Origin: Chitinophagaceae bacterium
GTDB taxonomy: Bacteria > Bacteroidota > Bacteroidia > Chitinophagales > Chitinophagaceae
Reading direction: 5' to 3'
Assembly (NCBI GenBank): GCA_031397865.1
Contig: JANNMN010000021.1
Span: forward strand, 15,441-79,440
Length of the DNA stretch: 64,000 nucleotides
Below the pieces are notes generated by a model. That model was given only the letters and a program-made list of their open reading frames with translations, made no database searches and was not told where the DNA came from. A program made the translations under genes and the position numbers. Positions 1-64,000 of the stretch are shown here, one piece after another; position 1 is the first letter of the stretch; each line of letters opens with the position of its first letter.

Positions 1-37
1 TTCCCCGATATGAGAATTGAATGCCCCAAAAGTATCA

Positions 38-403
38 TTATGGAGAAATCTGATCAATTACTTTATTCACCTCAACCAGGGTAAATGGTTTGGAAAGAAA
101 ATAATTTGCACCATTATTATAAGCCTTTGCTCTATCCTGCGGACTATCATGTGCGGTAATCATTATAATCTTTACCTCAGGATAAACAGATTTTATTTTA
201 CCTATTGAGTTAATTCCATATCCATCAGGAAGATGATTATCCAGAAGTAATATTGACGGCCGGTCTCTCTTAATTATTTTTTCAGCATCAGCCAGGTTAT
301 GAACCACCGTAGTGTCAAAATTCCTCTTTCTTAAAGCAGAACTGAGGAAATAGCAAATATCTACTTCATCATCTACAATAAGTATTTTAGTTCCGGTAGT
401 CAT
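38..403 (-). CDS. Stand-alone response regulator receiver (CheY-like) protein
   Basis: 121-aa ORF. Has 'KILIVDDE' N-terminus, 'ILLLDNHLPDG' phospho-acceptor region and 'ITAH..SKPF' receiver signatures. No output domain. Confidence 0.85.
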   Translation of the reverse strand: MTTGTKILIVDDEVDICYFLSSALRKRNFDTTVVHNLADAEKIIKRDRPSILLLDNHLPDGYGINSIGKIKSVYPEVKIIMITAHDSPQDRAKAYNNGANYFLSKPFTLVEVNKVIDQISP

Positions 404-640
404 TATTTTTTGGTAATTCGAAAGCCATGTCGTTTAATCTATTTGGATTTCTTTTATACAGGTAGTTGCAAATTATCTGCCATGATATTTTGGTAGTGGT
501 ATCAATATATTAGCCTATTTTATTTAAACATAATGACTTGCATTTTGAGAAAAGTAGATATTGTTACTCATTCTGGCATAAAATTTCCACTGTATTGGTA
601 ATATTCCCACTAATTTAATTCTCCTTATTTTTAAAAAAAA

Positions 641-2098
641 TTGTTCATGAAAAGAGTCTTGATTATAGATGATGATATGGATATGTGCCAGCTGCTAAGC
701 CATTTCCTCCGACGCAAGGGGTTTGAAACCGATACTGCACATACAGGCACTAAAGGTTTGGCCAAATTTGTCGAATCAAAATTTGATGTGGTATTGTGTG
801 ATTTTCGACTGGGAGATATGGATGGAAGAAAGGTATTGTTGAAAATAAAGGAAATCAATCCGGAGGCTATTGTCATTATCATTACAGGCTATTCTGATGT
901 GAAGATGGCTGTAGAAGTAATCCGCCATGGAGCATTCGACTATATTACTAAACCATTGATACCGGAAGAGGTAATAAATGTGATCATGAAAGGATTAGAT
1001 GAAAGTTCTTCTCCTACTGCAAACAATAATAATAATGGAAGTAACGGTAGTAATACTTTTGATAACAACAGCCCATCAGAAAAATATGCTGTAAAAAGTA
1101 ATGAGGAATTTCTTACCGGTGTTTCTCAAAAAGCAGTCGAGCTTTTTAAGCAGGTAGAACTGGTAGCTCCCACTAATTATAGTATTATTCTGTATGGTGA
1201 AAGTGGTACCGGAAAAGAAGTAATGGCTAAGGCTATTCATCAGGCAAGTAACAGAAGTACCAAACCTTTTATTGCTGTTGACTGTGGAGTCTTATCAAGA
1301 GAACTAGCAGCCAGTGAATTGTTTGGCCATGTAAAAGGATCTTTTACCGGTGCATTAGGCGATAAAGAAGGCATATTTGAAGTGGCCGATGGCGGCACAC
1401 TTTTTCTCGATGAGGTGGCAAATCTTCCATTGGATGTACAAACCACATTACTTCGTGTAATACAGGAAAGAAAATTTAAAAGGGTAGGTAGCAATAAAGA
1501 TATCAGTACAGATACAAGAGTGATAGTGGCTTCTAATGAAAACTTACAGGATGCTTATCGCAAAGGAAGATTCAGGGAAGATCTGTTTCACCGCTTCAAT
1601 GAATTTTCTATTTCCATACCGCCGCTGCGGGAAAGAAAAGAAGATATCGAATTATTCTCGAATTTCTTTTTGAAAAAAGTTTGCCAGGAGCTGGATAAAA
1701 AATTGGATGGTTTTGATGATGAAGTGATGCAATTATTTTTAAACTACGACTGGCCCGGTAATCTACGGGAGTTTAGAAATGTAATTCGCAGGGCAGGTTT
1801 ATTATCCTCTGCAGGAAAAATATCAGTAAATGCATTGCCTTGGGAAATAATAGGAAACATTACAAAGCCTTTAGCCGATTCTTCACAGCAAGGCGGACAA
1901 GGCTTTCAAACGATAAATAAGCAGCCGATTACCGATTTGAAAGATGCAGCATCTCAGGCAGAGTACGAAACTATTATGAATGTGCTAAAGCAGGTTAAGT
2001 TTAATAAAACAAAAGCCGCTGAAGTATTAAAGATTGATAGAAAAACTTTATACAATAAAATAAGGCACTACGAAGAACTAAATAACATTAGGGAATGA
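641..2098 (+). CDS. Sigma-54-dependent (NtrC/Fis family) transcriptional response regulator
   Basis: 485 aa. Receiver domain, then AAA+ domain with Walker A 'GESGTGKE' and 'GSFTGA' (GAFTGA-type sigma-54 contact loop), then C-terminal Fis-type HTH ('AAEVLKIDRKTLYNKI'). Confidence 0.9.
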   Translation: MFMKRVLIIDDDMDMCQLLSHFLRRKGFETDTAHTGTKGLAKFVESKFDVVLCDFRLGDMDGRKVLLKIKEINPEAIVIIITGYSDVKMAVEVIRHGAFDYITKPLIPEEVINVIMKGLDESSSPTANNNNNGSNGSNTFDNNSPSEKYAVKSNEEFLTGVSQKAVELFKQVELVAPTNYSIILYGESGTGKEVMAKAIHQASNRSTKPFIAVDCGVLSRELAASELFGHVKGSFTGALGDKEGIFEVADGGTLFLDEVANLPLDVQTTLLRVIQERKFKRVGSNKDISTDTRVIVASNENLQDAYRKGRFREDLFHRFNEFSISIPPLRERKEDIELFSNFFLKKVCQELDKKLDGFDDEVMQLFLNYDWPGNLREFRNVIRRAGLLSSAGKISVNALPWEIIGNITKPLADSSQQGGQGFQTINKQPITDLKDAASQAEYETIMNVLKQVKFNKTKAAEVLKIDRKTLYNKIRHYEELNNIRE

Positions 2099-2204
2099 GT
2101 GATGCCTGTTTGAATTTATTATTTTTACATAGTAAGTATAACTCCTTATATGTGCTATTTGTCACATCGCAATTGGTTATAATATTACCCACTTTTTTTG
2201 CAAT

Positions 2205-2228
2205 GCCACTACAATAGTGGCATTTTAT
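2205..2228 (+). terminator. Possible intrinsic terminator after the NtrC-like gene
   Basis: GCCACTA-CAA-TAGTGGC hairpin followed by ATTTTAT. The T-tract is short. Confidence 0.35.
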
Positions 2229-2296
2229 CTACATGGCCCGTTTAGGTACCTATGGCATGAATTTTCTATACCTGTGTTGTGAGAAATAAGTGAGAT

Positions 2297-2872
2297 ATGA
2301 AAAAAGTATTTATAATTCTATCTATTACAAGTCTCCTTTTATTTTTATTCGGCTGCTCTACTCCGGCATATGTACAAAAAGATGACAGCATTAATCTGTC
2401 AAATTATAAAAAATACATGTGGGTAAATACAAGCTCTGGCGAAAATGATAAATCGGAAAGAGCAACAGCATTTGCAGATATCGGTATTCATAATGCTGTA
2501 AATGCAGAATTAAATAATAAATGGGGCTGGAAAGAAGTGAGTGACAACCCGGATATATTACTTAGTTATGATGTGCTGGTAGAAAGGAATACTGAAACAA
2601 CCCGGGAGCCTGTTTACTCTCAATCAATGACCAGGTATTACTATAATCCCTATACAAGACGATGGGCCACTATTTATTACCCAGCACAATTTCAGGGGTA
2701 TGATGTGTATGAAACACCTGTAAGAGTGGGAACAGTAACTATAACAATGGTGGATGCTAAAACTGATAAGAATATCTGGCAAGGATGGACTACGGAAAGA
2801 TTAAACGGCTCCAGAATTACAGATACAGAAATAAAGAAGAGTGTGAAAAATATTTTTAATAAAAGTATGTAA
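2297..2872 (+). CDS. DUF4136-like lipoprotein
   Basis: 191 aa. Lipobox 'LLFLFGCS'. C-terminal 'GTVTITMVDAKTDKNIWQGW' pattern is typical of DUF4136. Confidence 0.65.
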   Translation: MKKVFIILSITSLLLFLFGCSTPAYVQKDDSINLSNYKKYMWVNTSSGENDKSERATAFADIGIHNAVNAELNNKWGWKEVSDNPDILLSYDVLVERNTETTREPVYSQSMTRYYYNPYTRRWATIYYPAQFQGYDVYETPVRVGTVTITMVDAKTDKNIWQGWTTERLNGSRITDTEIKKSVKNIFNKSM

Positions 2873-2897
2873 TTGATATTACTTTAACAACTGCTTA

Positions 2898-3194
2898 ATG
2901 TCTAACTACACGTATGAAGTAATTAATTACTCATCTGAACAACAGTCTGCTAATAACCTTCAAAGCGATTTGCTTAAAAGTTTTTCTTCAGTCTATGATA
3001 AATTTTCTCCATCCATATTTGGTATTTTAATGCACTGGATAAAAGATGAAAAATTAGCGGGAGAGCTTCTCGTAACAGTTTTTAAGAATGCATGGGATTC
3101 CCGTAAACTATATGATGAAAAACAACAACGGCTATTTACCTGGTTATACAAAATCACTCTATTAGCATATAAGAACCGAAAAATAGTAGTATAA
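2898..3194 (+). CDS. Short sigma-70 region-2-like protein (no region 4)
   Basis: 98 aa. 'AGELLVTVFKNAW...RLFTWLYKITLLAYKNRK' resembles ECF sigma region 2. The ORF ends before any region 4. Confidence 0.35.
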   Translation: MSNYTYEVINYSSEQQSANNLQSDLLKSFSSVYDKFSPSIFGILMHWIKDEKLAGELLVTVFKNAWDSRKLYDEKQQRLFTWLYKITLLAYKNRKIVV

Positions 3195-3454
3195 AAAATA
3201 ATAATCTTGCTACACCGCAAGCTTAAATAATTGTTCGACAACGAGAGAATATTTAAGATGGCTTTTTAATAGACGCACATTAAAATATTATTATATCTAC
3301 TAATAAAAAAAATGTATTGAGTATCATTTTTCCCTCACTGTGATTTTTTCCCCCCGTGCTTTCCACAATTTTATTCTATTAAGGCGTAGAAAATAATGGC
3401 ACTCTTTTTTAATGAATACTCATGAAAATAATTCTATAAACTAAAAATAAAATT

Positions 3455-3697
3455 ATGGCAAATAAACAAACAGGCGAATCCACAAATACAGGATCGCAGC
3501 AAAGCACAGATAAAAAAAAGGGCTTCGAAGAAGGCAATGGAAACAATAATACTACAGCCGGATTAAATCAGGCAGATAGTCAGAAAAAAAACCCTTCTCC
3601 ACAAAGTATGGATAAATCAAAAGATAAAAATGATAAAGAAAGAGCAGAAGATAGAAGTGTAATGCAGGATGATGAGGATGTGGAAGAAAGTAAATAA
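3455..3697 (+). CDS. Small hydrophilic low-complexity (stress-like) protein
   Basis: 80-aa ORF rich in K/D/E/N/Q/S, directly upstream of a DUF892 gene. No recognised domain. Confidence 0.45.
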   Translation: MANKQTGESTNTGSQQSTDKKKGFEEGNGNNNTTAGLNQADSQKKNPSPQSMDKSKDKNDKERAEDRSVMQDDEDVEESK

Positions 3698-3759
3698 CAA
3701 GTAGGGACAAGTAAAAAAGAAAGTAAAAATTGATTATCGAATTTAAAAAACTAAAAAAG

Positions 3760-4338
3760 ATGAAAAACACGGAAACACAAAAACCAGTAAGTAAAAATGA
3801 TAAAACATCCTCCAAGAAAAGTACAGATAACACTGTAAGTCATGAAAAGCTGCATGAACTATTTGTGGATGGATTAAAAGATATTTATTGGGCAGAAAAA
3901 GCTTTAACGAAGGCTATACCTAAAATGATTAAAAATGCTACCGGTTCAGAATTGGTGGAAGCACTGACTGCTCATCTTGATGAAACTCAGGGGCAAGTAC
4001 AAAGATTAGAAGAAGTGTTTGCATCCATTGATGAAAAAGCAGTTGCAAAAAAATGTGTGGCAATGGAAGGACTAATAAAAGAGGGTGAAGAAATAATGAG
4101 TGATAGTGATAAAGGAGCAATGCGGGATGCAGGCATTATAGCTGCAGCACAAAAAGTGGAGCATTATGAGATAGCAACATACGGCACCTTAAGAGGATTT
4201 GCTGAAATAATGGGACATGATCAGGCTGTAGAATTATTACAGCAGACATTAGATGAAGAAAAAGCTGCCGATGATAAACTGACAGAGGTAACACCTGCCG
4301 TAGTAATGCTATCAAAAGAAGAAGAAGTGGCTGAATAA
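3760..4338 (+). CDS. DUF892 (YciE/YciF-like) ferritin-like stress protein
   Basis: 'LHELFVDGLKDIYWAEKAL' and 'EHYEIATYGTL' motifs. Start moved to the internal Met (MKNTETQK) of the 3730 ORF. Confidence 0.8.
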   Translation: MKNTETQKPVSKNDKTSSKKSTDNTVSHEKLHELFVDGLKDIYWAEKALTKAIPKMIKNATGSELVEALTAHLDETQGQVQRLEEVFASIDEKAVAKKCVAMEGLIKEGEEIMSDSDKGAMRDAGIIAAAQKVEHYEIATYGTLRGFAEIMGHDQAVELLQQTLDEEKAADDKLTEVTPAVVMLSKEEEVAE

Positions 4339-4382
4339 CTTACAAATATCTTTTCATGGTTATGGTTATTGGTTATTAATAA

Positions 4383-4411
4383 GGGTCAGTTTTTACTGGC
4401 CTTTATTTTTT
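4383..4411. terminator. Hairpin plus T-tract between convergent genes
   Basis: GGTCAGT-TTTT-ACTGGCC stem (one G-U pair) followed by TTTATTTTTT. Confidence 0.45.
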
Positions 4412-4434
4412 GATTATATATAAGAGAATACCTT

Positions 4435-5538
4435 TTATATTTTTAAAGCAAAAAGTTCAATGTTCTGATTTTTCCCTTTCATATCTACCGCACCCAAAGC
4501 CTCACTTTGCCAGGGCTCCATTTCTAATAGATCCATCACATCTTTTGATACCAGAAATTTGTGATTAAGTTCAGTACAGGCACTTCTTATTCTTGCCGCT
4601 GTATTAATAGTATCGCCACTCATTACCAGATCTTTTTTTACAATACCTACCTGGCCTACCGTTACCGTGCCGGTATGAATGCCGGCCTTATACTCTGGTA
4701 AAACATCATACCTTCTTTTAAACCGGTTGAAATGTTTATGCAACTCTTTTCTGGTAGTAAGTAAAGCAGTTATAGCCTTACGGGCATTTACTTTTGATTC
4801 TGGCCACCATACTACTACTTCATCACCTACATATTGATAAATTCTTCCATCGTTTTCTAAAAAGCCCGATGAGATGTCGTTAATAAAATCCCGGATGAAT
4901 TTGAAATACTCTTTGTTACCCAATTTTTCAGCAATAGGAGTGGAGTCCTTTAAATCAAGAAACATAATGATCCTTCTTTCATCCTGTGGTTGCAGATATT
5001 TACCAACCATGATATTAAAAAATACTCCACGAGAATATTTTTCATTTACTTCTATTGCAAGCAATGTGAAAATAAAAAGTAAAATCCATTCCGGCATTTT
5101 CTCCAATAGGAGCCGTTGGTAAATTAAGTTGTAACTAAATTTTTCTAAAGACGTTTTTAATGAATATCCTGCAATAAGCCATTCATAAGTTATATATAGG
5201 AAAAACGTCATTACAAAAGCTACAACCACCAGCAGCAATGTCTTTATTAATAAATTAAGCCACAACGAAGAGTCTCGTAAATAATTTCGTAAAACTGAAA
5301 CCAGGAAGTAGCCAATGAAAAGGCTTATTACAAATACACTTAACTCTCTTACCAGGATCTCTTTTGTAAGATTTGTTTCCGGTCTGTAATACTTGGCAGG
5401 AAGAATACCCGAAAACTTTCGCCAAAGGAAAAATATAAAGTCAGCAAGAGTCCATGAAAGGGCTATTGTAAAAATTACTTTTCGTTCATGTCTTTTTAAT
5501 GGGGAAACTCCAGATAATATTGCTTTAATCGACTTCAT
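4435..5538 (-). CDS. Membrane-anchored class III adenylate/guanylate cyclase
   Basis: 367 aa. N-terminal multi-TM region. Cyclase core motifs 'FLDLKDSTPIAE', 'GDEVVVWW', 'GIHTGTVTVGQVG' and 'SGDTINTAARI'. Confidence 0.85.
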   Translation of the reverse strand: MKSIKAILSGVSPLKRHERKVIFTIALSWTLADFIFFLWRKFSGILPAKYYRPETNLTKEILVRELSVFVISLFIGYFLVSVLRNYLRDSSLWLNLLIKTLLLVVVAFVMTFFLYITYEWLIAGYSLKTSLEKFSYNLIYQRLLLEKMPEWILLFIFTLLAIEVNEKYSRGVFFNIMVGKYLQPQDERRIIMFLDLKDSTPIAEKLGNKEYFKFIRDFINDISSGFLENDGRIYQYVGDEVVVWWPESKVNARKAITALLTTRKELHKHFNRFKRRYDVLPEYKAGIHTGTVTVGQVGIVKKDLVMSGDTINTAARIRSACTELNHKFLVSKDVMDLLEMEPWQSEALGAVDMKGKNQNIELFALKI

Positions 5539-5663
5539 TGCAGTTGGTGGTGTATAAGGCTATAAAATTGTTATTGAGTCACCTATAAGTTTAAAAATCA
5601 TGCCATAAAAAATAAAAGATAATCGGGATCAGATGTTGATTAAATCCTGTTTAACCATTCCAT

Positions 5664-6053
5664 TTAAAAGCTAAGCTCAGTTACAGGATCCCAAAAAACA
5701 TTTTTAAAATCAACCACCTGGTCATCTTTTACTTTAATACCATCTTTTTTTAAAAGCTGTTGCATTCGTTCCGGTGGCGAAAAATGAAATTTGCCAGTTA
5801 GCATTCCATTTCTGTTTACTACCCGGTGTGCCGGCACTTTTGGTTTTACAGAATGTGCACCATTCATAGCCCAGCCCACCATTCTGGCGGATGATTTTGT
5901 ACCCAGACAGGCTGCAATAGCTCCATAGGAGGTTACTTTTCCTTTGGGTATCTGCCGGGCCACTTCAAATACCAGTTCAAAAAAATTTTCTTCCCTTTTG
6001 CCGGAGGGTTTTAATGCTTTTAATTTTTCCGATGATTGTTTTTTGATTGCCAT
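5664..6053 (-). CDS. MGMT-family DNA-binding protein, alkyltransferase-like (active-site Cys replaced)
   Basis: 129 aa. 'GKVTSYGAIA...VPAHRVVNRNG' matches the MGMT C-terminal domain, but PCHR reads PAHR. Confidence 0.8.
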   Translation of the reverse strand: MAIKKQSSEKLKALKPSGKREENFFELVFEVARQIPKGKVTSYGAIAACLGTKSSARMVGWAMNGAHSVKPKVPAHRVVNRNGMLTGKFHFSPPERMQQLLKKDGIKVKDDQVVDFKNVFWDPVTELSF

Positions 6054-6114
6054 GTACTAAAGATAATTATTAACAGCAACGGTTTTTTGCAGCTTACAAG
6101 TAGAAAATGCAGAA

Positions 6115-6300
6115 CTATTTATTTTGTTCTGATAAAATCAGTTGACTTTTTTTTGGCTCCGGCACATTTTCATAATGATAGGGGCAATGTTTACAGCCAT
6201 TGCCACAGCAGTAGCCTTTTTCCAGGTGATACTTTTCAGTAAGCACTACATAGCCATCTTCATTTATGTAATAATCAGTTCCTTCAATCAGCTCTTTCAT
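6115..6300 (-). CDS. Small Cys-rich protein (DUF5522-like)
   Basis: 61 aa. 'YYINEDGYVVLTEKYHLEKGYCCGNGCKHCPY' motif. Confidence 0.6.
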   Translation of the reverse strand: MKELIEGTDYYINEDGYVVLTEKYHLEKGYCCGNGCKHCPYHYENVPEPKKSQLILSEQNK

Positions 6301-6304
6301 GTTC

Positions 6305-7003
6305 TTATAATTTTTCTTTCAGCAGCATATCTTTTTCCCGGTTGCCCAAATCTTCTGGCAATGAAAAACTTATATAATGAATTTTATTACTTCCGGCTAT
6401 GTCCAATGATTCGTAGTGAGTTTTTATTTTTAGTTCTTCTGAAATATTTTCTTGTGCAAACACATCATTGAGATCAGTAAGTACTTTACAATCATATAAT
6501 TCAGTAACCAACTTTGTAAACTTATAAAGATCCGGGCTATCTGTTTTTAAATGTATTAAACCACCCGGGGCTAAAATTTGTTTGTATAGACGTAAAAATT
6601 TTGGATGAGTCAATCTTTTTTTGGCCTTAGATTTTCTCAATTGTGGATCAGGGAATGTAATCCAGATGTCACTTACTTCCTCTGCTGCAAAACATTCTGC
6701 TATTGAATCAATTTGTGTGCGGATAAAAGCCACATTGGATAAGTTTTGTTGAATTGCCTTTTTTGCGCCTACCCAAATGCGGTTCCCTTTCAAATCTATT
6801 CCGATAAAATTCCTGTCTGCATATAAAGCCGCTAGGCCGGTTGTATACTCTCCTTTGCCACAGGCCAGCTCCAGGGTTATTGGATTATTATTAAAAAAGA
6901 AAGCATTCCAGCTACCGGCAGTATTTTTTGGATATTGTAATACATTTTTAAACGTTTCAAGCTCAGCAAATCTTATCAGTTTTTTTTGTCCCATTGGCGG
7001 CAA
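6305..7003 (-). CDS. trmB: tRNA (guanine-N7)-methyltransferase
   Basis: 232 aa. SAM-binding 'LELACGKGEYT', plus 'FIGIDLKG' and 'IWITFPDPQ' TrmB signatures. Confidence 0.9.
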   Translation of the reverse strand: MPPMGQKKLIRFAELETFKNVLQYPKNTAGSWNAFFFNNNPITLELACGKGEYTTGLAALYADRNFIGIDLKGNRIWVGAKKAIQQNLSNVAFIRTQIDSIAECFAAEEVSDIWITFPDPQLRKSKAKKRLTHPKFLRLYKQILAPGGLIHLKTDSPDLYKFTKLVTELYDCKVLTDLNDVFAQENISEELKIKTHYESLDIAGSNKIHYISFSLPEDLGNREKDMLLKEKL

Positions 7004-7307
7004 AGATAGTGATGTAATAAAAAAGCCCCCTTACAGCAGAATTTTAAACAAGAAAATAGTAAGACTTCAAAATTTAGCCAGGAGGCTAATTCTTACAATT
7101 GATTTTGTCTTTAATGCTCAAGTATTATTAGTGCCACAACTAAAGAAAGAGAATATTGGTAAAATATTTTTCATAATTGAAATAGTTTAGTAGCAAAATT
7201 AAATTTGAATTCTTTAATGCAATACTATCGATGAGAACCCCTTTAATCTGGCAGGATTATGAAATTCATGCTATCACATCGCCAAGCTATTAATCATGTT
7301 AGAACCG

Positions 7308-8192
7308 CTAAAGTCTTTTGTCTTCAATAAATTTTTTAACTGCTTCAGATAATTTCAGGTTGCGATTTTGGTTGATATTAATTCGGGTAAGTTGATTTAA
7401 TAGTAAAATACTTTCTGGTAGTGAAGTAAGTTTATTTGTTTCTAGATATAGTTCATTCAGATTTTTTAGATTACCTATATTCTCAGGAAGGGAGATAAGT
7501 TTATTACCATTCATATCCAGCACTGTAAGCTTAGTAAGTTTTGTTATCCATTCAGGCATTGCAGTAAACTGATTATAAGGTAATGCCAGGTATTTAAGAT
7601 TAGTAAGGTTGCTCATACTTTCTGGAAGTGTGGTTAGCATATTTCCTCCCAAACCAATTTCTGTAAGATTGCTGAGCCGGGTTATGCTTTCAGGAATAAA
7701 AGAAATAAGATTTCCATATAAATAAATTTCTGACAGGTTGGTAAGGTTTGAAATATAATCCGGGAATGTTGATATTTTATTGTTGTTCAGATATAGCTGT
7801 TTAAGGCCAGTCAGTTTGGTAATAGATTCTGGTAAAACAGAAATACGATTATTACTAAAATCAATTTCGGTGAGAGAAGTAAGAGTGGTAATTACTTCGG
7901 GAATGGTATTAAATTTATTATTACTCAGATCAATTTCAGTAAGCGATTTTAGTGTAGTAATGTTTTCAGGCACTGAAGAAAGCTTATTGCCAGCAAGATT
8001 TAAAGAGGTGAGGTTTGAAAAACGGAGAATGTTTTCGGGAAAATCTTTCAATTTTTGATTGTTCAATGAAAGGATATAAACTTCGGATGGGTTTTTTAAT
8101 GCCTCTTCTAATGAGTTATATACTTTTTCTTTTTGTGCAAAGGCGACATATTGCATCAGGCAAAGGATGGATAGCAGCAGTATTTTTTTCAT
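7308..8192 (-). CDS. Secreted leucine-rich-repeat protein
   Basis: 294 aa. Signal peptide, then about 10 tandem 23-aa LRRs (LxxLxxLxLxxNxLxxLPExI). Confidence 0.85.
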   Translation of the reverse strand: MKKILLLSILCLMQYVAFAQKEKVYNSLEEALKNPSEVYILSLNNQKLKDFPENILRFSNLTSLNLAGNKLSSVPENITTLKSLTEIDLSNNKFNTIPEVITTLTSLTEIDFSNNRISVLPESITKLTGLKQLYLNNNKISTFPDYISNLTNLSEIYLYGNLISFIPESITRLSNLTEIGLGGNMLTTLPESMSNLTNLKYLALPYNQFTAMPEWITKLTKLTVLDMNGNKLISLPENIGNLKNLNELYLETNKLTSLPESILLLNQLTRININQNRNLKLSEAVKKFIEDKRL

Positions 8193-8291
8193 GCCCTAAA
8201 TTTCGGATAATTATTTTCTTAATCAATTAATTGAACATAAAAATGCTCCACCCCCGAGACAAGAGGGTAACTGTGTTAAAATAATTTCAAA

Positions 8292-8324
8292 CAAAAAAGC
8301 CTCTCTGAAAAAATCAGAAAGGCT
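8292..8324 (-). terminator. Intrinsic terminator of the tRNA-like RNA gene
   Basis: On the minus strand, GCCTTTCTGA-loop-TCAGAGAGGC hairpin followed by TTTTTTG. It starts 8 nt after the RNA 3' end. Confidence 0.6.
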
Positions 8325-8331
8325 TTTAAAG

Positions 8332-8512
8332 CTGTAGGGGGAGGGATCGAACCTCCACGGAGCAGTTAGTTGTAGCACAAAGTTCAGTGGTCGACCCTGG
8401 TCGAACTCCGGTTTGCACCGAAGAACGGCTCTATGCTATATTTATCCTGTTACCTCCACCCCCGAGACAAGAGGGCATGTCTGCCATGCTTACGCAATTT
8501 CATCACCCCACA
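8332..8512 (-). ncRNA. Unassigned structured RNA with tRNA-like T-arm and closing acceptor-like helix
   Basis: Minus strand shows a perfect T-arm, GGAGG-TTCGATC-CCTCC, then CCCTACA-G. This pairs with 5' TGTGGGG about 170 nt upstream (7 bp, one G-U). Own promoter and terminator. No ORF. Confidence 0.45.
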
Positions 8513-8558
8513 GTATTGTTTTAAGAACTTTCCTGCTTTTCTTGCAGGTTTGATAAAA

Positions 8559-8590
8559 CAAATATAGGTTGTAAAGACTATTTATTCCAA
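8559..8590 (-). promoter_or_regulatory. Bacteroidota-type promoter (TTG-N21-TATATTTG) reading into the tRNA-like RNA
   Basis: Minus strand has TTG (8590-8588), a 21-nt spacer, then TATATTTG (8566-8559). This matches the TTG / TAnnTTTG consensus about 45 nt upstream of the RNA core. Confidence 0.4.
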
Positions 8591-8675
8591 ATTTTCTAAT
8601 AAATATTTCGAAAGTATAGAAATTATTCAAATATTTGTCTATTATTATGAATAATTTCTAAAATCAGTCTACATT

Positions 8676-9140
8676 ATGGCCACTAAATTAAATCTTGATA
8701 ATCTTGACCTGCAGATCATTCATCAGATGATGGAGAATGCAGAAATATCTTACGCCGAACTAGGAAAGAAACTTTTTGTTTCCGGCGGCACCATTCATGT
8801 TCGTATTAAAAAATTACAAGAAGCCGGAGTGGTTAAAGGTACAAGGTTGAAGGCAGATCTGCGGCAACTTGGTTATGATGTTATTGCATTTATTGGTATC
8901 TATTTAAAAGAAAGTTCGCTGTATGATGCCGTGGCGAAAGATCTCCAAAAGATACCTGAGATTGTACGGCTAAACTATACAACTGGCAACTATAGTATGT
9001 TTGCTGAAATTGTTTGCAAGGATATTGTGCAACTGCGGTATGTGCTGCATGATCAGTTGCAAAAAATAAAAGGAATAGAAAGAACAGAAACATTTATTTC
9101 GCTGGAAGAAAGTTTTAGCAGGAATGTGAAAGTGATGTAA
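8676..9140 (+). CDS. Lrp/AsnC family transcriptional regulator
   Basis: 154 aa. N-terminal HTH ('LDLQIIHQMMENAEISYAELGKKL') and C-terminal RAM/AsnC_trans_reg domain. Confidence 0.9.
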   Translation: MATKLNLDNLDLQIIHQMMENAEISYAELGKKLFVSGGTIHVRIKKLQEAGVVKGTRLKADLRQLGYDVIAFIGIYLKESSLYDAVAKDLQKIPEIVRLNYTTGNYSMFAEIVCKDIVQLRYVLHDQLQKIKGIERTETFISLEESFSRNVKVM

Positions 9141-9174
9141 TGCACAATAATTTATTCTTCATAAAAATTATTTC

Positions 9175-9981
9175 ATGCCCGATCTACTTAATTTATTAAG
9201 CCGCTGGCGCAAACAAATACTGGCTGTTATGCTGCTTTCTTTATTAGCAGTAGGAATTATTACTTTTTTAAAACCCAATTTGTATTTATCTGTTGCCACG
9301 GCTGTGCCGGCTAGTTCATTTGCAAATGATAAAGCCAAAATATTTAATGATAATATACAAGGGCTCTATTCTACTCTCGGCTCAGCAGATGATCTGGATA
9401 GAATAATAGGTACGGCTAATCTTGACACTCCATATCTTGCCGTTGCAGCACAGTTCAATCTTTTTGATCACTATAAAATTTCTGAAAAAGGTGATGCGGC
9501 TATTACGAAAGCGGCAATATTACTAAAAGAAAATACGAAAGTGATGAAGAGTGAATACGGCGAAATAAAAGTAAAGGTGTGGGATACAGATAAAAAATTA
9601 GCTCCGCAATTAGCCAATGCAATAATGGAAAAGTTGCAATCTATTCACCAGGATATACAAGGCGCAGGTAATCTGGCTACTTTGAAAGGATTGAAAAAGG
9701 CAAAAGAAAGAATGAATCCGAAAGCGGACAGTGCATTTAGCCTGGAAGATGCTGCATTACACAAAGAAAAAAATAGGCAGTATGATAAAATGATCGAAGA
9801 GTATCAGTTAGTGGTCGATAGCAAACCACTTGTTTTGGTTACAGTAGAAAAAGCAAAAGAAGCCTTAAAGCATGATAAGCCAAAAAGAGTAACAATAATG
9901 ATTGCTACAGCAGTGCTTAGTTTCCTGTTTTCATTATTAGCAGCATTGGCATTAGAAAAAAGAAAACCTTTAGCGGAGTGA
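9175..9981 (+). CDS. Wzz-like polysaccharide chain-length-determinant protein (tentative)
   Basis: 268 aa. One TM near each end with a coiled, charged periplasmic middle. Its stop overlaps (GTGA) the start of the O-antigen-ligase-like gene. Confidence 0.5.
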   Translation: MPDLLNLLSRWRKQILAVMLLSLLAVGIITFLKPNLYLSVATAVPASSFANDKAKIFNDNIQGLYSTLGSADDLDRIIGTANLDTPYLAVAAQFNLFDHYKISEKGDAAITKAAILLKENTKVMKSEYGEIKVKVWDTDKKLAPQLANAIMEKLQSIHQDIQGAGNLATLKGLKKAKERMNPKADSAFSLEDAALHKEKNRQYDKMIEEYQLVVDSKPLVLVTVEKAKEALKHDKPKRVTIMIATAVLSFLFSLLAALALEKRKPLAE

Positions 9982-11420
9982 TTGCCTTTCTTAATAAAGA
10001 AAAGAATTTGTTTGTAGTCTTTGCTGCGTTGTTTGTATTGACTACTGCTGCCGCTTCATTTACCGGAAATTTATTAATAGTTGCAATTCCATTTGCAGCT
10101 ATTTTATTTTATGCGGGATGGCAGTATAAAAATTTTATCTTCTTATTACTGCTGTTTTCATTACCCCTTTCAGTGGAATATAATTTTTCCCCAAGCCTTG
10201 GTTCTGATATTCCAGATGAGTTCCTGATGTTATTTACTTCTTTTTTATTTTTTGGCTATTGGCTTTATTCGCCAAAAAGCATCTCAATGAAATTGATTCA
10301 GCATCCACTGGTGATTTTATTATCTATTCTAATAAGCTGGCTGATGGTAACTGTCATATTTTCTACCTATCCGCAAATTTCCGTAAAATATTTACTGGCT
10401 AAAAGCTGGTATATTGGTGCATTTATGTTGGCGCCCTTTATTGTTTTTAAAAATAAACAATCAATAGCTACTGCTGCAGTTGCTTTGATTATTTCTATGA
10501 TGTTGATTGTTGTGATTGCTTTAATAAAACATTGGCAGTATGATTTCAGTTTTGTAAACATTAATGATGCTGTGTCACCTTTCTTCAGAAATCATGTGAA
10601 TTACTCCGCAATGCTGGTTTGTATAGTACCATTGTTATGGGCCTGCTGGAAATTAAGTAACAAAAGGGAAATAAGAATACTGCTTGCTGTTTTAATGCTG
10701 ATCGTTTTAGTTGCACTATTCTTATCTTATGCAAGAGGAGCCTGGCTGGCTCTGCTAGTTGGCATCATTGCTTATTACTTATTAAAAAGAAGATTATTGT
10801 TTTATGCTTTTATAGCGGCAATAATTATAACCGTGGCCAGTTTATTCTGGTTAAAAGAAAATGACCGCTATCTGCAATATGCTCATGATTATAAAACTAC
10901 CATTTTTCATAAAAATTTTGATGAACACCTCGTTGCTACCTATAAATTAAAAGATGTATCAACTGCCGAACGTTTTTACAGATGGATAGCCGGTGTAAGA
11001 ATGATAAAGGATAACTGGCTTACTGGTTATGGTCCCAATACATTTTATAATAATTATAAACCATATGGCGTTCCTGCATATAAAACATGGGTGAGTGATA
11101 ATCCGGAACACTCCACGGTGCATAATTATTTTTTATTAACTGTTATTGAGCAAGGCTTGCCCGGCTTAATGTTTTTGCTGATTTTATTGGGAGCCATGTT
11201 TTACTATACACAGCATTTATATCTCCGTATAAGAGATTTGTTTTACAAAACAGTAGTAGCGGCGGCAGGAGTTATTTTAACAATGATAATGGTAGTAAAC
11301 TTTCTCAGCGATCTGATTGAGACAGATAAAATAGGCAGCTTATTCTTTTTATGTTTATCAATATTAATAATAGCAGATGTTAATACAAGAAGCGAATCAG
11401 ATTCTTCCCCGAACATTTAA
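9978..11420 (+). CDS. O-antigen ligase/polymerase family (Wzy_C) membrane protein
   Basis: 480 aa, more than 10 TM segments. 'LSYARGAWLALLVG' motif and large loop are typical of the O-antigen ligase family. GTG start. Confidence 0.8.
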   Translation: MIAFLNKEKNLFVVFAALFVLTTAAASFTGNLLIVAIPFAAILFYAGWQYKNFIFLLLLFSLPLSVEYNFSPSLGSDIPDEFLMLFTSFLFFGYWLYSPKSISMKLIQHPLVILLSILISWLMVTVIFSTYPQISVKYLLAKSWYIGAFMLAPFIVFKNKQSIATAAVALIISMMLIVVIALIKHWQYDFSFVNINDAVSPFFRNHVNYSAMLVCIVPLLWACWKLSNKREIRILLAVLMLIVLVALFLSYARGAWLALLVGIIAYYLLKRRLLFYAFIAAIIITVASLFWLKENDRYLQYAHDYKTTIFHKNFDEHLVATYKLKDVSTAERFYRWIAGVRMIKDNWLTGYGPNTFYNNYKPYGVPAYKTWVSDNPEHSTVHNYFLLTVIEQGLPGLMFLLILLGAMFYYTQHLYLRIRDLFYKTVVAAAGVILTMIMVVNFLSDLIETDKIGSLFFLCLSILIIADVNTRSESDSSPNI

Positions 11421-12482
11421 CGCATCTCGTAATCCATTGCCCAATAAATTAAAAGCAAGTACTAATAACATAATTGCAAAACCAGGAGCAAGAGCCAGCA
11501 TGGGGTTTTGTGTAATGATGAAGTTGTAATTTTCTTTTATCATCAATCCCCAGCTTGGCATGGGTGGTTGCACACCAATGCCAAGAAAACTTAGTCCTGC
11601 TTCGATAACAATGGCTGATGCAAAATTGCTGGCAGCAATAACCATTACTGGCCCCATAATGTTTGGCCAGATATGCCGCACTATTATTCTGAAGTTAGAA
11701 AATCCTAATGCCCGGGTGGCTTCTACATATTCCAATTCTCTCACACCTAGCACTTGCCCTCTTACTAATCTTGCTACATTCACCCACATGGTTAAGCCGA
11801 CGGCAATAAACACCTGCCAGAATCCTTTTCCTAATGCCAGCGTAATGGCAAACACTAATAATAAAGTAGGAATGCTCCAGATCACATTGATGAACCACAT
11901 GATGATATCATCTACACGGCCACGATAATAACCGGCTAAGGAACCAAGCAATAAACCAATGCTGAGTGAAATAATAACAGTAATAAGACCTACACTTAAA
12001 CTTACTCTTGTGCCAACGATAATGCGGCTTAAAATATCCCGTCCATACTTGTCAGTGCCGAGGTAAAACTTTTTTGTAATAACAGGTGTGGAAGCTGCCT
12101 GATTTATATGATAGGCTTGTCGTTCACTTACACCTTCATCTATAAATTTTTGAATAATAATGCTATCCCCTTTTTGATCATGACTTAGGATGGGCATATA
12201 ATAATATACATCTTCTTTGCCTGAAGCCAGTTGTTGAAAAAAACTAGTGGTCGCAACATCCTTGTCTTTTTTTATTTTAATAAAACTTTGTTTGAACCCC
12301 GGCTTCTCTCCACCAATTTCTAAAATAATGCGATTGGCAAATGGAGATGGATCTGGTGCAATGAAGTAAGCAAAAATGGCAATGAGTACTGCAATAATAA
12401 TTACAATCAATCCCAGGACAGCCCCTTTGTTTTTTTTAAGTCGCCGCCATGCTGCTGATTGGAAAGATTGGGATGCATTCAT
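11397..12482 (-). CDS. ABC transporter permease (DppC/OppC-like)
   Basis: 361 aa. OppC-type N-terminus and a binding-protein-dependent permease core with an EAA-like loop ('YVEATRALGFSNFRII'). No partner ABC genes lie adjacent. Confidence 0.85.
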   Translation of the reverse strand: MNASQSFQSAAWRRLKKNKGAVLGLIVIIIAVLIAIFAYFIAPDPSPFANRIILEIGGEKPGFKQSFIKIKKDKDVATTSFFQQLASGKEDVYYYMPILSHDQKGDSIIIQKFIDEGVSERQAYHINQAASTPVITKKFYLGTDKYGRDILSRIIVGTRVSLSVGLITVIISLSIGLLLGSLAGYYRGRVDDIIMWFINVIWSIPTLLLVFAITLALGKGFWQVFIAVGLTMWVNVARLVRGQVLGVRELEYVEATRALGFSNFRIIVRHIWPNIMGPVMVIAASNFASAIVIEAGLSFLGIGVQPPMPSWGLMIKENYNFIITQNPMLALAPGFAIMLLVLAFNLLGNGLRDALNVRGRI

Positions 12483-12616
12483 GAACGGAAAGATAAGCTA
12501 AGAGGTTAAAAGAGAAAATGAGAAAAAGAGAATTCTGTTTTGATGTTAAGGTTTTTGCTAAACTAAGTGAATTTAGAAGTAACTCTTTTCCTCTTTTTAC
12601 TCCTACTCCCTTCCTC

Positions 12617-13744
12617 TTAGCTCACTTTCCTCCCCTTCCATTCATACTTACCAAACTGCCCCAATAGCCCAGAGATAATGGTATATAAAATATGCAGCGG
12701 CTGAAAAAAGAAAAACAGTCTGATGGCCCATTGCTTATCAAAGAAACGAGATAAGGCGATAAAGAAAGGAAATTCTATAATTGTTTTGGCCATCCATAGT
12801 CCGGCGAGATACAGCCAATAATACCAGCAAAAGAAACCGGCTATTGCTAATGCTAAAAATGAACAATTAAAAAGATAGACTAAGAGTAAAACGAAAAAAA
12901 TTCTTTTATCATCATAACAAACAGCTTTGCTGGCCCAGCGGATTCGCTGATTAAAAAATGCCTTCCATGTTTTTACCGGTTCGGTATAAACAATCGCATC
13001 TTTTGATTTAAGGTAATGAACAGCATCCGGATTATGTTTCCATATTTTATGCATCAGCAGCATATCATCGCCGGAGGCAATATGATCTATACCTGCAAAA
13101 CCATTTACAGAATGAAAAACTTTTTTCTCATAAGCAAGGTTGGCACCATTGCACATACTCATTTTCTTTTTATACACCGCCGCACCGGTAATGCCTTGCA
13201 GCACCATGAAATCCATGGCCTGGAAAACCTGCACAAGAGAAGGGGTACAATTGATGGCAACTGGTGCTGCAATAAAGCCTGCATTTTTTTCTTCTTTGAA
13301 AGCAGCAATTATGCTTAACCATTCTTCTGATGGTAAACAATCAGCATCGGTGGTTACAATCAAGTCGCCGGTGGCAGCAGCGATGCCGGTCTCAATAGCT
13401 TTCTTTTTATAAGAATTAATGCCATCTTGTTTTAATTGAATTAATCTTACGGAAGAAAATTGCTGAACGATACTGGCCGTATTGTCTGTTGAATGATCAT
13501 CCACTACAATTACTTCAAATAGCAATGATGGATAAGTTTGTTTTTGCAAAGCCTGCAACAGTACTTCAATATTTGCTTCCTCGTTTCTTGCAGGAATAAT
13601 CACACTGATTTTTATGGTGGGAGTTGAAACGGACGGTACATAATCAGGAATTGATTTCCAGGCCAGCGAATAATAAATTATCAGCAGGCTATAGCAAACA
13701 AACAGTACTATAATAATGTAGATAAGAATCATGTAATGGAACAA
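12617..13744 (-). CDS. Membrane glycosyltransferase family 2
   Basis: 375 aa. 'ISVIIPARNEE', 'VVDDHSTD' and 'TDADC' motifs, plus 'QRIRWA' (QxxRW) and flanking TM segments. Confidence 0.85.
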   Translation of the reverse strand: MFHYMILIYIIIVLFVCYSLLIIYYSLAWKSIPDYVPSVSTPTIKISVIIPARNEEANIEVLLQALQKQTYPSLLFEVIVVDDHSTDNTASIVQQFSSVRLIQLKQDGINSYKKKAIETGIAAATGDLIVTTDADCLPSEEWLSIIAAFKEEKNAGFIAAPVAINCTPSLVQVFQAMDFMVLQGITGAAVYKKKMSMCNGANLAYEKKVFHSVNGFAGIDHIASGDDMLLMHKIWKHNPDAVHYLKSKDAIVYTEPVKTWKAFFNQRIRWASKAVCYDDKRIFFVLLLVYLFNCSFLALAIAGFFCWYYWLYLAGLWMAKTIIEFPFFIALSRFFDKQWAIRLFFFFQPLHILYTIISGLLGQFGKYEWKGRKVS

Positions 13745-13851
13745 AGCTAATACCGATTCGCCATAACTAATAGTACAATAATAATATCATAAGATTTTGG
13801 CTCCCGGCATTTACTGCAATTTTGCGTTCTGTTTTTTACAATTAGTAAATA

Positions 13852-14673
13852 TCAGTGCAGCAAAGCAGGCAGAATTTCTTCTACATGCTTCTCATGTAGC
13901 ACCTGGTGACCAGCATGGATAACAGTAAGGGTACAATGATCTTCAATTCCTTTTTTAAATTTTTCACCAACGGAAGAAAGTATGATACGATCATGTTTGC
14001 CATAGAGCAAACGAACCGGGGTTTTATTTTTTGTAATCAGAGTTTTCACCTTCCTTAAATTGGGTTTCAATTTTCTCAACGTAGTCCATCGGGTGTACAG
14101 TAATCTTCGAACCTCTGCATCACCGATATAATAATTAACGAATTTGAAAATACTGGCATTAACGAGTTTTACTTTATTCAAGAGTTTTAAAAAGCCAAAG
14201 AACCAACCAGGTTTTTTCATGGTAAAGGCAAAAAATTTATTACCAATCCATGTTTGTGTGGCCAGCCAATACCAGGAATTTATTTTTAACCCATCGGGTG
14301 CCATTAAGAGTAACCTATCAATTTTCTCCGGCATAGATTGATACAGGCTGAGGGCAATGCGACCACCAAGGCTGTAGCCGATCAAAGTCAATTTGGAGGC
14401 TTGGGGTTTGATATTATCTTGGTTCAGGATTTCTTCAATGATAAGCTGAAGGTCTGAATGTGTAAAATTCATCCCATCATTCCACTCTGTTTTGCTATGA
14501 AAAGGCAGATCAATTGAATAGAAAGTATATTGATTACCAGCATAGTTGCCTAAAAATGCGAAGGATTTAGCTTCTTCCCCATAGCCATGAAAACAAACAG
14601 CCATTTTTGGTCCGGAACCAAAGCGATAATAGCTGATTATAGAATTTTTATAGGTAAGCAGGCATTGCTCCAT
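13852..14673 (-). CDS. Alpha/beta hydrolase
   Basis: 273 aa. 'FHGYGE' and nucleophile elbow 'GYSLGG'. His near the C-terminus ('AGHQV'). Confidence 0.8.
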   Translation of the reverse strand: MEQCLLTYKNSIISYYRFGSGPKMAVCFHGYGEEAKSFAFLGNYAGNQYTFYSIDLPFHSKTEWNDGMNFTHSDLQLIIEEILNQDNIKPQASKLTLIGYSLGGRIALSLYQSMPEKIDRLLLMAPDGLKINSWYWLATQTWIGNKFFAFTMKKPGWFFGFLKLLNKVKLVNASIFKFVNYYIGDAEVRRLLYTRWTTLRKLKPNLRKVKTLITKNKTPVRLLYGKHDRIILSSVGEKFKKGIEDHCTLTVIHAGHQVLHEKHVEEILPALLH

Positions 14674-14760
14674 GGCCGGAAGGTGCAGAAATATTTATGA
14701 AAAATTAAGTTGGTCTTTTCAAATATAATATTAATTTTGGATAGTTGCACAAACAACTAT

Positions 14761-15201
14761 ATGTCAAACAACCAATTTAAAAAAGGAGAACTGTACAGCT
14801 TTATCACAGGTAAAGCCTCTACAGCCATTGCCCGCCGCTTGCAAAAGAAATTTAATACTGCAGGGTTAAACATCACCATTGAACAATGGAGTGTACTTTA
14901 TCATTTATGGAAACAAGATGGCATCAGCCAGCAGGAATTATGTAATGCCACATTCAGAGATAAGCCGAGCATTACAAGATTGGTGGATAATCTGGAGAAA
15001 TTGAATCTTGTAAAAAGAGTGCCATCAGAACATGATAGAAGGATCAATTTAATTTTTCTAACAAAGCAATCATTGAAACTGGAAGAAGATACAATGGCAT
15101 TAGCAGAAGAAACATTGAATGAAGCATTGATATCCGTACCGCCGGAAAGAATAGATATATGTAAGGAAGTATTGCAGTTGGTGTATGATAATTTGAAATG
15201 A
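14761..15201 (+). CDS. MarR family transcriptional regulator
   Basis: Winged-HTH pattern 'ISQQELCNATFRDKPSITRLVDNLEKLNLVKRVPSEHDRR'. Start set at the internal Met (MSNNQF). Confidence 0.85.
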   Translation: MSNNQFKKGELYSFITGKASTAIARRLQKKFNTAGLNITIEQWSVLYHLWKQDGISQQELCNATFRDKPSITRLVDNLEKLNLVKRVPSEHDRRINLIFLTKQSLKLEEDTMALAEETLNEALISVPPERIDICKEVLQLVYDNLK

Positions 15202-15456
15202 GAGGGTGAATGGTGAATAGTGAAAGGGAAAAGTGGATTACCCCGAAGGCGTTCAATTAATATTGAAATAAAAAGTATAGGACACATCCCCTCCTCGGAA
15301 GGGCGAATTTAGGGAACCAAATACTATCAGAAACTGGAGTGGGTCAGCCGATTAGCGAACCGAACGATGAAGAGTGCGACGCAATTGGGATGATCAGGGA
15401 ACAGAAGCCGATAAAAAGATTATAATAAAAACATTAAACTTTTAAAATCTTAAACA

Positions 15457-17250
15457 ATGAGTATTGAAGCGGCAACAAACACAGTGTTGAAAGGCGGTGA
15501 ATGGCTGGTTAAAGAATCATCTCCCTTTGAAACTTTTATTCCGGAAAACTTTGGCGAAGAGCAATTGATGATTCGGGATATGTGTAACCAATTTTTGCAA
15601 AGTGAAATATATCCAATACTGGATCGTATTGATAGCCTGGAACCGGGATTGATGAAATCATTACTTACAAAAGCTGGTGAGCAGGGGTTACTGGCTACTT
15701 CTTTTCCGGAAGAGTTTGGTGGCCTGGGAAAAGATTTTGTTACTTCTACCATTGTTAATGAATACCTCGGTGCAGGTCATTCTTTTTCTGTTGCTATTGC
15801 TGCACATACAGGCATTGGCACATTACCCATTTTATATTTTGGTACTGCTGCGCAAAAAGAAAAATATATTCCAAAGCTGATTAGTGGTGAGTGGGCCGGT
15901 GCTTATGGATTAACAGAACCTAACAGCGGTAGTGATGCATTGGGTGCTAAGACTACAGCTAAGCTGAGTGATGATGGAAAACATTATTTATTGAACGGAC
16001 AAAAATGCTGGATAACAAACGGCGGATTTGCACAAGTGTATACGGTGTTTGCAAAAGTGGATGGAGATAAATTCAGTGCATTTATTGTGGATAGAGGTAC
16101 CGAAGGTTTTACACAAGGTCCGGAAGAACAAAAGATGGGTATCAAAGGATCTTCTACGGTACAATTATATTTTCAGGATTGTAAAGTGCCGGCAGAAAAT
16201 CTGCTGGGTGAAATTGGTAAGGGACATAAAATTGCTTTCAACATTTTAAATCTTGGCCGCTTAAAATTATGTGCAGCTGCATTGGGTGGAGCAAGAATGG
16301 CATTGACGGATACGGTGCAATATGCAAGAACAAGAGAGCAGTTTAAACAACCTATTTCCAACTTTGGAGCCATCAAACATAAATTGGCGGAAGCGGCTAT
16401 TAAAATATTTGTTTGTGAATCTGCCTTATACCGCACGGCTAAATGGGTAGATGATAAAGAAAGTGAATTGCTTGCTTCCGGCAAGCCGGAGAGTGAAGCT
16501 CTGTTAGGTGGCGCAGAAGAATTTGCTATTGAATGTGCCATGCTGAAAGTATATGGTAGTGAGGTATTGGATTATGTGGTAGATGAAGGTGTGCAGGTGC
16601 ATGGTGGCAATGGTTTTAGCGCAGAGTATAATATTTCAAGAGGGTATCGGGATAGCCGCATCAATCGTATTTATGAAGGCACTAATGAAATCAACCGGTT
16701 GCTTATTCTTGATATGACATTGAAAAGAGCTATGGGCGGAAGATTAGATCTAATGGGTCCGGCAATGGCGGTACAAAAAGAACTGATGAGCATTCCAGAT
16801 TTTGGTGCGGATGATGAAGCTCCATTTGCAAAAGAGAAAAAGTTAGTTGCCAATCTTAAAAAAGCAATATTGATAACCTCCGGCGCAGCCGTGCAAAAAC
16901 TAATGATGAAGATAGATACGGAGCAGGAAGTGCTGATGAATATTGCAGATATGGCAATAGAAACTTATAATGCAGAAAGTGTTTTATTAAGAGTAATGAA
17001 GATGACGGAGCAACAAGGTGAAGCAGCGATACATCTTCACCTGGATATTATGAGAACATACCTGTATGATGCAGCAGATAGAGTAAATAAATCGGGCAAA
17101 GATGCGATGAATGCATTTGCGGATGGTGATGAGCAGCGAATGATATTAATGGGATTAAAGAGATTTACCAAGGCAGAATCATTCAATAGTAAAGAAGCCA
17201 GAAGAAGGATTGCTGATAAAATGATAGCAGAAGGAAAGTATTGTTATTAA
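15457..17250 (+). CDS. Long-form acyl-CoA dehydrogenase
   Basis: 597 aa. 'YGLTEPNSGSDA', 'WITNG' and 'QVHGGNGF' ACAD motifs plus a C-terminal extension. Confidence 0.9.
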   Translation: MSIEAATNTVLKGGEWLVKESSPFETFIPENFGEEQLMIRDMCNQFLQSEIYPILDRIDSLEPGLMKSLLTKAGEQGLLATSFPEEFGGLGKDFVTSTIVNEYLGAGHSFSVAIAAHTGIGTLPILYFGTAAQKEKYIPKLISGEWAGAYGLTEPNSGSDALGAKTTAKLSDDGKHYLLNGQKCWITNGGFAQVYTVFAKVDGDKFSAFIVDRGTEGFTQGPEEQKMGIKGSSTVQLYFQDCKVPAENLLGEIGKGHKIAFNILNLGRLKLCAAALGGARMALTDTVQYARTREQFKQPISNFGAIKHKLAEAAIKIFVCESALYRTAKWVDDKESELLASGKPESEALLGGAEEFAIECAMLKVYGSEVLDYVVDEGVQVHGGNGFSAEYNISRGYRDSRINRIYEGTNEINRLLILDMTLKRAMGGRLDLMGPAMAVQKELMSIPDFGADDEAPFAKEKKLVANLKKAILITSGAAVQKLMMKIDTEQEVLMNIADMAIETYNAESVLLRVMKMTEQQGEAAIHLHLDIMRTYLYDAADRVNKSGKDAMNAFADGDEQRMILMGLKRFTKAESFNSKEARRRIADKMIAEGKYCY

Positions 17251-18029
17251 TTCAATAACTCTTTATCAAAATCAAGAAGAACTGTTCTGAAAGGAGCGGT
17301 TCTTTTTGTATCGGGGTACATTTCCGTTAATTCTTTCCGGGTAATTTTCAACTCAATCAGCTTGTGAATTCTTTTTCTTTCTACTATAATACCGGCTGTT
17401 ATAGATAGCGATGAAATAATAGTGGACATAAAGTAAACAAGGAAAGTATCCTGCACATACTCAGGTTTTACCGCATTGTTAGCATCAAGATGTGCACGGA
17501 ATACATAGTACAGCAAATAAATAATAGTGTAAGAACCGTAGGCAAATAATAAGCCGGATGCCATCAATGCTTTACCCGCCGCTTTGGGATGCTCAATGGC
17601 AATCTTTACTTTGCGGGTAAAGAAATAAACGCAATATCCAAACACCAGTGGAAGTCCGGGTGCATATATAATGGTAATGGCATTAATATTAAATCCCATT
17701 ATAGCGATGATAAAAGCCTCCCATATTAAGAAGGAAAGAATTATCATCAGCATTTTTTTAGTAAAAGCTTTTGATGGACTGAAATAAGTGAGAAAGTATA
17801 ACATCAATGGTACATCAAGCAGGTTATTCATTAATCCCCAATAATAAATCACATCACCCGAAGCTTTAATGTAACCTTCGGTAAGCAGGTTGTAAATAAA
17901 TACGGTGATATAATAAAATAGTAGTGCAGGAAAACTGCGATAGTTGCCCAGCCGTAGTATAACTATAAAAAATACCGGCAAGAAAAGTGCAACGGTTGAG
18001 ATAAAGCCTATAGTAGAATACAAATTCAT
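17247..18029 (-). CDS. Polytopic membrane protein, unknown function
   Basis: 260-aa ORF with about 7 hydrophobic segments. Converges on, and overlaps, the ACAD stop. Confidence 0.55.
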   Translation of the reverse strand: MNLYSTIGFISTVALFLPVFFIVILRLGNYRSFPALLFYYITVFIYNLLTEGYIKASGDVIYYWGLMNNLLDVPLMLYFLTYFSPSKAFTKKMLMIILSFLIWEAFIIAIMGFNINAITIIYAPGLPLVFGYCVYFFTRKVKIAIEHPKAAGKALMASGLLFAYGSYTIIYLLYYVFRAHLDANNAVKPEYVQDTFLVYFMSTIISSLSITAGIIVERKRIHKLIELKITRKELTEMYPDTKRTAPFRTVLLDFDKELLN

Positions 18030-18213
18030 GGTAGGTGTGTTTCGTAGGATTTGGAATCAAATTATACCTGTTGGGGCATATACAATATTAACGAGATATA
18101 AATGTACATAGTGCTTCGGCTAAATGGTTTATCGTAAAATCGAGTAGAACTATATAGCCTGCTCGTACTTGTACTGTAAATACTCAAGGAGTTTTTTTAA
18201 TTATCTTTAAGGG

Positions 18214-19392
18214 ATGTTACGTTTAATTATAATACTGATTTTTTTTAGCAGCGCAGTTGCTCATTCTCAAGGGGTTGCTAATAAGTACCTGACAGGTCGT
18301 ACACACGGCAGCTTACCATCCCTGGAGTATGGATTAGGAACCGACAGACTAGGTGCTGCCAAAATTACTTTTTTAGATACGGGTATATTATTACGGGTTG
18401 TTGATAGCTCTATCATAAACTATAAAGTGCAACTATCCACCAATCATTTTGCCTGGATGCCTAAAGTAAATTTTAAAAAAGACTCTTTATCAAAAGCACC
18501 AGTTGAATACCTCAGCAATAGTTGGCTGGTAAGTGGTGATAGTCTTTATGATTATGTATCTATTGCATTAGATGAAAAATTACCGTACAGAAGTATTCAG
18601 CAAATAAACCCTTCCCGCATCGTGGTAGATATTTATGGCCCCGCTAGTAATACCAATTGGATAACACAACGAACAACTGCAAAAGAAGTAAAGAATGCCT
18701 ATCATGAGCAAATAGAGGATGATGTGTTCCGGGTAATTATAGAATTAAAACATGCACAGCATTGGGGCTACAGTATTTATTACCAGAATAAAAGATTGGT
18801 GATTAGAGTAAAACGACAACCCATAGAATTAAATCTTAAAAACCTGAAAGTAGCCGTGGATGCCGGACATGGTGGTGATAACAATGGAGCCAGTGGAAAA
18901 AAAACCGGCATCGCTGAAAAAAAATATACACTGCTAATTGCACAGCAATTAGAAAAAGAATTGCGGGAAGAAGAGGCCACTGTTTTTATGACGAGAAATA
19001 AAGACACTGCCCTTAGTATGACGGAAAGAATAGTAATGGTAAAAGAACAAGAGCCCAATTTTCTTATCAGTATACATTTGAATTCCTCTGTAAAAGACAG
19101 TGTAAAAGGTGTAAGCACTTATTATCGGTACATCGGTTTCCGGCCGTTATCAAAATATATACAGGAACATATGCTGGAACTCGGACTCTCCGATTTTGGC
19201 AATATCGGTAATTTCAATTTTGCCTTAAGTGGTCCTACTGATTATCCTAATTGCCTGGTGGAAGTTGCATTTCTAAGTAACCAGGAAGATGAGCAACTTA
19301 TTTTAGATCCTGCATTTCATACAGCAGTAGCCCGGCAAATAGTAAAGGGAATAAAAGATTGGTTAAAGGCATGCAGGAAACAAGATGATTAG
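18214..19392 (+). CDS. N-acetylmuramoyl-L-alanine amidase (Amidase_3 / AmiC-like)
   Basis: 392 aa. Signal peptide. 'VAVDAGHGGDNNGASG', 'ISIHLNS' and 'LVEVAFLSN' Amidase_3 motifs. Confidence 0.85.
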   Translation: MLRLIIILIFFSSAVAHSQGVANKYLTGRTHGSLPSLEYGLGTDRLGAAKITFLDTGILLRVVDSSIINYKVQLSTNHFAWMPKVNFKKDSLSKAPVEYLSNSWLVSGDSLYDYVSIALDEKLPYRSIQQINPSRIVVDIYGPASNTNWITQRTTAKEVKNAYHEQIEDDVFRVIIELKHAQHWGYSIYYQNKRLVIRVKRQPIELNLKNLKVAVDAGHGGDNNGASGKKTGIAEKKYTLLIAQQLEKELREEEATVFMTRNKDTALSMTERIVMVKEQEPNFLISIHLNSSVKDSVKGVSTYYRYIGFRPLSKYIQEHMLELGLSDFGNIGNFNFALSGPTDYPNCLVEVAFLSNQEDEQLILDPAFHTAVARQIVKGIKDWLKACRKQDD

Positions 19393-19814
19393 TGCTCCGG
19401 TGGAAAAGGCTCTCCCTGGTGGCATGTTTTACAGGTAATGGTTTTTAAATATGCCGGATCAATTGTTTTATCAAAATTAAAATATGTTTTATTTAGATGA
19501 ATGGTCATTTCCATCATCTTCCGAGCATTCTCCTTCATCGGTTCAGCATCAGAGGCATAGTCAAATTGGTCTTGAAAAACTTTTGATTTCACATGACAAA
19601 ATTCACACTTCACACCTAGCCCGGTATTGTAGGTTTGCATGATGCTGTCCAGCTTTTCATCGCTGATGTTTTTGGGTAATACCTTTAAGTTCCTTTCTTT
19701 TTGAACTTGCCCTGAAGAGCCATTCTTCTGGGACGGAGCTTTTACGGCTGCCACACTTAGGGTTACAAATGCGGCTAAAGTAACCAAAGCAGCTATTTTC
19801 TTTTTATGCATCAT
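19389..19814 (-). CDS. Secreted dihaem c-type cytochrome
   Basis: 141 aa. Signal peptide and two CxxCH motifs (CEFCH, CKTCH). Confidence 0.75.
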   Translation of the reverse strand: MMHKKKIAALVTLAAFVTLSVAAVKAPSQKNGSSGQVQKERNLKVLPKNISDEKLDSIMQTYNTGLGVKCEFCHVKSKVFQDQFDYASDAEPMKENARKMMEMTIHLNKTYFNFDKTIDPAYLKTITCKTCHQGEPFPPEH

Positions 19815-19984
19815 AACTCGTAGACGGGGTTTTTAATCCAAAAGTGGCATACCCGGGGTAGCCAGTAAATATTACTTTAAAAGATCAGGTCTCTAGTTAT
19901 GAAAATAGGTAATTGCTTTCGTTTCCGGTATTAGTAAATGACGAAAGGCTATGTTTTCTACTTTTGAGGTTAAAAAAAATAAAC

Positions 19985-20332
19985 ATGAATAATCTGGTTA
20001 AAGAATTTAATGATTACCGGGCCCGGATGAATGAGGTAATTCTGAGTAAGGACAACCTCGTCATCAAACGCCTTTGGAACCTGGATAGTAACACTTATGC
20101 CGCCGGCGCAGTGGATGTAAAAACGAAAGAAATGCTGGGGCTGGTTGCCAGTATGGTCCTTCGTTGCGATGATTGTATTAAATACCATTTAGGTAAAAGC
20201 CATGAAGTGGGTGTAACTACCGAGGAGCTGTATGAGGTGTTTGCGGTAGCTAATATTGTGGGCGGCACCATTGTAATACCGCATACAAGAAGGGCGGCGG
20301 AATACTGGGAGGAGCTGGTGATTAATAAATAA
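19985..20332 (+). CDS. Carboxymuconolactone decarboxylase (AhpD-like) family protein
   Basis: 'LVASMVLRCDDCIKYH' CxxC motif in a CMD fold pattern. Start set at the internal Met (MNNLVKEF). Confidence 0.8.
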   Translation: MNNLVKEFNDYRARMNEVILSKDNLVIKRLWNLDSNTYAAGAVDVKTKEMLGLVASMVLRCDDCIKYHLGKSHEVGVTTEELYEVFAVANIVGGTIVIPHTRRAAEYWEELVINK

Positions 20333-20397
20333 TAATTAGTAAATAATAATGACCTTTGCAAAGGAAAAATTCTTAATTTTTCATTCTTAATTTTTAT

Positions 20398-21429
20398 TTG
20401 ATGTCTACAGAAACAACAGCTCCCATTTTAACCGCCAAAGATTTTGCTACCGACCAGGAAGTTCGCTGGTGCCCCGGCTGCGGCGATTATTCTATACTTG
20501 CACAGGTGCAAAAAGTGATGCCAACATTGGGTATTGCCAAAGAAAACATTGTGATAGTCTCTGGCATTGGATGTAGCAGTCGCTTTCCGTATTATATGAA
20601 TACGTATGGTATGCACTCCATTCATGGAAGAGCAACTGCTGTGGCATCCGGCTTAAAAGCATCCCGGCCGGAGTTGAGTGTTTGGATAGTAACAGGAGAT
20701 GGGGATGGACTTAGCATTGGTGGTAATCATACTATTCATTTGCTGCGCAGAAATTTTGATGTAAATATTTTATTATTCAACAACCAGATATATGGATTAA
20801 CGAAAGGACAATACTCACCCACATCCGAAGAAAAGAAAGTAACCAAGAGTACACCCATGGGTAGTATTGATCATCCATTTAATCCACTGGCATTGGCATT
20901 GGGAGCAGATGCAACATTTGTGGCAAGAACAATGGACAGAGATCCAAAACATTTGCAGGCAATGCTGCTGCGAACTCATAATCATAAAGGCGCATCGTTT
21001 TTGGAGATATACCAGAACTGTAACATTTTTAACGACGGTGCATTTGAAATTTTTACAGAGAAAGGAACGAAGCCAACGGAAACATTATTCCTGGAGCAGG
21101 GACAGCCATTACTTTTTGGTGCAGCTAAAGACAAAGGAATAAAACTCGATGGTTTTAAACCGGTAGTGGTTGATTTAAATCTCGGACACAGTGCCGATGA
21201 TCTGTGGATACATGATGAACAGGATATTTATAAAGCACAGATATTAACCCGCATTTTTGATGATCCAAAAATTGAAGGTCATCTGCCAAGACCATTTGGT
21301 GTATTTTATCAAACCAACAGACATTGCTATGAAGATGTAATGGCAGCCCAATTAGAAGAAGCAAAGACAAGAAAGCCTGCTGATTTAGATAAGTTGTTGA
21401 AGGGAAATGAGGTGTGGACGATTGTGTAA
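20398..21429 (+). CDS. korB: 2-oxoacid:ferredoxin oxidoreductase beta (TPP-binding) subunit
   Basis: 343 aa. 'RWCPGCGDYSIL', 'SGIGCSSRFPYY' and 'GDGDGLSIGGNH' motifs. Confidence 0.9.
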   Translation: MMSTETTAPILTAKDFATDQEVRWCPGCGDYSILAQVQKVMPTLGIAKENIVIVSGIGCSSRFPYYMNTYGMHSIHGRATAVASGLKASRPELSVWIVTGDGDGLSIGGNHTIHLLRRNFDVNILLFNNQIYGLTKGQYSPTSEEKKVTKSTPMGSIDHPFNPLALALGADATFVARTMDRDPKHLQAMLLRTHNHKGASFLEIYQNCNIFNDGAFEIFTEKGTKPTETLFLEQGQPLLFGAAKDKGIKLDGFKPVVVDLNLGHSADDLWIHDEQDIYKAQILTRIFDDPKIEGHLPRPFGVFYQTNRHCYEDVMAAQLEEAKTRKPADLDKLLKGNEVWTIV

Positions 21430-21434
21430 GAAAT

Positions 21435-22076
21435 TTATTCAATAGTAAATTCAATCACATTTGCTCTACCTTCTCTTCCATCTGCTTTAAGCACATTTAT
21501 CAAAGAGAAAGTTATAATATCTCCTTGTTGAAGTGTATCAAACAGTATATGAATTTCGGAAGTAAATAAATTTCCTTCTACGTATTTGAAAAATAATATC
21601 TCTTTATTCCTGATTGCAGTTATCACAAAATTTTTAACCTGGTATTTAAGATCAAACCCAAGATAACTTGGAGCCATAGCACCAACACCTTGCTGTGCAT
21701 TTAATTTTTTTTTAGATATTAATCCGCCATTAAGTCCACCAACTGTCGCAATTGGATCGGGAAAGTTTCTAACATAAATAAAATACTCACCAATTTTAAT
21801 AGTCTTGTTATTTACTTTTTTAGTAATTATTATTTTGGAGTTGGAAATTTTTAATGGACGATAAACATATAGGCAGGATGAAATTTTCTTGATTGAGCCA
21901 TTGAGTGTAGCTAAATTTATAGAATGACAGGCTGTTCCTTCTACAGTGCATGATATTTTATTGTCCAAACCTATGTAAGCTATTTGATTTCCCGTTTCAA
22001 TAGCTAAACTAAAATTTTGAGAATAAGAAAGAGAGGAAAAGCACAAACAGATGGAAATTATAAGAATTTTTTTCAT
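21435..22076 (-). CDS. Secreted hypothetical protein (weak GldM C-terminal-like pattern)
   Basis: 213 aa, signal peptide, very AT-rich. 'ATVGGLNGGLISKKKL...FDLKYQVKNFVI' is reminiscent of the GldM C-terminal domains. Confidence 0.45.
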   Translation of the reverse strand: MKKILIISICLCFSSLSYSQNFSLAIETGNQIAYIGLDNKISCTVEGTACHSINLATLNGSIKKISSCLYVYRPLKISNSKIIITKKVNNKTIKIGEYFIYVRNFPDPIATVGGLNGGLISKKKLNAQQGVGAMAPSYLGFDLKYQVKNFVITAIRNKEILFFKYVEGNLFTSEIHILFDTLQQGDIITFSLINVLKADGREGRANVIEFTIE

Positions 22077-22118
22077 CAGTATATTTTATACTACAACGAA
22101 TTTTTGGGGATAAAATTA

Positions 22119-23009
22119 TCAACCTCCCGCCAGCACCTTCGCTGCATTCTCATACACCTTTTTCTCTTTTCTTTTATACCACCATTGTGGCATCGTCTTT
22201 TTCATGAGTGTGTCAATGCTGCGCATACCAATTAAACTCCACACACCTTTTAATTTTCCACCAAGTGATGGTTGCAAGGCCCGTAAGCTCATGGCAAAAC
22301 CACTATCAAGGTATTCCATATGATGCCAGTAACCGGCAGGCATAAATAATGTATCACCGGGTTCTAATATAAAATCAAAACCTTCAGCCAATTTCAGTGC
22401 AGGAAATTTTTCATAATCGGGGCTGCCGTTCTGTTCGTAGTAGTTAGAAAAATCGGCAAGGCTCAATACTTCAAATGGTTTCCGGTAGAGCTTGTGTTGT
22501 TCTTTATAAGGAAACATCAACACTCTTTTTCTTCCGGAAAACTGTGTATGTAAAATATGAGAGAGGTCAATATCAAAATGCATATGAGTAATGCTGCCAG
22601 CACCGCCGGTAAACAGCATCGGGTATTTTTTTACAAAGCCCTTCATCATATGTTCCGGCCACGAAAAATCGTTGATCAATTGCGGGGCATGATCAAAAAT
22701 ATTAAACAAGAATATTCTCCAGGCAGCAGGTCCTGCCTTTATCATGTCTATATATTCACCAAAAGTTTTATAGTCGTCGGCAGTGTTGATGGGGGTGTAA
22801 GCGTCGCTTTTTACATTATTATATAAAGGCACTTTTTTATCACCCACTAACTGTTTAAAATAATCCCAGTTCCATTTAGTGAAAGCAGGCCAGTCTTTAG
22901 CAAGATTTTTGATAACAACAGGTTTGCCCGGCTCATAAAAGTCTTTTTTAAAGACTTCAGGGCTTATAGTTTCGAAAGTGGCAACTGGTCGTAATTGCAT
23001 GGAAGACAA
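22119..23009 (-). CDS. Cupin-like (JmjC/Cupin_8) domain protein
   Basis: 296 aa. 'GGAGSITHMHFD', 'GDTLFMPAGYWHH' pattern. Confidence 0.8.
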   Translation of the reverse strand: MSSMQLRPVATFETISPEVFKKDFYEPGKPVVIKNLAKDWPAFTKWNWDYFKQLVGDKKVPLYNNVKSDAYTPINTADDYKTFGEYIDMIKAGPAAWRIFLFNIFDHAPQLINDFSWPEHMMKGFVKKYPMLFTGGAGSITHMHFDIDLSHILHTQFSGRKRVLMFPYKEQHKLYRKPFEVLSLADFSNYYEQNGSPDYEKFPALKLAEGFDFILEPGDTLFMPAGYWHHMEYLDSGFAMSLRALQPSLGGKLKGVWSLIGMRSIDTLMKKTMPQWWYKRKEKKVYENAAKVLAGG

Positions 23010-23203
23010 ACTTTATTTGCCGCCAAATTACGACTTGTAAAGCAAATGGGGCAAGAAGGTAGTTTTTTTAAGATTTGTATGGGAATAGAAGATTTTATCG
23101 CCTAGAGAATAATGAGAGAAAGAGGAAAGGCGAGATTTATTAATGTATTCTCTTTTTTCTTTATAATGTTATTGATGAATACTTTTAAAGACAACTACAA
23201 CAT

Positions 23204-23812
23204 ATGCTTTTACACATACATCCTGATAATCCGCAACAGCGGTTGGTAAAACAAGTGGTGGAAACACTGCAGCAGGGCGGTATTATCATTTATCCTACTG
23301 ATACAGTGTATGGCCTCGGCTGTGATATACTCCAGCAAAAAGCCGTGGAAAGAATTTGCCGGATTAAAAAAATAGATCCGCAAAAAGCACAGCTATCTTT
23401 TGTGTGCAGCGATCTATCGCACCTGAGTGAGTATGCAAAGCCATTATCAAATCCTGTTTACAGATTAATAAAAGAATACTTGCCCGGTCCTTACACATTT
23501 ATATTACCCGCCAGCAAAATGGTTCCCAAAATTTTGCAAAGCAAAAAAGATACGATCGGTCTTCGTATACCAAACAATACTATCGCCATGGCCATCATCA
23601 AAGAACTCGGTCGCCCCATACTCAGTGCATCATTACCCGGAGAAATGGTGGAAGACTACACCGATCCGGAAGTGATGTATGAAAATTTTAGAAACGAAGT
23701 AGATTATGTAATTGATGGCGGTGCAGGCGGCATGGTGCCATCTACCATAATCGATTGTACAGGTGATGAGCCTGTAATGATTCGGGAAGGGCTAGGAGAG
23801 TGGAAAGGATAA
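23204..23812 (+). CDS. tsaC: L-threonylcarbamoyladenylate synthase (YrdC/TsaC type)
   Basis: 202 aa. 'IIIYPTDTVYGLGCD', 'LSFVCSD', 'PGPYTFIL' and 'IGLRIPN' motifs. Confidence 0.9.
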   Translation: MLLHIHPDNPQQRLVKQVVETLQQGGIIIYPTDTVYGLGCDILQQKAVERICRIKKIDPQKAQLSFVCSDLSHLSEYAKPLSNPVYRLIKEYLPGPYTFILPASKMVPKILQSKKDTIGLRIPNNTIAMAIIKELGRPILSASLPGEMVEDYTDPEVMYENFRNEVDYVIDGGAGGMVPSTIIDCTGDEPVMIREGLGEWKG

Positions 23813-23825
23813 TTTACTTTAAACA

Positions 23826-26474
23826 TTACTGAATTAAAAAACCACTAAGCCGCTGCGCCTGTCTTCCGAAAGGAACACCACCACTGCATGGTCCAATCGT
23901 TGCTTTAAAAACATTATCAGGTGCACCAATAGCCTGGAAGCCCGGGGTTAGTTCCATTTCAACACCTGCTTTATAAAAAACATTAGCACCTGTACCTGCA
24001 TGAAATGCGGTTGATTGAATATCCGTGAATGCTTGAAAATAATAAGGCCTGTTACTGGCCGTGTTTCCGGTATTTAATGTGATGGATGAAACACAACTGT
24101 TGTAAACAGAAGTTTCCCAAATTCCTCTGCCATAAGTACCAGCTCTTAGTAAACCTTGTGCATTATGAATTTCAAGGTCTGTAACTTCTACAACCGGCAG
24201 GCCATTACTGAAAGGAATCCAGTCACCTAAATTATTATCCCGATAAAAAACACCAATATCTGTTCCTATATAAACAGCACCACCAGGGTTCCCATTATTA
24301 TCGTCAAATACAATACAATTAACAGGAACGTTGGGCAATGATCCTGTTACATTAGTCCAGGTACTACCACCATTATTTGAATACTTTATTTTTAATGTAG
24401 AATCATAGCCGCCAAAACACAACCACATTTCATTTCCATTATCTGCATTAAATGTAAGGTCTGTAAAGGGCACTTGGTTCGTACCTGAATATATCTCCGT
24501 CCAATTAGTGCCTTTGTTAGTAGTGGTATAAACTTTTTGTGTAAAATTTGTTGTATTACTCATTTCATTATCTCCTGCATATATACGGTTTGCATTGTTT
24601 CTCGCTGTTCTCACAAATGTTCTACCCGAAACAGGCCCCCCACCGCTATGATAAAATGGCTGATAAGTAAATGGGCCGGCTGCATCGGATGCAAGAATAA
24701 CTGGCCGGTAACCAATAACAAGTTCAGTAGTATTTCCTGCCACTTCTGCTACAGGAGTACACCATGTAGCCACTGCAGTAAACGGCATGTTGGATGGTGT
24801 AGCAACCGTTAAAAAGGCGGAGCCGCTATTGTATGATTTTATTACTACCCCATCCTGCTTGCCCCATACATATTTAGTATTATCGTCGGGATCAATATAG
24901 CAATCCATTCCATCAGATCCATCCAGTCTTACAAAAATGCCATTATTGTTGCTTCTTTTATTTGTTCCATTATCCTGGTTACCACCAATCATTGTATATT
25001 CTGAAAATGGTACACCACTTACATCTGTTCCTATCCTGTAGTATTGTGTTATTTGCAAACCGGTGCCATTTGCATCGTTCCAACTTGCACCATTATCTGT
25101 ACTTTTATAAATGCCTCCATCCCCAATCATATAAAGTAAATTATTATTAAGCGGATGATAAATTAAATCATGCAGGTCGCCATGATAATAGTTTTGAATA
25201 GTTACATTCTCATCATGAGCGGTCATTGTTGTTCCACCATTGCTGCTTGACCATAGCCGGATACCACCGGTAAAGATCCTGTTTGCATTGGTTGGGCTTA
25301 CCGCTATGCATAAATCATATCCAGCCTGATCTTTATCATCATCTCCAGCCATTGTTCTTCCCAGTATATTAGGCGTTTGGGTTCTTAGAGCAAAACTATC
25401 CCCTTCGTCTATGGAACGATATAAACCATTAAAGGTTCCTGAACCGGTAGATGGCCCAAGCAAGGCATATACATAGTTGGGATTGGCCGGGGTTACTGCT
25501 ATTGCTATTCTGTTATCACGGTTATTACTGCCCCAAATGTTTGCTATAGTGGTATTGTTAAAGAAGTTCAGCCCATGGTCGGTTGATTTATATAAATATT
25601 TACTTGCATTATTTATAAGCCCGGCGGCATATACAATAGATGGATCGCCGGGTTTAAATTCAATATCCCAAAAATAAGTAGCGCTGATGGAGTTTGTCCA
25701 GGTAGTCCCACCGTTTGTTGTTCTATAAATCCCCGCATTGGTGGCCACCATCAATACTTCCGGGTTGGTTGGGTGCATTACTAATTTGTAAGCCAATTTA
25801 TTTTCTGTTTCACTCCATTGCAATCCGGTATATGTCCAATGGTTGCCCCCATCATACGATTTAAGTACTCCACTTGAAGGTTTTCCAAATTGCAAATTAC
25901 TTCCACTGTTTCCACCACCACCAGCGTCTGCATCACCGGTAAGTATATAAATTATATTGGCATTGTTAGGGTTTACAGCCACTCCACTAAGACAAAGGTT
26001 GGGGATACCATCTGTTAATGGAAACCAGGTAGTACCTGCATTGGTTGTTTTCCATAAGCCACCACTGGCAGTAGCTAAAAAAAGAGTGCTAACATCAGTA
26101 GGATGAAAGGCTAGTCTGTTGGCTCTTCCAATTCCTCTTCCGGTGGAGTTTATTAATGTTGGCCCTACGGGTGTCCAGGCGCCGGTATTGGCTTCTGTTC
26201 TGTTTACATTATTTATGCGGTTAATGCTACTGTTCAGATAGGCTTGTTTGTTAAGTCCTGCATTGTCTACCAAAGTTCCGTTTGCACCAGTACGGGTGGC
26301 ATAATACCATTCCCATCTTTTAAATTGTTTGTAACCGGGTGCATTTTTTCCGGCATCAATGTAATGCTGGTTCATGGCTTCGGATATCTCACTAAATTTT
26401 TTACCAGGGTTGTTTTGTGCAAGCAGGCAGCCGATGTACAATGCAAATAACGGTAGCAAAAAAAACTTCTTCAT
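23826..26474 (-). CDS. Secreted BNR/Asp-box beta-propeller protein (VPS10/sortilin- or GH74-like) with C-terminal extra domain
   Basis: 882 aa. Signal peptide and at least 8 Asp-boxes (SYDGGNHW, TTNGGTTW, STDNGASW, SNNGGSTW and others). C-terminal '...ELTPGFQA..G..FKATIGPC' module. Confidence 0.8.
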   Translation of the reverse strand: MKKFFLLPLFALYIGCLLAQNNPGKKFSEISEAMNQHYIDAGKNAPGYKQFKRWEWYYATRTGANGTLVDNAGLNKQAYLNSSINRINNVNRTEANTGAWTPVGPTLINSTGRGIGRANRLAFHPTDVSTLFLATASGGLWKTTNAGTTWFPLTDGIPNLCLSGVAVNPNNANIIYILTGDADAGGGGNSGSNLQFGKPSSGVLKSYDGGNHWTYTGLQWSETENKLAYKLVMHPTNPEVLMVATNAGIYRTTNGGTTWTNSISATYFWDIEFKPGDPSIVYAAGLINNASKYLYKSTDHGLNFFNNTTIANIWGSNNRDNRIAIAVTPANPNYVYALLGPSTGSGTFNGLYRSIDEGDSFALRTQTPNILGRTMAGDDDKDQAGYDLCIAVSPTNANRIFTGGIRLWSSSNGGTTMTAHDENVTIQNYYHGDLHDLIYHPLNNNLLYMIGDGGIYKSTDNGASWNDANGTGLQITQYYRIGTDVSGVPFSEYTMIGGNQDNGTNKRSNNNGIFVRLDGSDGMDCYIDPDDNTKYVWGKQDGVVIKSYNSGSAFLTVATPSNMPFTAVATWCTPVAEVAGNTTELVIGYRPVILASDAAGPFTYQPFYHSGGGPVSGRTFVRTARNNANRIYAGDNEMSNTTNFTQKVYTTTNKGTNWTEIYSGTNQVPFTDLTFNADNGNEMWLCFGGYDSTLKIKYSNNGGSTWTNVTGSLPNVPVNCIVFDDNNGNPGGAVYIGTDIGVFYRDNNLGDWIPFSNGLPVVEVTDLEIHNAQGLLRAGTYGRGIWETSVYNSCVSSITLNTGNTASNRPYYFQAFTDIQSTAFHAGTGANVFYKAGVEMELTPGFQAIGAPDNVFKATIGPCSGGVPFGRQAQRLSGFLIQ

Positions 26475-26497
26475 GATTAGTGATTTGTTTGCACAGA

Positions 26498-28459
26498 TTA
26501 TTTATTTCCTTTTACTAAGGTTTTCAGTTCTTCAATTTCTTTTTGCTGCTGAAGGATGTACAGCGTCAGCTCTTCAATTTTCTCCATCATCCTTTTTTGC
26601 ATATCACCCACTTCCAACCCGTTTTTTTCAATCTCGGTTGCAGATGGAATATTAGGAAGGTGTTTATTTGTCTGGATAAAATTTTTCAGCTCTGATAATG
26701 TTGGCAGTTTATAGGTTTCAGAAAAAACATAATCTGGCCAGCCACTGCTTTGCAGTTTTACTTTTACTTCTTCACATATCATTTTGCCACCTACTCTTAA
26801 TATATATCCCGGTGCATCTGTTTGTGAACCAATATTTACATTGCCGGCGCCATCTACAAAAAATCGGTCGCCGCCATTTGTACGGATTACAAACTTGCCG
26901 GCGGTATTACCACTATTGGTGCCAATGCGGATATTATCTCCGGAGAGTTGCACAAACCCTTTATCAACATTGCTATTTTGTAGTTGGATGATAGGGTTAG
27001 CTGCATCCATAGTAAGATTGCCGTTGATGCTGGCATTGTCACCCGCAAACAATGTTCCTGTTATGTTAGCAGCGCCGCCAATTATTGCATTGCCCGATAT
27101 GATAGTATTTCCAACAACATGAAGTTTGGTAGAGGGAGTTTCTGTACCAATGCCTACAAAATTGGCGGGAGTTATATTAAGTGTGTTATTACCATTCACC
27201 CTTACTATAAATTTTCCATTATTATTTTCGGTGTTGGTGCCTATTCGAAAATCATCACCCGATACATCAAGAAATCCTCTTTTATTCTCAGCCAGGTTTC
27301 CACCACCAGTTGTAAATTGTACAAAGGGATTAAATCCATGGTTTATACGTAATTGTTCTCCGGCACCACCGCTTATGTGTAGTCTTGCAACAGGATCAGC
27401 AATACCCACACCTACATTGTTGCTGGTATTTATAGTTAATCCGTTTGCGATATCTTCTCCCATTCGAAAACGCATAAAGTTGGAGAAGTTCAATGTGTCC
27501 ACATATTCTATGCGACCCAGTAATGTGTTATCAGACCTGATAAAACTAACTCCGGGGCTATATTTTAAAACACCTCCCGCTGCCTGGCTTGTTTCAAAAT
27601 TTAATGCCCGGCTTCCACCATGAAGGCGCAGTGAACCTGCAATTTCAACTTTATCAGCAGGAACTACTGCGCCAATACCAATATTACCTGTATAAGGTTG
27701 AAGATAAAGATTAGCTCCGGCACCATTATTCCTTGCTGCTATTACATTCATATCCATAACCATATTTAAGGTGTTGGGGCTTCCAAGCATCAGGTGTCCA
27801 TGCTCAGTTAAAGAGGCTGCCTGTTCCCCAATGATCTGCACATTACCTGTTGAGTCCACAAAAACTTTGTCACTACCATCCATTCCTATTACTAATTTTC
27901 CCAGGTCATTTCCATTATTGGTACCCAGTGTTAAATTGTTTCCCGATAATTGCAAGAACCCTTTATTCACTCCTGCATTTTGAAGCTGAATAACAGCAGC
28001 AGCATTGTTCATTGTTATTGTACCATTATCTTGTAATACGTTTCCAACTAAATGCAACTTAGAAGCAGGAGCACTTGTACCAATACCTACATTACCAGCC
28101 ACATTGCTATATTGATTACTACCACTAACTGTCCAGGTAGAAATGCCGCTGGTAATTTCATCTGTTCTGGCAATTCTTCTCCATACCGTAGATACACCAA
28201 CCTGCTCACATAAATACAGACCGGGTAATGATGCCGGAGAGCCTTCAGTATTTGTTTGAATTACCATTAGTCCCACAGCAGGTGCAGGTATTGCTATTCT
28301 TTGCGCCCCGGTCATCCGGGGTATCAGCATTCCTTTGTTAGTACTGGTTATATCTAACTGTGCAGATGTATTGGGAGTAGTAGTGCCAATTCCTACACTT
28401 TGTGCAGTGAGTAAATGACATTGCGCCACTATTAATAAACCGAGAATTATTTTTCTCAT
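26498..28459 (-). CDS. Tail-fibre-like secreted protein, paralogue 1 (653 aa)
   Basis: Signal peptide. 'QSVGIGTTTPNTSAQLDITSTNKGMLIPRMT..QRIAI' N-module. Repeated 'IQLQN..V.KGF.QLSG.N..(L/I)GTN.GN' modules. C-terminal 'GWPDYVF..Y.L..L.EL..FI..NKHLP' followed by a coiled coil. Confidence 0.8.
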   Translation of the reverse strand: MRKIILGLLIVAQCHLLTAQSVGIGTTTPNTSAQLDITSTNKGMLIPRMTGAQRIAIPAPAVGLMVIQTNTEGSPASLPGLYLCEQVGVSTVWRRIARTDEITSGISTWTVSGSNQYSNVAGNVGIGTSAPASKLHLVGNVLQDNGTITMNNAAAVIQLQNAGVNKGFLQLSGNNLTLGTNNGNDLGKLVIGMDGSDKVFVDSTGNVQIIGEQAASLTEHGHLMLGSPNTLNMVMDMNVIAARNNGAGANLYLQPYTGNIGIGAVVPADKVEIAGSLRLHGGSRALNFETSQAAGGVLKYSPGVSFIRSDNTLLGRIEYVDTLNFSNFMRFRMGEDIANGLTINTSNNVGVGIADPVARLHISGGAGEQLRINHGFNPFVQFTTGGGNLAENKRGFLDVSGDDFRIGTNTENNNGKFIVRVNGNNTLNITPANFVGIGTETPSTKLHVVGNTIISGNAIIGGAANITGTLFAGDNASINGNLTMDAANPIIQLQNSNVDKGFVQLSGDNIRIGTNSGNTAGKFVIRTNGGDRFFVDGAGNVNIGSQTDAPGYILRVGGKMICEEVKVKLQSSGWPDYVFSETYKLPTLSELKNFIQTNKHLPNIPSATEIEKNGLEVGDMQKRMMEKIEELTLYILQQQKEIEELKTLVKGNK

Positions 28460-28479
28460 ATATTTTGTTTTACTTTTTA

Positions 28480-28848
28480 TTACAATGAATCCAGTTCAAT
28501 TAATAATTGTAGAAGCTTTCCTCTTTTAATATCTTCTCCAAAGAATTTTATAGCCTGCGGTGCTATATAATCTTTTTCATGACCTTCCTTTTTCCATGCC
28601 TTGTCTGTTTTTAGATTGGGCAGATATATAAACTGCAACCACTCATTAAAATCTTCCACCGTAGCAAAATTTCTTTTTTCATAATGTCCCACCCATTCTG
28701 GTGTGGTAGCTGCCCATAAGCCTGCCCGCATCATCTCTTCTCTTACTTCTTGAATTTTTTCTGCTATTAAGCTTACATCAGTCATTGCCATAATTTGCTT
28801 AGCTAAGCTATCGGCGTTATTGATCTCCAAAAAGAATGATAAAGCCAA
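28480..28848 (-). CDS. YqcC-like (DUF446) protein
   Basis: 122 aa. The 'W....P......(F)....F.EWLQFIYLP' ... 'LLQLLIELDSL' pattern resembles E. coli YqcC. The true start may be an internal Met. Lies 20 bp upstream of paralogue 1. Confidence 0.6.
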   Translation of the reverse strand: MALSFFLEINNADSLAKQIMAMTDVSLIAEKIQEVREEMMRAGLWAATTPEWVGHYEKRNFATVEDFNEWLQFIYLPNLKTDKAWKKEGHEKDYIAPQAIKFFGEDIKRGKLLQLLIELDSL

Positions 28849-28975
28849 AGGGTATAAGATTTATCCAATGGTAAAATGCTACCCCACTACTTATTTAATG
28901 GCAGGTGTAATGAGTGAATGGGTAAACTATCGGAAAAAGGGTGTATATTTTTGCAACGTAACGGTGAACAAAAAA

Positions 28976-31900
28976 ATGTTATATCGCATTTGTGTTGGCA
29001 TGTTGTTGCTTGTAGTTTTTTCCTTTGCTTCAAAAGCTCAGCAGCTTTCTTTCCGCCATTTGGGCATAGCAGAAGGTATGCCCAGTAATGTAATTGGCCA
29101 TGCCTGTTTCGACAGCACTGGTTTTATATGGATGGCTACAAACGATGGATTAATAAGCTACGATGGCACCCGTATTACGCAATTTTTAAAAGAAACACAC
29201 CCCGGCCTGCCTCGGAATGAAATAGGGTTTTTGTTTTGCGACAGCCGCAACCGTATTTGGATATGTACCAACGAGGGCCTTGCATTAATGAACGAAAAAC
29301 GCCGGATAAGCCGTGTGATTATACACGACAGTTTGAAAAATGCCAATATTGATTTTTGTTTTGAAGTGGAAGGTATGGGCATGGTTGCCAGTAGCACCAA
29401 AAAAACATATTGGCTCCCCGAAGGAAAAACACAATGGCAAAGCCTTCACTGGTTTGATAACGATATTAGAAAAGGCGCAGGCATCACCTCCCTGCGAAAA
29501 TTTAACGGTACCAGCTTTATGTTTGTAATGGACAATAATGCCATGCTGATAAATTTTGCCAACAAAAAAATATTGACCAATGTGCTGGTAGAAAACCTTT
29601 CGAGTATTTGCAAACTAAACGATAACGAAGTACTGGCAACTTCAGATGAAAGTTTCGTACTTACGAGAATCAACACGGCAACAAACAGTATTGTAAAAAA
29701 ATATGAAGATGTTAAAGATGTTGATGGGGTTTCAATTATAGCTCCCGTATTTGCCAGCAGTAAAGCCGCAAATGGAATTATTTACCTGGCTACCCGATCG
29801 GGTGGACTAATAGGATTTGATAGTAAAAAAGAACTGTTTTATACATATCGCCATGATGCTTTAAACAGTAACTCCATTTCATCTGATATTTTGCGATGGG
29901 TATTTTGCCGCAATGATGGATACATCATTATTACATCCACATCTGGCCTAAACTATACCGATGTGCTTACTAATACGTTTTACCAGTAGAGTAATTTTGT
30001 TTATGAAAACGGGAAGGTTTTGGATGGCGGCATAACAGGTATAGCCGAAGATGTCATGGGCAATATTTGGATTAAAGGCTTGAATAAACTTATTATTTGG
30101 AACCAACAAAGCAATATGGCGAGAAAGATTTCTTTGCCAAATTTAAGCAAGGCCAGTGCTGGTACAATGGCTGAAGCCGGCAACATTTACAAGGACAACC
30201 GTAACGATATGTGGGTAACCTATAATGGAATAGGCCTGGCAAAATTTAGTACAGATGGACGACTGATAAAATTTTTAAACACAGAAACAAAATCACTTCC
30301 TGTAAACAGTGTACGGATAGTGAAGCAATTGCAAAACAACATGCTGATTGCAGGGGCAGATAACAGGTTGTTTATGCTGCACCCTCAAACTTTTGCCATG
30401 GATAGCTTTGATACACATCCGCTGCTACAAACCATAGCCAAAAAAAGAATAGTTGACATACTACCAGATGGTGACAAGATGTGGATTGCCTCTTCGCCTA
30501 ACGGTGCAGCTTATTGTTATGATTTTAAAGAAAAAACCCTTGTCACTTATACAACAGCCAATGGGCTTAGTTCAAACAGGGTCTATTGCCTTGCAAAAGA
30601 TTCAGTCGGCAGCATCTATATTGGCACTTACGATGGGCTTAACATCATTAACCCGGATGGCAAATTAACCATCATCAACAAACATAACGGGCTGCGGCAC
30701 CCACGGGTAGAAAATTTGGTAACAGACAGGCAGGGAAAAGTATGGATAACAAATTTCAATTCCTTAATTCGCTACGACCCCTCTAATAAAACTTTTCAGT
30801 ATTTTGATGAACGCAACGGTGTAAGCAATGCAGGCTTTTCAGTAGTAGGCAATACCATAACCAACGCCGGTAAAATAATTTTTAGCAATAGCGGCCTGCT
30901 GATAGTTGACCCGGCTGATGTAATGGCTTTACAAAAATTTCAACCCACATTAGTAGTACACCGGTTATACGATGATGGTGGTTATGAGTTGTTGCAACAA
31001 AAAGATACTGTAAAACTTACGTACAACAATGCCAAACTTTCCTTGTATTATTTAGCCAATACATTAATTACCAGCAACCGTTTTTTTTATCATTATAAAT
31101 TGGAAGGGTTGGATACCAGCTGGCAACAACCTACAAAAAACAACCAGGTAACGTATAACCTTAGACCGGGCAAATACCACTTTCTTATTCAGGCATCCTA
31201 TAACGAAGGGGGCCGGATAAATAATGAAATAAGGATTACCATCATTGTTTCTCCGCCCTGGTGGCAAACCTGGTGGTTTGGGCTATTGGCATTTGTAAGT
31301 GTTGCCATATTGCTTTGGATTGTTTACAAGCGTCGCATTAAAAACCTAAAAGCCAAAGCAGCTATCAAACAACAAATGGCGGAGCTGGAGGGAAAAGCCA
31401 TCCGGGCCCAGATGAATCCACATTTTATTTTTAATTCTTTAAATGCTATACAAGAAAGTATTGTTACAGAAAACATAGATGCTGCATATGATTACCTATC
31501 ACAGTTTTCCAAACTGCTGCGGATGGTACTTGATAATTCTGATAAAAATTTAATTCCACTAAGCAGTGAGTTAGAAACTATCCGGTTGTATTTATCATTA
31601 GAAGCATTGCGTTTCAGCCAATCATTCAGTTATACCATTGAGAATAGTGATAAATTAGATAAAGAAGATATTTATATTCCTTCCTTGTTACTACAGCCTT
31701 TTGTAGAAAATGCCATCTGGCATGGATTGATAAATAAAGAAGGAGAGAAGCTATTGCGAATAAGATTTTCTGAAAAAGAAGGTAAACTGCAATGTGTAAT
31801 AGAAGATAACGGAGTAGGCAGAGCAAGGGCGGCGCAGATTAAAGAACAGAAATTGGGTGCCGCCCGATTTGCATCAAAAGGAACTAAACTGGCAATGCAG

Positions 31901-32050
31901 CGGATTGAAATACTAAACAGGGAAAGACCTGGCTCAGCCTCCATTGAAACAATTGATTTGATGGATGAAGCCGGTAAAGCAGCGGGTACAAAAGTGGTGA
32001 TAACATTGGCAAACGATTATAATACCTCAAAAAACATTAACCATGATTAA
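28976..32050 (+). pseudogene. Propeller/Y_Y_Y sensor histidine kinase (LytS-type His_kinase + HATPase) interrupted by one in-frame TAG
   Basis: ORFs 28820-29989 and 30020-32050 are in the same frame, separated only by TAG at 29987-29989. Homology continues across the stop ('..TNTFYQ*SNFVYENGKVLDGGITGIAEDVMGNIWI'). 'AQMNPHFIFNSLNAI' and an HATPase domain lie at the C-terminus. Confidence 0.75.
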
Positions 32051-32792
32051 AATATTAATTGTGGACGATGAGCAATCTGCAGGCCGCATACTAAAAGTGC
32101 TGATAGAAAAACATATACCTGGTGAGAAACAGATTGAAATTTCAAATCATCCGGCAGAAGCATTAGAGTTGCTAAAAACGTATCAGCCTACATTGGTAAT
32201 GCTGGATATTGAAATGCCGGGGATGAATGGTTTTGATTTTTTAAACCGGGCAAGTGAATGGAGTTTTGATGTCATCTTTACTACAGCATATGATCAGTAT
32301 GCTATCAAAGCTATCCGCTTTAGTGCATTGGATTATTTACTCAAGCCGGTGGATATTGTTGATTTACAAAATGCGGTAAACCGGCATATTGTAAAAAACC
32401 AAAGCGTAACCTCTACTTCTCAGCAGCCGCTGGTCAACAATTTGCTTTATAACTTACAGCAAAAAAACCAGGAGCAATTTAAACTAGCATTATCTACCAG
32501 CGAAGGCATTTTTTTATATGACCCTAAAGAAATAGTGTTGCTGGAAGGCAGTAGCAACTATACAAAGTTCTTTTTTGCCAAACAGAAACAGTTGATTGTA
32601 GCAAAAACATTAAAAGAGTATGAAGATATTTTATTAGACCACCAGTTTTTGCGGGTACACAAATCTTACCTGGTAAACAAGACACATGTAATAAAAGTAG
32701 ACAGGGAATCGGTGCTGGAAATGAGTAATAAAATGTATGTGCCCATAAGCCGCAGAAGAAAAATAGAAATATTGCAGTGGTTTGGGAAATAA
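32043..32792 (+). CDS. LytR/AlgR (LytTR) family response regulator
   Basis: 249 aa. Receiver domain plus LytTR domain ('FLRVHKSYLVN'). ATGA overlap with the kinase stop. Confidence 0.9.
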   Translation: MIKILIVDDEQSAGRILKVLIEKHIPGEKQIEISNHPAEALELLKTYQPTLVMLDIEMPGMNGFDFLNRASEWSFDVIFTTAYDQYAIKAIRFSALDYLLKPVDIVDLQNAVNRHIVKNQSVTSTSQQPLVNNLLYNLQQKNQEQFKLALSTSEGIFLYDPKEIVLLEGSSNYTKFFFAKQKQLIVAKTLKEYEDILLDHQFLRVHKSYLVNKTHVIKVDRESVLEMSNKMYVPISRRRKIEILQWFGK

Positions 32793-32793
32793 A

Positions 32794-32933
32794 ATGGCTT
32801 TTGAAAACTTTATGAACGATGTGAATTTTGTAATTGATGTGCTGCAGGTGGTATGGCTCCTTCTACTGTTATTGATTGCACAGGTGATGAGCCAGAATTA
32901 ATAAGGGAACGATTAGGGGAGTGGAATGGATAA
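32794..32933 (+). pseudogene. Diverged remnant of the tsaC 3' end (copy 2)
   Basis: Translates, with one frameshift, to 'AFENFMNDVNFVID / [30 protein letters not shown]'. tsaC has '[45 protein letters not shown]'. Confidence 0.85.
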
Positions 32934-33099
32934 AAATATCTGCCAACCGATTAACTTTACAACTGCCGGGGTCTCTTAATCATATACAAGGCTAAGAAAA
33001 GGGGATTTGTACAGCAAGAATAAATTACCTTAAATTTTAAGGGTCGTTTCGTCTTCGTAGGTTAAAAGAATTACCATTAATATAGTACCAGGTTTAAAA

Positions 33100-34233
33100 A
33101 TGAATCCAAGCATAGTTTATTTGCCAGGTCTAAATGGATTAAGAGCAATTGCGGCCTTCGCTGTTATCATTTCACATATAACACTTAGTCTTAATCACTT
33201 TGGCCTTAAAACCAAATTATTTGGAGTTAATATGTACGGAACTATACTCGGCTGGAATCTTGCGGGATATGGAGTTACTCTATTTTTTACGCTTAGCGGT
33301 TTCTTAATTACCTTTTTGATCCTTAAAGAAAAAGAAACAGCAAAGTTAAATATCAAACATTTTTACATCCGCAGGATCTTACGTATCTGGCCCTTATATT
33401 ATTTATATTTTTTCATTTGCCTGGCAACTATACTATGTTTTGGAATTTCTTTTAACAAAGAGTCAATCCCTTATTATATTTTTCTTACCCCAAACATTCC
33501 TTTTATCATTCACACAACATTGCCATTTCTTGCACATTACTGGTCGCTGGGAGTAGAGGAGCAGTTTTATTTATTTTTTCCGCAAATTGCCAGGTACTCA
33601 AACAAAAAGCTATTTAAAATTTCGGTACTAATCCTGGTTCTTTTTTTGTTTGTAAAATTGATCTTCTGGGTATTAGTAAAAAAATATAACATCCCAATAC
33701 CCTACTTAGCAATTACCGTAACCCGTTTTCAAACTATAATCATTGGTGTTATCGGGGCAATTTTATACTACAACAGGAACCAACTATTTGTATTACTTAC
33801 AACACATAAACTCACACAAATGATTGCCTGGACATGTATTTTATTAATGGCCATGAATAGATTTCATATCGGTTCAGTAATAAACGACGAGTTAGCTTCC
33901 GCAGTTTCTTTGTGTTTGATAATGGGGCAAGTAACAAAAAGAAATCGTCTCATTAACCTGGAGAATAAAGTGTGTGACTTTATAGGTAAAATATCGTATG
34001 GCATGTATGTTATTCATCCACTATTAATTTTTTATTTCGCCAAAATATTTGGGCAATTCAAATCCGACGAAATAACTAATCACTTACTCTTATATTTTCT
34101 TATTACATCAACTACAATATTACTGGCTTATCTTTCTTACGAATTATTTGAGAAAAAATTCTTAAAACTTAAAACAAGATACTCGCCGGTTAGAAGTTCG
34201 GGTACGAATACTAAAATGCCCGGGGCCATTTAA
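33100..34233 (+). CDS. Acyltransferase family 3 (OafA-like) membrane protein
   Basis: 377 aa, about 10 TM segments. 'LPGLNGLRAIAAFAVIISH', 'FFTLSGFLIT' and 'HYWSLGVEEQFYL' motifs. Confidence 0.85.
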   Translation: MNPSIVYLPGLNGLRAIAAFAVIISHITLSLNHFGLKTKLFGVNMYGTILGWNLAGYGVTLFFTLSGFLITFLILKEKETAKLNIKHFYIRRILRIWPLYYLYFFICLATILCFGISFNKESIPYYIFLTPNIPFIIHTTLPFLAHYWSLGVEEQFYLFFPQIARYSNKKLFKISVLILVLFLFVKLIFWVLVKKYNIPIPYLAITVTRFQTIIIGVIGAILYYNRNQLFVLLTTHKLTQMIAWTCILLMAMNRFHIGSVINDELASAVSLCLIMGQVTKRNRLINLENKVCDFIGKISYGMYVIHPLLIFYFAKIFGQFKSDEITNHLLLYFLITSTTILLAYLSYELFEKKFLKLKTRYSPVRSSGTNTKMPGAI

Positions 34234-34267
34234 TAATAGTAAACAAAGAAGATAGATGCACCCTTCA

Positions 34268-35065
34268 TCATCTCATCCGCAGCAGCTTTGCTGTGCCGGC
34301 ATATTTTACAAACCTAACTTCCGTATTACTAAGTGGTATGCCAAACTCGATACCTGCTGCCAGTACCATAGTGCAGCCTGCAGGATTATTCCAATTGTTC
34401 AGTGTAAGATGTATTTGCTGTGCTTCGCAATGTTGTTTCCAGCTATACCATGCGGTATGTATTGTATCGGGTGCAGGTAAGGCATCCACCACCGGAGCAT
34501 ACACTTTTTTGTTTTCATCATATACCACATCAGCTACTGCGCCGAGAGTAAATACAAAGCGATACAGCGGTTGTTGCTTTGGGTTATACAGGTTTATACC
34601 TGGTTCTACCAGTGGTAAGTCCACCATAGCAGTACCTGCTGCTTTGTTAATGTTGGTTGCTAACGGATACCGCAGCACCGATTCAAATAGATTGTACCGG
34701 CACAGGCTAAAGCCTTCCAGTTTATAATAGCCCTGCGAAAACAATACTGATCGTTGCCCTTTTTCGTGTAGGATATCCAGTAATTGTATGGATTTGCACA
34801 ACGCATTCAAATTGCCTGTATAATTATAATCTGCGAGCAGTTTGATGCGACCCACCGCCAGCATTATATTTTTTGCTGCCAGTATGTAGGCTTTCCACTC
34901 TTCATTATTGCGGCGGGTAAGATCAAAGTTGGGATGATTTTTTATCCGTTCCCGGCTGGCACCGCCCTTGCTCCGCAATATTATTTTATCTACTCCCCTC
35001 ATTTTATAAGCACTTGTATCACCCACCGGTCCTGTGTAAATATGTGCTCCATGCAGAAACGCCAT
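34268..35065 (-). CDS. Hypothetical protein, no recognisable domain
   Basis: 265-aa ORF without signal peptide or TM segments. Converges on the acyltransferase gene. Confidence 0.55.
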   Translation of the reverse strand: MAFLHGAHIYTGPVGDTSAYKMRGVDKIILRSKGGASRERIKNHPNFDLTRRNNEEWKAYILAAKNIMLAVGRIKLLADYNYTGNLNALCKSIQLLDILHEKGQRSVLFSQGYYKLEGFSLCRYNLFESVLRYPLATNINKAAGTAMVDLPLVEPGINLYNPKQQPLYRFVFTLGAVADVVYDENKKVYAPVVDALPAPDTIHTAWYSWKQHCEAQQIHLTLNNWNNPAGCTMVLAAGIEFGIPLSNTEVRFVKYAGTAKLLRMR

Positions 35066-35112
35066 AGTCGCTTTGTTTAGAGCTTTACTTTGCCATGTTT
35101 TCTTCCTTTTTT

Positions 35113-35184
35113 AACCCACTGATAAGACACTCCTTATTATAGTGGGTTATCAGTAAGTCATGAGTGGCTTATCAGTGGCTTAAC
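35113..35184. repeat. Iteron-like array: four tandem 11-bp units plus one inverted copy
   Basis: AGTGGGTTATC / AGTAAGTCATG / AGTGGCTTATC / AGTGGCTTAAC at 35141-35184. An inverted copy (AACCCACTGATAAG) lies at 35113-35126. Confidence 0.55.
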
Positions 35185-35203
35185 CTGCTTGTTAGTATAA
35201 GAC

Positions 35204-35273
35204 AAGATACCATCTGCTGTTATTGATTGCAGGGGTTATAATACGAGAGGGGTTTGAGAAATGGCTTGTATAA
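35204..35273 (+). pseudogene. Degenerate remnant of the tsaC 3' end (copy 3)
   Basis: Reads 'KIPSAVIDC' then 'IIREGFEKWLV*'. tsaC has '[22 protein letters not shown]'. Internal deletion. Confidence 0.65.
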
Positions 35274-35332
35274 TTCAACAGGCCTCAAATTAAAAATTAC
35301 TATAGTAAGAGCCTTACCCTTTTGTCAACATT

Positions 35333-35656
35333 TTACTTTACACAGGCTGGGTTATTTTCTCTCCAGTAAATAGTGCCGCCAGTATCGTAGTTGTTGATGA
35401 TATAGCAAAGAACCGATGCACCGCTTTTCATTTTTACTTTTACTACAATGGCTTTAGAAGAAGAAATGTTTTTATACAGGTCTGGCTCTGTATTACTGAT
35501 GTAACCGCCCTGCTCTTCCATATATACACTTGTTATCTGTTGAATATCTGCAGGAGTTATGGAAGGCACTGCGGCCATGGTAGTATAATCTTTTACTGAA
35601 CCGGCAAAAGCTTTATAATCGTTTTGCTTAATCAGCTTTGCTGCTCGAGGAGACAC
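35333..35656 (-). CDS. Small hypothetical protein downstream of the peptidase/propeller gene
   Basis: 107-aa ORF with a GTG or internal ATG start. Begins 62 bp after the 510-aa gene on the same strand. Confidence 0.45.
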   Translation of the reverse strand: MSPRAAKLIKQNDYKAFAGSVKDYTTMAAVPSITPADIQQITSVYMEEQGGYISNTEPDLYKNISSSKAIVVKVKMKSGASVLCYIINNYDTGGTIYWRENNPACVK

Positions 35657-35718
35657 GAACTAAGGCGCAGGAAAATGCAAGGCTCATAATAGTACATGAA
35701 CCTTGCACAAGAAACAAC

Positions 35719-37251
35719 TCAATTCTTCCACTTTTTAGTTGTTATTATTTCCGGGTGTATAGGATTGTAATTCCGGGATACTTTAAACAATTCACCTACT
35801 GCGTAGTTCTCCCAGCCCGGAATATTAATTTTTTTACCCGTTGCATTAAAAAACTGTAGTTTACCATTATCAGCTGCAGCAAAAACACTCTTATCATTGA
35901 CATGTAAATTGCTTATCAGCCCATTAGTTTGTAACTCTTCAACTACCACACCTTTAAATTTGCGATTTGCTAAGGTATAACCATGTATTTGTTTTTTACT
36001 ATTTTCCATCAGGTGCAGTATGCCTGTTTTAGGATTAATGGTAGCAACAATTTTTCCATTTGGAGTAAGTTTTGGTATAGCTATTATTTCTGTTTTTTTA
36101 ATGCGGTCTATTAAAGCAATCCTGCCCTCGGTGGCTGAAACAGCCAGCAATTTCCTGTTTTTGAAATCGAAAGTCATGGCTTCAGTTTTTTCATTGAACA
36201 CTGCTACTTCTTTTACTATTTTGTCATCTGAAAGGAGAAACAGCTTGTTGTCTTTACTCGCATATATTTCCCCATCCTCGTCTGATACAGCAATTGAATC
36301 TGGCTGTAATGCATCATTGATAAGTTCAACCTTCATGTTGCTTAATGAAAGCTTCCAGATGCCTTTTTTATCTTTCGAAGTAAAATAGGCAACTGTGTTT
36401 TCTGCATCCATTACCAAATTGTTTACCCTGCCTGCTATATTTTTTACATTAATTGTTTTGATATCTTTTTCAGGTGAGCCGCCAGATCCATTTTGTTGCT
36501 GGGATGATGCGGTAATGGCACAACTCACTTCATCATAATGCAGCACCTGCATAGGCGAAAAAATAATATAGCTGTCAATCATTCTTACTTTCCCACCGCT
36601 TTGAGAAATGCATATTCCATTGCGCCAGTCACCATCTGTTTTGAGAGAAAAATTCTTAGCATCATTTATCTTTATTTCGGTAGCAGCCTGTGTGGTTCTG
36701 TTTGAATCGTTATTAGGATCATGGGTATTGATAGTGGCATTGCTTCCATTAATTTTTAAACCAACAACAGTCATGCAATGACCACCCATACGGTCATAGC
36801 TATTACTGTCATTTGGATTGTCCCGTTCATATCTTCCGTAACATATTGCGCCAATACGCTTCATTTCAAAATGATTCTTAAGCTTATTAAGCGTTATAGT
36901 ATCGTCGTTACTGCAGGAACGGCTATACCAGTTACCCCAAAACCTGTCATCCACAAAATCTTCAATGCCATCTAACGCATCACTAAAACCAGTACCGTCT
37001 TCAGCATCTGTATCCATGTAGTCGGCCATAATGCCAATGTTATACTGAATATTCTGCACAGAGTATTTTGGAGAGTGTCCAGGTGCATAACTTGGTAACC
37101 GTCGCCACAAATTTGCCGAACCATTCTGGGATAAAAAGGCCATTACATTAGTGTAAGCTGTAGGTACACAATACATTTTTCCATCGCTGGGAAAGTTTCC
37201 CCATTTTTGATCGAAATCGGGCATTTCATCAACTGAATAATTAAAGCTCAT
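35719..37251 (-). CDS. Papain-fold (C39-like) cysteine-peptidase-like domain fused to a beta-propeller-like repeat domain
   Basis: 510 aa, no signal peptide. Candidate catalytic Cys 'MYCVPTAYTNV', His 'GGHCMTVVG' and Asp/Asn 'THDPNND'. The C-terminal approximately 250 aa are repetitive beta-strand blades. Confidence 0.55.
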   Translation of the reverse strand: MSFNYSVDEMPDFDQKWGNFPSDGKMYCVPTAYTNVMAFLSQNGSANLWRRLPSYAPGHSPKYSVQNIQYNIGIMADYMDTDAEDGTGFSDALDGIEDFVDDRFWGNWYSRSCSNDDTITLNKLKNHFEMKRIGAICYGRYERDNPNDSNSYDRMGGHCMTVVGLKINGSNATINTHDPNNDSNRTTQAATEIKINDAKNFSLKTDGDWRNGICISQSGGKVRMIDSYIIFSPMQVLHYDEVSCAITASSQQQNGSGGSPEKDIKTINVKNIAGRVNNLVMDAENTVAYFTSKDKKGIWKLSLSNMKVELINDALQPDSIAVSDEDGEIYASKDNKLFLLSDDKIVKEVAVFNEKTEAMTFDFKNRKLLAVSATEGRIALIDRIKKTEIIAIPKLTPNGKIVATINPKTGILHLMENSKKQIHGYTLANRKFKGVVVEELQTNGLISNLHVNDKSVFAAADNGKLQFFNATGKKINIPGWENYAVGELFKVSRNYNPIHPEIITTKKWKN

Positions 37252-37384
37252 AATGATAAGTTTTAAAGGTTATTAATGATTGATTTTTTTTTGAGTAAAT
37301 TATCTGACTGCAGTAATCTATTTTGTCAGGCGAACTATTACAGTAATTTTTTCATAATTGAAAGGTTGAATGATAAAAAATATT

Positions 37385-38560
37385 TTAGTTAAGGTTATAA
37401 ACAACAAAATAAAAAGTGAAATCATTGCTACCAAATACAAAGAGCTTGCCGGGTGAATCATAACCGGAACCAAAGGTTGGCGGAAGACTATTATTTGGTG
37501 TTATCATGATGATTGAGGTAGAAGTAAATTGTGAGCAGTTAATTACATAATCCGCCGAACCTACAGTGTGTGTTACAGTAAAATTTCCAGTGCCATTGAT
37601 AATACCGCCAGATGCATCTACTTGGCCCATGCAAACAGGCAGTAAGGGTGCATTGCCAGTTACGGTAGTTCTTGTAATTTTTCCCTCTATATTTATATCT
37701 CCGGCTGGATTAATTTGTACCCTGTCATTTCCATTCATACGCATTATCAAATTGCCGGTTGTATTACCACTGTTGGTGCCAAACCGTACATTGTTTCCTG
37801 ACAATTGGAAAAAACCTTTGTTTACACTGCTGCTTTTTAATTGCATCGTAGCAGCTGTGTTATTTATTATTAAATCCGAGTTGGTGGTTACATCGCCACT
37901 TAAAAAAGATGTTCCAACCACAACGATATTTCCACCTGTTGCCAAAGCTGCACCGCTTACGGTTCCTTGTGCTGTTACATTATTATCGGCCAGCAAACTA
38001 TTTCTGCTGCGTATGTTGCCATTTACATCCAGCCATTCTGTTGGAGAGTTTGTGCCAATACCTATGCTGTCGTTGGGGTTTGTAATACGGTTTCGGCCGG
38101 TAATGGGCCGTATCCAGTAGTTGTCATTTAACATTGCACTCCAGGTTGTACCATCATATTGATACAATTCGTTTTTATCAGTATCATATACCATCAATCC
38201 GTTTGGTGGTGTGGCGATGGCAAACTTTTGCGATGTTGTCATCCTTGGAAAAAGTACACCCTTGGTAGTGCTGCCAATATCCAATATTGCTTTAGTATTT
38301 GGTACGGTGATGCCAATGCCTACACTACCACCATTTGCAATAGTTAGTCTGGTAGCGGCATCTTCCTGTATAGCAAAACGGCCTTGCGATTGCACATAGC
38401 TTAATCGCCAGCTTTTAGCATCGAGAGTATTTAGGATTCCAATATTGCCATCAGCAACCTGCAATTTTTCTGTGGGGGTTGTAGTGCCTATACCTACGTT
38501 TTGTGCAGTTAGCTGCAACATTATGTTCAGCATAAAAAGCAGTAAAAATATTTTTTTCAT
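37385..38560 (-). CDS. Tail-fibre-like secreted protein, paralogue 2 (391 aa)
   Basis: Signal peptide. 'QNVGIGTTTPTEKLQV', a second 'VGIGITVPNTKAILDIGSTTKGVLFPRMTTSQKFAI' module, and 'MQLKSSSVNKGFFQLSGNNVRFGTNSGNT' shared with paralogue 1. Confidence 0.8.
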   Translation of the reverse strand: MKKIFLLLFMLNIMLQLTAQNVGIGTTTPTEKLQVADGNIGILNTLDAKSWRLSYVQSQGRFAIQEDAATRLTIANGGSVGIGITVPNTKAILDIGSTTKGVLFPRMTTSQKFAIATPPNGLMVYDTDKNELYQYDGTTWSAMLNDNYWIRPITGRNRITNPNDSIGIGTNSPTEWLDVNGNIRSRNSLLADNNVTAQGTVSGAALATGGNIVVVGTSFLSGDVTTNSDLIINNTAATMQLKSSSVNKGFFQLSGNNVRFGTNSGNTTGNLIMRMNGNDRVQINPAGDINIEGKITRTTVTGNAPLLPVCMGQVDASGGIINGTGNFTVTHTVGSADYVINCSQFTSTSIIMITPNNSLPPTFGSGYDSPGKLFVFGSNDFTFYFVVYNLN

Positions 38561-38611
38561 TTTGTATTATTTTATTTCAATACAAAAGTGAAAAACTAAT
38601 GAAGAGAAGAC

Positions 38612-38630
38612 AATAGCGAAATAGGGTGAA
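38612..38630 (-). promoter_or_regulatory. Conserved box TTCACCCTATTTCGCTATT upstream of paralogue 2
   Basis: Ends about 52 nt upstream of the ATG. Its TTG is followed 19-21 nt later by a cActTTTG -7-like element. Confidence 0.5.
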
Positions 38631-38813
38631 GTTGTGAATAGGCAATTGTGAATGGTAAATACCGTCTTCATTTCAGCTTTCTTAGAAAGAGGGGCTGTTG
38701 AAAACCAACCCGCCGTAAATAAATAACCTGTGAAAAAATTATGGCTGATTTTTTTATTGCTTTAAAACTTAATTGAGCAATCCCTTTAACTCTTGAATTT
38801 GTTATTGCTGCTC

Positions 38814-38832
38814 TTTAGCGAAATGGGGTAAA
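38814..38832 (-). promoter_or_regulatory. Second, weaker copy of the conserved box
   Basis: Minus strand TTTACCCCATTTCGCTAAA, about 250 nt upstream of paralogue 2. Confidence 0.3.
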
Positions 38833-38868
38833 ATTTGATAATGGTTTTGTTTAATAATGCTCTGAAGG

Positions 38869-39525
38869 TTACAATTTAATTTTACTGGATTTAGATCCTG
38901 CTGCTAATTGTGGCCACCATACCATATAGGTTTCTATAACTAAAAAAGGAATTACCCAGCAAAGCCATTCTGCAGTAGTTCTTCTTTCCATTTGGGAATC
39001 GAGAAAAGGAAACACTGTTTTGTAACCTAGTAAAGGAAACAGCCGGATGAATACAAATGCCAATGCAGCCGTATAACTTCTTACCATAAATTGACGGTGA
39101 GCTTTTATGTTCTTGTTTTTTATTGCCCACCATGCGGCTGCCGTACAGGCAAACCAGATGATTGATAAGATACCTAATGAAACCCGGCATGGTTTACAAT
39201 CATACATGAGATTGATGCGAAAGGCGCAAACTGCAGCTATGAGTGAGCCAATGATAAAGATCTTTCCTGCAGTGCGATGATACTTCATGTACTTCGTTCG
39301 AAAATTCTTCCAGAACTGCAGCGGTCCTAATAATAAAGCTACAGATGCTCCGGCAATATGCCCGATGAACCAGATCTTACTATCAAAAAAACCCCGCTTG
39401 AAATTTGGAGGCACATATCCCTTGCTATAATCTATAATTGTATAAACATAAAAATAAATGGAAAAGCCAATGATAGCTGTCCAGAAAATAAACCAGAATA
39501 TAGTTTTCCTTTTTATGCTAATCAT
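38869..39525 (-). CDS. DUF2306 family membrane protein
   Basis: 218 aa, 6 TM segments. 'GHIAGASVALLLGPLQFW', 'YHRTAGKI' and 'AHRQFMVRSY' pattern. Confidence 0.75.
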   Translation of the reverse strand: MISIKRKTIFWFIFWTAIIGFSIYFYVYTIIDYSKGYVPPNFKRGFFDSKIWFIGHIAGASVALLLGPLQFWKNFRTKYMKYHRTAGKIFIIGSLIAAVCAFRINLMYDCKPCRVSLGILSIIWFACTAAAWWAIKNKNIKAHRQFMVRSYTAALAFVFIRLFPLLGYKTVFPFLDSQMERRTTAEWLCWVIPFLVIETYMVWWPQLAAGSKSSKIKL

Positions 39526-39576
39526 GTTGCGTTGAAATTATTGAATAAAGAAGTTCTGCCTAACAAAACACAATCT

Positions 39577-40353
39577 TCATTGAGCCGCCGGTTGTTTAAG
39601 TTTTGCCATTGGTTTTTTATTTACTATTCCAGTCAACGTCAATAAAATTAAAAAAATAATGAAACCCACAAAAAATGCAATTAGTTGGTTAAGTGACCCT
39701 ACGAATTCAGTGAGTGGCTGAATAAGGTCATGCTTAATCAGGAGGGAGGTAATAAAGTCGTTTATAATAAAAAATGAACTGGATGCCAATATTGGCCATC
39801 CATTTCTTCTATCCTTCAAGAAAAAAAGAAGGCCTACAAAGAAAGTAATATACATTCCATATCCGATTAGCCCGGGAGCAACTGCAAGCAGCAAAAAGAA
39901 AATACTAATACCCAGCATTAATACAACGGTACTGATGAGAAAGGCGGCATGTATTTTTCTTCTTTTTTTCAGGATAAATGCCAATAAAATAATCAGCCCT
40001 AATTCTATCGACCCTAATACATTTTGTACGATCATAAAATCTCCTTCACCTGAAACGAGACCTTTGTGAGCTGAGTGAATGGCTAGTAGTACTGCCTGGG
40101 CAAAAAATAAAGGTCCAAAAAACAAAATGGAAAGTCCAATCCGTCTGTGCTTTATACCCTGTTTATTTCCGATAAGGCTGAGTTGGTATAGCATCAAAAA
40201 TAACCAACTGAAATTGACTATTACATGGAGTATTTGGTATGGTTTAGGTTTTGCATCTGCTCCAAAAAAGATACTCCAAAAACCAGAAACGGTTAATATC
40301 ATTGTGGTGAAGATGAGCAAGTACTCAAAAATGTATTGTTTGAAATTTTTCAT
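39577..40353 (-). CDS. Polytopic membrane protein, unknown function
   Basis: 258 aa, about 7 TM segments. Same strand, inside the fibre cluster. Confidence 0.6.
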   Translation of the reverse strand: MKNFKQYIFEYLLIFTTMILTVSGFWSIFFGADAKPKPYQILHVIVNFSWLFLMLYQLSLIGNKQGIKHRRIGLSILFFGPLFFAQAVLLAIHSAHKGLVSGEGDFMIVQNVLGSIELGLIILLAFILKKRRKIHAAFLISTVVLMLGISIFFLLLAVAPGLIGYGMYITFFVGLLFFLKDRRNGWPILASSSFFIINDFITSLLIKHDLIQPLTEFVGSLNQLIAFFVGFIIFLILLTLTGIVNKKPMAKLKQPAAQ

Positions 40354-40529
40354 ATACTTTTTTTAAGTGTATGAAAATTTATTGTGGCCAGTTGGCTTGA
40401 TGCAGCCGCTAATTCTGCACATGGGATATACTTGTTGTTTAAAAAAATGTCACATCCAATTTTTAAAATCTTCTTCAAAACAGGTTGTTTTTTTTCAATC
40501 CAAAATTGATAAACCAATAAAGTATAAAC

Positions 40530-40548
40530 AATAGCTAAAATGGGTGAT
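40530..40548 (-). promoter_or_regulatory. Degenerate copy of the conserved box inside a decayed promoter cassette
   Basis: Minus strand ATCACCCATTTTAGCTATT. The flanking sequence aligns with the 163-bp cassette, but the ATG reads TTG. Confidence 0.35.
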
Positions 40549-40600
40549 ATAAGGAATCCAAATCCGTCTTGTCGCTTCAGCCAAATAAAGAAAACGAGGC

Positions 40601-40902
40601 GAATTAATTTTTCTGCCCGGAGTCTCCCCTATTTTATGGACCGGGCCTATCAGGCATGAAGAATGTTACTTTTGAAATAGTAAGGGACTCTGGGCCTGAC
40701 ATATGGTTCTCACTTAAAATCTTTTCGGTAAAATCCTTCTTTATTTAGTATTTCTCTTCGAACCGGCTTGGTATAAATGTAAAACTTTCTTTTTCATATC
40801 GGCCCGGAGTCCGTCATGCATTTAAGCAACCAAAAGCATCAGATAGAAAGATCATCTTCAAATGTGGCGCCGCTGGGACGAGACTCCGGGCAGAAAAAAT
40901 TC
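40601..40902. mobile_element. MITE-like element / long inverted repeat
   Basis: Perfect 19-bp inverted repeats TTTTTCTGCCCGGAGTCTC (40608-40626) and its complement (40880-40898). A second inner inverted pair is GGACCGGGCC / GGCCCGGAGTCC. No ORF. Confidence 0.4.
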
Positions 40903-40922
40903 TGGAAACTTGTTTTGCCCCC

Positions 40923-42311
40923 CTAATTTACTTTGCCAAATAGAACTTTGCCGCTTGCGGAGCTATAATTTGGTACACCGATTAAAAACCGTTTTGTTAT
41001 TCCATCAATTGAAGTGGACTGACCCATTTCATCACCAGAATTTCCGCCGGGGTCTGTTATATATTGCAGTTTTTGCCAGCCCATCCCAATCCTTTGATAA
41101 ATGGTTGCAGAACCCTGGTCTGTATTGGCACCAACATTATCACCAGTAGCCCCCACAATGGCATAGTTGCCGGATATGGAAACGCTGCTTCCAAATCTAT
41201 CATCCGCAGCACCAGTAGCATCGGTTATTTTTTGCATCAGTACCCAGGTAGTTCCGTTCCATTGATAAATACTGGCAGAACCCTGATTGGAATTGGCACC
41301 AACATCATCACCATAAGCCCCCACAATGGCATAGTTGCCGGAAATGGAAACGCTAATTCCAAAATTATCTCCTGCATCACCGGTGGCATCGGTTATTTTT
41401 TGCATCAATACCCATGCGGTTCCGTTCCATTGATAAATACTGGCCGAGCCCTGGTCTGTATTGGCGCCAACAGCATCCCTAAAAGCCCCCACAATGGCAT
41501 AGTTGCCGGATATGGAAACGCTGCTTCCAAATCTATCTCCTGCATCACCGGTGATATCCGTTATTTTATTCATCAGTACCCAGGTAGTTCCGTTCCATTG
41601 ATAAATACTGACCGAGCCCTGGCTGGAATTGGCGCCAACATTATCACCAGTAGCCCCCACAATGGCATAGTTGCCGGATATGGAAACGCTGCTTCCAAAA
41701 TTATCATTGGCAGCACCAGTAGCATCTGCCATGGGCTGGTATTCACTTATGTTACCATTGGCAGCACAGTCGCCCCAAACGCCATAGCCTACATTGCCAG
41801 ATAAAATACTGCTGCTTTGCCAACTTGCATTACCAGTAGCATCGCTTGTTAATATTTTACTCATGCCTGCATCAGGAGTAAGTTTTAGTGCATTGGGCTT
41901 TACTGTATCTGCTTTTATATTGCCGGCTACATGCAGTTTATCTGTGGGTGTATTAATACCAATACCCACATTACCTGCTACATTGCTGTATTGATTGCTG
42001 CCATTTACAGTCCAGGTAGTTTCATCTGCTCTGGCAATTCTTTTCCAGCCAGTGCCATCATAGAGGTAAAAACCTGGAGTATTGGTAGTTAAAGGTTGGG
42101 TGTTTGTCTGGTAAACGATTAACCCTGTTGCAGGGCTTGCAATAGAATTTCGCTGTGTGTGAAACATACGAGGTATCAGCATGCCCTGTGTGGTGCTGGT
42201 AATATCCAATTTTGCACTGGCATCGGGGCTGGTAGTGCCAATGCCTACGTTTTGGGCAAACGTTGTTTGATATGTTGCAACTATTAATAAAAAAAAGATA
42301 ATCCTCTTCAT
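40923..42311 (-). CDS. Tail-fibre-like secreted protein, paralogue 3 (462 aa) with FG-GAP-like repeats
   Basis: Signal peptide and an N-module about 130 aa long shared with paralogue 1. Then more than 4 tandem 56-aa units 'D.FG.SVSISGNYAIVGA..D.VGAN..QGS.SIYQWNGT.WVLM.KIT'. Confidence 0.8.
   Translation of the reverse strand: MKRIIFFLLIVATYQTTFAQNVGIGTTSPDASAKLDITSTTQGMLIPRMFHTQRNSIASPATGLIVYQTNTQPLTTNTPGFYLYDGTGWKRIARADETTWTVNGSNQYSNVAGNVGIGINTPTDKLHVAGNIKADTVKPNALKLTPDAGMSKILTSDATGNASWQSSSILSGNVGYGVWGDCAANGNISEYQPMADATGAANDNFGSSVSISGNYAIVGATGDNVGANSSQGSVSIYQWNGTTWVLMNKITDITGDAGDRFGSSVSISGNYAIVGAFRDAVGANTDQGSASIYQWNGTAWVLMQKITDATGDAGDNFGISVSISGNYAIVGAYGDDVGANSNQGSASIYQWNGTTWVLMQKITDATGAADDRFGSSVSISGNYAIVGATGDNVGANTDQGSATIYQRIGMGWQKLQYITDPGGNSGDEMGQSTSIDGITKRFLIGVPNYSSASGKVLFGKVN
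41055..41740. repeat. 168-bp coding tandem repeat (4 full units plus 1 degenerate)
   Basis: The anchor 'GCCCCCACAATGGCATAGTTGCCGGA' recurs with its A at 41155, 41323, 41491 and 41659, a spacing of exactly 168 bp. Confidence 0.85.
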
Positions 42312-42397
42312 AGCAGGTTAATTTTAATTCAATCCAAAATTGATAAACTAATAAAGAGTGGACAATAGCGAAAAGGGGTGAAGTTGTGGGTGGTGAG
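42235..42397 (-). repeat. 163-bp promoter + 5'UTR + signal-peptide cassette, copy A
   Basis: Differs from 44123-44285 at 5 positions by my alignment. Spans the first about 26 codons of paralogue 3 plus 86 bp upstream. Confidence 0.9.
42364..42382 (-). promoter_or_regulatory. Conserved box TTCACCCCTTTTCGCTATT upstream of paralogue 3
   Basis: Ends 53 nt upstream of the ATG. Its 3' TTG serves as the -33 element, 20 nt before cAatTTTG. Confidence 0.5.
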
Positions 42398-42582
42398 CAG
42401 ATAGTGGACAGAGGCAAATTGGTAATGATATTATTTAATGAGTCTGAAGTATGAAAACCTGTAGAAATATTTATCAGTAATGAAGATTTTCCAGTTGTAA
42501 AAATTTATTCGGTGAAGACACGAAACAAGGAGGAAGGTGATTGATAAAAATTGGTGTATTTAAAATTTTACAAAACAACTAT

Positions 42583-44199
42583 TCATCTACTGAGCAGGGC
42601 TTCTATTTTTTTGAGCCTTGTATTTAATGCTTCTATTTGTTGTTCTTGTTTTTCTATAATCACCTGCTGTTCCTGTATCGCCTTTATAGCTACCGTACTA
42701 AAACCTGCGTAATTCATCTTATACAAATCTTTTTCTTTACTATAACTCACCAATTCGGGAAAGAGATTGTATGCCTGCTGCGCCAGCAAACCTATTTGCC
42801 TCTGCTCTGTTGGCTGCTGCCAGTTAAATTGATAATACGATGGATTTAATTTCATGATCAACGGCAGCACAGCAGCCATACTTTGTATATTTTTTTTATA
42901 ACGGCTGTCGCTTAGGGCATTAAAGGTGCCCGTTACATCATCTATATCAGCAATCTCTGTATTGGCATTGTTGTAAAAAGTAAGGTTGTTATCGCCGCTT
43001 GCACTGTAAATGCGCCATTGGTTTCCGTCGGTGCTATTTTCCAGCATAAGGCCGCCACCGGCTGCATGGCGTATATGCAGGTTGGCATCAGGCCCATCGG
43101 TACCTATGCCTACATTACCATCTTTTTGCACCACCATGGCATTGCTGCGGTTGGCATTATCATCACCATTGCCAATAATAAACAAAGGCGTTGTGCTGGT
43201 AGGTGAAGTTTGGGCTGAAAAAATAATTGAACTATTATACATACCTATTGCCGTACCGGCATAGCCCCTGGAAATTGTATTAGTTCCCATTGCGGTTGAA
43301 CTGCTTCCGCTGGCGGTTGTAAGATCGCCCATTGCGGTTGAAGCATATCCGCTGGCGGTTGCCGCATATGCCATTGCAGTTGAATAATTGCCACTGGCCA
43401 CCGTATATACTCCCATTGCGGTTGAATAGCCTCCGCTGGCGGTTGTAAAACCGCCCATTGCGGTTGAAGCATCTGCGCTGGCGATTGTATAATTTCCCAT
43501 TGCGGTTGATCTAAATCCACTGGCGGTTGTACTAATTCCCATTGCTGTTGAATAATCTCCCCGTGCAGCATTACTTATCAATCCGCTTCTGAAAGATCCA
43601 TTTTTTATATCAAAAAATAATGCATTGCCTGTAACACCGCTTACATCGGGCAATGATGCACTGTTATCGTACAATCTTTTAAATAATAAAGAAAAACCAA
43701 TGCCTGTACTGGCATCGGCATTGCTTTTAAAAATTATATACAAATCAGAAGAATTAAACACCCATTTACCGATAGTGGTATATCCATTGCCAACAGCTAA
43801 CAGGTAATTAGTTGATGAAGAAGCTTCTTTAATAATTAAAGAATCGCCTGTGCCAAGGCCCATCGTTTCGGCTGTTATCTCAATACCAACTGTTCCAGAA
43901 GCACCAGGAATATTTACATTGGCTAAAAGATTGGCAATATAATTACCCGATGGCCCACCGGGGTCATATATACGACCAGTCGAGTCAGCACCAACAAATG
44001 TTATGGTAGTTGCGTTCACCATTGTTTTTGTTTGTGCTACTGTGGGTGCCGTGCTGGTGGCAGTGGTAGGTGTGTTTACTAACAGGTTGCCGTTTACTTG
44101 TAACTTATTAAGTGGTTCTGTTGTGCCAATGCCTACGTTTTGGGCAAATGTTGTTTGATTTGTTGCAAGTATCAATAAAAAAAAGATAATCCTCTTCAT
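42583..44199 (-). CDS. Tail-fibre-like secreted protein, paralogue 4 (538 aa): CUB-like + YadA-head-like repeats + S74 intramolecular-chaperone domain
   Basis: Signal peptide and 'QNVGIGTTEPLNKLQV'. CUB-like segment 'GRIYDPGGPSGNY...DSLIIKE...IIFKSNADASTGIGFSLLF'. About 7 x 14-aa 'STAMG..T.ASG' repeats. C-terminal 'LSDSRYKKNI...GLLAQQAYNLFPELV...MNYAGF..' (Peptidase_S74-type) followed by a coiled coil. Confidence 0.85.
   Translation of the reverse strand: MKRIIFFLLILATNQTTFAQNVGIGTTEPLNKLQVNGNLLVNTPTTATSTAPTVAQTKTMVNATTITFVGADSTGRIYDPGGPSGNYIANLLANVNIPGASGTVGIEITAETMGLGTGDSLIIKEASSSTNYLLAVGNGYTTIGKWVFNSSDLYIIFKSNADASTGIGFSLLFKRLYDNSASLPDVSGVTGNALFFDIKNGSFRSGLISNAARGDYSTAMGISTTASGFRSTAMGNYTIASADASTAMGGFTTASGGYSTAMGVYTVASGNYSTAMAYAATASGYASTAMGDLTTASGSSSTAMGTNTISRGYAGTAIGMYNSSIIFSAQTSPTSTTPLFIIGNGDDNANRSNAMVVQKDGNVGIGTDGPDANLHIRHAAGGGLMLENSTDGNQWRIYSASGDNNLTFYNNANTEIADIDDVTGTFNALSDSRYKKNIQSMAAVLPLIMKLNPSYYQFNWQQPTEQRQIGLLAQQAYNLFPELVSYSKEKDLYKMNYAGFSTVAIKAIQEQQVIIEKQEQQIEALNTRLKKIEALLSR
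43243..43560. repeat. 42-bp coding periodicity (YadA-head/Hep_Hag-like repeats)
   Basis: Protein residues about 214-319 repeat as 'xSTAMGxxTxASGx'. The same periodicity creates the spurious ORF 43245-43571 in another frame. Confidence 0.65.
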
Positions 44200-44285
44200 A
44201 GCAGGTTAATTTTAATTCAATCCAAAATTGATAAACTAATAAAGAGTGGACAATAGCGAAAAGGGGTGAAGTTTTGGGTGGTGAG
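44123..44285 (-). repeat. 163-bp promoter + 5'UTR + signal-peptide cassette, copy B
   Basis: See copy A. Heads paralogue 4. Confidence 0.9.
44252..44270 (-). promoter_or_regulatory. Conserved box TTCACCCCTTTTCGCTATT upstream of paralogue 4
   Basis: Same position relative to the ATG as at 42364-42382. Confidence 0.5.
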
Positions 44286-44354
44286 TAATGAATGGTGAAT
44301 AGGAAATAGCCACACTATTCCTTATTATTTATACAAAAAATAATAAGGAATAGC

Positions 44355-44990
44355 TTACACAAGTTTATCCCGGATGGCCAATGATACGGCCTCTGTGCCG
44401 GAGTGTACATGCAGCTTGGCGTAAATATTCCTAATATGCGTTTTAACGGTATCAACCGAAACAAATAATTCAGCGGCTATCAATTTATAACTTTTGCCTG
44501 CTACTAATTGCTGCAGCACTTTTTTTTCCTGTGAGGTAAGGCTGTACTCATTTGTTGCTGCCGGCTGCAGGTTGTGTTTAAATAATTCCAATACCCTTCT
44601 TGCTATGCCTGGTGTCATTGGTGAGCCGCCAGCTTGTACATCTTTTATTGCTTCTATGTATCCATCAGGTGTGGTGCTTTTTAAAATATAACCCGATGCA
44701 CCTGCACAGATGGCATTGAAAATATATTCATCTTCAAAAAAAACAGTTTGTATAAGGATATTGATTTTTGGAAAATGTTCTTTAATGAGTTTGGTAGCTT
44801 CTATACCATTCATTCCGGGCATTTCAATATCCATCAATACAATGTCACAGGGAGAAACTTCCAGATTGGTAATAATGTTGCGACAATCGGGCCAGGCTCC
44901 GGAGCAGGTAAACCCTTCGGTATGATTGAGCAGGAGTTCAAAAGTCTCCCGCAGATGTTTATTGTCTTCAAAAACGGCTACTCGTATCAA
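44355..44990 (-). CDS. NarL/FixJ (LuxR-type HTH) response regulator
   Basis: 211 aa. Receiver domain ('IVLMDIEMPGMNG') plus LuxR HTH ('LTSQEKKVLQQLVAGKSYKLIAAELFVSVDTVKTHIRNIYAKL'). TTG start. Confidence 0.9.
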   Translation of the reverse strand: MIRVAVFEDNKHLRETFELLLNHTEGFTCSGAWPDCRNIITNLEVSPCDIVLMDIEMPGMNGIEATKLIKEHFPKINILIQTVFFEDEYIFNAICAGASGYILKSTTPDGYIEAIKDVQAGGSPMTPGIARRVLELFKHNLQPAATNEYSLTSQEKKVLQQLVAGKSYKLIAAELFVSVDTVKTHIRNIYAKLHVHSGTEAVSLAIRDKLV

Positions 44991-45035
44991 AACATTTCTC
45001 TTTTTACAAAAATGAATAAAAAACTAATTTGTATA

Positions 45036-45054
45036 AATAGCGAAATCGGGTGAA
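45036..45054 (-). promoter_or_regulatory. Conserved box TTCACCCGATTTCGCTATT upstream of the LuxR-type regulator gene
   Basis: Lies in the 109-bp kinase-regulator spacer, ending 46 nt upstream of the TTG start. Followed by a cAttTTTG -7-like element. Confidence 0.5.
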
Positions 45055-45099
45055 TATTATAGCCACAGCTTAAACAGATAAATACAAAATTGTGATAAT

Positions 45100-47109
45100 C
45101 TAAACTGGGACTTTCAAAATTATTTCAGTTCCTTCTCGGGCTGACGAATTAACTTGTAGAGTTCCATTCATCTCTGAGGCCCGGTGTTTCATATTATCAA
45201 GGCCGTTACCTCTTCCCGTTGTTTCTGCATCAAAACCCTTTCCGTAATCTTTTATCATCAGGGTTAATTCTTTGTTTTGTACGGTTGCTCTTATATCTGC
45301 CTTTTCAGTTTCAGAATACTTTACTGCATTGTTCAAAGCTTCTTTAAAAATGAGGTAAACATTTTTTCGCTGTTCCATCGTCAACTTTACTTTTCCCAAT
45401 TCGTCTAACTCAATGGATGTTCCAATATTTTTGCTGCTGCATATTTCATAAGCAAACCGTTCCATACGTTGCTTTAAACTAGTTCCTTCACTTTCACCAG
45501 GTTTTATCATCCAGACGATGTCGCCCATTTTATCCATGGTTTCTTTTGCATTTCCACTCATTCTTGTCAGAATGTCTTTATGTGTTGCTTCATTGCCTTG
45601 CTGCGTTGCCATCTGGCTCAGCATATGTATGCTGCTGAGAGAACTGCCCACTTCATCATGCAGATCAGCGGCTATCTGGTTGCGTAGTTCCAGTTCTTTC
45701 ATCCGCTGTTTTAATTTATTTCTATTTATTAAGAGCCCTATACCTACAAATGACAATAGTAATAGTAATGCGGCACCTGCAAACAATGATCGCTGCCGGA
45801 ATAGTTTTTGCCGCTGTAGTTCTTTGTCTTTTTTAAGCAACGTAATTTCTTTTTCTTTTTTGTCAACAGTGTATTGTTCCTCCATTTTTTTTATTTGTAT
45901 CTGAAGGTCATTATTCCGTATACTGTCAATGGCCTGATGATATTTGTTTGTATAATCGAGGGCTTTATCATATTGTTTATTAGCCGTATAAAAATCTACC
46001 ATGTTTTTTATACCTGTTGCCTGGCGGTTTAAATCGCCTTGTTGTTTAAAGAGATCAATGGTTGACATTAATTTACTTTCCGACAGTTCGGTTTTTTCTG
46101 TTTTGTATTGCAGGGCAATTAATTCTGCATCAATAGCAGCAACGGTTGTGTTGTTCTTCAATTGTTTTGCCAGCTCTTTACTTTTATTAAAATATTCAAT
46201 AGCCTGCTTTATTTCTTTTTTGGCGGCATACACTTTTGCTATACTCAGGTAGTTGCCCTGCTCTTCGGGTAAATTTTTTTGTTCTCTTGCATAACTTAAG
46301 CTTTCAGTAAAATGGATTAAGGCTTTATCGAAATCGCCCATGCCTAAATAAACATTGCCCAACCCACTTTGTGCTGTACCAAGTCCGCGGCGGTCATTTA
46401 AAGCAGTTTTTATTTTTAATGATTTATTGGCATATAGTAAGGCCTGATTGTATTGTTTTAATTGTGTAAAGGAACTGCTTAAACTTTGGTAGCAGAAAGA
46501 GATGCCCCTGTCGCTTCCTATTTCTTCAAATATTTTTAAAGCTTTCAAATGTTTTTCGGTGGCTTTTTTATAATTGCCAAGTTCTAAATAAGCGTTTCCT
46601 AAATTGAGGGTTTGCCCTGCGGTAGATTCTTTATCTCCCATTTTAATTAGTAAGGCAATAGCATTTTCGAAAAAAGGAATTGCTTTTTGGTTATCACCTG
46701 TTCTTCTATAATAAAGAGCAGCACAGGTGTAATAATTAGAAGTGATGGCATCCTTTTCAGATTCAATAGCATATTGCGCCAGGTTTTTAGCCAGTTTAAG
46801 ATAATATTCGGCACTATCTGAATTGCCGGCGTTATGAAACCAGTAAACCAATTGACTATAAGAAGTACTCAGCCTTTTTGTATCATTTATTTTATGAGCT
46901 ATTGCTATTGCCGCATTTGTATAGGCCCTTGATTTAGCGGCATCTTTCCTGGTGTATTCGTAGGACAATGCACTGTATGCTTTGGCCACATCGGCATCGT
47001 TTTTATTTTCTGCAATTATTTTATTTAAACTGTCTTCTATATTCTGCTGTCCTTTGCTTATACCAGGCAGTAAAAAAAGTGTAAATGAAATAATCAGAAA
47101 CCATTTCAT
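45100..47109 (-). CDS. TPR-repeat sensor histidine kinase (HisKA_3 + HATPase_c)
   Basis: 669 aa. Signal/anchor, then about 8 TPR-like repeats, one TM, 'IAADLHDEVGSSLSSI' H-box and HATPase N/G boxes ('EALNNAVKYS', 'DYGKGFD', 'GNGLDNM'). Confidence 0.9.
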   Translation of the reverse strand: MKWFLIISFTLFLLPGISKGQQNIEDSLNKIIAENKNDADVAKAYSALSYEYTRKDAAKSRAYTNAAIAIAHKINDTKRLSTSYSQLVYWFHNAGNSDSAEYYLKLAKNLAQYAIESEKDAITSNYYTCAALYYRRTGDNQKAIPFFENAIALLIKMGDKESTAGQTLNLGNAYLELGNYKKATEKHLKALKIFEEIGSDRGISFCYQSLSSSFTQLKQYNQALLYANKSLKIKTALNDRRGLGTAQSGLGNVYLGMGDFDKALIHFTESLSYAREQKNLPEEQGNYLSIAKVYAAKKEIKQAIEYFNKSKELAKQLKNNTTVAAIDAELIALQYKTEKTELSESKLMSTIDLFKQQGDLNRQATGIKNMVDFYTANKQYDKALDYTNKYHQAIDSIRNNDLQIQIKKMEEQYTVDKKEKEITLLKKDKELQRQKLFRQRSLFAGAALLLLLSFVGIGLLINRNKLKQRMKELELRNQIAADLHDEVGSSLSSIHMLSQMATQQGNEATHKDILTRMSGNAKETMDKMGDIVWMIKPGESEGTSLKQRMERFAYEICSSKNIGTSIELDELGKVKLTMEQRKNVYLIFKEALNNAVKYSETEKADIRATVQNKELTLMIKDYGKGFDAETTGRGNGLDNMKHRASEMNGTLQVNSSAREGTEIILKVPV

Positions 47110-47259
47110 AAGTATCTAATGTGTTTACAGAAATTTAACAGATAAATGTGGTAAGCAGAAAAGCTATACCGCTTTTAGCATTTACTAATTTACAAAAACT
47201 AATTGGCTTGAACAGTAAATTTTAAAGTTCAATTGGCTGGCATCGATAGCGGTTTGAAT

Positions 47260-47856
47260 TCAGAACAGTTCTTCCTGCTGCGGAATAAGCTTAAAACTTT
47301 TTCGATGGTACTTACATAAACCAATTTCTTCAATAGCTTTCCTGTGAATGAGAGTGCCATAGCCTTTATTGTGGCTCCATCCATAGTGTGGATATTCTGC
47401 ATGCAACTGCTGCATATATTCATCCCGGTATGTTTTTGCTAATATACTGGCAGCGGCAATGCTTGCATAAATACCATCGCCTTTTATAAAACATTGGTGA
47501 GGAATTTTAGGATACCGGGTAAAACGATTGCCATCTATTAATAATAACTCAGGTCTTGCTTTTAAATTATTAACTGCAATATGCATCGCCTTAAAAGATG
47601 CTTTCAGAATATTGATCGTATCTATTTCGTCATTATCAATGCTGGCTACGGCATAAGAAATAGCAGCTGCTTCAATGATGGATCTTAATTCATTGCGGTC
47701 TTTTTCTTTTACCTGCTTGCTATCGTTCAATAAGGGATGATGAAAATCCTTTGGCAAAATAACGGCTGCTGCAAATACAGGTCCGGCATAGCAGCCACGA
47801 CCAGCTTCATCACAACCGGCTTCCAAAAGTTTATCCTGGTAAAAAGAGAGTAGCAT
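47260..47856 (-). CDS. rnhB: Ribonuclease HII
   Basis: 198 aa. 'AGCDEAGRGCYAGPVFAAAV', 'DSK' and 'ASILAK' motifs. Confidence 0.9.
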   Translation of the reverse strand: MLLSFYQDKLLEAGCDEAGRGCYAGPVFAAAVILPKDFHHPLLNDSKQVKEKDRNELRSIIEAAAISYAVASIDNDEIDTINILKASFKAMHIAVNNLKARPELLLIDGNRFTRYPKIPHQCFIKGDGIYASIAAASILAKTYRDEYMQQLHAEYPHYGWSHNKGYGTLIHRKAIEEIGLCKYHRKSFKLIPQQEELF

Positions 47857-47931
47857 TTGATTGCAATTTGCAAAATAATGCTCAACAAAAATTGTTTGGG
47901 CATAAATTCCGCTATTACCTTTGCGGCCTGC

Positions 47932-49008
47932 ATGAGAAATGAATTAACAAAACGTTCTTCCCGCCCCGTCGCCATCTGGTTATTAATAGGAGTGGGAATG
48001 ATCATTATCCAGATATTATTAGGAGGCATCACCCGGCTTACCGGCTCCGGACTTTCTATTACGGAGTGGAATGTGGTAACTGGTACATTACCGCCTATGA
48101 GTGAGCAAGAATGGCTTAGTGAATTTGAAAAATATAAAAGCACTCCACAGTTCCAGCTATTGAACAATGATTTTGCGTTGAAAGACTTCAAGTTCATCTT
48201 TTTCTGGGAGTGGTTTCATCGTCTTTGGGCAAGATTGATAGGCATTGTATTTATCGTCCCTTTTATTATTTTTTTAATACAGCGTCGTTTTAAACCAGCA
48301 ATGGTGAAACCAATGATGATACTCTTTTTGCTGGGAGCATTGCAAGGTGCTATCGGGTGGATAATGGTGGCCAGCGGATTAACCGGTGATGCTATTTATG
48401 TAAAACCCGCCAAGCTTGCTCTGCATTTTATTTTTGCGATGGGATTGCTCTGTTACACTTTTTGGTTTGCTATGCAATTGCTGGTTCCCCAAGAAAAATT
48501 AGTTTTCAATACCCCGATTAGAAAATTAATAGTACTTACCCTTGTAGTGCTGATAGTACAATTGGTATATGGGGCATTTATGGCGGGTCATAAAGCTGCT
48601 ACGGCTGCACCCACCTGGCCGGATATTAATGGTTATATCATCCCACCGGGCATGATGAGAGGAGACGACGGAATAATGAATCTTATAGATAATAAAATTA
48701 CTATTCATTTTATACACCGTAGTCTAGCTTATGTTTTAGTAGTCATGATCATTATTCTAACCATCAAACTTTATAAGACCAGCGGATCTTCACTCTTTCG
48801 TAAAACAAGATGGTGGCCTATATTTTTAGTACTGGTGCAAACACTGCTTGGTATAATGGCTGTATTAAAAAGCATTACCATCATTCCCAATCGCTGGGGA
48901 GTGTTTGAGTGGATGGCACAGCTACATCAACTGGTGGCCATGTGCCTGTTATTATCACTTACCTGGATATTATACCTGGTAGAAAATAAAAACAAAACTC
49001 TTAGCTGA
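47932..49008 (+). CDS. ctaA: Haem A synthase (COX15/CtaA family)
   Basis: About 8 TM segments. 'ILLGGITRLTGSGLSITEW', 'EWFHRLWAR' and 'IHFIHRSLAY' His motifs. Start set at the internal Met (MRNELTK). Confidence 0.85.
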   Translation: MRNELTKRSSRPVAIWLLIGVGMIIIQILLGGITRLTGSGLSITEWNVVTGTLPPMSEQEWLSEFEKYKSTPQFQLLNNDFALKDFKFIFFWEWFHRLWARLIGIVFIVPFIIFLIQRRFKPAMVKPMMILFLLGALQGAIGWIMVASGLTGDAIYVKPAKLALHFIFAMGLLCYTFWFAMQLLVPQEKLVFNTPIRKLIVLTLVVLIVQLVYGAFMAGHKAATAAPTWPDINGYIIPPGMMRGDDGIMNLIDNKITIHFIHRSLAYVLVVMIIILTIKLYKTSGSSLFRKTRWWPIFLVLVQTLLGIMAVLKSITIIPNRWGVFEWMAQLHQLVAMCLLLSLTWILYLVENKNKTLS

Positions 49009-49073
49009 TTTACTTCTCATTTGCGGTAGCAGTTATTTATTGCTATTTTTAAGGGGTAACCATTTTCTTACAA

Positions 49074-51329
49074 ATGAAAGCCTGGCTTAAAGGATTTTAT
49101 CATTCCTTCCCCATACAACTATTGTTCCTGCACATACGGAAATACCAGGTGCTGTTGCTATTCTGGTTGGTGCTTTTTGCTACAGTTAATGGTTCTTTTA
49201 TGAAAACCTTTGGTGCTGATTCATTATTCCTTGCACCGGAATATTTGGGTAATGTAAATTCTTTTAGTGCAGCCATAGTGGGGGCATCCGTAGGTATGTT
49301 TATCATGAGCTGGAATATTGCTACGTTTATATTGTTCTGCAAGCATTTCAGGTTCCTATCTGCAGCTGCCAATCCCTTTTTAAAATATTGTATCAACAAT
49401 TCTATTATACCGGTAGTGTTTTTAATTTTTTATTTAATAAAAGCTTATCGGTTTGATCTGTACAAGGAACTTATCAGCCCAACAGAAATACTTTTTCTTT
49501 TTGGTGGCTTCGCCTGTGGTTTAGTATTTATACTGGCCGCCTCTTTTGTTTATTTTTTCCAGGCCGACAGATCTATCTTTCGCCGGATGATGCCGGTGAT
49601 CAATAATCCAAGCTCTTATATTACTCACCTGAATCCCATAAAAGAAATATACCATGGCGGCCAATTGATAAAAGTGACCAATTATTTTGAAACACCTTTC
49701 AGAATAAAACCTGCCCGGGATGTATCACATTATACCAATGAGTTTGTGGATTCTATTTTTAAACGTCATCACTTTGCCGCCATCATCTCCGTGTTTGCCG
49801 CTTTTTTATTCTTAGTATTTATCGGATTTGTATTGGACTATACCTTTTTTCAATTACCGGCGGCAGCAAGTATCACTATCTTCTTTTCTATACTGATAGG
49901 AGTGGCCGGTGCTGTTACTTATTTTTTGCAAAGCTGGAGTATCCCATACCTTATCGGGCTGATAGTGCTATTAAATATTTTTTATAAAGCTGATCTTATT
50001 GATCCCCGTAATAAAGCCTATGGTCTTAATTATACAAATAAAGATGAACGACCTGCATACACCCGGGAGAATATGATGGCCCAGTGCACCAAAGAAAATA
50101 TGGATGCGGATAAAAAGAACATGATTGAAATCCTAAACACCTGGAAGAAAAAACAGGATACTGATAAACCCCTGTTGGTGTTAGTAAATACCAGTGGTGG
50201 CGGACATCGCAGTGCCACTTTTACCATGTGTGTATTGCAATACTTAGACAGCATTAGCAATGGAACTATCATGAAAAAAATATTCCTTATCAACGGCGCC
50301 TCTGGCGGTATGATTGGTGCTGCATATTTCCGGGAATTGTATTTGCGAAAACAACAAGGTAAAAATATAAACCTGCAGGATAAACAATATGTGAATGATA
50401 TTGCCGGCGATTTACTCAATCCTATTTTCACTTCTTTCTTTGCAAGAGATCTTATTTCTCCGGCACAAAAATTTTCTGTAGGCAATTATAAATATGTAAA
50501 AGACCGGGGCTATGCATTTGAACAAAAATTAAATAGTAACACCAGAGGATATTTAGATAAACAATTAAAAGATTATGTGGCGGATGAAAAAGCAGCCAAC
50601 ATTCCATTGATGTTTTTTAATTCCGTAGTTACAAGAGATAGCCGCAAGATGATCATCAGCACCCAGCCTGTACGCTTTATGATGCAGGCGCCGCAGGATA
50701 CCAACAGCACCCCGGCAGTAGATCCGGATGCTATTGATTTCACTACTTTTTTTGCGAAGCAGGATCCATATAACATCCGCATGTTGAGTGCTATGCGGAT
50801 GAATGCAACTTTTCCTGTGGTGCTGCCAAATGTATGGCTACCCTCCAATCCCATTATAGATGTGATGGATGCGGGACTGCGGGATAATTATGGACAGGAA
50901 ACTTCACTCCGTTTTTTAATGCCGTTTGAAGATTGGATAAAAGAAAATACAAGTGGTGTGCTGGTGATGCAGATAAGAGACAGACCGGCTGGGGCATGGG
51001 AAGCACCTTATTTATCGGATGATATTAGCGATCATGTTACCAAACCATTTTTACTATTGCAGCACAACTGGTTTAAAATGATGGAATATTTTCAAAATGA
51101 TATGTTGAACTATTTCGTTACCCGCAGCGGAACGCCGGTTCATAAGATCGCTTTTCAATATGTAACGGATAAAACGGAGGATAAAGCAGCATTGAATTTT
51201 CACCTTACCCGACGGGAAGAGAAGAACATAATCAATTCAATACATACTGTTTCTAATCAACAGAGTTTTCAGAAGACAATGCAGTTGTTTAACCAGCGAA
51301 GCAAAATGGATACAGCTAAGGTTGAATAA
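49074..51329 (+). CDS. Membrane-anchored patatin-like phospholipase
   Basis: 751 aa. N-terminal about 7 TM segments. Oxyanion 'TSGGGHRS', nucleophile 'GASGG' and catalytic Asp 'MDAGLRDNYG'. Confidence 0.8.
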   Translation: MKAWLKGFYHSFPIQLLFLHIRKYQVLLLFWLVLFATVNGSFMKTFGADSLFLAPEYLGNVNSFSAAIVGASVGMFIMSWNIATFILFCKHFRFLSAAANPFLKYCINNSIIPVVFLIFYLIKAYRFDLYKELISPTEILFLFGGFACGLVFILAASFVYFFQADRSIFRRMMPVINNPSSYITHLNPIKEIYHGGQLIKVTNYFETPFRIKPARDVSHYTNEFVDSIFKRHHFAAIISVFAAFLFLVFIGFVLDYTFFQLPAAASITIFFSILIGVAGAVTYFLQSWSIPYLIGLIVLLNIFYKADLIDPRNKAYGLNYTNKDERPAYTRENMMAQCTKENMDADKKNMIEILNTWKKKQDTDKPLLVLVNTSGGGHRSATFTMCVLQYLDSISNGTIMKKIFLINGASGGMIGAAYFRELYLRKQQGKNINLQDKQYVNDIAGDLLNPIFTSFFARDLISPAQKFSVGNYKYVKDRGYAFEQKLNSNTRGYLDKQLKDYVADEKAANIPLMFFNSVVTRDSRKMIISTQPVRFMMQAPQDTNSTPAVDPDAIDFTTFFAKQDPYNIRMLSAMRMNATFPVVLPNVWLPSNPIIDVMDAGLRDNYGQETSLRFLMPFEDWIKENTSGVLVMQIRDRPAGAWEAPYLSDDISDHVTKPFLLLQHNWFKMMEYFQNDMLNYFVTRSGTPVHKIAFQYVTDKTEDKAALNFHLTRREEKNIINSIHTVSNQQSFQKTMQLFNQRSKMDTAKVE

Positions 51330-52224
51330 GCTGGAAACATTTTTTCTTTATCGCAATTTCCATTTCTTCAGGAGTTTCTGCCGGATCACCATCAATATGC
51401 ATGGGTGCTTGTGAAAGATTGCGGAGTTTTAATTTTTCTGTTTGAAAATAGATAATGCTTTGCTTATTGCGATCCACCCCTTCTGTAATTAATTTATTGT
51501 TACCGGTAATTTGTTTTAAAGTTTGTAACAATAAACTCAGTTTACTCTGGTTAGTAACGATTACAATATCCAGCAAGCCATCGCTTAAGCAGGCACTAGG
51601 GGCGATAGTAAAATTATTTCCAAACTGGTTGCTATTAGCAATACTGACAAAAAATGCGTCGGTGGTAAATGTTTTACCATTCACGGTTATTTCAAACAAA
51701 TATGTTTTAGCAGAAAAGAAATTTTTGATCACCTGTTTTACATAAGTGGCTAGGCCTCTCTTTGGTTGCCTGGCAAAATCATGTGCCACCTTTGCATCAA
51801 AACCGAGTCCGCATAGCATGCAGGCAAACTGATTGTTTACATAAAACCCATCAACGGCCTCAGGCTTGCCACTAAAAATTATATCTAATGCTTTAGCTGC
51901 AGACTTAGGAATTTTAGCGGTATAAGCCAATCCATTACCCGAGCCACAGGGAATAATCCCAAAGTTTACATTGAATTTTATAAGGCTATGCACTACCTGG
52001 CTCACCGTTCCATCTCCTCCGGCAATAATTACATCAGTTATTTTTTGTTCTTTGATTATTGATTCAAGAAATGAATAATCACCACTGGCTACCGATGGAA
52101 AAACCTGGAAAGGAATTTTTTTATCCGTTGTTGTTTTTTCAATAAAAACCTGCAAGTCCTTTTTGGTTCTGGTGCCGGCAATAGGATTGATGATATAAAT
52201 GATGTTGCGTTTCACTGGCAACAA
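51316..52224 (-). CDS. Diacylglycerol/lipid kinase (YegS/BmrU family)
   Basis: 302 aa. 'IIAGGDGTVSQVV' and 'GIIPCGSGNGLA' motifs. Confidence 0.85.
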   Translation of the reverse strand: MLPVKRNIIYIINPIAGTRTKKDLQVFIEKTTTDKKIPFQVFPSVASGDYSFLESIIKEQKITDVIIAGGDGTVSQVVHSLIKFNVNFGIIPCGSGNGLAYTAKIPKSAAKALDIIFSGKPEAVDGFYVNNQFACMLCGLGFDAKVAHDFARQPKRGLATYVKQVIKNFFSAKTYLFEITVNGKTFTTDAFFVSIANSNQFGNNFTIAPSACLSDGLLDIVIVTNQSKLSLLLQTLKQITGNNKLITEGVDRNKQSIIYFQTEKLKLRNLSQAPMHIDGDPAETPEEMEIAIKKKCFQLIQP

Positions 52225-52252
52225 AAGTAATGATACAAACTTGTATTCGAGG

Positions 52253-52675
52253 CTATATAACTATTACGGTGCAGATATGAATGGGCCGCATTCTTACTAT
52301 GGCAGCTTTAGAAGGATCGGATGGGATTTTAGAATAATAGATAACGATCTTGTTTCTGCCAGTCAGTAATTTTTTTAATTCCTTATTACTGATGGTAAGC
52401 GGTTTATTTATTTCTTCAAAATTTTTGATTCCCTGCCGGTTGGCATCATCCACCATCACAGTTCTTTTGTACGCTGTATCGTAGTTATTAAAACTAATAA
52501 TGAAGTTTCCCGGCTTATTCAGTGATTTTCTTTGTATTTTAATAATATTCTTTTCAGGATTTTCTGTTGCATTCTTCAAAACCTTTTTTCCCAAATAAGT
52601 AATACTGCTACTGGTTTGTGCAGATGCAAAAAGTGTAACCGAAGCCAAGAGAGATAATAGGAAAATTTTCTTCAT
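52253..52675 (-). CDS. Secreted hypothetical protein
   Basis: 140-aa ORF with a signal peptide. No recognised domain. Confidence 0.5.
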   Translation of the reverse strand: MKKIFLLSLLASVTLFASAQTSSSITYLGKKVLKNATENPEKNIIKIQRKSLNKPGNFIISFNNYDTAYKRTVMVDDANRQGIKNFEEINKPLTISNKELKKLLTGRNKIVIYYSKIPSDPSKAAIVRMRPIHICTVIVI

Positions 52676-52723
52676 CCGTTTTTCTTTTAAGACATGTAAT
52701 TAGAAGATGGAGTTGCATTGCAT

Positions 52724-53782
52724 TTACCATCTTAACAAAGCACTGCCCCAGGTAAAGCCGCTGCCAAATGCTGCCAGGCAAACGAGGTCACCATCTTTTA
52801 TTTTTCCTTTTTCCCAGGCTTCGCAAAGGGCAATAGGAACGGAAGCCGCCGTTGTGTTTCCGTAGTGCTGAATATTGTTGTATACCTGGTCGTCGGTTAG
52901 CTTTAATTTCTGCTGAACAAACTGTGCAATGCGCAAATTCGCCTGGTGAGGTATCAGCATATTGATATCAGTTGTCTGCAAACCATTTTTGTTAAGTGCT
53001 TCCATTATTACTTCGGGAAATTTTACCACAGCTTTTTTAAATACAGCCTGTCCATCCATATTGGGGAAAATCTGTTCTTTATCAAGCATTGACTGGCTAA
53101 AAAACATTTTACCTATCTCAGCCTCATCGAAGTCAGCATATTTCTCAGGCATCCAATGATTAGCATGTGTACCCGGATTATACATAGCTAATATTTCTGC
53201 CGATTCACCATCGCTGTGCAAATGAGTGGAGAGAATGCCAGACCCTGAGCTTGACGAAGGGTCGGACGGTTGCAAAACAACAGCACCGGCACCATCACCA
53301 AATATCACGGAGATGTTTCTGCCTCTGGTTGTAAAATCTAATCCGAAAGAGTGTTTCTCTGCACCTACCACCAAAATATTTTTATACATACCGGTTTTAA
53401 TAAACTGATCAGCCACACTAAGTGCATATATAAAACCGCTGCATTGATTTCTTACATCCAGTGCACCAATTTCTTTCATCTTCATGGCCCGTTGTAATAA
53501 AACACCGCAGCCTGGAAAATAATAATCGGGGCTAAGCGTAGCAAATACAATGAAGTCAATATCCTGCGGAGTGATACCGGCTCGTTCAATAGCAATTTTA
53601 GCAGCTTCCACACCCATGGTAGTGGTGGTTTCATCTGTGCGGTGTGCATAGCGGCGTTCTTTTATACCGGTTCGTTCCTGTATCCATTCATCACTGGTAT
53701 CCATGTATTTCAGCAGGTCGTTATTGGTAACCACATTGGCAGGCACATACTTTCCTATTCCGGCAATCTTAGATTTTTGCAT
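52724..53782 (-). CDS. fabH: 3-oxoacyl-ACP synthase III
   Basis: 'DVRNQCSGFIYAL' (active Cys), 'IPHQANLRI' (His) and 'YGNTTAASVP' (Asn) motifs. Start at the internal Met. Confidence 0.9.
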   Translation of the reverse strand: MQKSKIAGIGKYVPANVVTNNDLLKYMDTSDEWIQERTGIKERRYAHRTDETTTTMGVEAAKIAIERAGITPQDIDFIVFATLSPDYYFPGCGVLLQRAMKMKEIGALDVRNQCSGFIYALSVADQFIKTGMYKNILVVGAEKHSFGLDFTTRGRNISVIFGDGAGAVVLQPSDPSSSSGSGILSTHLHSDGESAEILAMYNPGTHANHWMPEKYADFDEAEIGKMFFSQSMLDKEQIFPNMDGQAVFKKAVVKFPEVIMEALNKNGLQTTDINMLIPHQANLRIAQFVQQKLKLTDDQVYNNIQHYGNTTAASVPIALCEAWEKGKIKDGDLVCLAAFGSGFTWGSALLRW

Positions 53783-54184
53783 AGCAAGCAATTGAGTTTT
53801 TCCGCATGGGCGGTAATGGAAGATAAGAAATCCACGATGAATGGTGCAGTGGCAATAGTAATGAGAAACAAAACGGTGCTATAACTACTAATTTTTCAGA
53901 ATTTTTCATTCTGCCAAAATGCATATTGTAGTGGAAAAACTACAATCATAGTAAAACGAAAATGACAGAACAATAAGCAAACGAACTATTTTATTGGGAC
54001 TTGTTATGGTATTACTTTGCATCAGTAAACAGAGTAAAAGAAGATAGAAAATAACTAAGAGTTAGAAACCGTCCAAAGTCCAGATCATCCAAACCTATGC
54101 AAGTACTGTTTTGAAATTTACATTATCCCTTATGAAAACCACCTTGTTCAACCCACCAATGTAAATTCAATTAGTAAGTAAAAA

Positions 54185-54216
54185 GCCGCCTCGTTTTAAC
54201 GGGGCGGCTTTTTTTT
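54185..54216. terminator. Strong GC hairpin with flanking A4/T8 tracts (bidirectional terminator)
   Basis: GCCGCCTCG-TTTTAA-CGGGGCGGC (9 bp), then TTTTTTTT on the plus strand and TTTT on the minus strand. Lies 19 nt past the stop of the CsbD-like gene. Confidence 0.6.
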
Positions 54217-54234
54217 GCTACTAACCAGCATATA

Positions 54235-54453
54235 TTAAGAAGCTTTTCCTTTATTAGAAGAAATGCTTTCAATCCATGCTTTTACGTCATCCGGAGATTT
54301 ATTTGTTTTTTTACCAAGTTCTTGCAAAAATTCTTCTTCTTTGCCTTCCTGGTAATTAAGATCATCATCAGTTAGCTCCACATTCGTCTCTTTTATCAGC
54401 TCTTTTACTTCTGACCAAGAGGCGGCTAACTTTAAAAAATTATTTCTTTTCAT
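54235..54453 (-). CDS. CsbD-like general stress protein
   Basis: 72 aa. 'W.EVKELIKE....LTDDDLNYQEGKEEE' pattern. Confidence 0.55.
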   Translation of the reverse strand: MKRNNFLKLAASWSEVKELIKETNVELTDDDLNYQEGKEEEFLQELGKKTNKSPDDVKAWIESISSNKGKAS

Positions 54454-54553
54454 CTATTAAGTAATTACAACATTCGAGCCATGGTTTAAACAAATCCGGC
54501 AAACATATCAGGGATACAGCTTGCCGGATTTGTAAGAATTAAGAAATAAGAGA

Positions 54554-54889
54554 TCAGTTATAATGAAATCGCATCAACTCTTTCATTTTATCAGCACATT
54601 GGTCGCATACTTCGCCACAGTACTGTATGTCTGAGTCGTTGCTGCTTACACATTCATGATAACATTCCCGACAGTATAAAAAACATTCAAACACCTTTTT
54701 TTGCACTTCATCCGGGTTGCTGATGATGAGTGATACTACCGACAAACATGACACGGAACAATCACGGCAAGCCTGTAATAATTTCTCTTCTGGAAACATC
54801 TTTTTTTCCTCAGAATGAATACAAGCTTCGCATAACAACCAGGTGTTCATGCATATTTTTATATAGTTATGTGTTTGTGTAGCTGTCAT
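54554..54889 (-). CDS. Cys-rich four-helix-bundle (DUF326-like) protein
   Basis: 111 aa with repeated CxxC(x)nC spacing ('CEAC', 'CRDCSVSC', 'CRECYHEC', 'CDQC'). Confidence 0.7.
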   Translation of the reverse strand: MTATQTHNYIKICMNTWLLCEACIHSEEKKMFPEEKLLQACRDCSVSCLSVVSLIISNPDEVQKKVFECFLYCRECYHECVSSNDSDIQYCGEVCDQCADKMKELMRFHYN

Positions 54890-54953
54890 GAAAAAAATTA
54901 TAAATGTGCACTAATACATTATAACTGAAAACTATTGCTGTCTAATTTATTAA

Positions 54954-55409
54954 TTATGCAGCATCCCTCATCTGCTTCACTTTATCATGTGCTCTTTTCA
55001 ATTTAGATTGCTGATCGATAATCAGTTTTCTTAAATCTGGTGTAAGGTTTTCATCTTGCAAAGCAGTGTTATATGCTTTTTGCGCAGCATCCTCTCCAAA
55101 CTCACAGGAAGCAAGAATTGCTTTACGGTCTTTCCCTGTTACGGCCGCTTTTACATCCATCCACACCCTGTAGATTTTTCCCATGGCGGTAGTGCCTTCA
55201 GCAGGATCATTTCCAGTATCATTTACATGTTCTCTTAATTCGCCTGCAAAATCTCTACTGTCGTTTGCCATATCAGTAAATAAAGTACGGAGGTCCGCAT
55301 CTTCATCCGATGTTTCTTTGGCAGCTCTTTCATAACCTTCTACCCTGTCGTTATTAATCTGAATAAGATCGTTAAGGGTTTCGCTGATTTTTTCATTTAT
55401 TTCCATCAT
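54954..55409 (-). CDS. PA2169/DUF2383 ferritin-like four-helix-bundle protein
   Basis: 151 aa. 'LNDLIQINNDRVEGYERA' and 'CEFGEDAAQKAYNTAL' pattern. Confidence 0.75.
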   Translation of the reverse strand: MMEINEKISETLNDLIQINNDRVEGYERAAKETSDEDADLRTLFTDMANDSRDFAGELREHVNDTGNDPAEGTTAMGKIYRVWMDVKAAVTGKDRKAILASCEFGEDAAQKAYNTALQDENLTPDLRKLIIDQQSKLKRAHDKVKQMRDAA

Positions 55410-55628
55410 ACCATTAATTTTTTGTTTTTTAAAAAAGGTTTACCGGAAAGAGAAAGTAAAAAATCATGCCAGCCTGTTGGGGCAACTGGGATAAGGGTTA
55501 TTACGTAAATCTTATTTATAACAGGAAAGTGTGGGGAATTATTTTCACGAAATTCCCGGGCAAACGGGGTATTGTAGAGGAAATAAATCTGGTATCAGAT
55601 TTGAATTTTATATATCAAACCGAGTAAC

Positions 55629-56099
55629 ATGGCTATTGACAACAACCTCCAGTTCATCACCGAAAAAGTTTCACTGCTCCGTACTGCTGTAATGTATAGC
55701 ATGAGTAACGAGCTGGTAAAACTGCCGAACGACATTGTATCGTATGTAAATATTGACGACGAAGGACAGCTTTGGTTTCTTTCTCATCTTCCACCACAAT
55801 TATTGAGTGAGTGTGAAAGAGAATTTCCAGTTCGGCTTCACTTCTTCAAAAAGGGATATGACTTTCATGTGCAGGTAAGCGGAAAGGCAACTATCGTAAA
55901 TGATATTTCCCAGGATGATACGAAAGCAGTTCTTATAAAAATGACGATGAAAAATATTGAATATTGCGAGCCGCATGTAGCAGCTGAAAAGACAAAAATC
56001 CAGGTGCTTGCCGAAAAAGGATACCGGTGGATGCTTCGCCATATTGGTTTTCAACATACACAAACATCAGTTTTAAGTAAACTACATCAACACCATTAA
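55629..56099 (+). CDS. Pyridoxamine-5'-phosphate-oxidase-like / general stress protein 26-like (tentative)
   Basis: 156 aa. The 'DDEGQLWFLS' ... 'FHVQVSGKATIVND' pattern resembles split-barrel PNPOx-like proteins. Confidence 0.4.
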   Translation: MAIDNNLQFITEKVSLLRTAVMYSMSNELVKLPNDIVSYVNIDDEGQLWFLSHLPPQLLSECEREFPVRLHFFKKGYDFHVQVSGKATIVNDISQDDTKAVLIKMTMKNIEYCEPHVAAEKTKIQVLAEKGYRWMLRHIGFQHTQTSVLSKLHQHH

Positions 56100-56100
56100 T

Positions 56101-56490
56101 ATGAACAAGGCATTACATTTGATACAACAAAAAAGCAGTTCAATGCAACACGGAATGTTGCGTTTTTATAAAGGGGTAGATTCCCAGCAGCGGATGCAGG
56201 TTAGAACTTCAGCAGATAAAGATGATTTTTTAAACTGCGTTATTCATGAAGATGAAAACGCAACGGAAGCTTTATTAAACAGAGAAGTGGTATTGATCCA
56301 AAAGGATAAAGATGATTATCTGTACCTGACTGGGTTGATAAATGATGAAATAAAGAATGGTTGTAAAGTAGTTTCTTTAAAGATTAATAAGGCATGTTGG
56401 TTTATTAAAAAGAAAAGAGGCAGTGTAGTATGGCTTCAGCAGAAGTATATGTTTGAGAATCCTATCCAGAATGTGGAAAGAGCATCCTGA
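56101..56490 (+). CDS. Hypothetical protein, translationally coupled to the preceding gene
   Basis: 129-aa ORF starting 1 nt after the upstream stop. Confidence 0.45.
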   Translation: MNKALHLIQQKSSSMQHGMLRFYKGVDSQQRMQVRTSADKDDFLNCVIHEDENATEALLNREVVLIQKDKDDYLYLTGLINDEIKNGCKVVSLKINKACWFIKKKRGSVVWLQQKYMFENPIQNVERAS

Positions 56491-56672
56491 ATTTTTGTTA
56501 GTATAAAACAATTGGGGCAAAATATTTTCCCTATTTAAATCAGTTCTTCTTTACAATATTGCCGGGTAAAACCGGAGTACACTTCGAGGTTTTCATTACT
56601 GATGTTATTATCGGCACTGAAAATTTTTGTAAAGAGAATAAAAGGGTTTTGGTTAATTCCAGAACCCTTTGA

Positions 56673-57683
56673 CTATTTTATACCTTCCTGTTTAGCTATT
56701 GGAAGTTTCATCACTTCCAATGCAAATTTTTCACACTCCGCTTGCACAGTCTTTACATCTTTCGATTTTATAGGAGAACCCAACACATGATCACCGGCAT
56801 TAGGAATAGCTAACTGCCTTTTTAAATTTTCAGCCGTAGCTAATTGTGTAAACATTCGTTTCATAGCCGGCACTTTTACTACATCATCCTGGTGTTTTTC
56901 ATCTTTATAATAATATAAAAGCAGCGTTGGTTGAGTTATTTTCTTAAATGTTGATTCCTTCATCGTAGTCTCCAGTAATTCTTCCAGTTGCACCAATGAT
57001 GCAGTTACATACCTATTATTCCAATATTGTGCATACACTGCCGTAGTGTCTCCAGCCTTGCGATGTTTTCCTGTTACCAAATGGGCTATCTGCAAGCCCC
57101 AATGATTATTCAATAACCAGGCATTACCATCATTAATGGCAATATTGGGCGATAATAAAATTAATCCGGCTATGTCTGGATATTCTGCTGCCAATTTCAA
57201 GGCTACGGTGCCTCCTGTAGAGGTGGCCATCAGTATTACTTTTTTCCCCAATTGTTTTCCGATTGCATAAGCTTCTTTGGCAGAGTTCCATAATCCATCG
57301 GCAGTAAAATTTGCCAGCGGTTCAGTAGTATCTATTCCATGTGCATCCAACCGACTCAGGTAAAGATTGCAGCCAAACTTTTTTGCAAAATCTTTATGTA
57401 CAGGATCGCCTTCTTCCTGGCTGGCAGAAAATCCATGGAGGTACACAACAGCATAATCAGTTTTTTCTTGCAGAGAATCATTGAACCAAACAATCCTTGC
57501 ATCATTGTCTGGTTTTAGTTTATGCTTTGCCTCATTTGCCCTGATATAATTTTGTAATACGTTATAGTCTGAGGGAACCGCAGGAAGTTCTTTTGCATAC
57601 TTTGGAGTAGAAGGCCTTGGGCCTAAAAAGTAAACAACAATCAATACTAAAAGAATGATGGCTAGCCATTTAAGGAACTTCAT
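56673..57683 (-). CDS. Secreted/anchored alpha/beta hydrolase
   Basis: 336 aa. N-terminal anchor, 'VVYLHGFSAS', nucleophile 'ATSTGG' and C-terminal 'GDHV'. Confidence 0.8.
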   Translation of the reverse strand: MKFLKWLAIILLVLIVVYFLGPRPSTPKYAKELPAVPSDYNVLQNYIRANEAKHKLKPDNDARIVWFNDSLQEKTDYAVVYLHGFSASQEEGDPVHKDFAKKFGCNLYLSRLDAHGIDTTEPLANFTADGLWNSAKEAYAIGKQLGKKVILMATSTGGTVALKLAAEYPDIAGLILLSPNIAINDGNAWLLNNHWGLQIAHLVTGKHRKAGDTTAVYAQYWNNRYVTASLVQLEELLETTMKESTFKKITQPTLLLYYYKDEKHQDDVVKVPAMKRMFTQLATAENLKRQLAIPNAGDHVLGSPIKSKDVKTVQAECEKFALEVMKLPIAKQEGIK

Positions 57684-57830
57684 ATAGCTGGTTTTGATAA
57701 AACTACATTAAATCTTCGTTTGAAGTAAGTTAAGCCTGTATTAAATGCCTCTTTCGTTTGCTCCCCCGGTATAAAATCAGTACCTTCGCCGCTCGTTTGT
57801 AAAAAATGACTCCGTTGGAGAAATGAGATT

Positions 57831-59642
57831 ATGGAAATAAGAAACATCGCAATTATTGCCCACGTTGACCATGGTAAAACTACACTGGTTGATAAGATTT
57901 TACATGCCACTAAAGTGTTCAGAGACAACCAGGAAACCGGTGACCTGATAATGGATAGCAACGATCTGGAAAGGGAACGGGGTATTACCATTTTTAGTAA
58001 GAATGCCTCTGTGGTTTACAAAGGTGTAAAAATCAATGTTATTGATACTCCTGGTCACGCCGATTTTGGTGGTGAGGTAGAAAGAGTATTAAAAATGGCT
58101 GATGGTGTTTGCCTGCTGGTAGATGCTTTTGAAGGGCCGATGCCACAAACAAGATTTGTATTGCAGAAGGCTTTGCAATTAAACCTGAAGCCTATTGTAA
58201 TTATAAACAAGGTGGACAAGCCTAATTGCCGCCCCGATGAAGTGCATGATGCCATTTTTGAGTTGTTCTTCAACTTAGATGCAACAGAAGCACAGCTTGA
58301 TTTCCCAACTTTTTATGGTTCTGGAAAAAATGGCTGGTTCAATGATTCATTAGAGCAAATTGAAGGTATTGAGCCTTTGCTGGATGGTATTGTAAAATAT
58401 GTGCCGCCGCCAAAGGTGAATGAAGGGCCGGTGCAAATGCAGATCACCTCATTGGATTATTCTTCTTTCCTCGGTCGTATTGCAGTAGGAAAAGTAAACC
58501 GTGGTGTGTTAAAAGAAGGACAGAATATTGTGTTGATGCAAGCTGATGGCAGCATCAAAAAAACAAAAGTGAGAGAGCTGTATGTGTTTGAAGGAATGGG
58601 TAAAAAGAAAGTAACAGAAGTAATAGCTGGTGATTTATGTGCAGTAGTTGGTATAGAGGGTTTTAATATTGGAGATACATTGTCTGATGCTGAAACACCA
58701 GAAGCATTACCAGTTATCAGTGTAGATGAGCCAACGATGAACATGTTATTCTCTGTAAACAACTCACCATTCTTTGGTAAAGATGGAAAGTTTGTTACAA
58801 GCCGGCACCTGCGAGATAGGTTGATGAAGGAAACAGAAAAGAACCTTGCGTTGCGGGTAGAAGATAGTGAAGAAGGTGATAGTATGATGGTATATGGCCG
58901 TGGTATTTTGCATCTTGGTATATTAATAGAAACCATGCGGAGAGAAGGATATGAATTAACCGTAGGTCAGCCGCAGGTAATTGTAAAAGAAATTAATGGT
59001 AAAAAGTGTGAACCATACGAGGTACTGGTGGTAGATGTGCCACAGGAGTTTGCCAGTAAAGTTATTGACCTGGTAAGCCGCCGCAAAGGTGAAATGCTGA
59101 TCATGGAAACCAAAGGCGAGATGCAGCACCTGGAGTTTGAAATTCCATCAAGAGGATTGATTGGTCTTCGTACACAAATGCTGACTGCAACCACTGGTGA
59201 AGCCGTAATGGCCCATCGCTTTAGCGAATACAAACCATGGAAAGGCCCGATACCCGGAAGAAATAATGGGGTGTTGATTTCTAAGAGTACTGATAAAACT
59301 ACCGGTTACTCTATTGATAAGTTACAAGACAGGGGAACCTTCTTTGTGGACCCTGCAGAAGAAGTATATACTGGTCAGATAATTGCAGAAAATATTAAAC
59401 CCGGCGATCTGGTGGTTAATGCAACAGAACCAAAGAAACTAACCAACCACCGTGCAAGCGGTAGTGACGATGCTACGAAGATTGCTCCTAAGACGCTGAT
59501 GACACTGGAAGAGTGTATGGAATACATTCAGCAGGATGAGTGTATAGAAGTAACACCGAACTTCATCCGTATGCGGAAGGTGATACTGAATGAAGATGAA
59601 AGAAAGAAGGTGCAGAAGAAGATGGAAGCAGAAGCGGTTTAA
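57831..59642 (+). CDS. typA: Translational GTPase TypA/BipA
   Basis: 603 aa. 'AIIAHVDHGKTTLVD', 'DTPGHADFGGEV' and 'NKVD' motifs. EF-G-like domains. Confidence 0.95.
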   Translation: MEIRNIAIIAHVDHGKTTLVDKILHATKVFRDNQETGDLIMDSNDLERERGITIFSKNASVVYKGVKINVIDTPGHADFGGEVERVLKMADGVCLLVDAFEGPMPQTRFVLQKALQLNLKPIVIINKVDKPNCRPDEVHDAIFELFFNLDATEAQLDFPTFYGSGKNGWFNDSLEQIEGIEPLLDGIVKYVPPPKVNEGPVQMQITSLDYSSFLGRIAVGKVNRGVLKEGQNIVLMQADGSIKKTKVRELYVFEGMGKKKVTEVIAGDLCAVVGIEGFNIGDTLSDAETPEALPVISVDEPTMNMLFSVNNSPFFGKDGKFVTSRHLRDRLMKETEKNLALRVEDSEEGDSMMVYGRGILHLGILIETMRREGYELTVGQPQVIVKEINGKKCEPYEVLVVDVPQEFASKVIDLVSRRKGEMLIMETKGEMQHLEFEIPSRGLIGLRTQMLTATTGEAVMAHRFSEYKPWKGPIPGRNNGVLISKSTDKTTGYSIDKLQDRGTFFVDPAEEVYTGQIIAENIKPGDLVVNATEPKKLTNHRASGSDDATKIAPKTLMTLEECMEYIQQDECIEVTPNFIRMRKVILNEDERKKVQKKMEAEAV

Positions 59643-59669
59643 GAAAGAAAAGCAACTTAATTTATATGG

Positions 59670-59705
59670 CAGCAAATACCAACCCGGTATTTGCTGTTTG
59701 TTTTT
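59670..59705 (+). terminator. Intrinsic terminator after typA
   Basis: CAGCAAATACC-AACCC-GGTATTTGCTG (11 bp) followed by TTTGTTTTT. Confidence 0.7.
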
Positions 59706-59717
59706 ACATTTGTAAAG

Positions 59718-60503
59718 ATGCCCGATACGATACAAGATATTAATGCATTACTACACCAATACTTCGATAAGGTATTGGTACTAACCGTTCCCCGTTTTAA
59801 AGAAAGGCATGAAAAAGTAAAGCAGCGGCTTGCCGGTATTGATTTTAATTTTTTTTATGGCACGGATAAGAATGAACTTACTGAAGAAATTATCAATGAT
59901 AACTACCTCTATGATAAAGAGAACTCACTTTCTGTAAGGCAATATTTTCCTCCGCTGAATACTGGTGAAATTGCCTGCTCACTTTCACACCGTACTATTT
60001 ACCAGGCCATGATTGATAATAACTGGAAGCGGATATTAATATTGGAAGATGATGTGGTGCCAGATTTTAATAATCTTTCAATTTTATCCAGTGTAACGAA
60101 AGAACTGCCCAGTGACTGGGAATTATTTTACCTTGGATATTTAAAAAATGAAAAGCCAACCACAGGCTTACAATTGAAACAGTTGTGGTATAAAGTAATG
60201 AGACTTTTCGGTTTCAGTAAAATATCATACAGGCAAATAAGCAATATTGCACCAAAATCATTCAGTCAATCTCTTATGAAAGCCGGCTTTCACGACTGCA
60301 CTCATGCTTATGCAATAAGCCTGGAAGGGGCCAAAAAATTATTAAAAGAACAAACACCTGTAAAATACAGAGCCGACAGTCTTTTAACGGCGTTGGTATT
60401 GAATGGAACTATCAAGGCCTATTCAAGCAAATCATTTCTATTTAACCAGGAAATATTTACAAACAGTGCAGATAAATCCTATGTTCGGATGAAAAATAAA
60501 TAA
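59718..60503 (+). CDS. Glycosyltransferase family 25 (LPS/LOS biosynthesis)
   Basis: 'FDKVLVLTVPRFKERHE', 'GEIACSLSHRTIYQ', 'ILILEDDV' pattern. Start at the Met after the terminator. Confidence 0.75.
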   Translation: MPDTIQDINALLHQYFDKVLVLTVPRFKERHEKVKQRLAGIDFNFFYGTDKNELTEEIINDNYLYDKENSLSVRQYFPPLNTGEIACSLSHRTIYQAMIDNNWKRILILEDDVVPDFNNLSILSSVTKELPSDWELFYLGYLKNEKPTTGLQLKQLWYKVMRLFGFSKISYRQISNIAPKSFSQSLMKAGFHDCTHAYAISLEGAKKLLKEQTPVKYRADSLLTALVLNGTIKAYSSKSFLFNQEIFTNSADKSYVRMKNK

Positions 60504-60512
60504 AATATACGA

Positions 60513-61445
60513 ATGAAAGTAGCAGGTTACACAGTGGTAACGCCAAATTACCTGGCACATGGCCGTTCAGTAAGAGAGTCATTTCTCCAACATCATCCGG
60601 ATTGTGATTTTTACATAGGTATCATTGCTGCAGAAAATGATTATCCTGATACCGATAAAGAAGGGGTATATTTTATTACTCAAATAAATGACAGCCGGTT
60701 AGAGCAAATGCTTTTGCAATACTCAGCATTTGAAATGAGCTGTGCCGCAAAACCTTTTTTTGCTTCTTATTTTTTTGAAATAATGCCAGGTATAGACCGC
60801 TTGGTATATTTAGATGGAGATATATTTTTTTTTAACAGTCTTGCTCCTTTTTCTGAATCTCCCGTTTCTATTACACCACATCGCATACATGAAATTGGCT
60901 TTTTGCCGGATACAAATAAATTGTCTGATACTTCACTAAACAGGTATGGAATATATAATGCCGGATATTTTGAAGTGATGCGAAATAAGGAAGGATTGCG
61001 GTTTTTAAAATGGTGGGAACAGCTAATGAGTGATAAGTGCTACAATAAACCGGACGAACACCTCTTTGTAGATCAGGTATGGTTAAATTGTCTGCCTGCT
61101 TTTTTCTGTGATGTTTACATAAATAAAGATCCCGGCTATAATGTGGCATATTGGAATTTGATTGAGCGAAATATTACTATGAAGGATAAGCATGTTATGG
61201 TAAATGACAAACCCCTTGTATTTTATCATTATTCGCTTTACACTCCGGATGCTCCAGATAAGATGACGAGTTTCGAAAACAAGTTTTTATCGTTCGAAAA
61301 TTTTACGTTGCTACGGCCGGTGTACAGGGCATATGAGCAATCATTGTTGCGCCATGGTCTTAATGCCTTCAAGTCTCTGCCTTATCCTTTTCATCAAAAG
61401 GAAAAATCAAAAAAAGAAGGATTATTGAAAAAACTATTCAAATAG
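60513..61445 (+). CDS. Putative nucleotide-diphospho-sugar transferase (GT8-like fold)
   Basis: 310 aa. 'YLDGDIFFF' (DxD-like) and 'YNAGYFEV' pattern. Confidence 0.5.
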   Translation: MKVAGYTVVTPNYLAHGRSVRESFLQHHPDCDFYIGIIAAENDYPDTDKEGVYFITQINDSRLEQMLLQYSAFEMSCAAKPFFASYFFEIMPGIDRLVYLDGDIFFFNSLAPFSESPVSITPHRIHEIGFLPDTNKLSDTSLNRYGIYNAGYFEVMRNKEGLRFLKWWEQLMSDKCYNKPDEHLFVDQVWLNCLPAFFCDVYINKDPGYNVAYWNLIERNITMKDKHVMVNDKPLVFYHYSLYTPDAPDKMTSFENKFLSFENFTLLRPVYRAYEQSLLRHGLNAFKSLPYPFHQKEKSKKEGLLKKLFK

Positions 61446-61454
61446 AAGAAGTGG

Positions 61455-62153
61455 TCATTTCTTTTCTGCAACAATAACGTTGTTCATATACAAATCATAG
61501 CTGGTAGGAAATAGTTTTCGTTTTATTGAAAAAACAATATTCATCCAGGTAACTCCGGGCTTCCTCATCCATTTACGTAAAAAAATAGGAAGTTTAGATT
61601 TCTCCAGGTACACATCTCTGAAGTACATTATACGGAGTTGATGTATCACGGAAAGAAAATCTCCAGCTTTGTCAATTTTTACAATATTGAATCCGTGTTT
61701 CTCCAGCAAATGCCGTAAAGCAAACTGTGTGTACCGGGCATAGTCAATTGGAACTTCATGTTCATTCCATACAAAAGGGCAGGTAATAAGTATCTTACCT
61801 CCGGGTATCAATACCCTGTTGAGCTCCGCTATTATTTCATCCGGATTAAAAATATGCTCCATCACTTCGCTGCTAAATATGGAATTGAATGAGTTGTCTG
61901 GAAATGGCAGTTTCTTTCCATCATAATACACATCTATCTTTTCATTATCATGAGAATGTCCTTCTCCTGCATAATCTACACCAACATATTCTGTAATGTT
62001 TTTAAAAAGGGATTGATAGGGTTTTGATCCGCAGCCAAAATCAAGTAACCGGCCGGTAAGTAAATGCTGATGCTCATTTATTTTTTTATATAAGCCACTT
62101 CGTATTATATAAAATAAATGATTGCGGTCTGGGTTGAAATCTTTAGAAACCAT
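61455..62153 (-). CDS. Class I SAM-dependent methyltransferase
   Basis: 232 aa. 'LLDFGCGSKPY' motif I, then 'VLIPGGKILI'. Confidence 0.85.
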   Translation of the reverse strand: MVSKDFNPDRNHLFYIIRSGLYKKINEHQHLLTGRLLDFGCGSKPYQSLFKNITEYVGVDYAGEGHSHDNEKIDVYYDGKKLPFPDNSFNSIFSSEVMEHIFNPDEIIAELNRVLIPGGKILITCPFVWNEHEVPIDYARYTQFALRHLLEKHGFNIVKIDKAGDFLSVIHQLRIMYFRDVYLEKSKLPIFLRKWMRKPGVTWMNIVFSIKRKLFPTSYDLYMNNVIVAEKK

Positions 62154-62179
62154 GATTTTTTTGATAGATGTAAACTGAT

Positions 62180-63136
62180 TTATTTGCTAGCCAAATTATT
62201 CAGCCATTTTTTAAAACACTTTTTTACAAAAATAGCTGACCAATTAGTTTGTTTTAAAATAATCCGTGGTATTTTCTTTTGATACCGGATGATAAACAAA
62301 ACAACTTTCATTTCAGGGCCATCATATCCTTGGGCCTTTATATAACTCCACTCGGTTATCCTGAATTTTTTTACCAGGTTCCAAAGACTGCGAAACACAA
62401 ACCAGTTTTTTTCCTGAACAGCTTCCGGAAATTTGGTGATCAAGAATAAATATTCCGGAATTTCGACAGAAGGATTTTTGTACGAAGTGCTTGATACCTG
62501 TTCATCATCCATGCCAATATTCAGCAAGGGCTGTGAAATATAATGGAATGATGGATGCGCAGATAAATAACGGATATAAAAATCAATATCAACTACCCAT
62601 TTAAAGCTGGTATCGTATATAATGGTCCCATCTTTTTTATGTACAACTGTACTCGGATGTCCGATCACATTATCAAAAACAAGGTTCACCGGATTATCTT
62701 CCAGCATTTTCTTTTTTTCAACATCCAGCTTCGTAATTTTTATCAACTTATTTTCCGTAAAAATTTCATTACTGGCACAAAAAATAAAATCACTGCCAGA
62801 TTTTTTACAGGCTTCTGCTAATTGAGAAAGTGAATCTGGCGATGAATACCAGTCATCTGCATGAAGTAACTGTATCCAAGGGCTGGTTGCTTTTGCTATA
62901 ACATGATTCCAGTTTGCCGGCATGCCCTGCACAGGATCATTTTTGTAATACTGTATAGATAAGTGTGTGTATTTTTTTACTATTTCATGAACCTCATTGC
63001 CGGGTGTATCGTCAGTAATTATTATTTCATAATCAGTAAAAGTTTGTTCCTGGATAGAATTCAATAAACGATGTATAAGCTCAGGCCGTTTATAAGCTGG
63101 AATGCAAATGGAAATGAAAGCAGCATCAGATGACAT
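62180..63136 (-). CDS. Glycosyltransferase family 2
   Basis: 318 aa. 'ISICIPAYKRPE', 'IIITDDTPG' and 'LHADDW' motifs. Confidence 0.85.
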   Translation of the reverse strand: MSSDAAFISICIPAYKRPELIHRLLNSIQEQTFTDYEIIITDDTPGNEVHEIVKKYTHLSIQYYKNDPVQGMPANWNHVIAKATSPWIQLLHADDWYSSPDSLSQLAEACKKSGSDFIFCASNEIFTENKLIKITKLDVEKKKMLEDNPVNLVFDNVIGHPSTVVHKKDGTIIYDTSFKWVVDIDFYIRYLSAHPSFHYISQPLLNIGMDDEQVSSTSYKNPSVEIPEYLFLITKFPEAVQEKNWFVFRSLWNLVKKFRITEWSYIKAQGYDGPEMKVVLFIIRYQKKIPRIILKQTNWSAIFVKKCFKKWLNNLASK

Positions 63137-63194
63137 AAAAAGATTGTTGATAAAATAAATATATGCTATATTTTTACAGGATAAGTTATTGTAA

Positions 63195-64000
63195 TTGCTT
63201 CACATCTTAGTCATCCCTGCTTTTCGTCTTTACCCGTTAGATTCCGGGGGAGCTTATGCACAATTAGTTTTTTTGGAAAAGCAGCAGCATCAACAACAAA
63301 TAGATTTATTTATTACACCAGAGAATATCAATGCTGAAGATATAAATGCTTTTCAGCAAAAATTTCCTAAGATTAATTTAATACAGGCCGGTTTTGAAGC
63401 AACAAATGTTGTTGACAAATCAACTTCTTTTTTAAAAAAATTAAAAAGAAAAATATCTGGGAAGGACTATGCCTACCAATTAAAAAAGAGCCGCTATTTA
63501 AATGGACTCATTCAAATGAGGCCTGAGATGATGGAGGAGGTGCAACGTATAGCAGCAGTAAAAGAGTATGACATCATCCAGGTAGAGCACAGTATTAACA
63601 TGGGACTTATTGGATTGCTTCCATCAAAACCCAGTAAAATTTTTGTCCATCATGAAATTGCACATACCCGGATACATAGCGATATGCTATCTATTGGTCA
63701 CAGTAATACTTTCTCCAGTTATATCTCGGGCATTGCATCGCAACTTGAATTAAGTTGGCTAAATCAATACGACGGTGTTATTACTTTATGTACAGAAGAT
63801 GCGGAACTTTTGCAGCAAAAAGGCGTTGATGTGCCAATACATGTTGGTAGGTCATTTGCTCTTTTTGAAAATGAGCTGTCAAATAATTACAACCCAGATC
63901 TACCGCCACAATTATTATTTGCAGGTGGCGAATCGCATTATCCAAATAAAGAAGGACTAAAATGGTTTTTAGATGAAGTGTTTCCTTTGATACAAGCAAA
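63195..64000 (+). CDS. Glycosyltransferase family 4/1, 5'-partial in window (runs off the end)
   Basis: Open frame from the stop at 63192 to the window end. '(L)LHILVIPAFRLYPLDSGGAYAQ', '..LLFAGGESHYPNKEGLKWFLDEVFPLI'. No in-frame ATG near the 5' end, so a TTG start is inferred. Confidence 0.6.
   Translation, partial: MLHILVIPAFRLYPLDSGGAYAQLVFLEKQQHQQQIDLFITPENINAEDINAFQQKFPKINLIQAGFEATNVVDKSTSFLKKLKRKISGKDYAYQLKKSRYLNGLIQMRPEMMEEVQRIAAVKEYDIIQVEHSINMGLIGLLPSKPSKIFVHHEIAHTRIHSDMLSIGHSNTFSSYISGIASQLELSWLNQYDGVITLCTEDAELLQQKGVDVPIHVGRSFALFENELSNNYNPDLPPQLLFAGGESHYPNKEGLKWFLDEVFPLIQA

Follow-up and report, generated by a model that had tools for sequence, protein, structure and literature searches.

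Two-component genes, a recurrent promoter box and tail-fibre-like secreted proteins at a Chitinophagaceae locus

Gene content of the locus

The window analysed here is a 64-kb stretch (64,000 nucleotides) from a soil or freshwater Chitinophagaceae bacterium close to Ferruginibacter. Between positions 35333 and 47109 every gene lies on the minus strand, and an ORF check matched the initial annotation in ORFs, coordinates and strand. Read from 47109 down to 35333, the order is a sensor kinase, a response regulator, fibre genes F4 and F3, a decayed cassette with a MITE-like element, two membrane-protein genes, fibre gene F2, a gene for a 510-aa protein and a 107-aa ORF (Table 1). Pfam and NCBIfam profile searches, with hydropathy for transmembrane (TM) segments, bear out the map proposed at the outset: a TPR/HisKA_3 kinase, a LuxR-type regulator, three fibres with Sec signals, two membrane proteins and a papain-like/propeller protein. 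No tRNA genes or Rfam matches were found in the window.

Table 1. Positions of genes and sequence elements in the window
Feature	Position	Strand	Details
Sensor histidine kinase	45100..47109	-	TPR_12/TPR_1 + HisKA_3 + HATPase_c (Pfam, NCBIfam); hydropathy
Promoter box of regulator	45036..45054	-	TTCACCCGATTTCGCTATT; 45 nt upstream of TTG start
-7-like element of regulator promoter	21 nt after box 45036..45054	-	CATTTTTG
NarL/LuxR-type response regulator	44355..44990	-	Response_reg + GerE helix-turn-helix (Pfam 2.1e-20 and 1.9e-18)
Promoter box of F4	44252..44270	-	0 mismatches; ATG 52 nt downstream
Fibre F4	42583..44199	-	YadA_head (4 stretches, 1.4e-13) + Peptidase_S74 (2.3e-10), Pfam
Promoter box of F3	42364..42382	-	Inside 166-nt segment 42232-42397
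Fibre F3	40923..42311	-	FG-GAP_2, four stretches (Pfam 7e-52)
MITE-like element	40608..40898	.	291 bp; perfect 19-nt terminal inverted repeats 40608-40626, 40880-40898
Decayed fibre promoter/leader cassette	40487..40579	-	ATG mutated to TTG; 134-226 nt upstream of membrane-protein gene
Promoter box of decayed cassette	40530-40548	-	2 mismatches
Polytopic membrane protein	39577..40353	-	~7 hydrophobic TM segments; no family assignment; specific to locus
DUF2306 membrane protein	38869..39525	-	5 TM segments; Pfam 1.5e-29
Second F2 promoter box	38814-38832	-	3 mismatches
First F2 promoter box	38612-38630	-	0 mismatches; ATG 51 nt downstream
Fibre F2	37385..38560	-	Signal peptide, cap motif, shared N-module displaced to residues 78-185
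510-aa protein	35719..37251	-	N-terminal half papain/C39-like; C-terminal half beta-propeller
107-aa ORF (5'-truncated remnant)	35333..35656	-	83% identity to residues 162-263 (tblastn)
Sensor and LytTR response regulator	28820..32792	+	Reg_prop/Y_Y_Y/His_kinase sensor + LytTR response regulator; divergent from F1 operon
LytTR-type direct repeat	28894-28902 and 28914-28922		Just upstream of DUF446 gene
DUF446 gene	28480..28848	-	First of F1 operon (Pfam)
Fibre F1	26498..28459	-	PTL_trimer family (Pfam PF26696); separate LytTR-controlled island
BNR/Sortilin-like protein, 882 aa	23826..26474	-	Follows F1-like fibres in relatives

The kinase begins with a hydrophobic leader; some 415 aa of TPR region, predicted to be periplasmic, come next, and a single TM segment (residues 439-464) separates this region from the HisKA_3 and HATPase_c domains. 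The regulator gene starts with TTG. In another member of the Bacteroidota, Porphyromonas gingivalis, the TPR-repeat sensor kinase of the FimS/FimR pair adjoins and controls fimbriae genes. The locus kinase shares with FimS its TPR repeats, its phylum, a place beside appendage-like genes and a weak NCBIfam match. However, that match scores 80 bits where the cut-off is 600, the kinase is a HisKA_3/NarL one, and the two cargoes are unrelated.

The four fibres of the window (391-653 aa), including F1 in a separate island, all start with a Sec-type leader ending at an A/Q junction and followed by (N/S)VGIGT, a motif that the remaining ORFs of the window lack. The shared N-proximal modules described initially stand as far as signal peptide and VGIGT motif are concerned, but the 'GMLIPRMT' module is missing from F4, which has only its first 29-40 residues in common with the others. 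F1 is 57% identical to F3 over 144 aa and 35% identical to F2 over 234 aa. The modular architecture with variable distal parts, one of them an S74 chaperone, is as had been proposed. In F4, the signal peptide and a QNVGIGT cap motif precede a domain of about 150 aa without family assignment, YadA-head-like repeats, a second cap motif and the S74 intramolecular chaperone, whose catalytic motif SDSRYK lies at residue 430; the expected head and chaperone are both found, and the 'CUB-like' label lacks Pfam support at E<=0.1. F3 carries the N-proximal module common with F1 and then the predicted FG-GAP-like part, four to five FG-GAP_2 repeats, the DNA of which consists of 168-nt tandem repeats. The C-terminal domain of F2 has no family assignment. 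Protein clusters with the N-proximal module number more than 100,000, and a protein may hold it internally and up to 57 times, which makes it a widespread shaft repeat and not the conserved attachment end, or dedicated anchor, that it had been taken for.

Several features point to rearrangement. The decayed cassette was correctly recognised as such: it repeats the promoter and leader of the fibre genes for a fourth time. The segment around the F3 promoter is 96% identical to 44120-44285 at F4. The perfect terminal repeats support the former 'MITE', but the element is single-copy in the window, so mobility would be putative and only the label MITE-like is kept. The 107-aa ORF was rejected as a gene in its own right: by tblastn it corresponds to the last 102 codons (the 3' third) of a gene for a 263-aa secreted protein, which loci L005 and L021 have in intact form. 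Because of the near-identical segment, the decayed cassette, the MITE-like insertion and the truncated gene, the island appears to evolve by turnover of cassettes, with the promoter-plus-leader segment as the conserved part.

The remaining genes were compared with 78 related kinase loci from Chitinophagaceae and Cytophagales. Neither of the membrane proteins initially listed as part of the cluster turns up there; a DUF2306 gene does lie 8.8 kb downstream of the F1-like fibre P0126 in L088. The 510-aa protein has conserved Q15, C28, H158 and D178 in its papain/C39-like half, no signal peptide and, in Pfam, weak matches only to beta-propellers. It too is absent from the 78 loci, but in L082, L084 and L085 its homologues adjoin the same two-component families, as recurrent cargo.

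A promoter box linked to regulator and fibre genes

A box of 19-20 nt with the consensus yTCACCCnnTTTCGCTATTG, followed 20-21 nt downstream by a CAnnTTTG (-7-like) element, precedes the regulator gene, the three fibre genes F4, F3 and F2, and the decayed cassette. The window contains six matches against 0.16 expected. Kinase-related loci from dozens of Chitinophagaceae genomes hold 132 matches (2-4 in shuffled sequence), with the 20-21-nt spacing in 104 of 123 instances and an ATG about 52 nt downstream. Behind these boxes lie 38 regulators, 34 fibres and 22 other ORFs, nearly all of the last with signal peptides. Among related regulator genes scoring at least 280 bits, 56 of 60 have the box at the same position, and a more distant regulator clade has a variant box there. 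When a metagenome scan was anchored on the box alone, fibres made up 26 of 43 downstream ORFs.

Synteny was assessed in kinase relatives that scored 340 bits or more and had 3 kb or more of flanking sequence, counting fibre ORFs within 3 kb of the regulator. A fibre lies downstream of the regulator in 27 of 42 loci, always on the same strand, as against 4 of 37 in the upstream control (1.57 versus 0.25 fibres per 10 kb); no fibre was detectable downstream in the other 15, which have other secreted proteins or nothing recognisable there. The order Patatin-CtaA-RNase HII-kinase-regulator is conserved and the cargo differs between loci. In loci anchored on a fibre alone, these two-component families are adjacent in all six. 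The association of kinase and regulator with fibres, first read from a single locus, is thus conserved in relatives and is borne out by the shared box as well.

F1, which had been placed in the same set as a fourth paralogue, belongs elsewhere: no box (TTCACCC) was found upstream of it, and it sits in a separate, conserved LytTR/DUF446 island. The arrangement of sensor, LytTR regulator and F1 operon recurs in L001, L039, L085 and L086, and in the window the sensor is split by an in-frame stop at 29987-29989. LytTR regulons such as those of AgrA, ComE and AlgR use paired direct-repeat boxes. The F1 island resembles them in its divergent His_kinase/LytTR pair and in a conserved repeat pair, CC(A/G)TT..., with a period of about 20 nt upstream of the first operon gene; it differs in the Reg_prop/Y_Y_Y beta-propellers of its sensor and in its cargo of fibres plus DUF446, and binding to the repeats is putative.

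Known relatives of the fibres

An AF2 model of the F1 monomer (pLDDT 78, pTM 0.47) matched, at low TM-scores, Bd2133, Bd1334, Bd3182 and Bd2439 as well as the Mu and T4 gp34 fibres in a PDB fold search, and phage S74 fibre proteins at 1e-18. In sequence, the fibres have PHROGs tail-fibre matches and PDB matches to BpaC, CbpF and the phage S16 long tail fibre. The initial annotation did not recognise a described system. Because the F1 model is closest to the mosaic adhesive trimer (MAT) fibres of Bdellovibrio and to phage S74 tail fibres, that view is wrong; moreover, relatives of F4, whose family has more than 4,000, already bear the NCBI name 'tail fiber domain-containing protein', and PTL_trimer covers the F1 family.

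The MAT superfamily, which supplies the top structural matches for F1, comprises prey-recognition fibres with a signal peptide, a conserved N-proximal beta-rich domain, a shaft that is a trimeric beta-helix bearing capping loops, and tips that are swapped, with S74 (SDxxxK) and non-S74 subtypes (Caulton et al. 2024, PMC10769870). The locus fibres agree with it in being host-encoded multi-paralogue sets with a Sec signal peptide, a beta-rich N-proximal region whose homology to the MAT domain is putative, a shaft with repeated cap-loop motifs and exchangeable tips, and in having both subtypes. They differ in coming from Bacteroidota and not Bdellovibrionota, in their much shorter length (MAT fibres have about 1,000 aa), in their YadA-head and FG-GAP tips, in a cap motif, VGIGTxxPxxKL, that exceeds the MAT consensus V-G-G/N-pi-x-x-P-x-x-x-L by one residue, and in an N-module that is a general repeat missing from F4. 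Clustering behind two-component systems with a signature box likewise has no counterpart in the available text of that article (PMC10769870).

Trimeric autotransporter adhesins (YadA, BpaC, EmaA) share the YadA-head repeats of F4, which matches the BpaC head at 9e-15; unlike them, F4 has no C-terminal beta-barrel anchor and ends in the S74 chaperone. S74-type phage tail fibres and tailspikes, such as K1F endosialidase, T5 pb1 and S16 gp37, share the S74 domain of F4 with its catalytic Ser-Lys motif, the shaft repeats and the cap motifs, with PHROG support. Unlike these, the window proteins are Sec-exported and under chromosomal regulation, with no virion or baseplate genes nearby.

Proposed control and role of the fibres

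We favour, with a probability of about 0.65 for the reading as a whole, a two-component regulon island in the host chromosome that encodes a MAT-like fibre repertoire. The kinase, through its large TPR sensor domain, would phosphorylate the NarL/LuxR-type regulator, which would bind the box overlapping the -33 region of Bacteroidota-type promoters. Autoregulation is suggested because one box precedes the regulator's own gene, and the boxes before each downstream cargo gene would place the cargo under its control. Most of this cargo consists of Sec-exported proteins on the plan of phage tail fibres: a leader with its cleavage site ahead of Gln, a shaft of beta-helix/prism modules punctuated by the cap motifs, and an exchangeable distal part, which is made up of YadA-head repeats with a self-cleaving S74 chaperone in F4, an FG-GAP propeller in F3 and an unassigned beta domain in F2.

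The same regulon could instead produce released or periplasmic lectin-like factors that are not cell-anchored, for example targeting modules working with secreted lytic enzymes, or bacteriocin-like agents. Pfam and NCBIfam found no lipobox, T9SS C-terminal domain or autotransporter anchor in the fibre proteins, which carry no signal recognisable as one for anchoring in the outer membrane or for export. The shared N-module is one of the generic repeats of the shaft, and in sister loci the fibres alternate with hydrolases (Peptidase_M23, M43-like, beta-lactamase-fold) and with T9SS cargo. We nevertheless consider this reading unlikely, though worth serious attention: the closest characterised proteins, the MAT fibres, have the same bare signal-peptide design and were shown on the cell surface (PMC10769870). 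Searches of F1-F4 with Pfam, NCBIfam and PHROGs detected no toxin domain.

A different doubt concerns who reads the box. Classical NarL sites follow a 7-2-7 pattern, and inverted-repeat symmetry is usual for GerE-type dimers; the box shows neither dyad symmetry nor an inverted repeat. It is almost invariant and overlaps -33, resembling a promoter element more than a degenerate regulator site, so an alternative sigma factor or unlinked activator might read it while the two-component system acts indirectly or elsewhere. This seems rather improbable, given that the box precedes the regulator gene in nearly all close relatives, is missing or altered in distant ones, and moves together with the kinase/regulator pair through differing chromosomal contexts; no sigma-factor genes are among the Pfam matches listed for the window.

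Since the fibres resemble those of phage tails and S74 proteins in both sequence and fold, they could also be prophage remnants, or orphans belonging to a tailocin or contractile injection system whose genes lie elsewhere in the genome. That origin is highly implausible: all four fibres carry Sec leaders, which are incompatible with the assembly of particles in the cytoplasm, a search of IMG/VR yielded no close relative, and the host promoter box and the synteny beside housekeeping genes are kept in many genomes. In line with the first reading, no phage structural, terminase or integrase families are among the Pfam matches listed (25 of 72 families) for the other ORFs of the window, and the fibres are host-encoded. 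Chance adjacency, conceivable where the F4 family alone is so abundant and the kinase has many paralogues among common TPR/LuxR systems, is next to negligible in view of the unequal flanks, the shared cis-element and the same linkage in box-anchored and fibre-anchored loci.

For the favoured regulon of MAT-like fibres, the control circuit of two-component system and box appears to be undescribed, and the fibre proteins are of a known kind. The products would most likely form trimers, displayed at the surface, with glycans or proteins on the surface of other cells or particles as their targets, and would be a counterpart in the Bacteroidota of the Bdellovibrio MAT fibres.

Gene content of the island

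Every large ORF within 35333-47109 lies on the minus strand, and the gene map, strand and coordinates first proposed for this stretch were borne out by ORF calls and by Pfam and NCBIfam searches. Judged from its sequence, the island is a regulon of the host in which a two-component system controls secreted proteins resembling tail fibres.

Features of the island and of the neighbouring F1 island, in window coordinates (F1 to F4 are the four fibre genes)
Feature	Position	Strand	Matches or description
Kinase	45100-47109	-	many TPR matches (TPR_12 8.8e-29), HisKA_3 3.5e-10, HATPase_c (Pfam/NCBIfam)
Regulator	44355-44990	-	REC and GerE (Pfam)
Short leader	44200-44251		follows the -7-like element
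F4	42583-44199	-	four YadA_head stretches and Peptidase_S74
F4 tandem repeats	43219-43596		42-nt units encoding 14-residue YadA-head repeats
F3	40923-42311	-	four FG-GAP_2 stretches (Pfam)
F3 tandem repeats	41031-41666		168-nt units, 78-81% identity, encoding FG-GAP blades
291-bp element	40608-40898		between the decayed cassette and F3
93-nt element, fourth copy	40487-40579		
Membrane protein	39577-40353	-	about 7 TM segments
DUF2306 protein	38869-39525	-	
F2	37385-38560	-	no match in the Pfam copy searched
510-aa protein	35719-37251	-	
107-aa ORF	35333-35656	-	
265-aa ORF	34268-35065	-	directly downstream of the truncated remnant
F1	26498-28459	-	no match in the Pfam copy searched (a copy without PF26696)
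Direct repeat, CCCATTCAC	28914-28922	-	upstream of DUF446
Direct repeat, GCCATTAAA	28894-28902	-	upstream of DUF446
Split sensor	28820-32050	+	in-frame stop at 29987-29989

The kinase opens with a hydrophobic leader and has a single transmembrane segment at residues 439-464, so its TPR block of ~415 aa is predicted to be periplasmic. HisKA_3 and HATPase_c in the kinase, with REC and GerE in the regulator, place the pair in the NarL/FixJ class of two-component systems. The closest kinase homologues come from Chitinophagaceae MAGs (75-78% identity), with Ferruginibacter MAGs at 64-68%; the kinase is not P. gingivalis FimS as defined by NF053520, scoring 80.5 bits against the curated equivalog cut-off of 600.

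The absence of phage genes also held among the Pfam matches listed for ORFs of the 64-kb window (one set of matches covering 25 of 72 families): no baseplate, sheath, tube, capsid, terminase or integrase gene was among them, the remaining scanned ORFs among those matches belonged to housekeeping or regulatory families, and a scan of IMG/VR with F4 found no relatives. The window contains no tRNA genes and no Rfam matches. PADLOC matched neither the fibres nor the membrane proteins nor the 510-aa protein, and so gave no tie between these proteins and a known defence system. The 265-aa ORF has a weak PHROGs match only (E 0.0023), with no Pfam, NCBIfam or PADLOC family and no counterpart among the related loci.

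The promoter box and its linkage to fibre genes

A repeat search revealed a 93-nt element that precedes F4, F3 and F2 and has a fourth copy at 40487-40579, and its 19-nt core occurs six times in the window, once between the kinase and regulator genes. When up to three mismatches are allowed, TTCACCCNNTTTCGCTATT has 6 window matches against 0.16 expected, all on the coding strand, and 132 matches in related loci against 2-4 in shuffled sequence. The consensus of 123 instances reads yTCACCCnaTTTCGCTATTG, 20-21 nt, (t)cAnyTTTG and then an A-rich leader, with the box ~52 nt ahead of the ATG in fibre genes and 41-48 nt ahead of the TTG start of the regulator. Promoters of Bacteroidota such as Bacteroides and Flavobacterium have a -7 TAnnTTTG and a -33 TTG. 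We take the CAnnTTTG near the box to be the likeness of the -7 element and the 3' end of the box to lie at the expected -33 TTG position, which would put the box where a class II activator site sits. Scans for sigma-70 promoters and intrinsic terminators gave no excess over chance, using models unsuited to Bacteroidota promoters.

Behind the box stand 38 regulators, 34 fibres and 22 other ORFs, of which last group nearly all have signal peptides or lipoboxes. Occurrence of the box follows the regulator clade: it precedes 56 of the 60 regulators scoring at least 280 bits as against 2 of the 12 below 280, and both of the latter are truncated ORFs of the same clade. A distant regulator clade that includes Parafilimonas MAGs has a variant box, TCCCTCAtTTTCGGtAGA, at an unchanged position. 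An exact 20-mer search of metagenomes, with no gene condition imposed, returned 57 contigs, and the 43 ORFs called downstream of the box in them include 26 fibres and 3 regulators. From these patterns we infer autoregulation by the regulator, which would also drive every cargo gene by way of the box.

The short leader after the -7-like element (e.g., GGATTGAAtTAAAAtnAAC) is also conserved across genomes at many loci. Promoter-leader identity over 45 nt is 75% within a locus (only 7 pairs) versus 57% between loci, and the absence of Rfam matches indicates that the leader is no known RNA family. Translation initiation in these organisms does not rely on Shine-Dalgarno sequences, and the conserved leader may matter for this step. 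Two further recurrent cargo families, both without an assigned function, are box-driven: a lipoprotein of 185-204 aa (...SCKK...GFLCTIG...) and a secreted protein of ~930 aa that starts QQ(I/V)NGVFT.FA.NN and is often divergent from the kinase. They occur at L013, L024, L041, L044, L055, L061 and L065, at L023, L038, L048 and L050, and at the metagenome loci L096, L099, L120, L132, L139 and L145.

The linkage between fibres and two-component genes extends to relatives. A kinase search of species-representative genomes gave 78 loci, in which ORFs were called and searched with the window proteins; synteny was counted where the kinase relative scored 340 bits or more and had 3 kb or more of flank. 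A fibre ORF lies within 3 kb downstream of the regulator at 27 of 42 kinase loci, always on the same strand and in 20 cases within 700 bp, whereas the upstream flanks of the same loci, taken as the control, hold a fibre in 4 of 37. Fibre density is 1.57 per 10 kb on the downstream side versus 0.25 on the upstream side. About ten genomes have the same anchor as the window, Patatin-CtaA-RNase HII-kinase-regulator, and differ in the cargo behind it, which may be F2-like, F1-like together with a BNR protein, or a secreted protein of 263 aa. Kinase loci lacking fibres carry other secreted proteins; among the non-fibre cargo are proteins with a beta-lactamase fold, BTRD1 proteins, proteins with a T9SS tail, Peptidase_M23 and DUF418.

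At six loci approached from the fibres (L001, L086, L088, L146, L147 and L148), the fibre genes have as neighbours a TPR/HisKA_3-LuxR pair, a pair of Reg_prop/Y_Y_Y/His_kinase and LytTR, or both pairs. At L146 the kinase and regulator are followed by an FG-GAP fibre, two PTL_trimer proteins, a YadA/S74 fibre and finally a LytTR regulator with its kinase, an order that nearly equals that of the window. The cultured Cytophagales strain Ravibacter arvi JCM 31920 has the kinase, the regulator and two F2-like fibres at 9581-14413 of L068, where box variants precede the regulator and the first fibre, which indicates that the circuit extends beyond Chitinophagaceae. At two sister loci (L088, 1788-15164; L001, 15736-17635) the fibres are interspersed with three Peptidase_M23 genes and M43/reprolysin-like metallopeptidases, which hints at a lytic or antagonistic role of the regulon.

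Fibre architecture and comparison with mosaic adhesive trimers

All four fibres open with a Sec-type hydrophobic leader ending in A|Q, followed by (N/S)VGIGT, and the ten copies of the VGIGTxxPxxKL-type motif in the window are confined to F1-F4. F1 is 57% identical to F3 across the first 144 residues and 35% identical to F2 across 234 residues; F4 has in common with the other fibres its first 29-40 residues only. The N-module, an N-proximal segment common to fibres, occupies ~120 aa directly behind the leader in F1 and F3 and residues 78-185 in F2. The N terminus described as shared by all four is therefore shared as to leader and VGIGT, but not as to the N-module, which F4 lacks. Nor does the N-module fit the role of conserved attachment end that it had been given. 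Its profile matches 103,786 cluster representatives, 37,384 of them at E<=1e-10, often internally and in up to 57 copies per protein, which argues for a shaft repeat and not a dedicated anchor. One match outside Bacteroidota is P0297, a 7453-aa protein from a Burkholderiales MAG named "DUF5011 domain-containing protein".

The distal ends differ: S74 in F4 and unrelated domains in F1, F2 and F3. Peptidase_S74 (PF13884) matches F4 at 41 bits, above the cut-off of 22, and F4 has the catalytic Ser with a Lys five residues on (S430/K435, SDSRYK); we assign this C terminus to the S74 intramolecular chaperone domains, with predicted self-cleavage. Comparison of the F1 C-terminal domain (WPDYVF...KIEELTLYI) with S74 by hhalign gave a probability of 47%, and as only the terminal helix aligned, homology of the two is not established. 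The internal tandem repeats of F3 and F4 suggest recent repeat amplification. A CUB-like domain, once read in F4, has no support in Pfam or NCBIfam, and neither does a T9SS or lipoprotein export route for the fibres. Searches of the same two databases found no Por_Secre_tail, TIGR04183 or TIGR04131 sorting domain in F1-F4 at E<=0.1 and, in F4, YadA_head and S74 only, with no YadA-type C-terminal beta-barrel anchor. A T9SS sorting domain is present in some non-fibre cargo of sister loci.

The F4 family has more than 4,000 relatives, called "tail fiber domain-containing protein" at NCBI and [quoted passage not shown] at JGI, and the F1 family has the recent Pfam entry PF26696 PTL_trimer. F4 has sequence matches to the heads of BpaC and CbpF and to the long tail fibre of phage S16, and the PHROGs matches are to tail-fibre families. 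The AF2 model of F1 (pLDDT 78, pTM 0.47) has as its best Foldseek match in the PDB the Bdellovibrio fibre Bd2133 (E 1.7e-6), then Bd1334, Bd3182 and Bd2439 (3e-4 to 5e-3), followed by Mu and T4 gp34 fibres; its nearest relatives in BFVD are phage "intramolecular chaperone auto-processing" fibre proteins (E about 1e-18).

These Bdellovibrio fibres are mosaic adhesive trimers (MATs), a superfamily of which Caulton et al. (PMC10769870) describe 21 proteins. As described there, MATs have a Sec signal peptide followed by a beta-rich, conserved domain some 130 aa long that is homologous among members, an intertwined, trimeric beta-helix/prism shaft with cap loops V-G-G/N-pi-x-x-P-x-x-x-L, and tips that are S74 (SDxxxK) in 13 cases and non-S74 in 8; they are surface-localised, and for one of them binding to glycans of the prey is described (PMC10769870). 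The window fibres resemble them in having a Sec leader throughout and exchangeable tips, S74 (F4) and non-S74 (F1-F3). They differ in a cap motif, VGIGTxxPxxKL, that is longer by one residue than the MAT consensus and in an N-module that is a general repeat, displaced in F2 and absent in F4. As modelled, then, the fibres are of a known, MAT-like kind, and the initial annotation went too far in regarding the system as undescribed, given the Foldseek matches and the architecture set out in PMC10769870. The MAT literature found concerns Bdellovibrio-like organisms only, the available supplements of PMC10769870 hold no Bacteroidota entries, and a literature search on this fibre family in Bacteroidota found nothing relevant. 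As far as we have found, the new elements are the regulon that the box defines and, in Chitinophagaceae, the dual flanking of fibre arrays by two-component systems.

Cassettes, the second circuit and a possible recognition system

A 166-nt segment at 96% identity, spanning the promoter plus 80 nt at the start of the coding sequence, is common to F3 and F4; the remainder of the two genes is unrelated. Upstream of the two membrane-protein genes lies a decayed cassette in which the box (2 mismatches), -7-like element and leader survive, TTG stands in place of ATG and the fibre body is lost. The 291-bp element beside it has perfect 19-nt terminal inverted repeats and an interior that folds strongly (z = -5), and a search for further copies in the window and in 88 other loci gave none. 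The decayed cassette is as described, but the accompanying MITE rests on this single copy and is better called a MITE-like, at most putatively mobile, element. The two membrane-protein genes are absent from the 78 kinase-anchored loci; in L088 a DUF2306 gene lies 8.8 kb downstream of the F1-like fibre P0126. The 107-aa ORF, first listed as a gene, is a remnant: it corresponds at 83% identity to the last 102 codons of the 263-aa secreted-protein gene, of which L005 and L021 have an intact copy behind the regulator.

F1 was initially counted in the same system and appears instead to belong to a separate LytTR circuit. No TTCACCC box precedes F1, which stands in the order DUF446, F1, 882-aa BNR/Sortilin-like protein, divergent from a Reg_prop/Y_Y_Y/His_kinase sensor and a LytTR regulator. 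The whole unit recurs in L001, L039 and L086, the last with a 78%-identical F1 orthologue. The direct repeat upstream of DUF446 has its halves, CCCATTCAC and GCCATTAAA, 20 nt apart and 46-74 nt before the DUF446 start, is conserved in L001, L039, L085 and L086, and resembles LytTR boxes. An in-frame stop splits the sensor into 389 and 676 aa, whereas its relatives are one protein of 940-1042 aa; the gene could be a pseudogene or the stop a sequencing error.

The 510-aa protein has 44 detectable relatives only. An alignment of 24 of them shows H158 and P179 as invariant and Q15 and C28 as nearly so, and D178 directly precedes P179 in the 510-aa protein. The catalytic residues of papain are C25/H159/N175, and we take the C28/H158/D178 spacing to mirror them. 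One homologue has a weak precomputed match to Peptidase_C39_2, and the 510-aa protein itself has none. The AF2 model (pLDDT 89, pTM 0.88) has a beta-propeller as its C-terminal half, like the LRP6, NHL and WD40 propellers, and this half dominated the fold search; the protein has no signal peptide. Homologues stand beside the same TPR kinase and LuxR regulator families in L082, with a box 204 nt upstream, and in L084, and behind a LytTR pair and DUF446 in L085, which makes the 510-aa protein recurrent, optional cargo.

Chitinophagaceae and at least one Cytophagales member may carry a dedicated two-sensor, MAT-like, plug-and-play recognition system for attack on microbes, a reading we consider doubtful and put at roughly one chance in four. 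Under it, the periplasmic-TPR kinase, the LuxR-type regulator and the almost invariant 20-nt box would switch on the fibres, and a beta-propeller kinase, a LytTR regulator and the DUF446 leader gene would form a second switch. Recombination at the conserved segment of promoter plus leader would bring in new fibre tips, and the fibres, along with lytic enzymes under the same control (M23, M43-like and beta-lactamase-fold hydrolases, and the papain-like/propeller protein), would carry out contact-dependent recognition and attack of other microbes.

MAT-type adhesins have been characterised solely in Bdellovibrio-like predators, and thousands of similar Bacteroidota proteins are named merely "tail fiber domain-containing" or hypothetical. 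The box is a sequence signature by which the whole regulon can be located in any genome, the regulon it defines gives a testable handle on the timing of deployment in abundant soil and freshwater bacteria, and R. arvi JCM 31920, a cultured strain sharing the layout, is usable experimentally. If the plug-and-play reading is true, these bacteria would have a Bacteroidota counterpart of the way Bdellovibrio handles prey, with inducible regulation as a layer that is not known for MATs. If the fibres recognise other microbes, they would bear on competition and predation by Chitinophagaceae in soil and activated sludge and could supply a natural library of modular receptor-binding tips.
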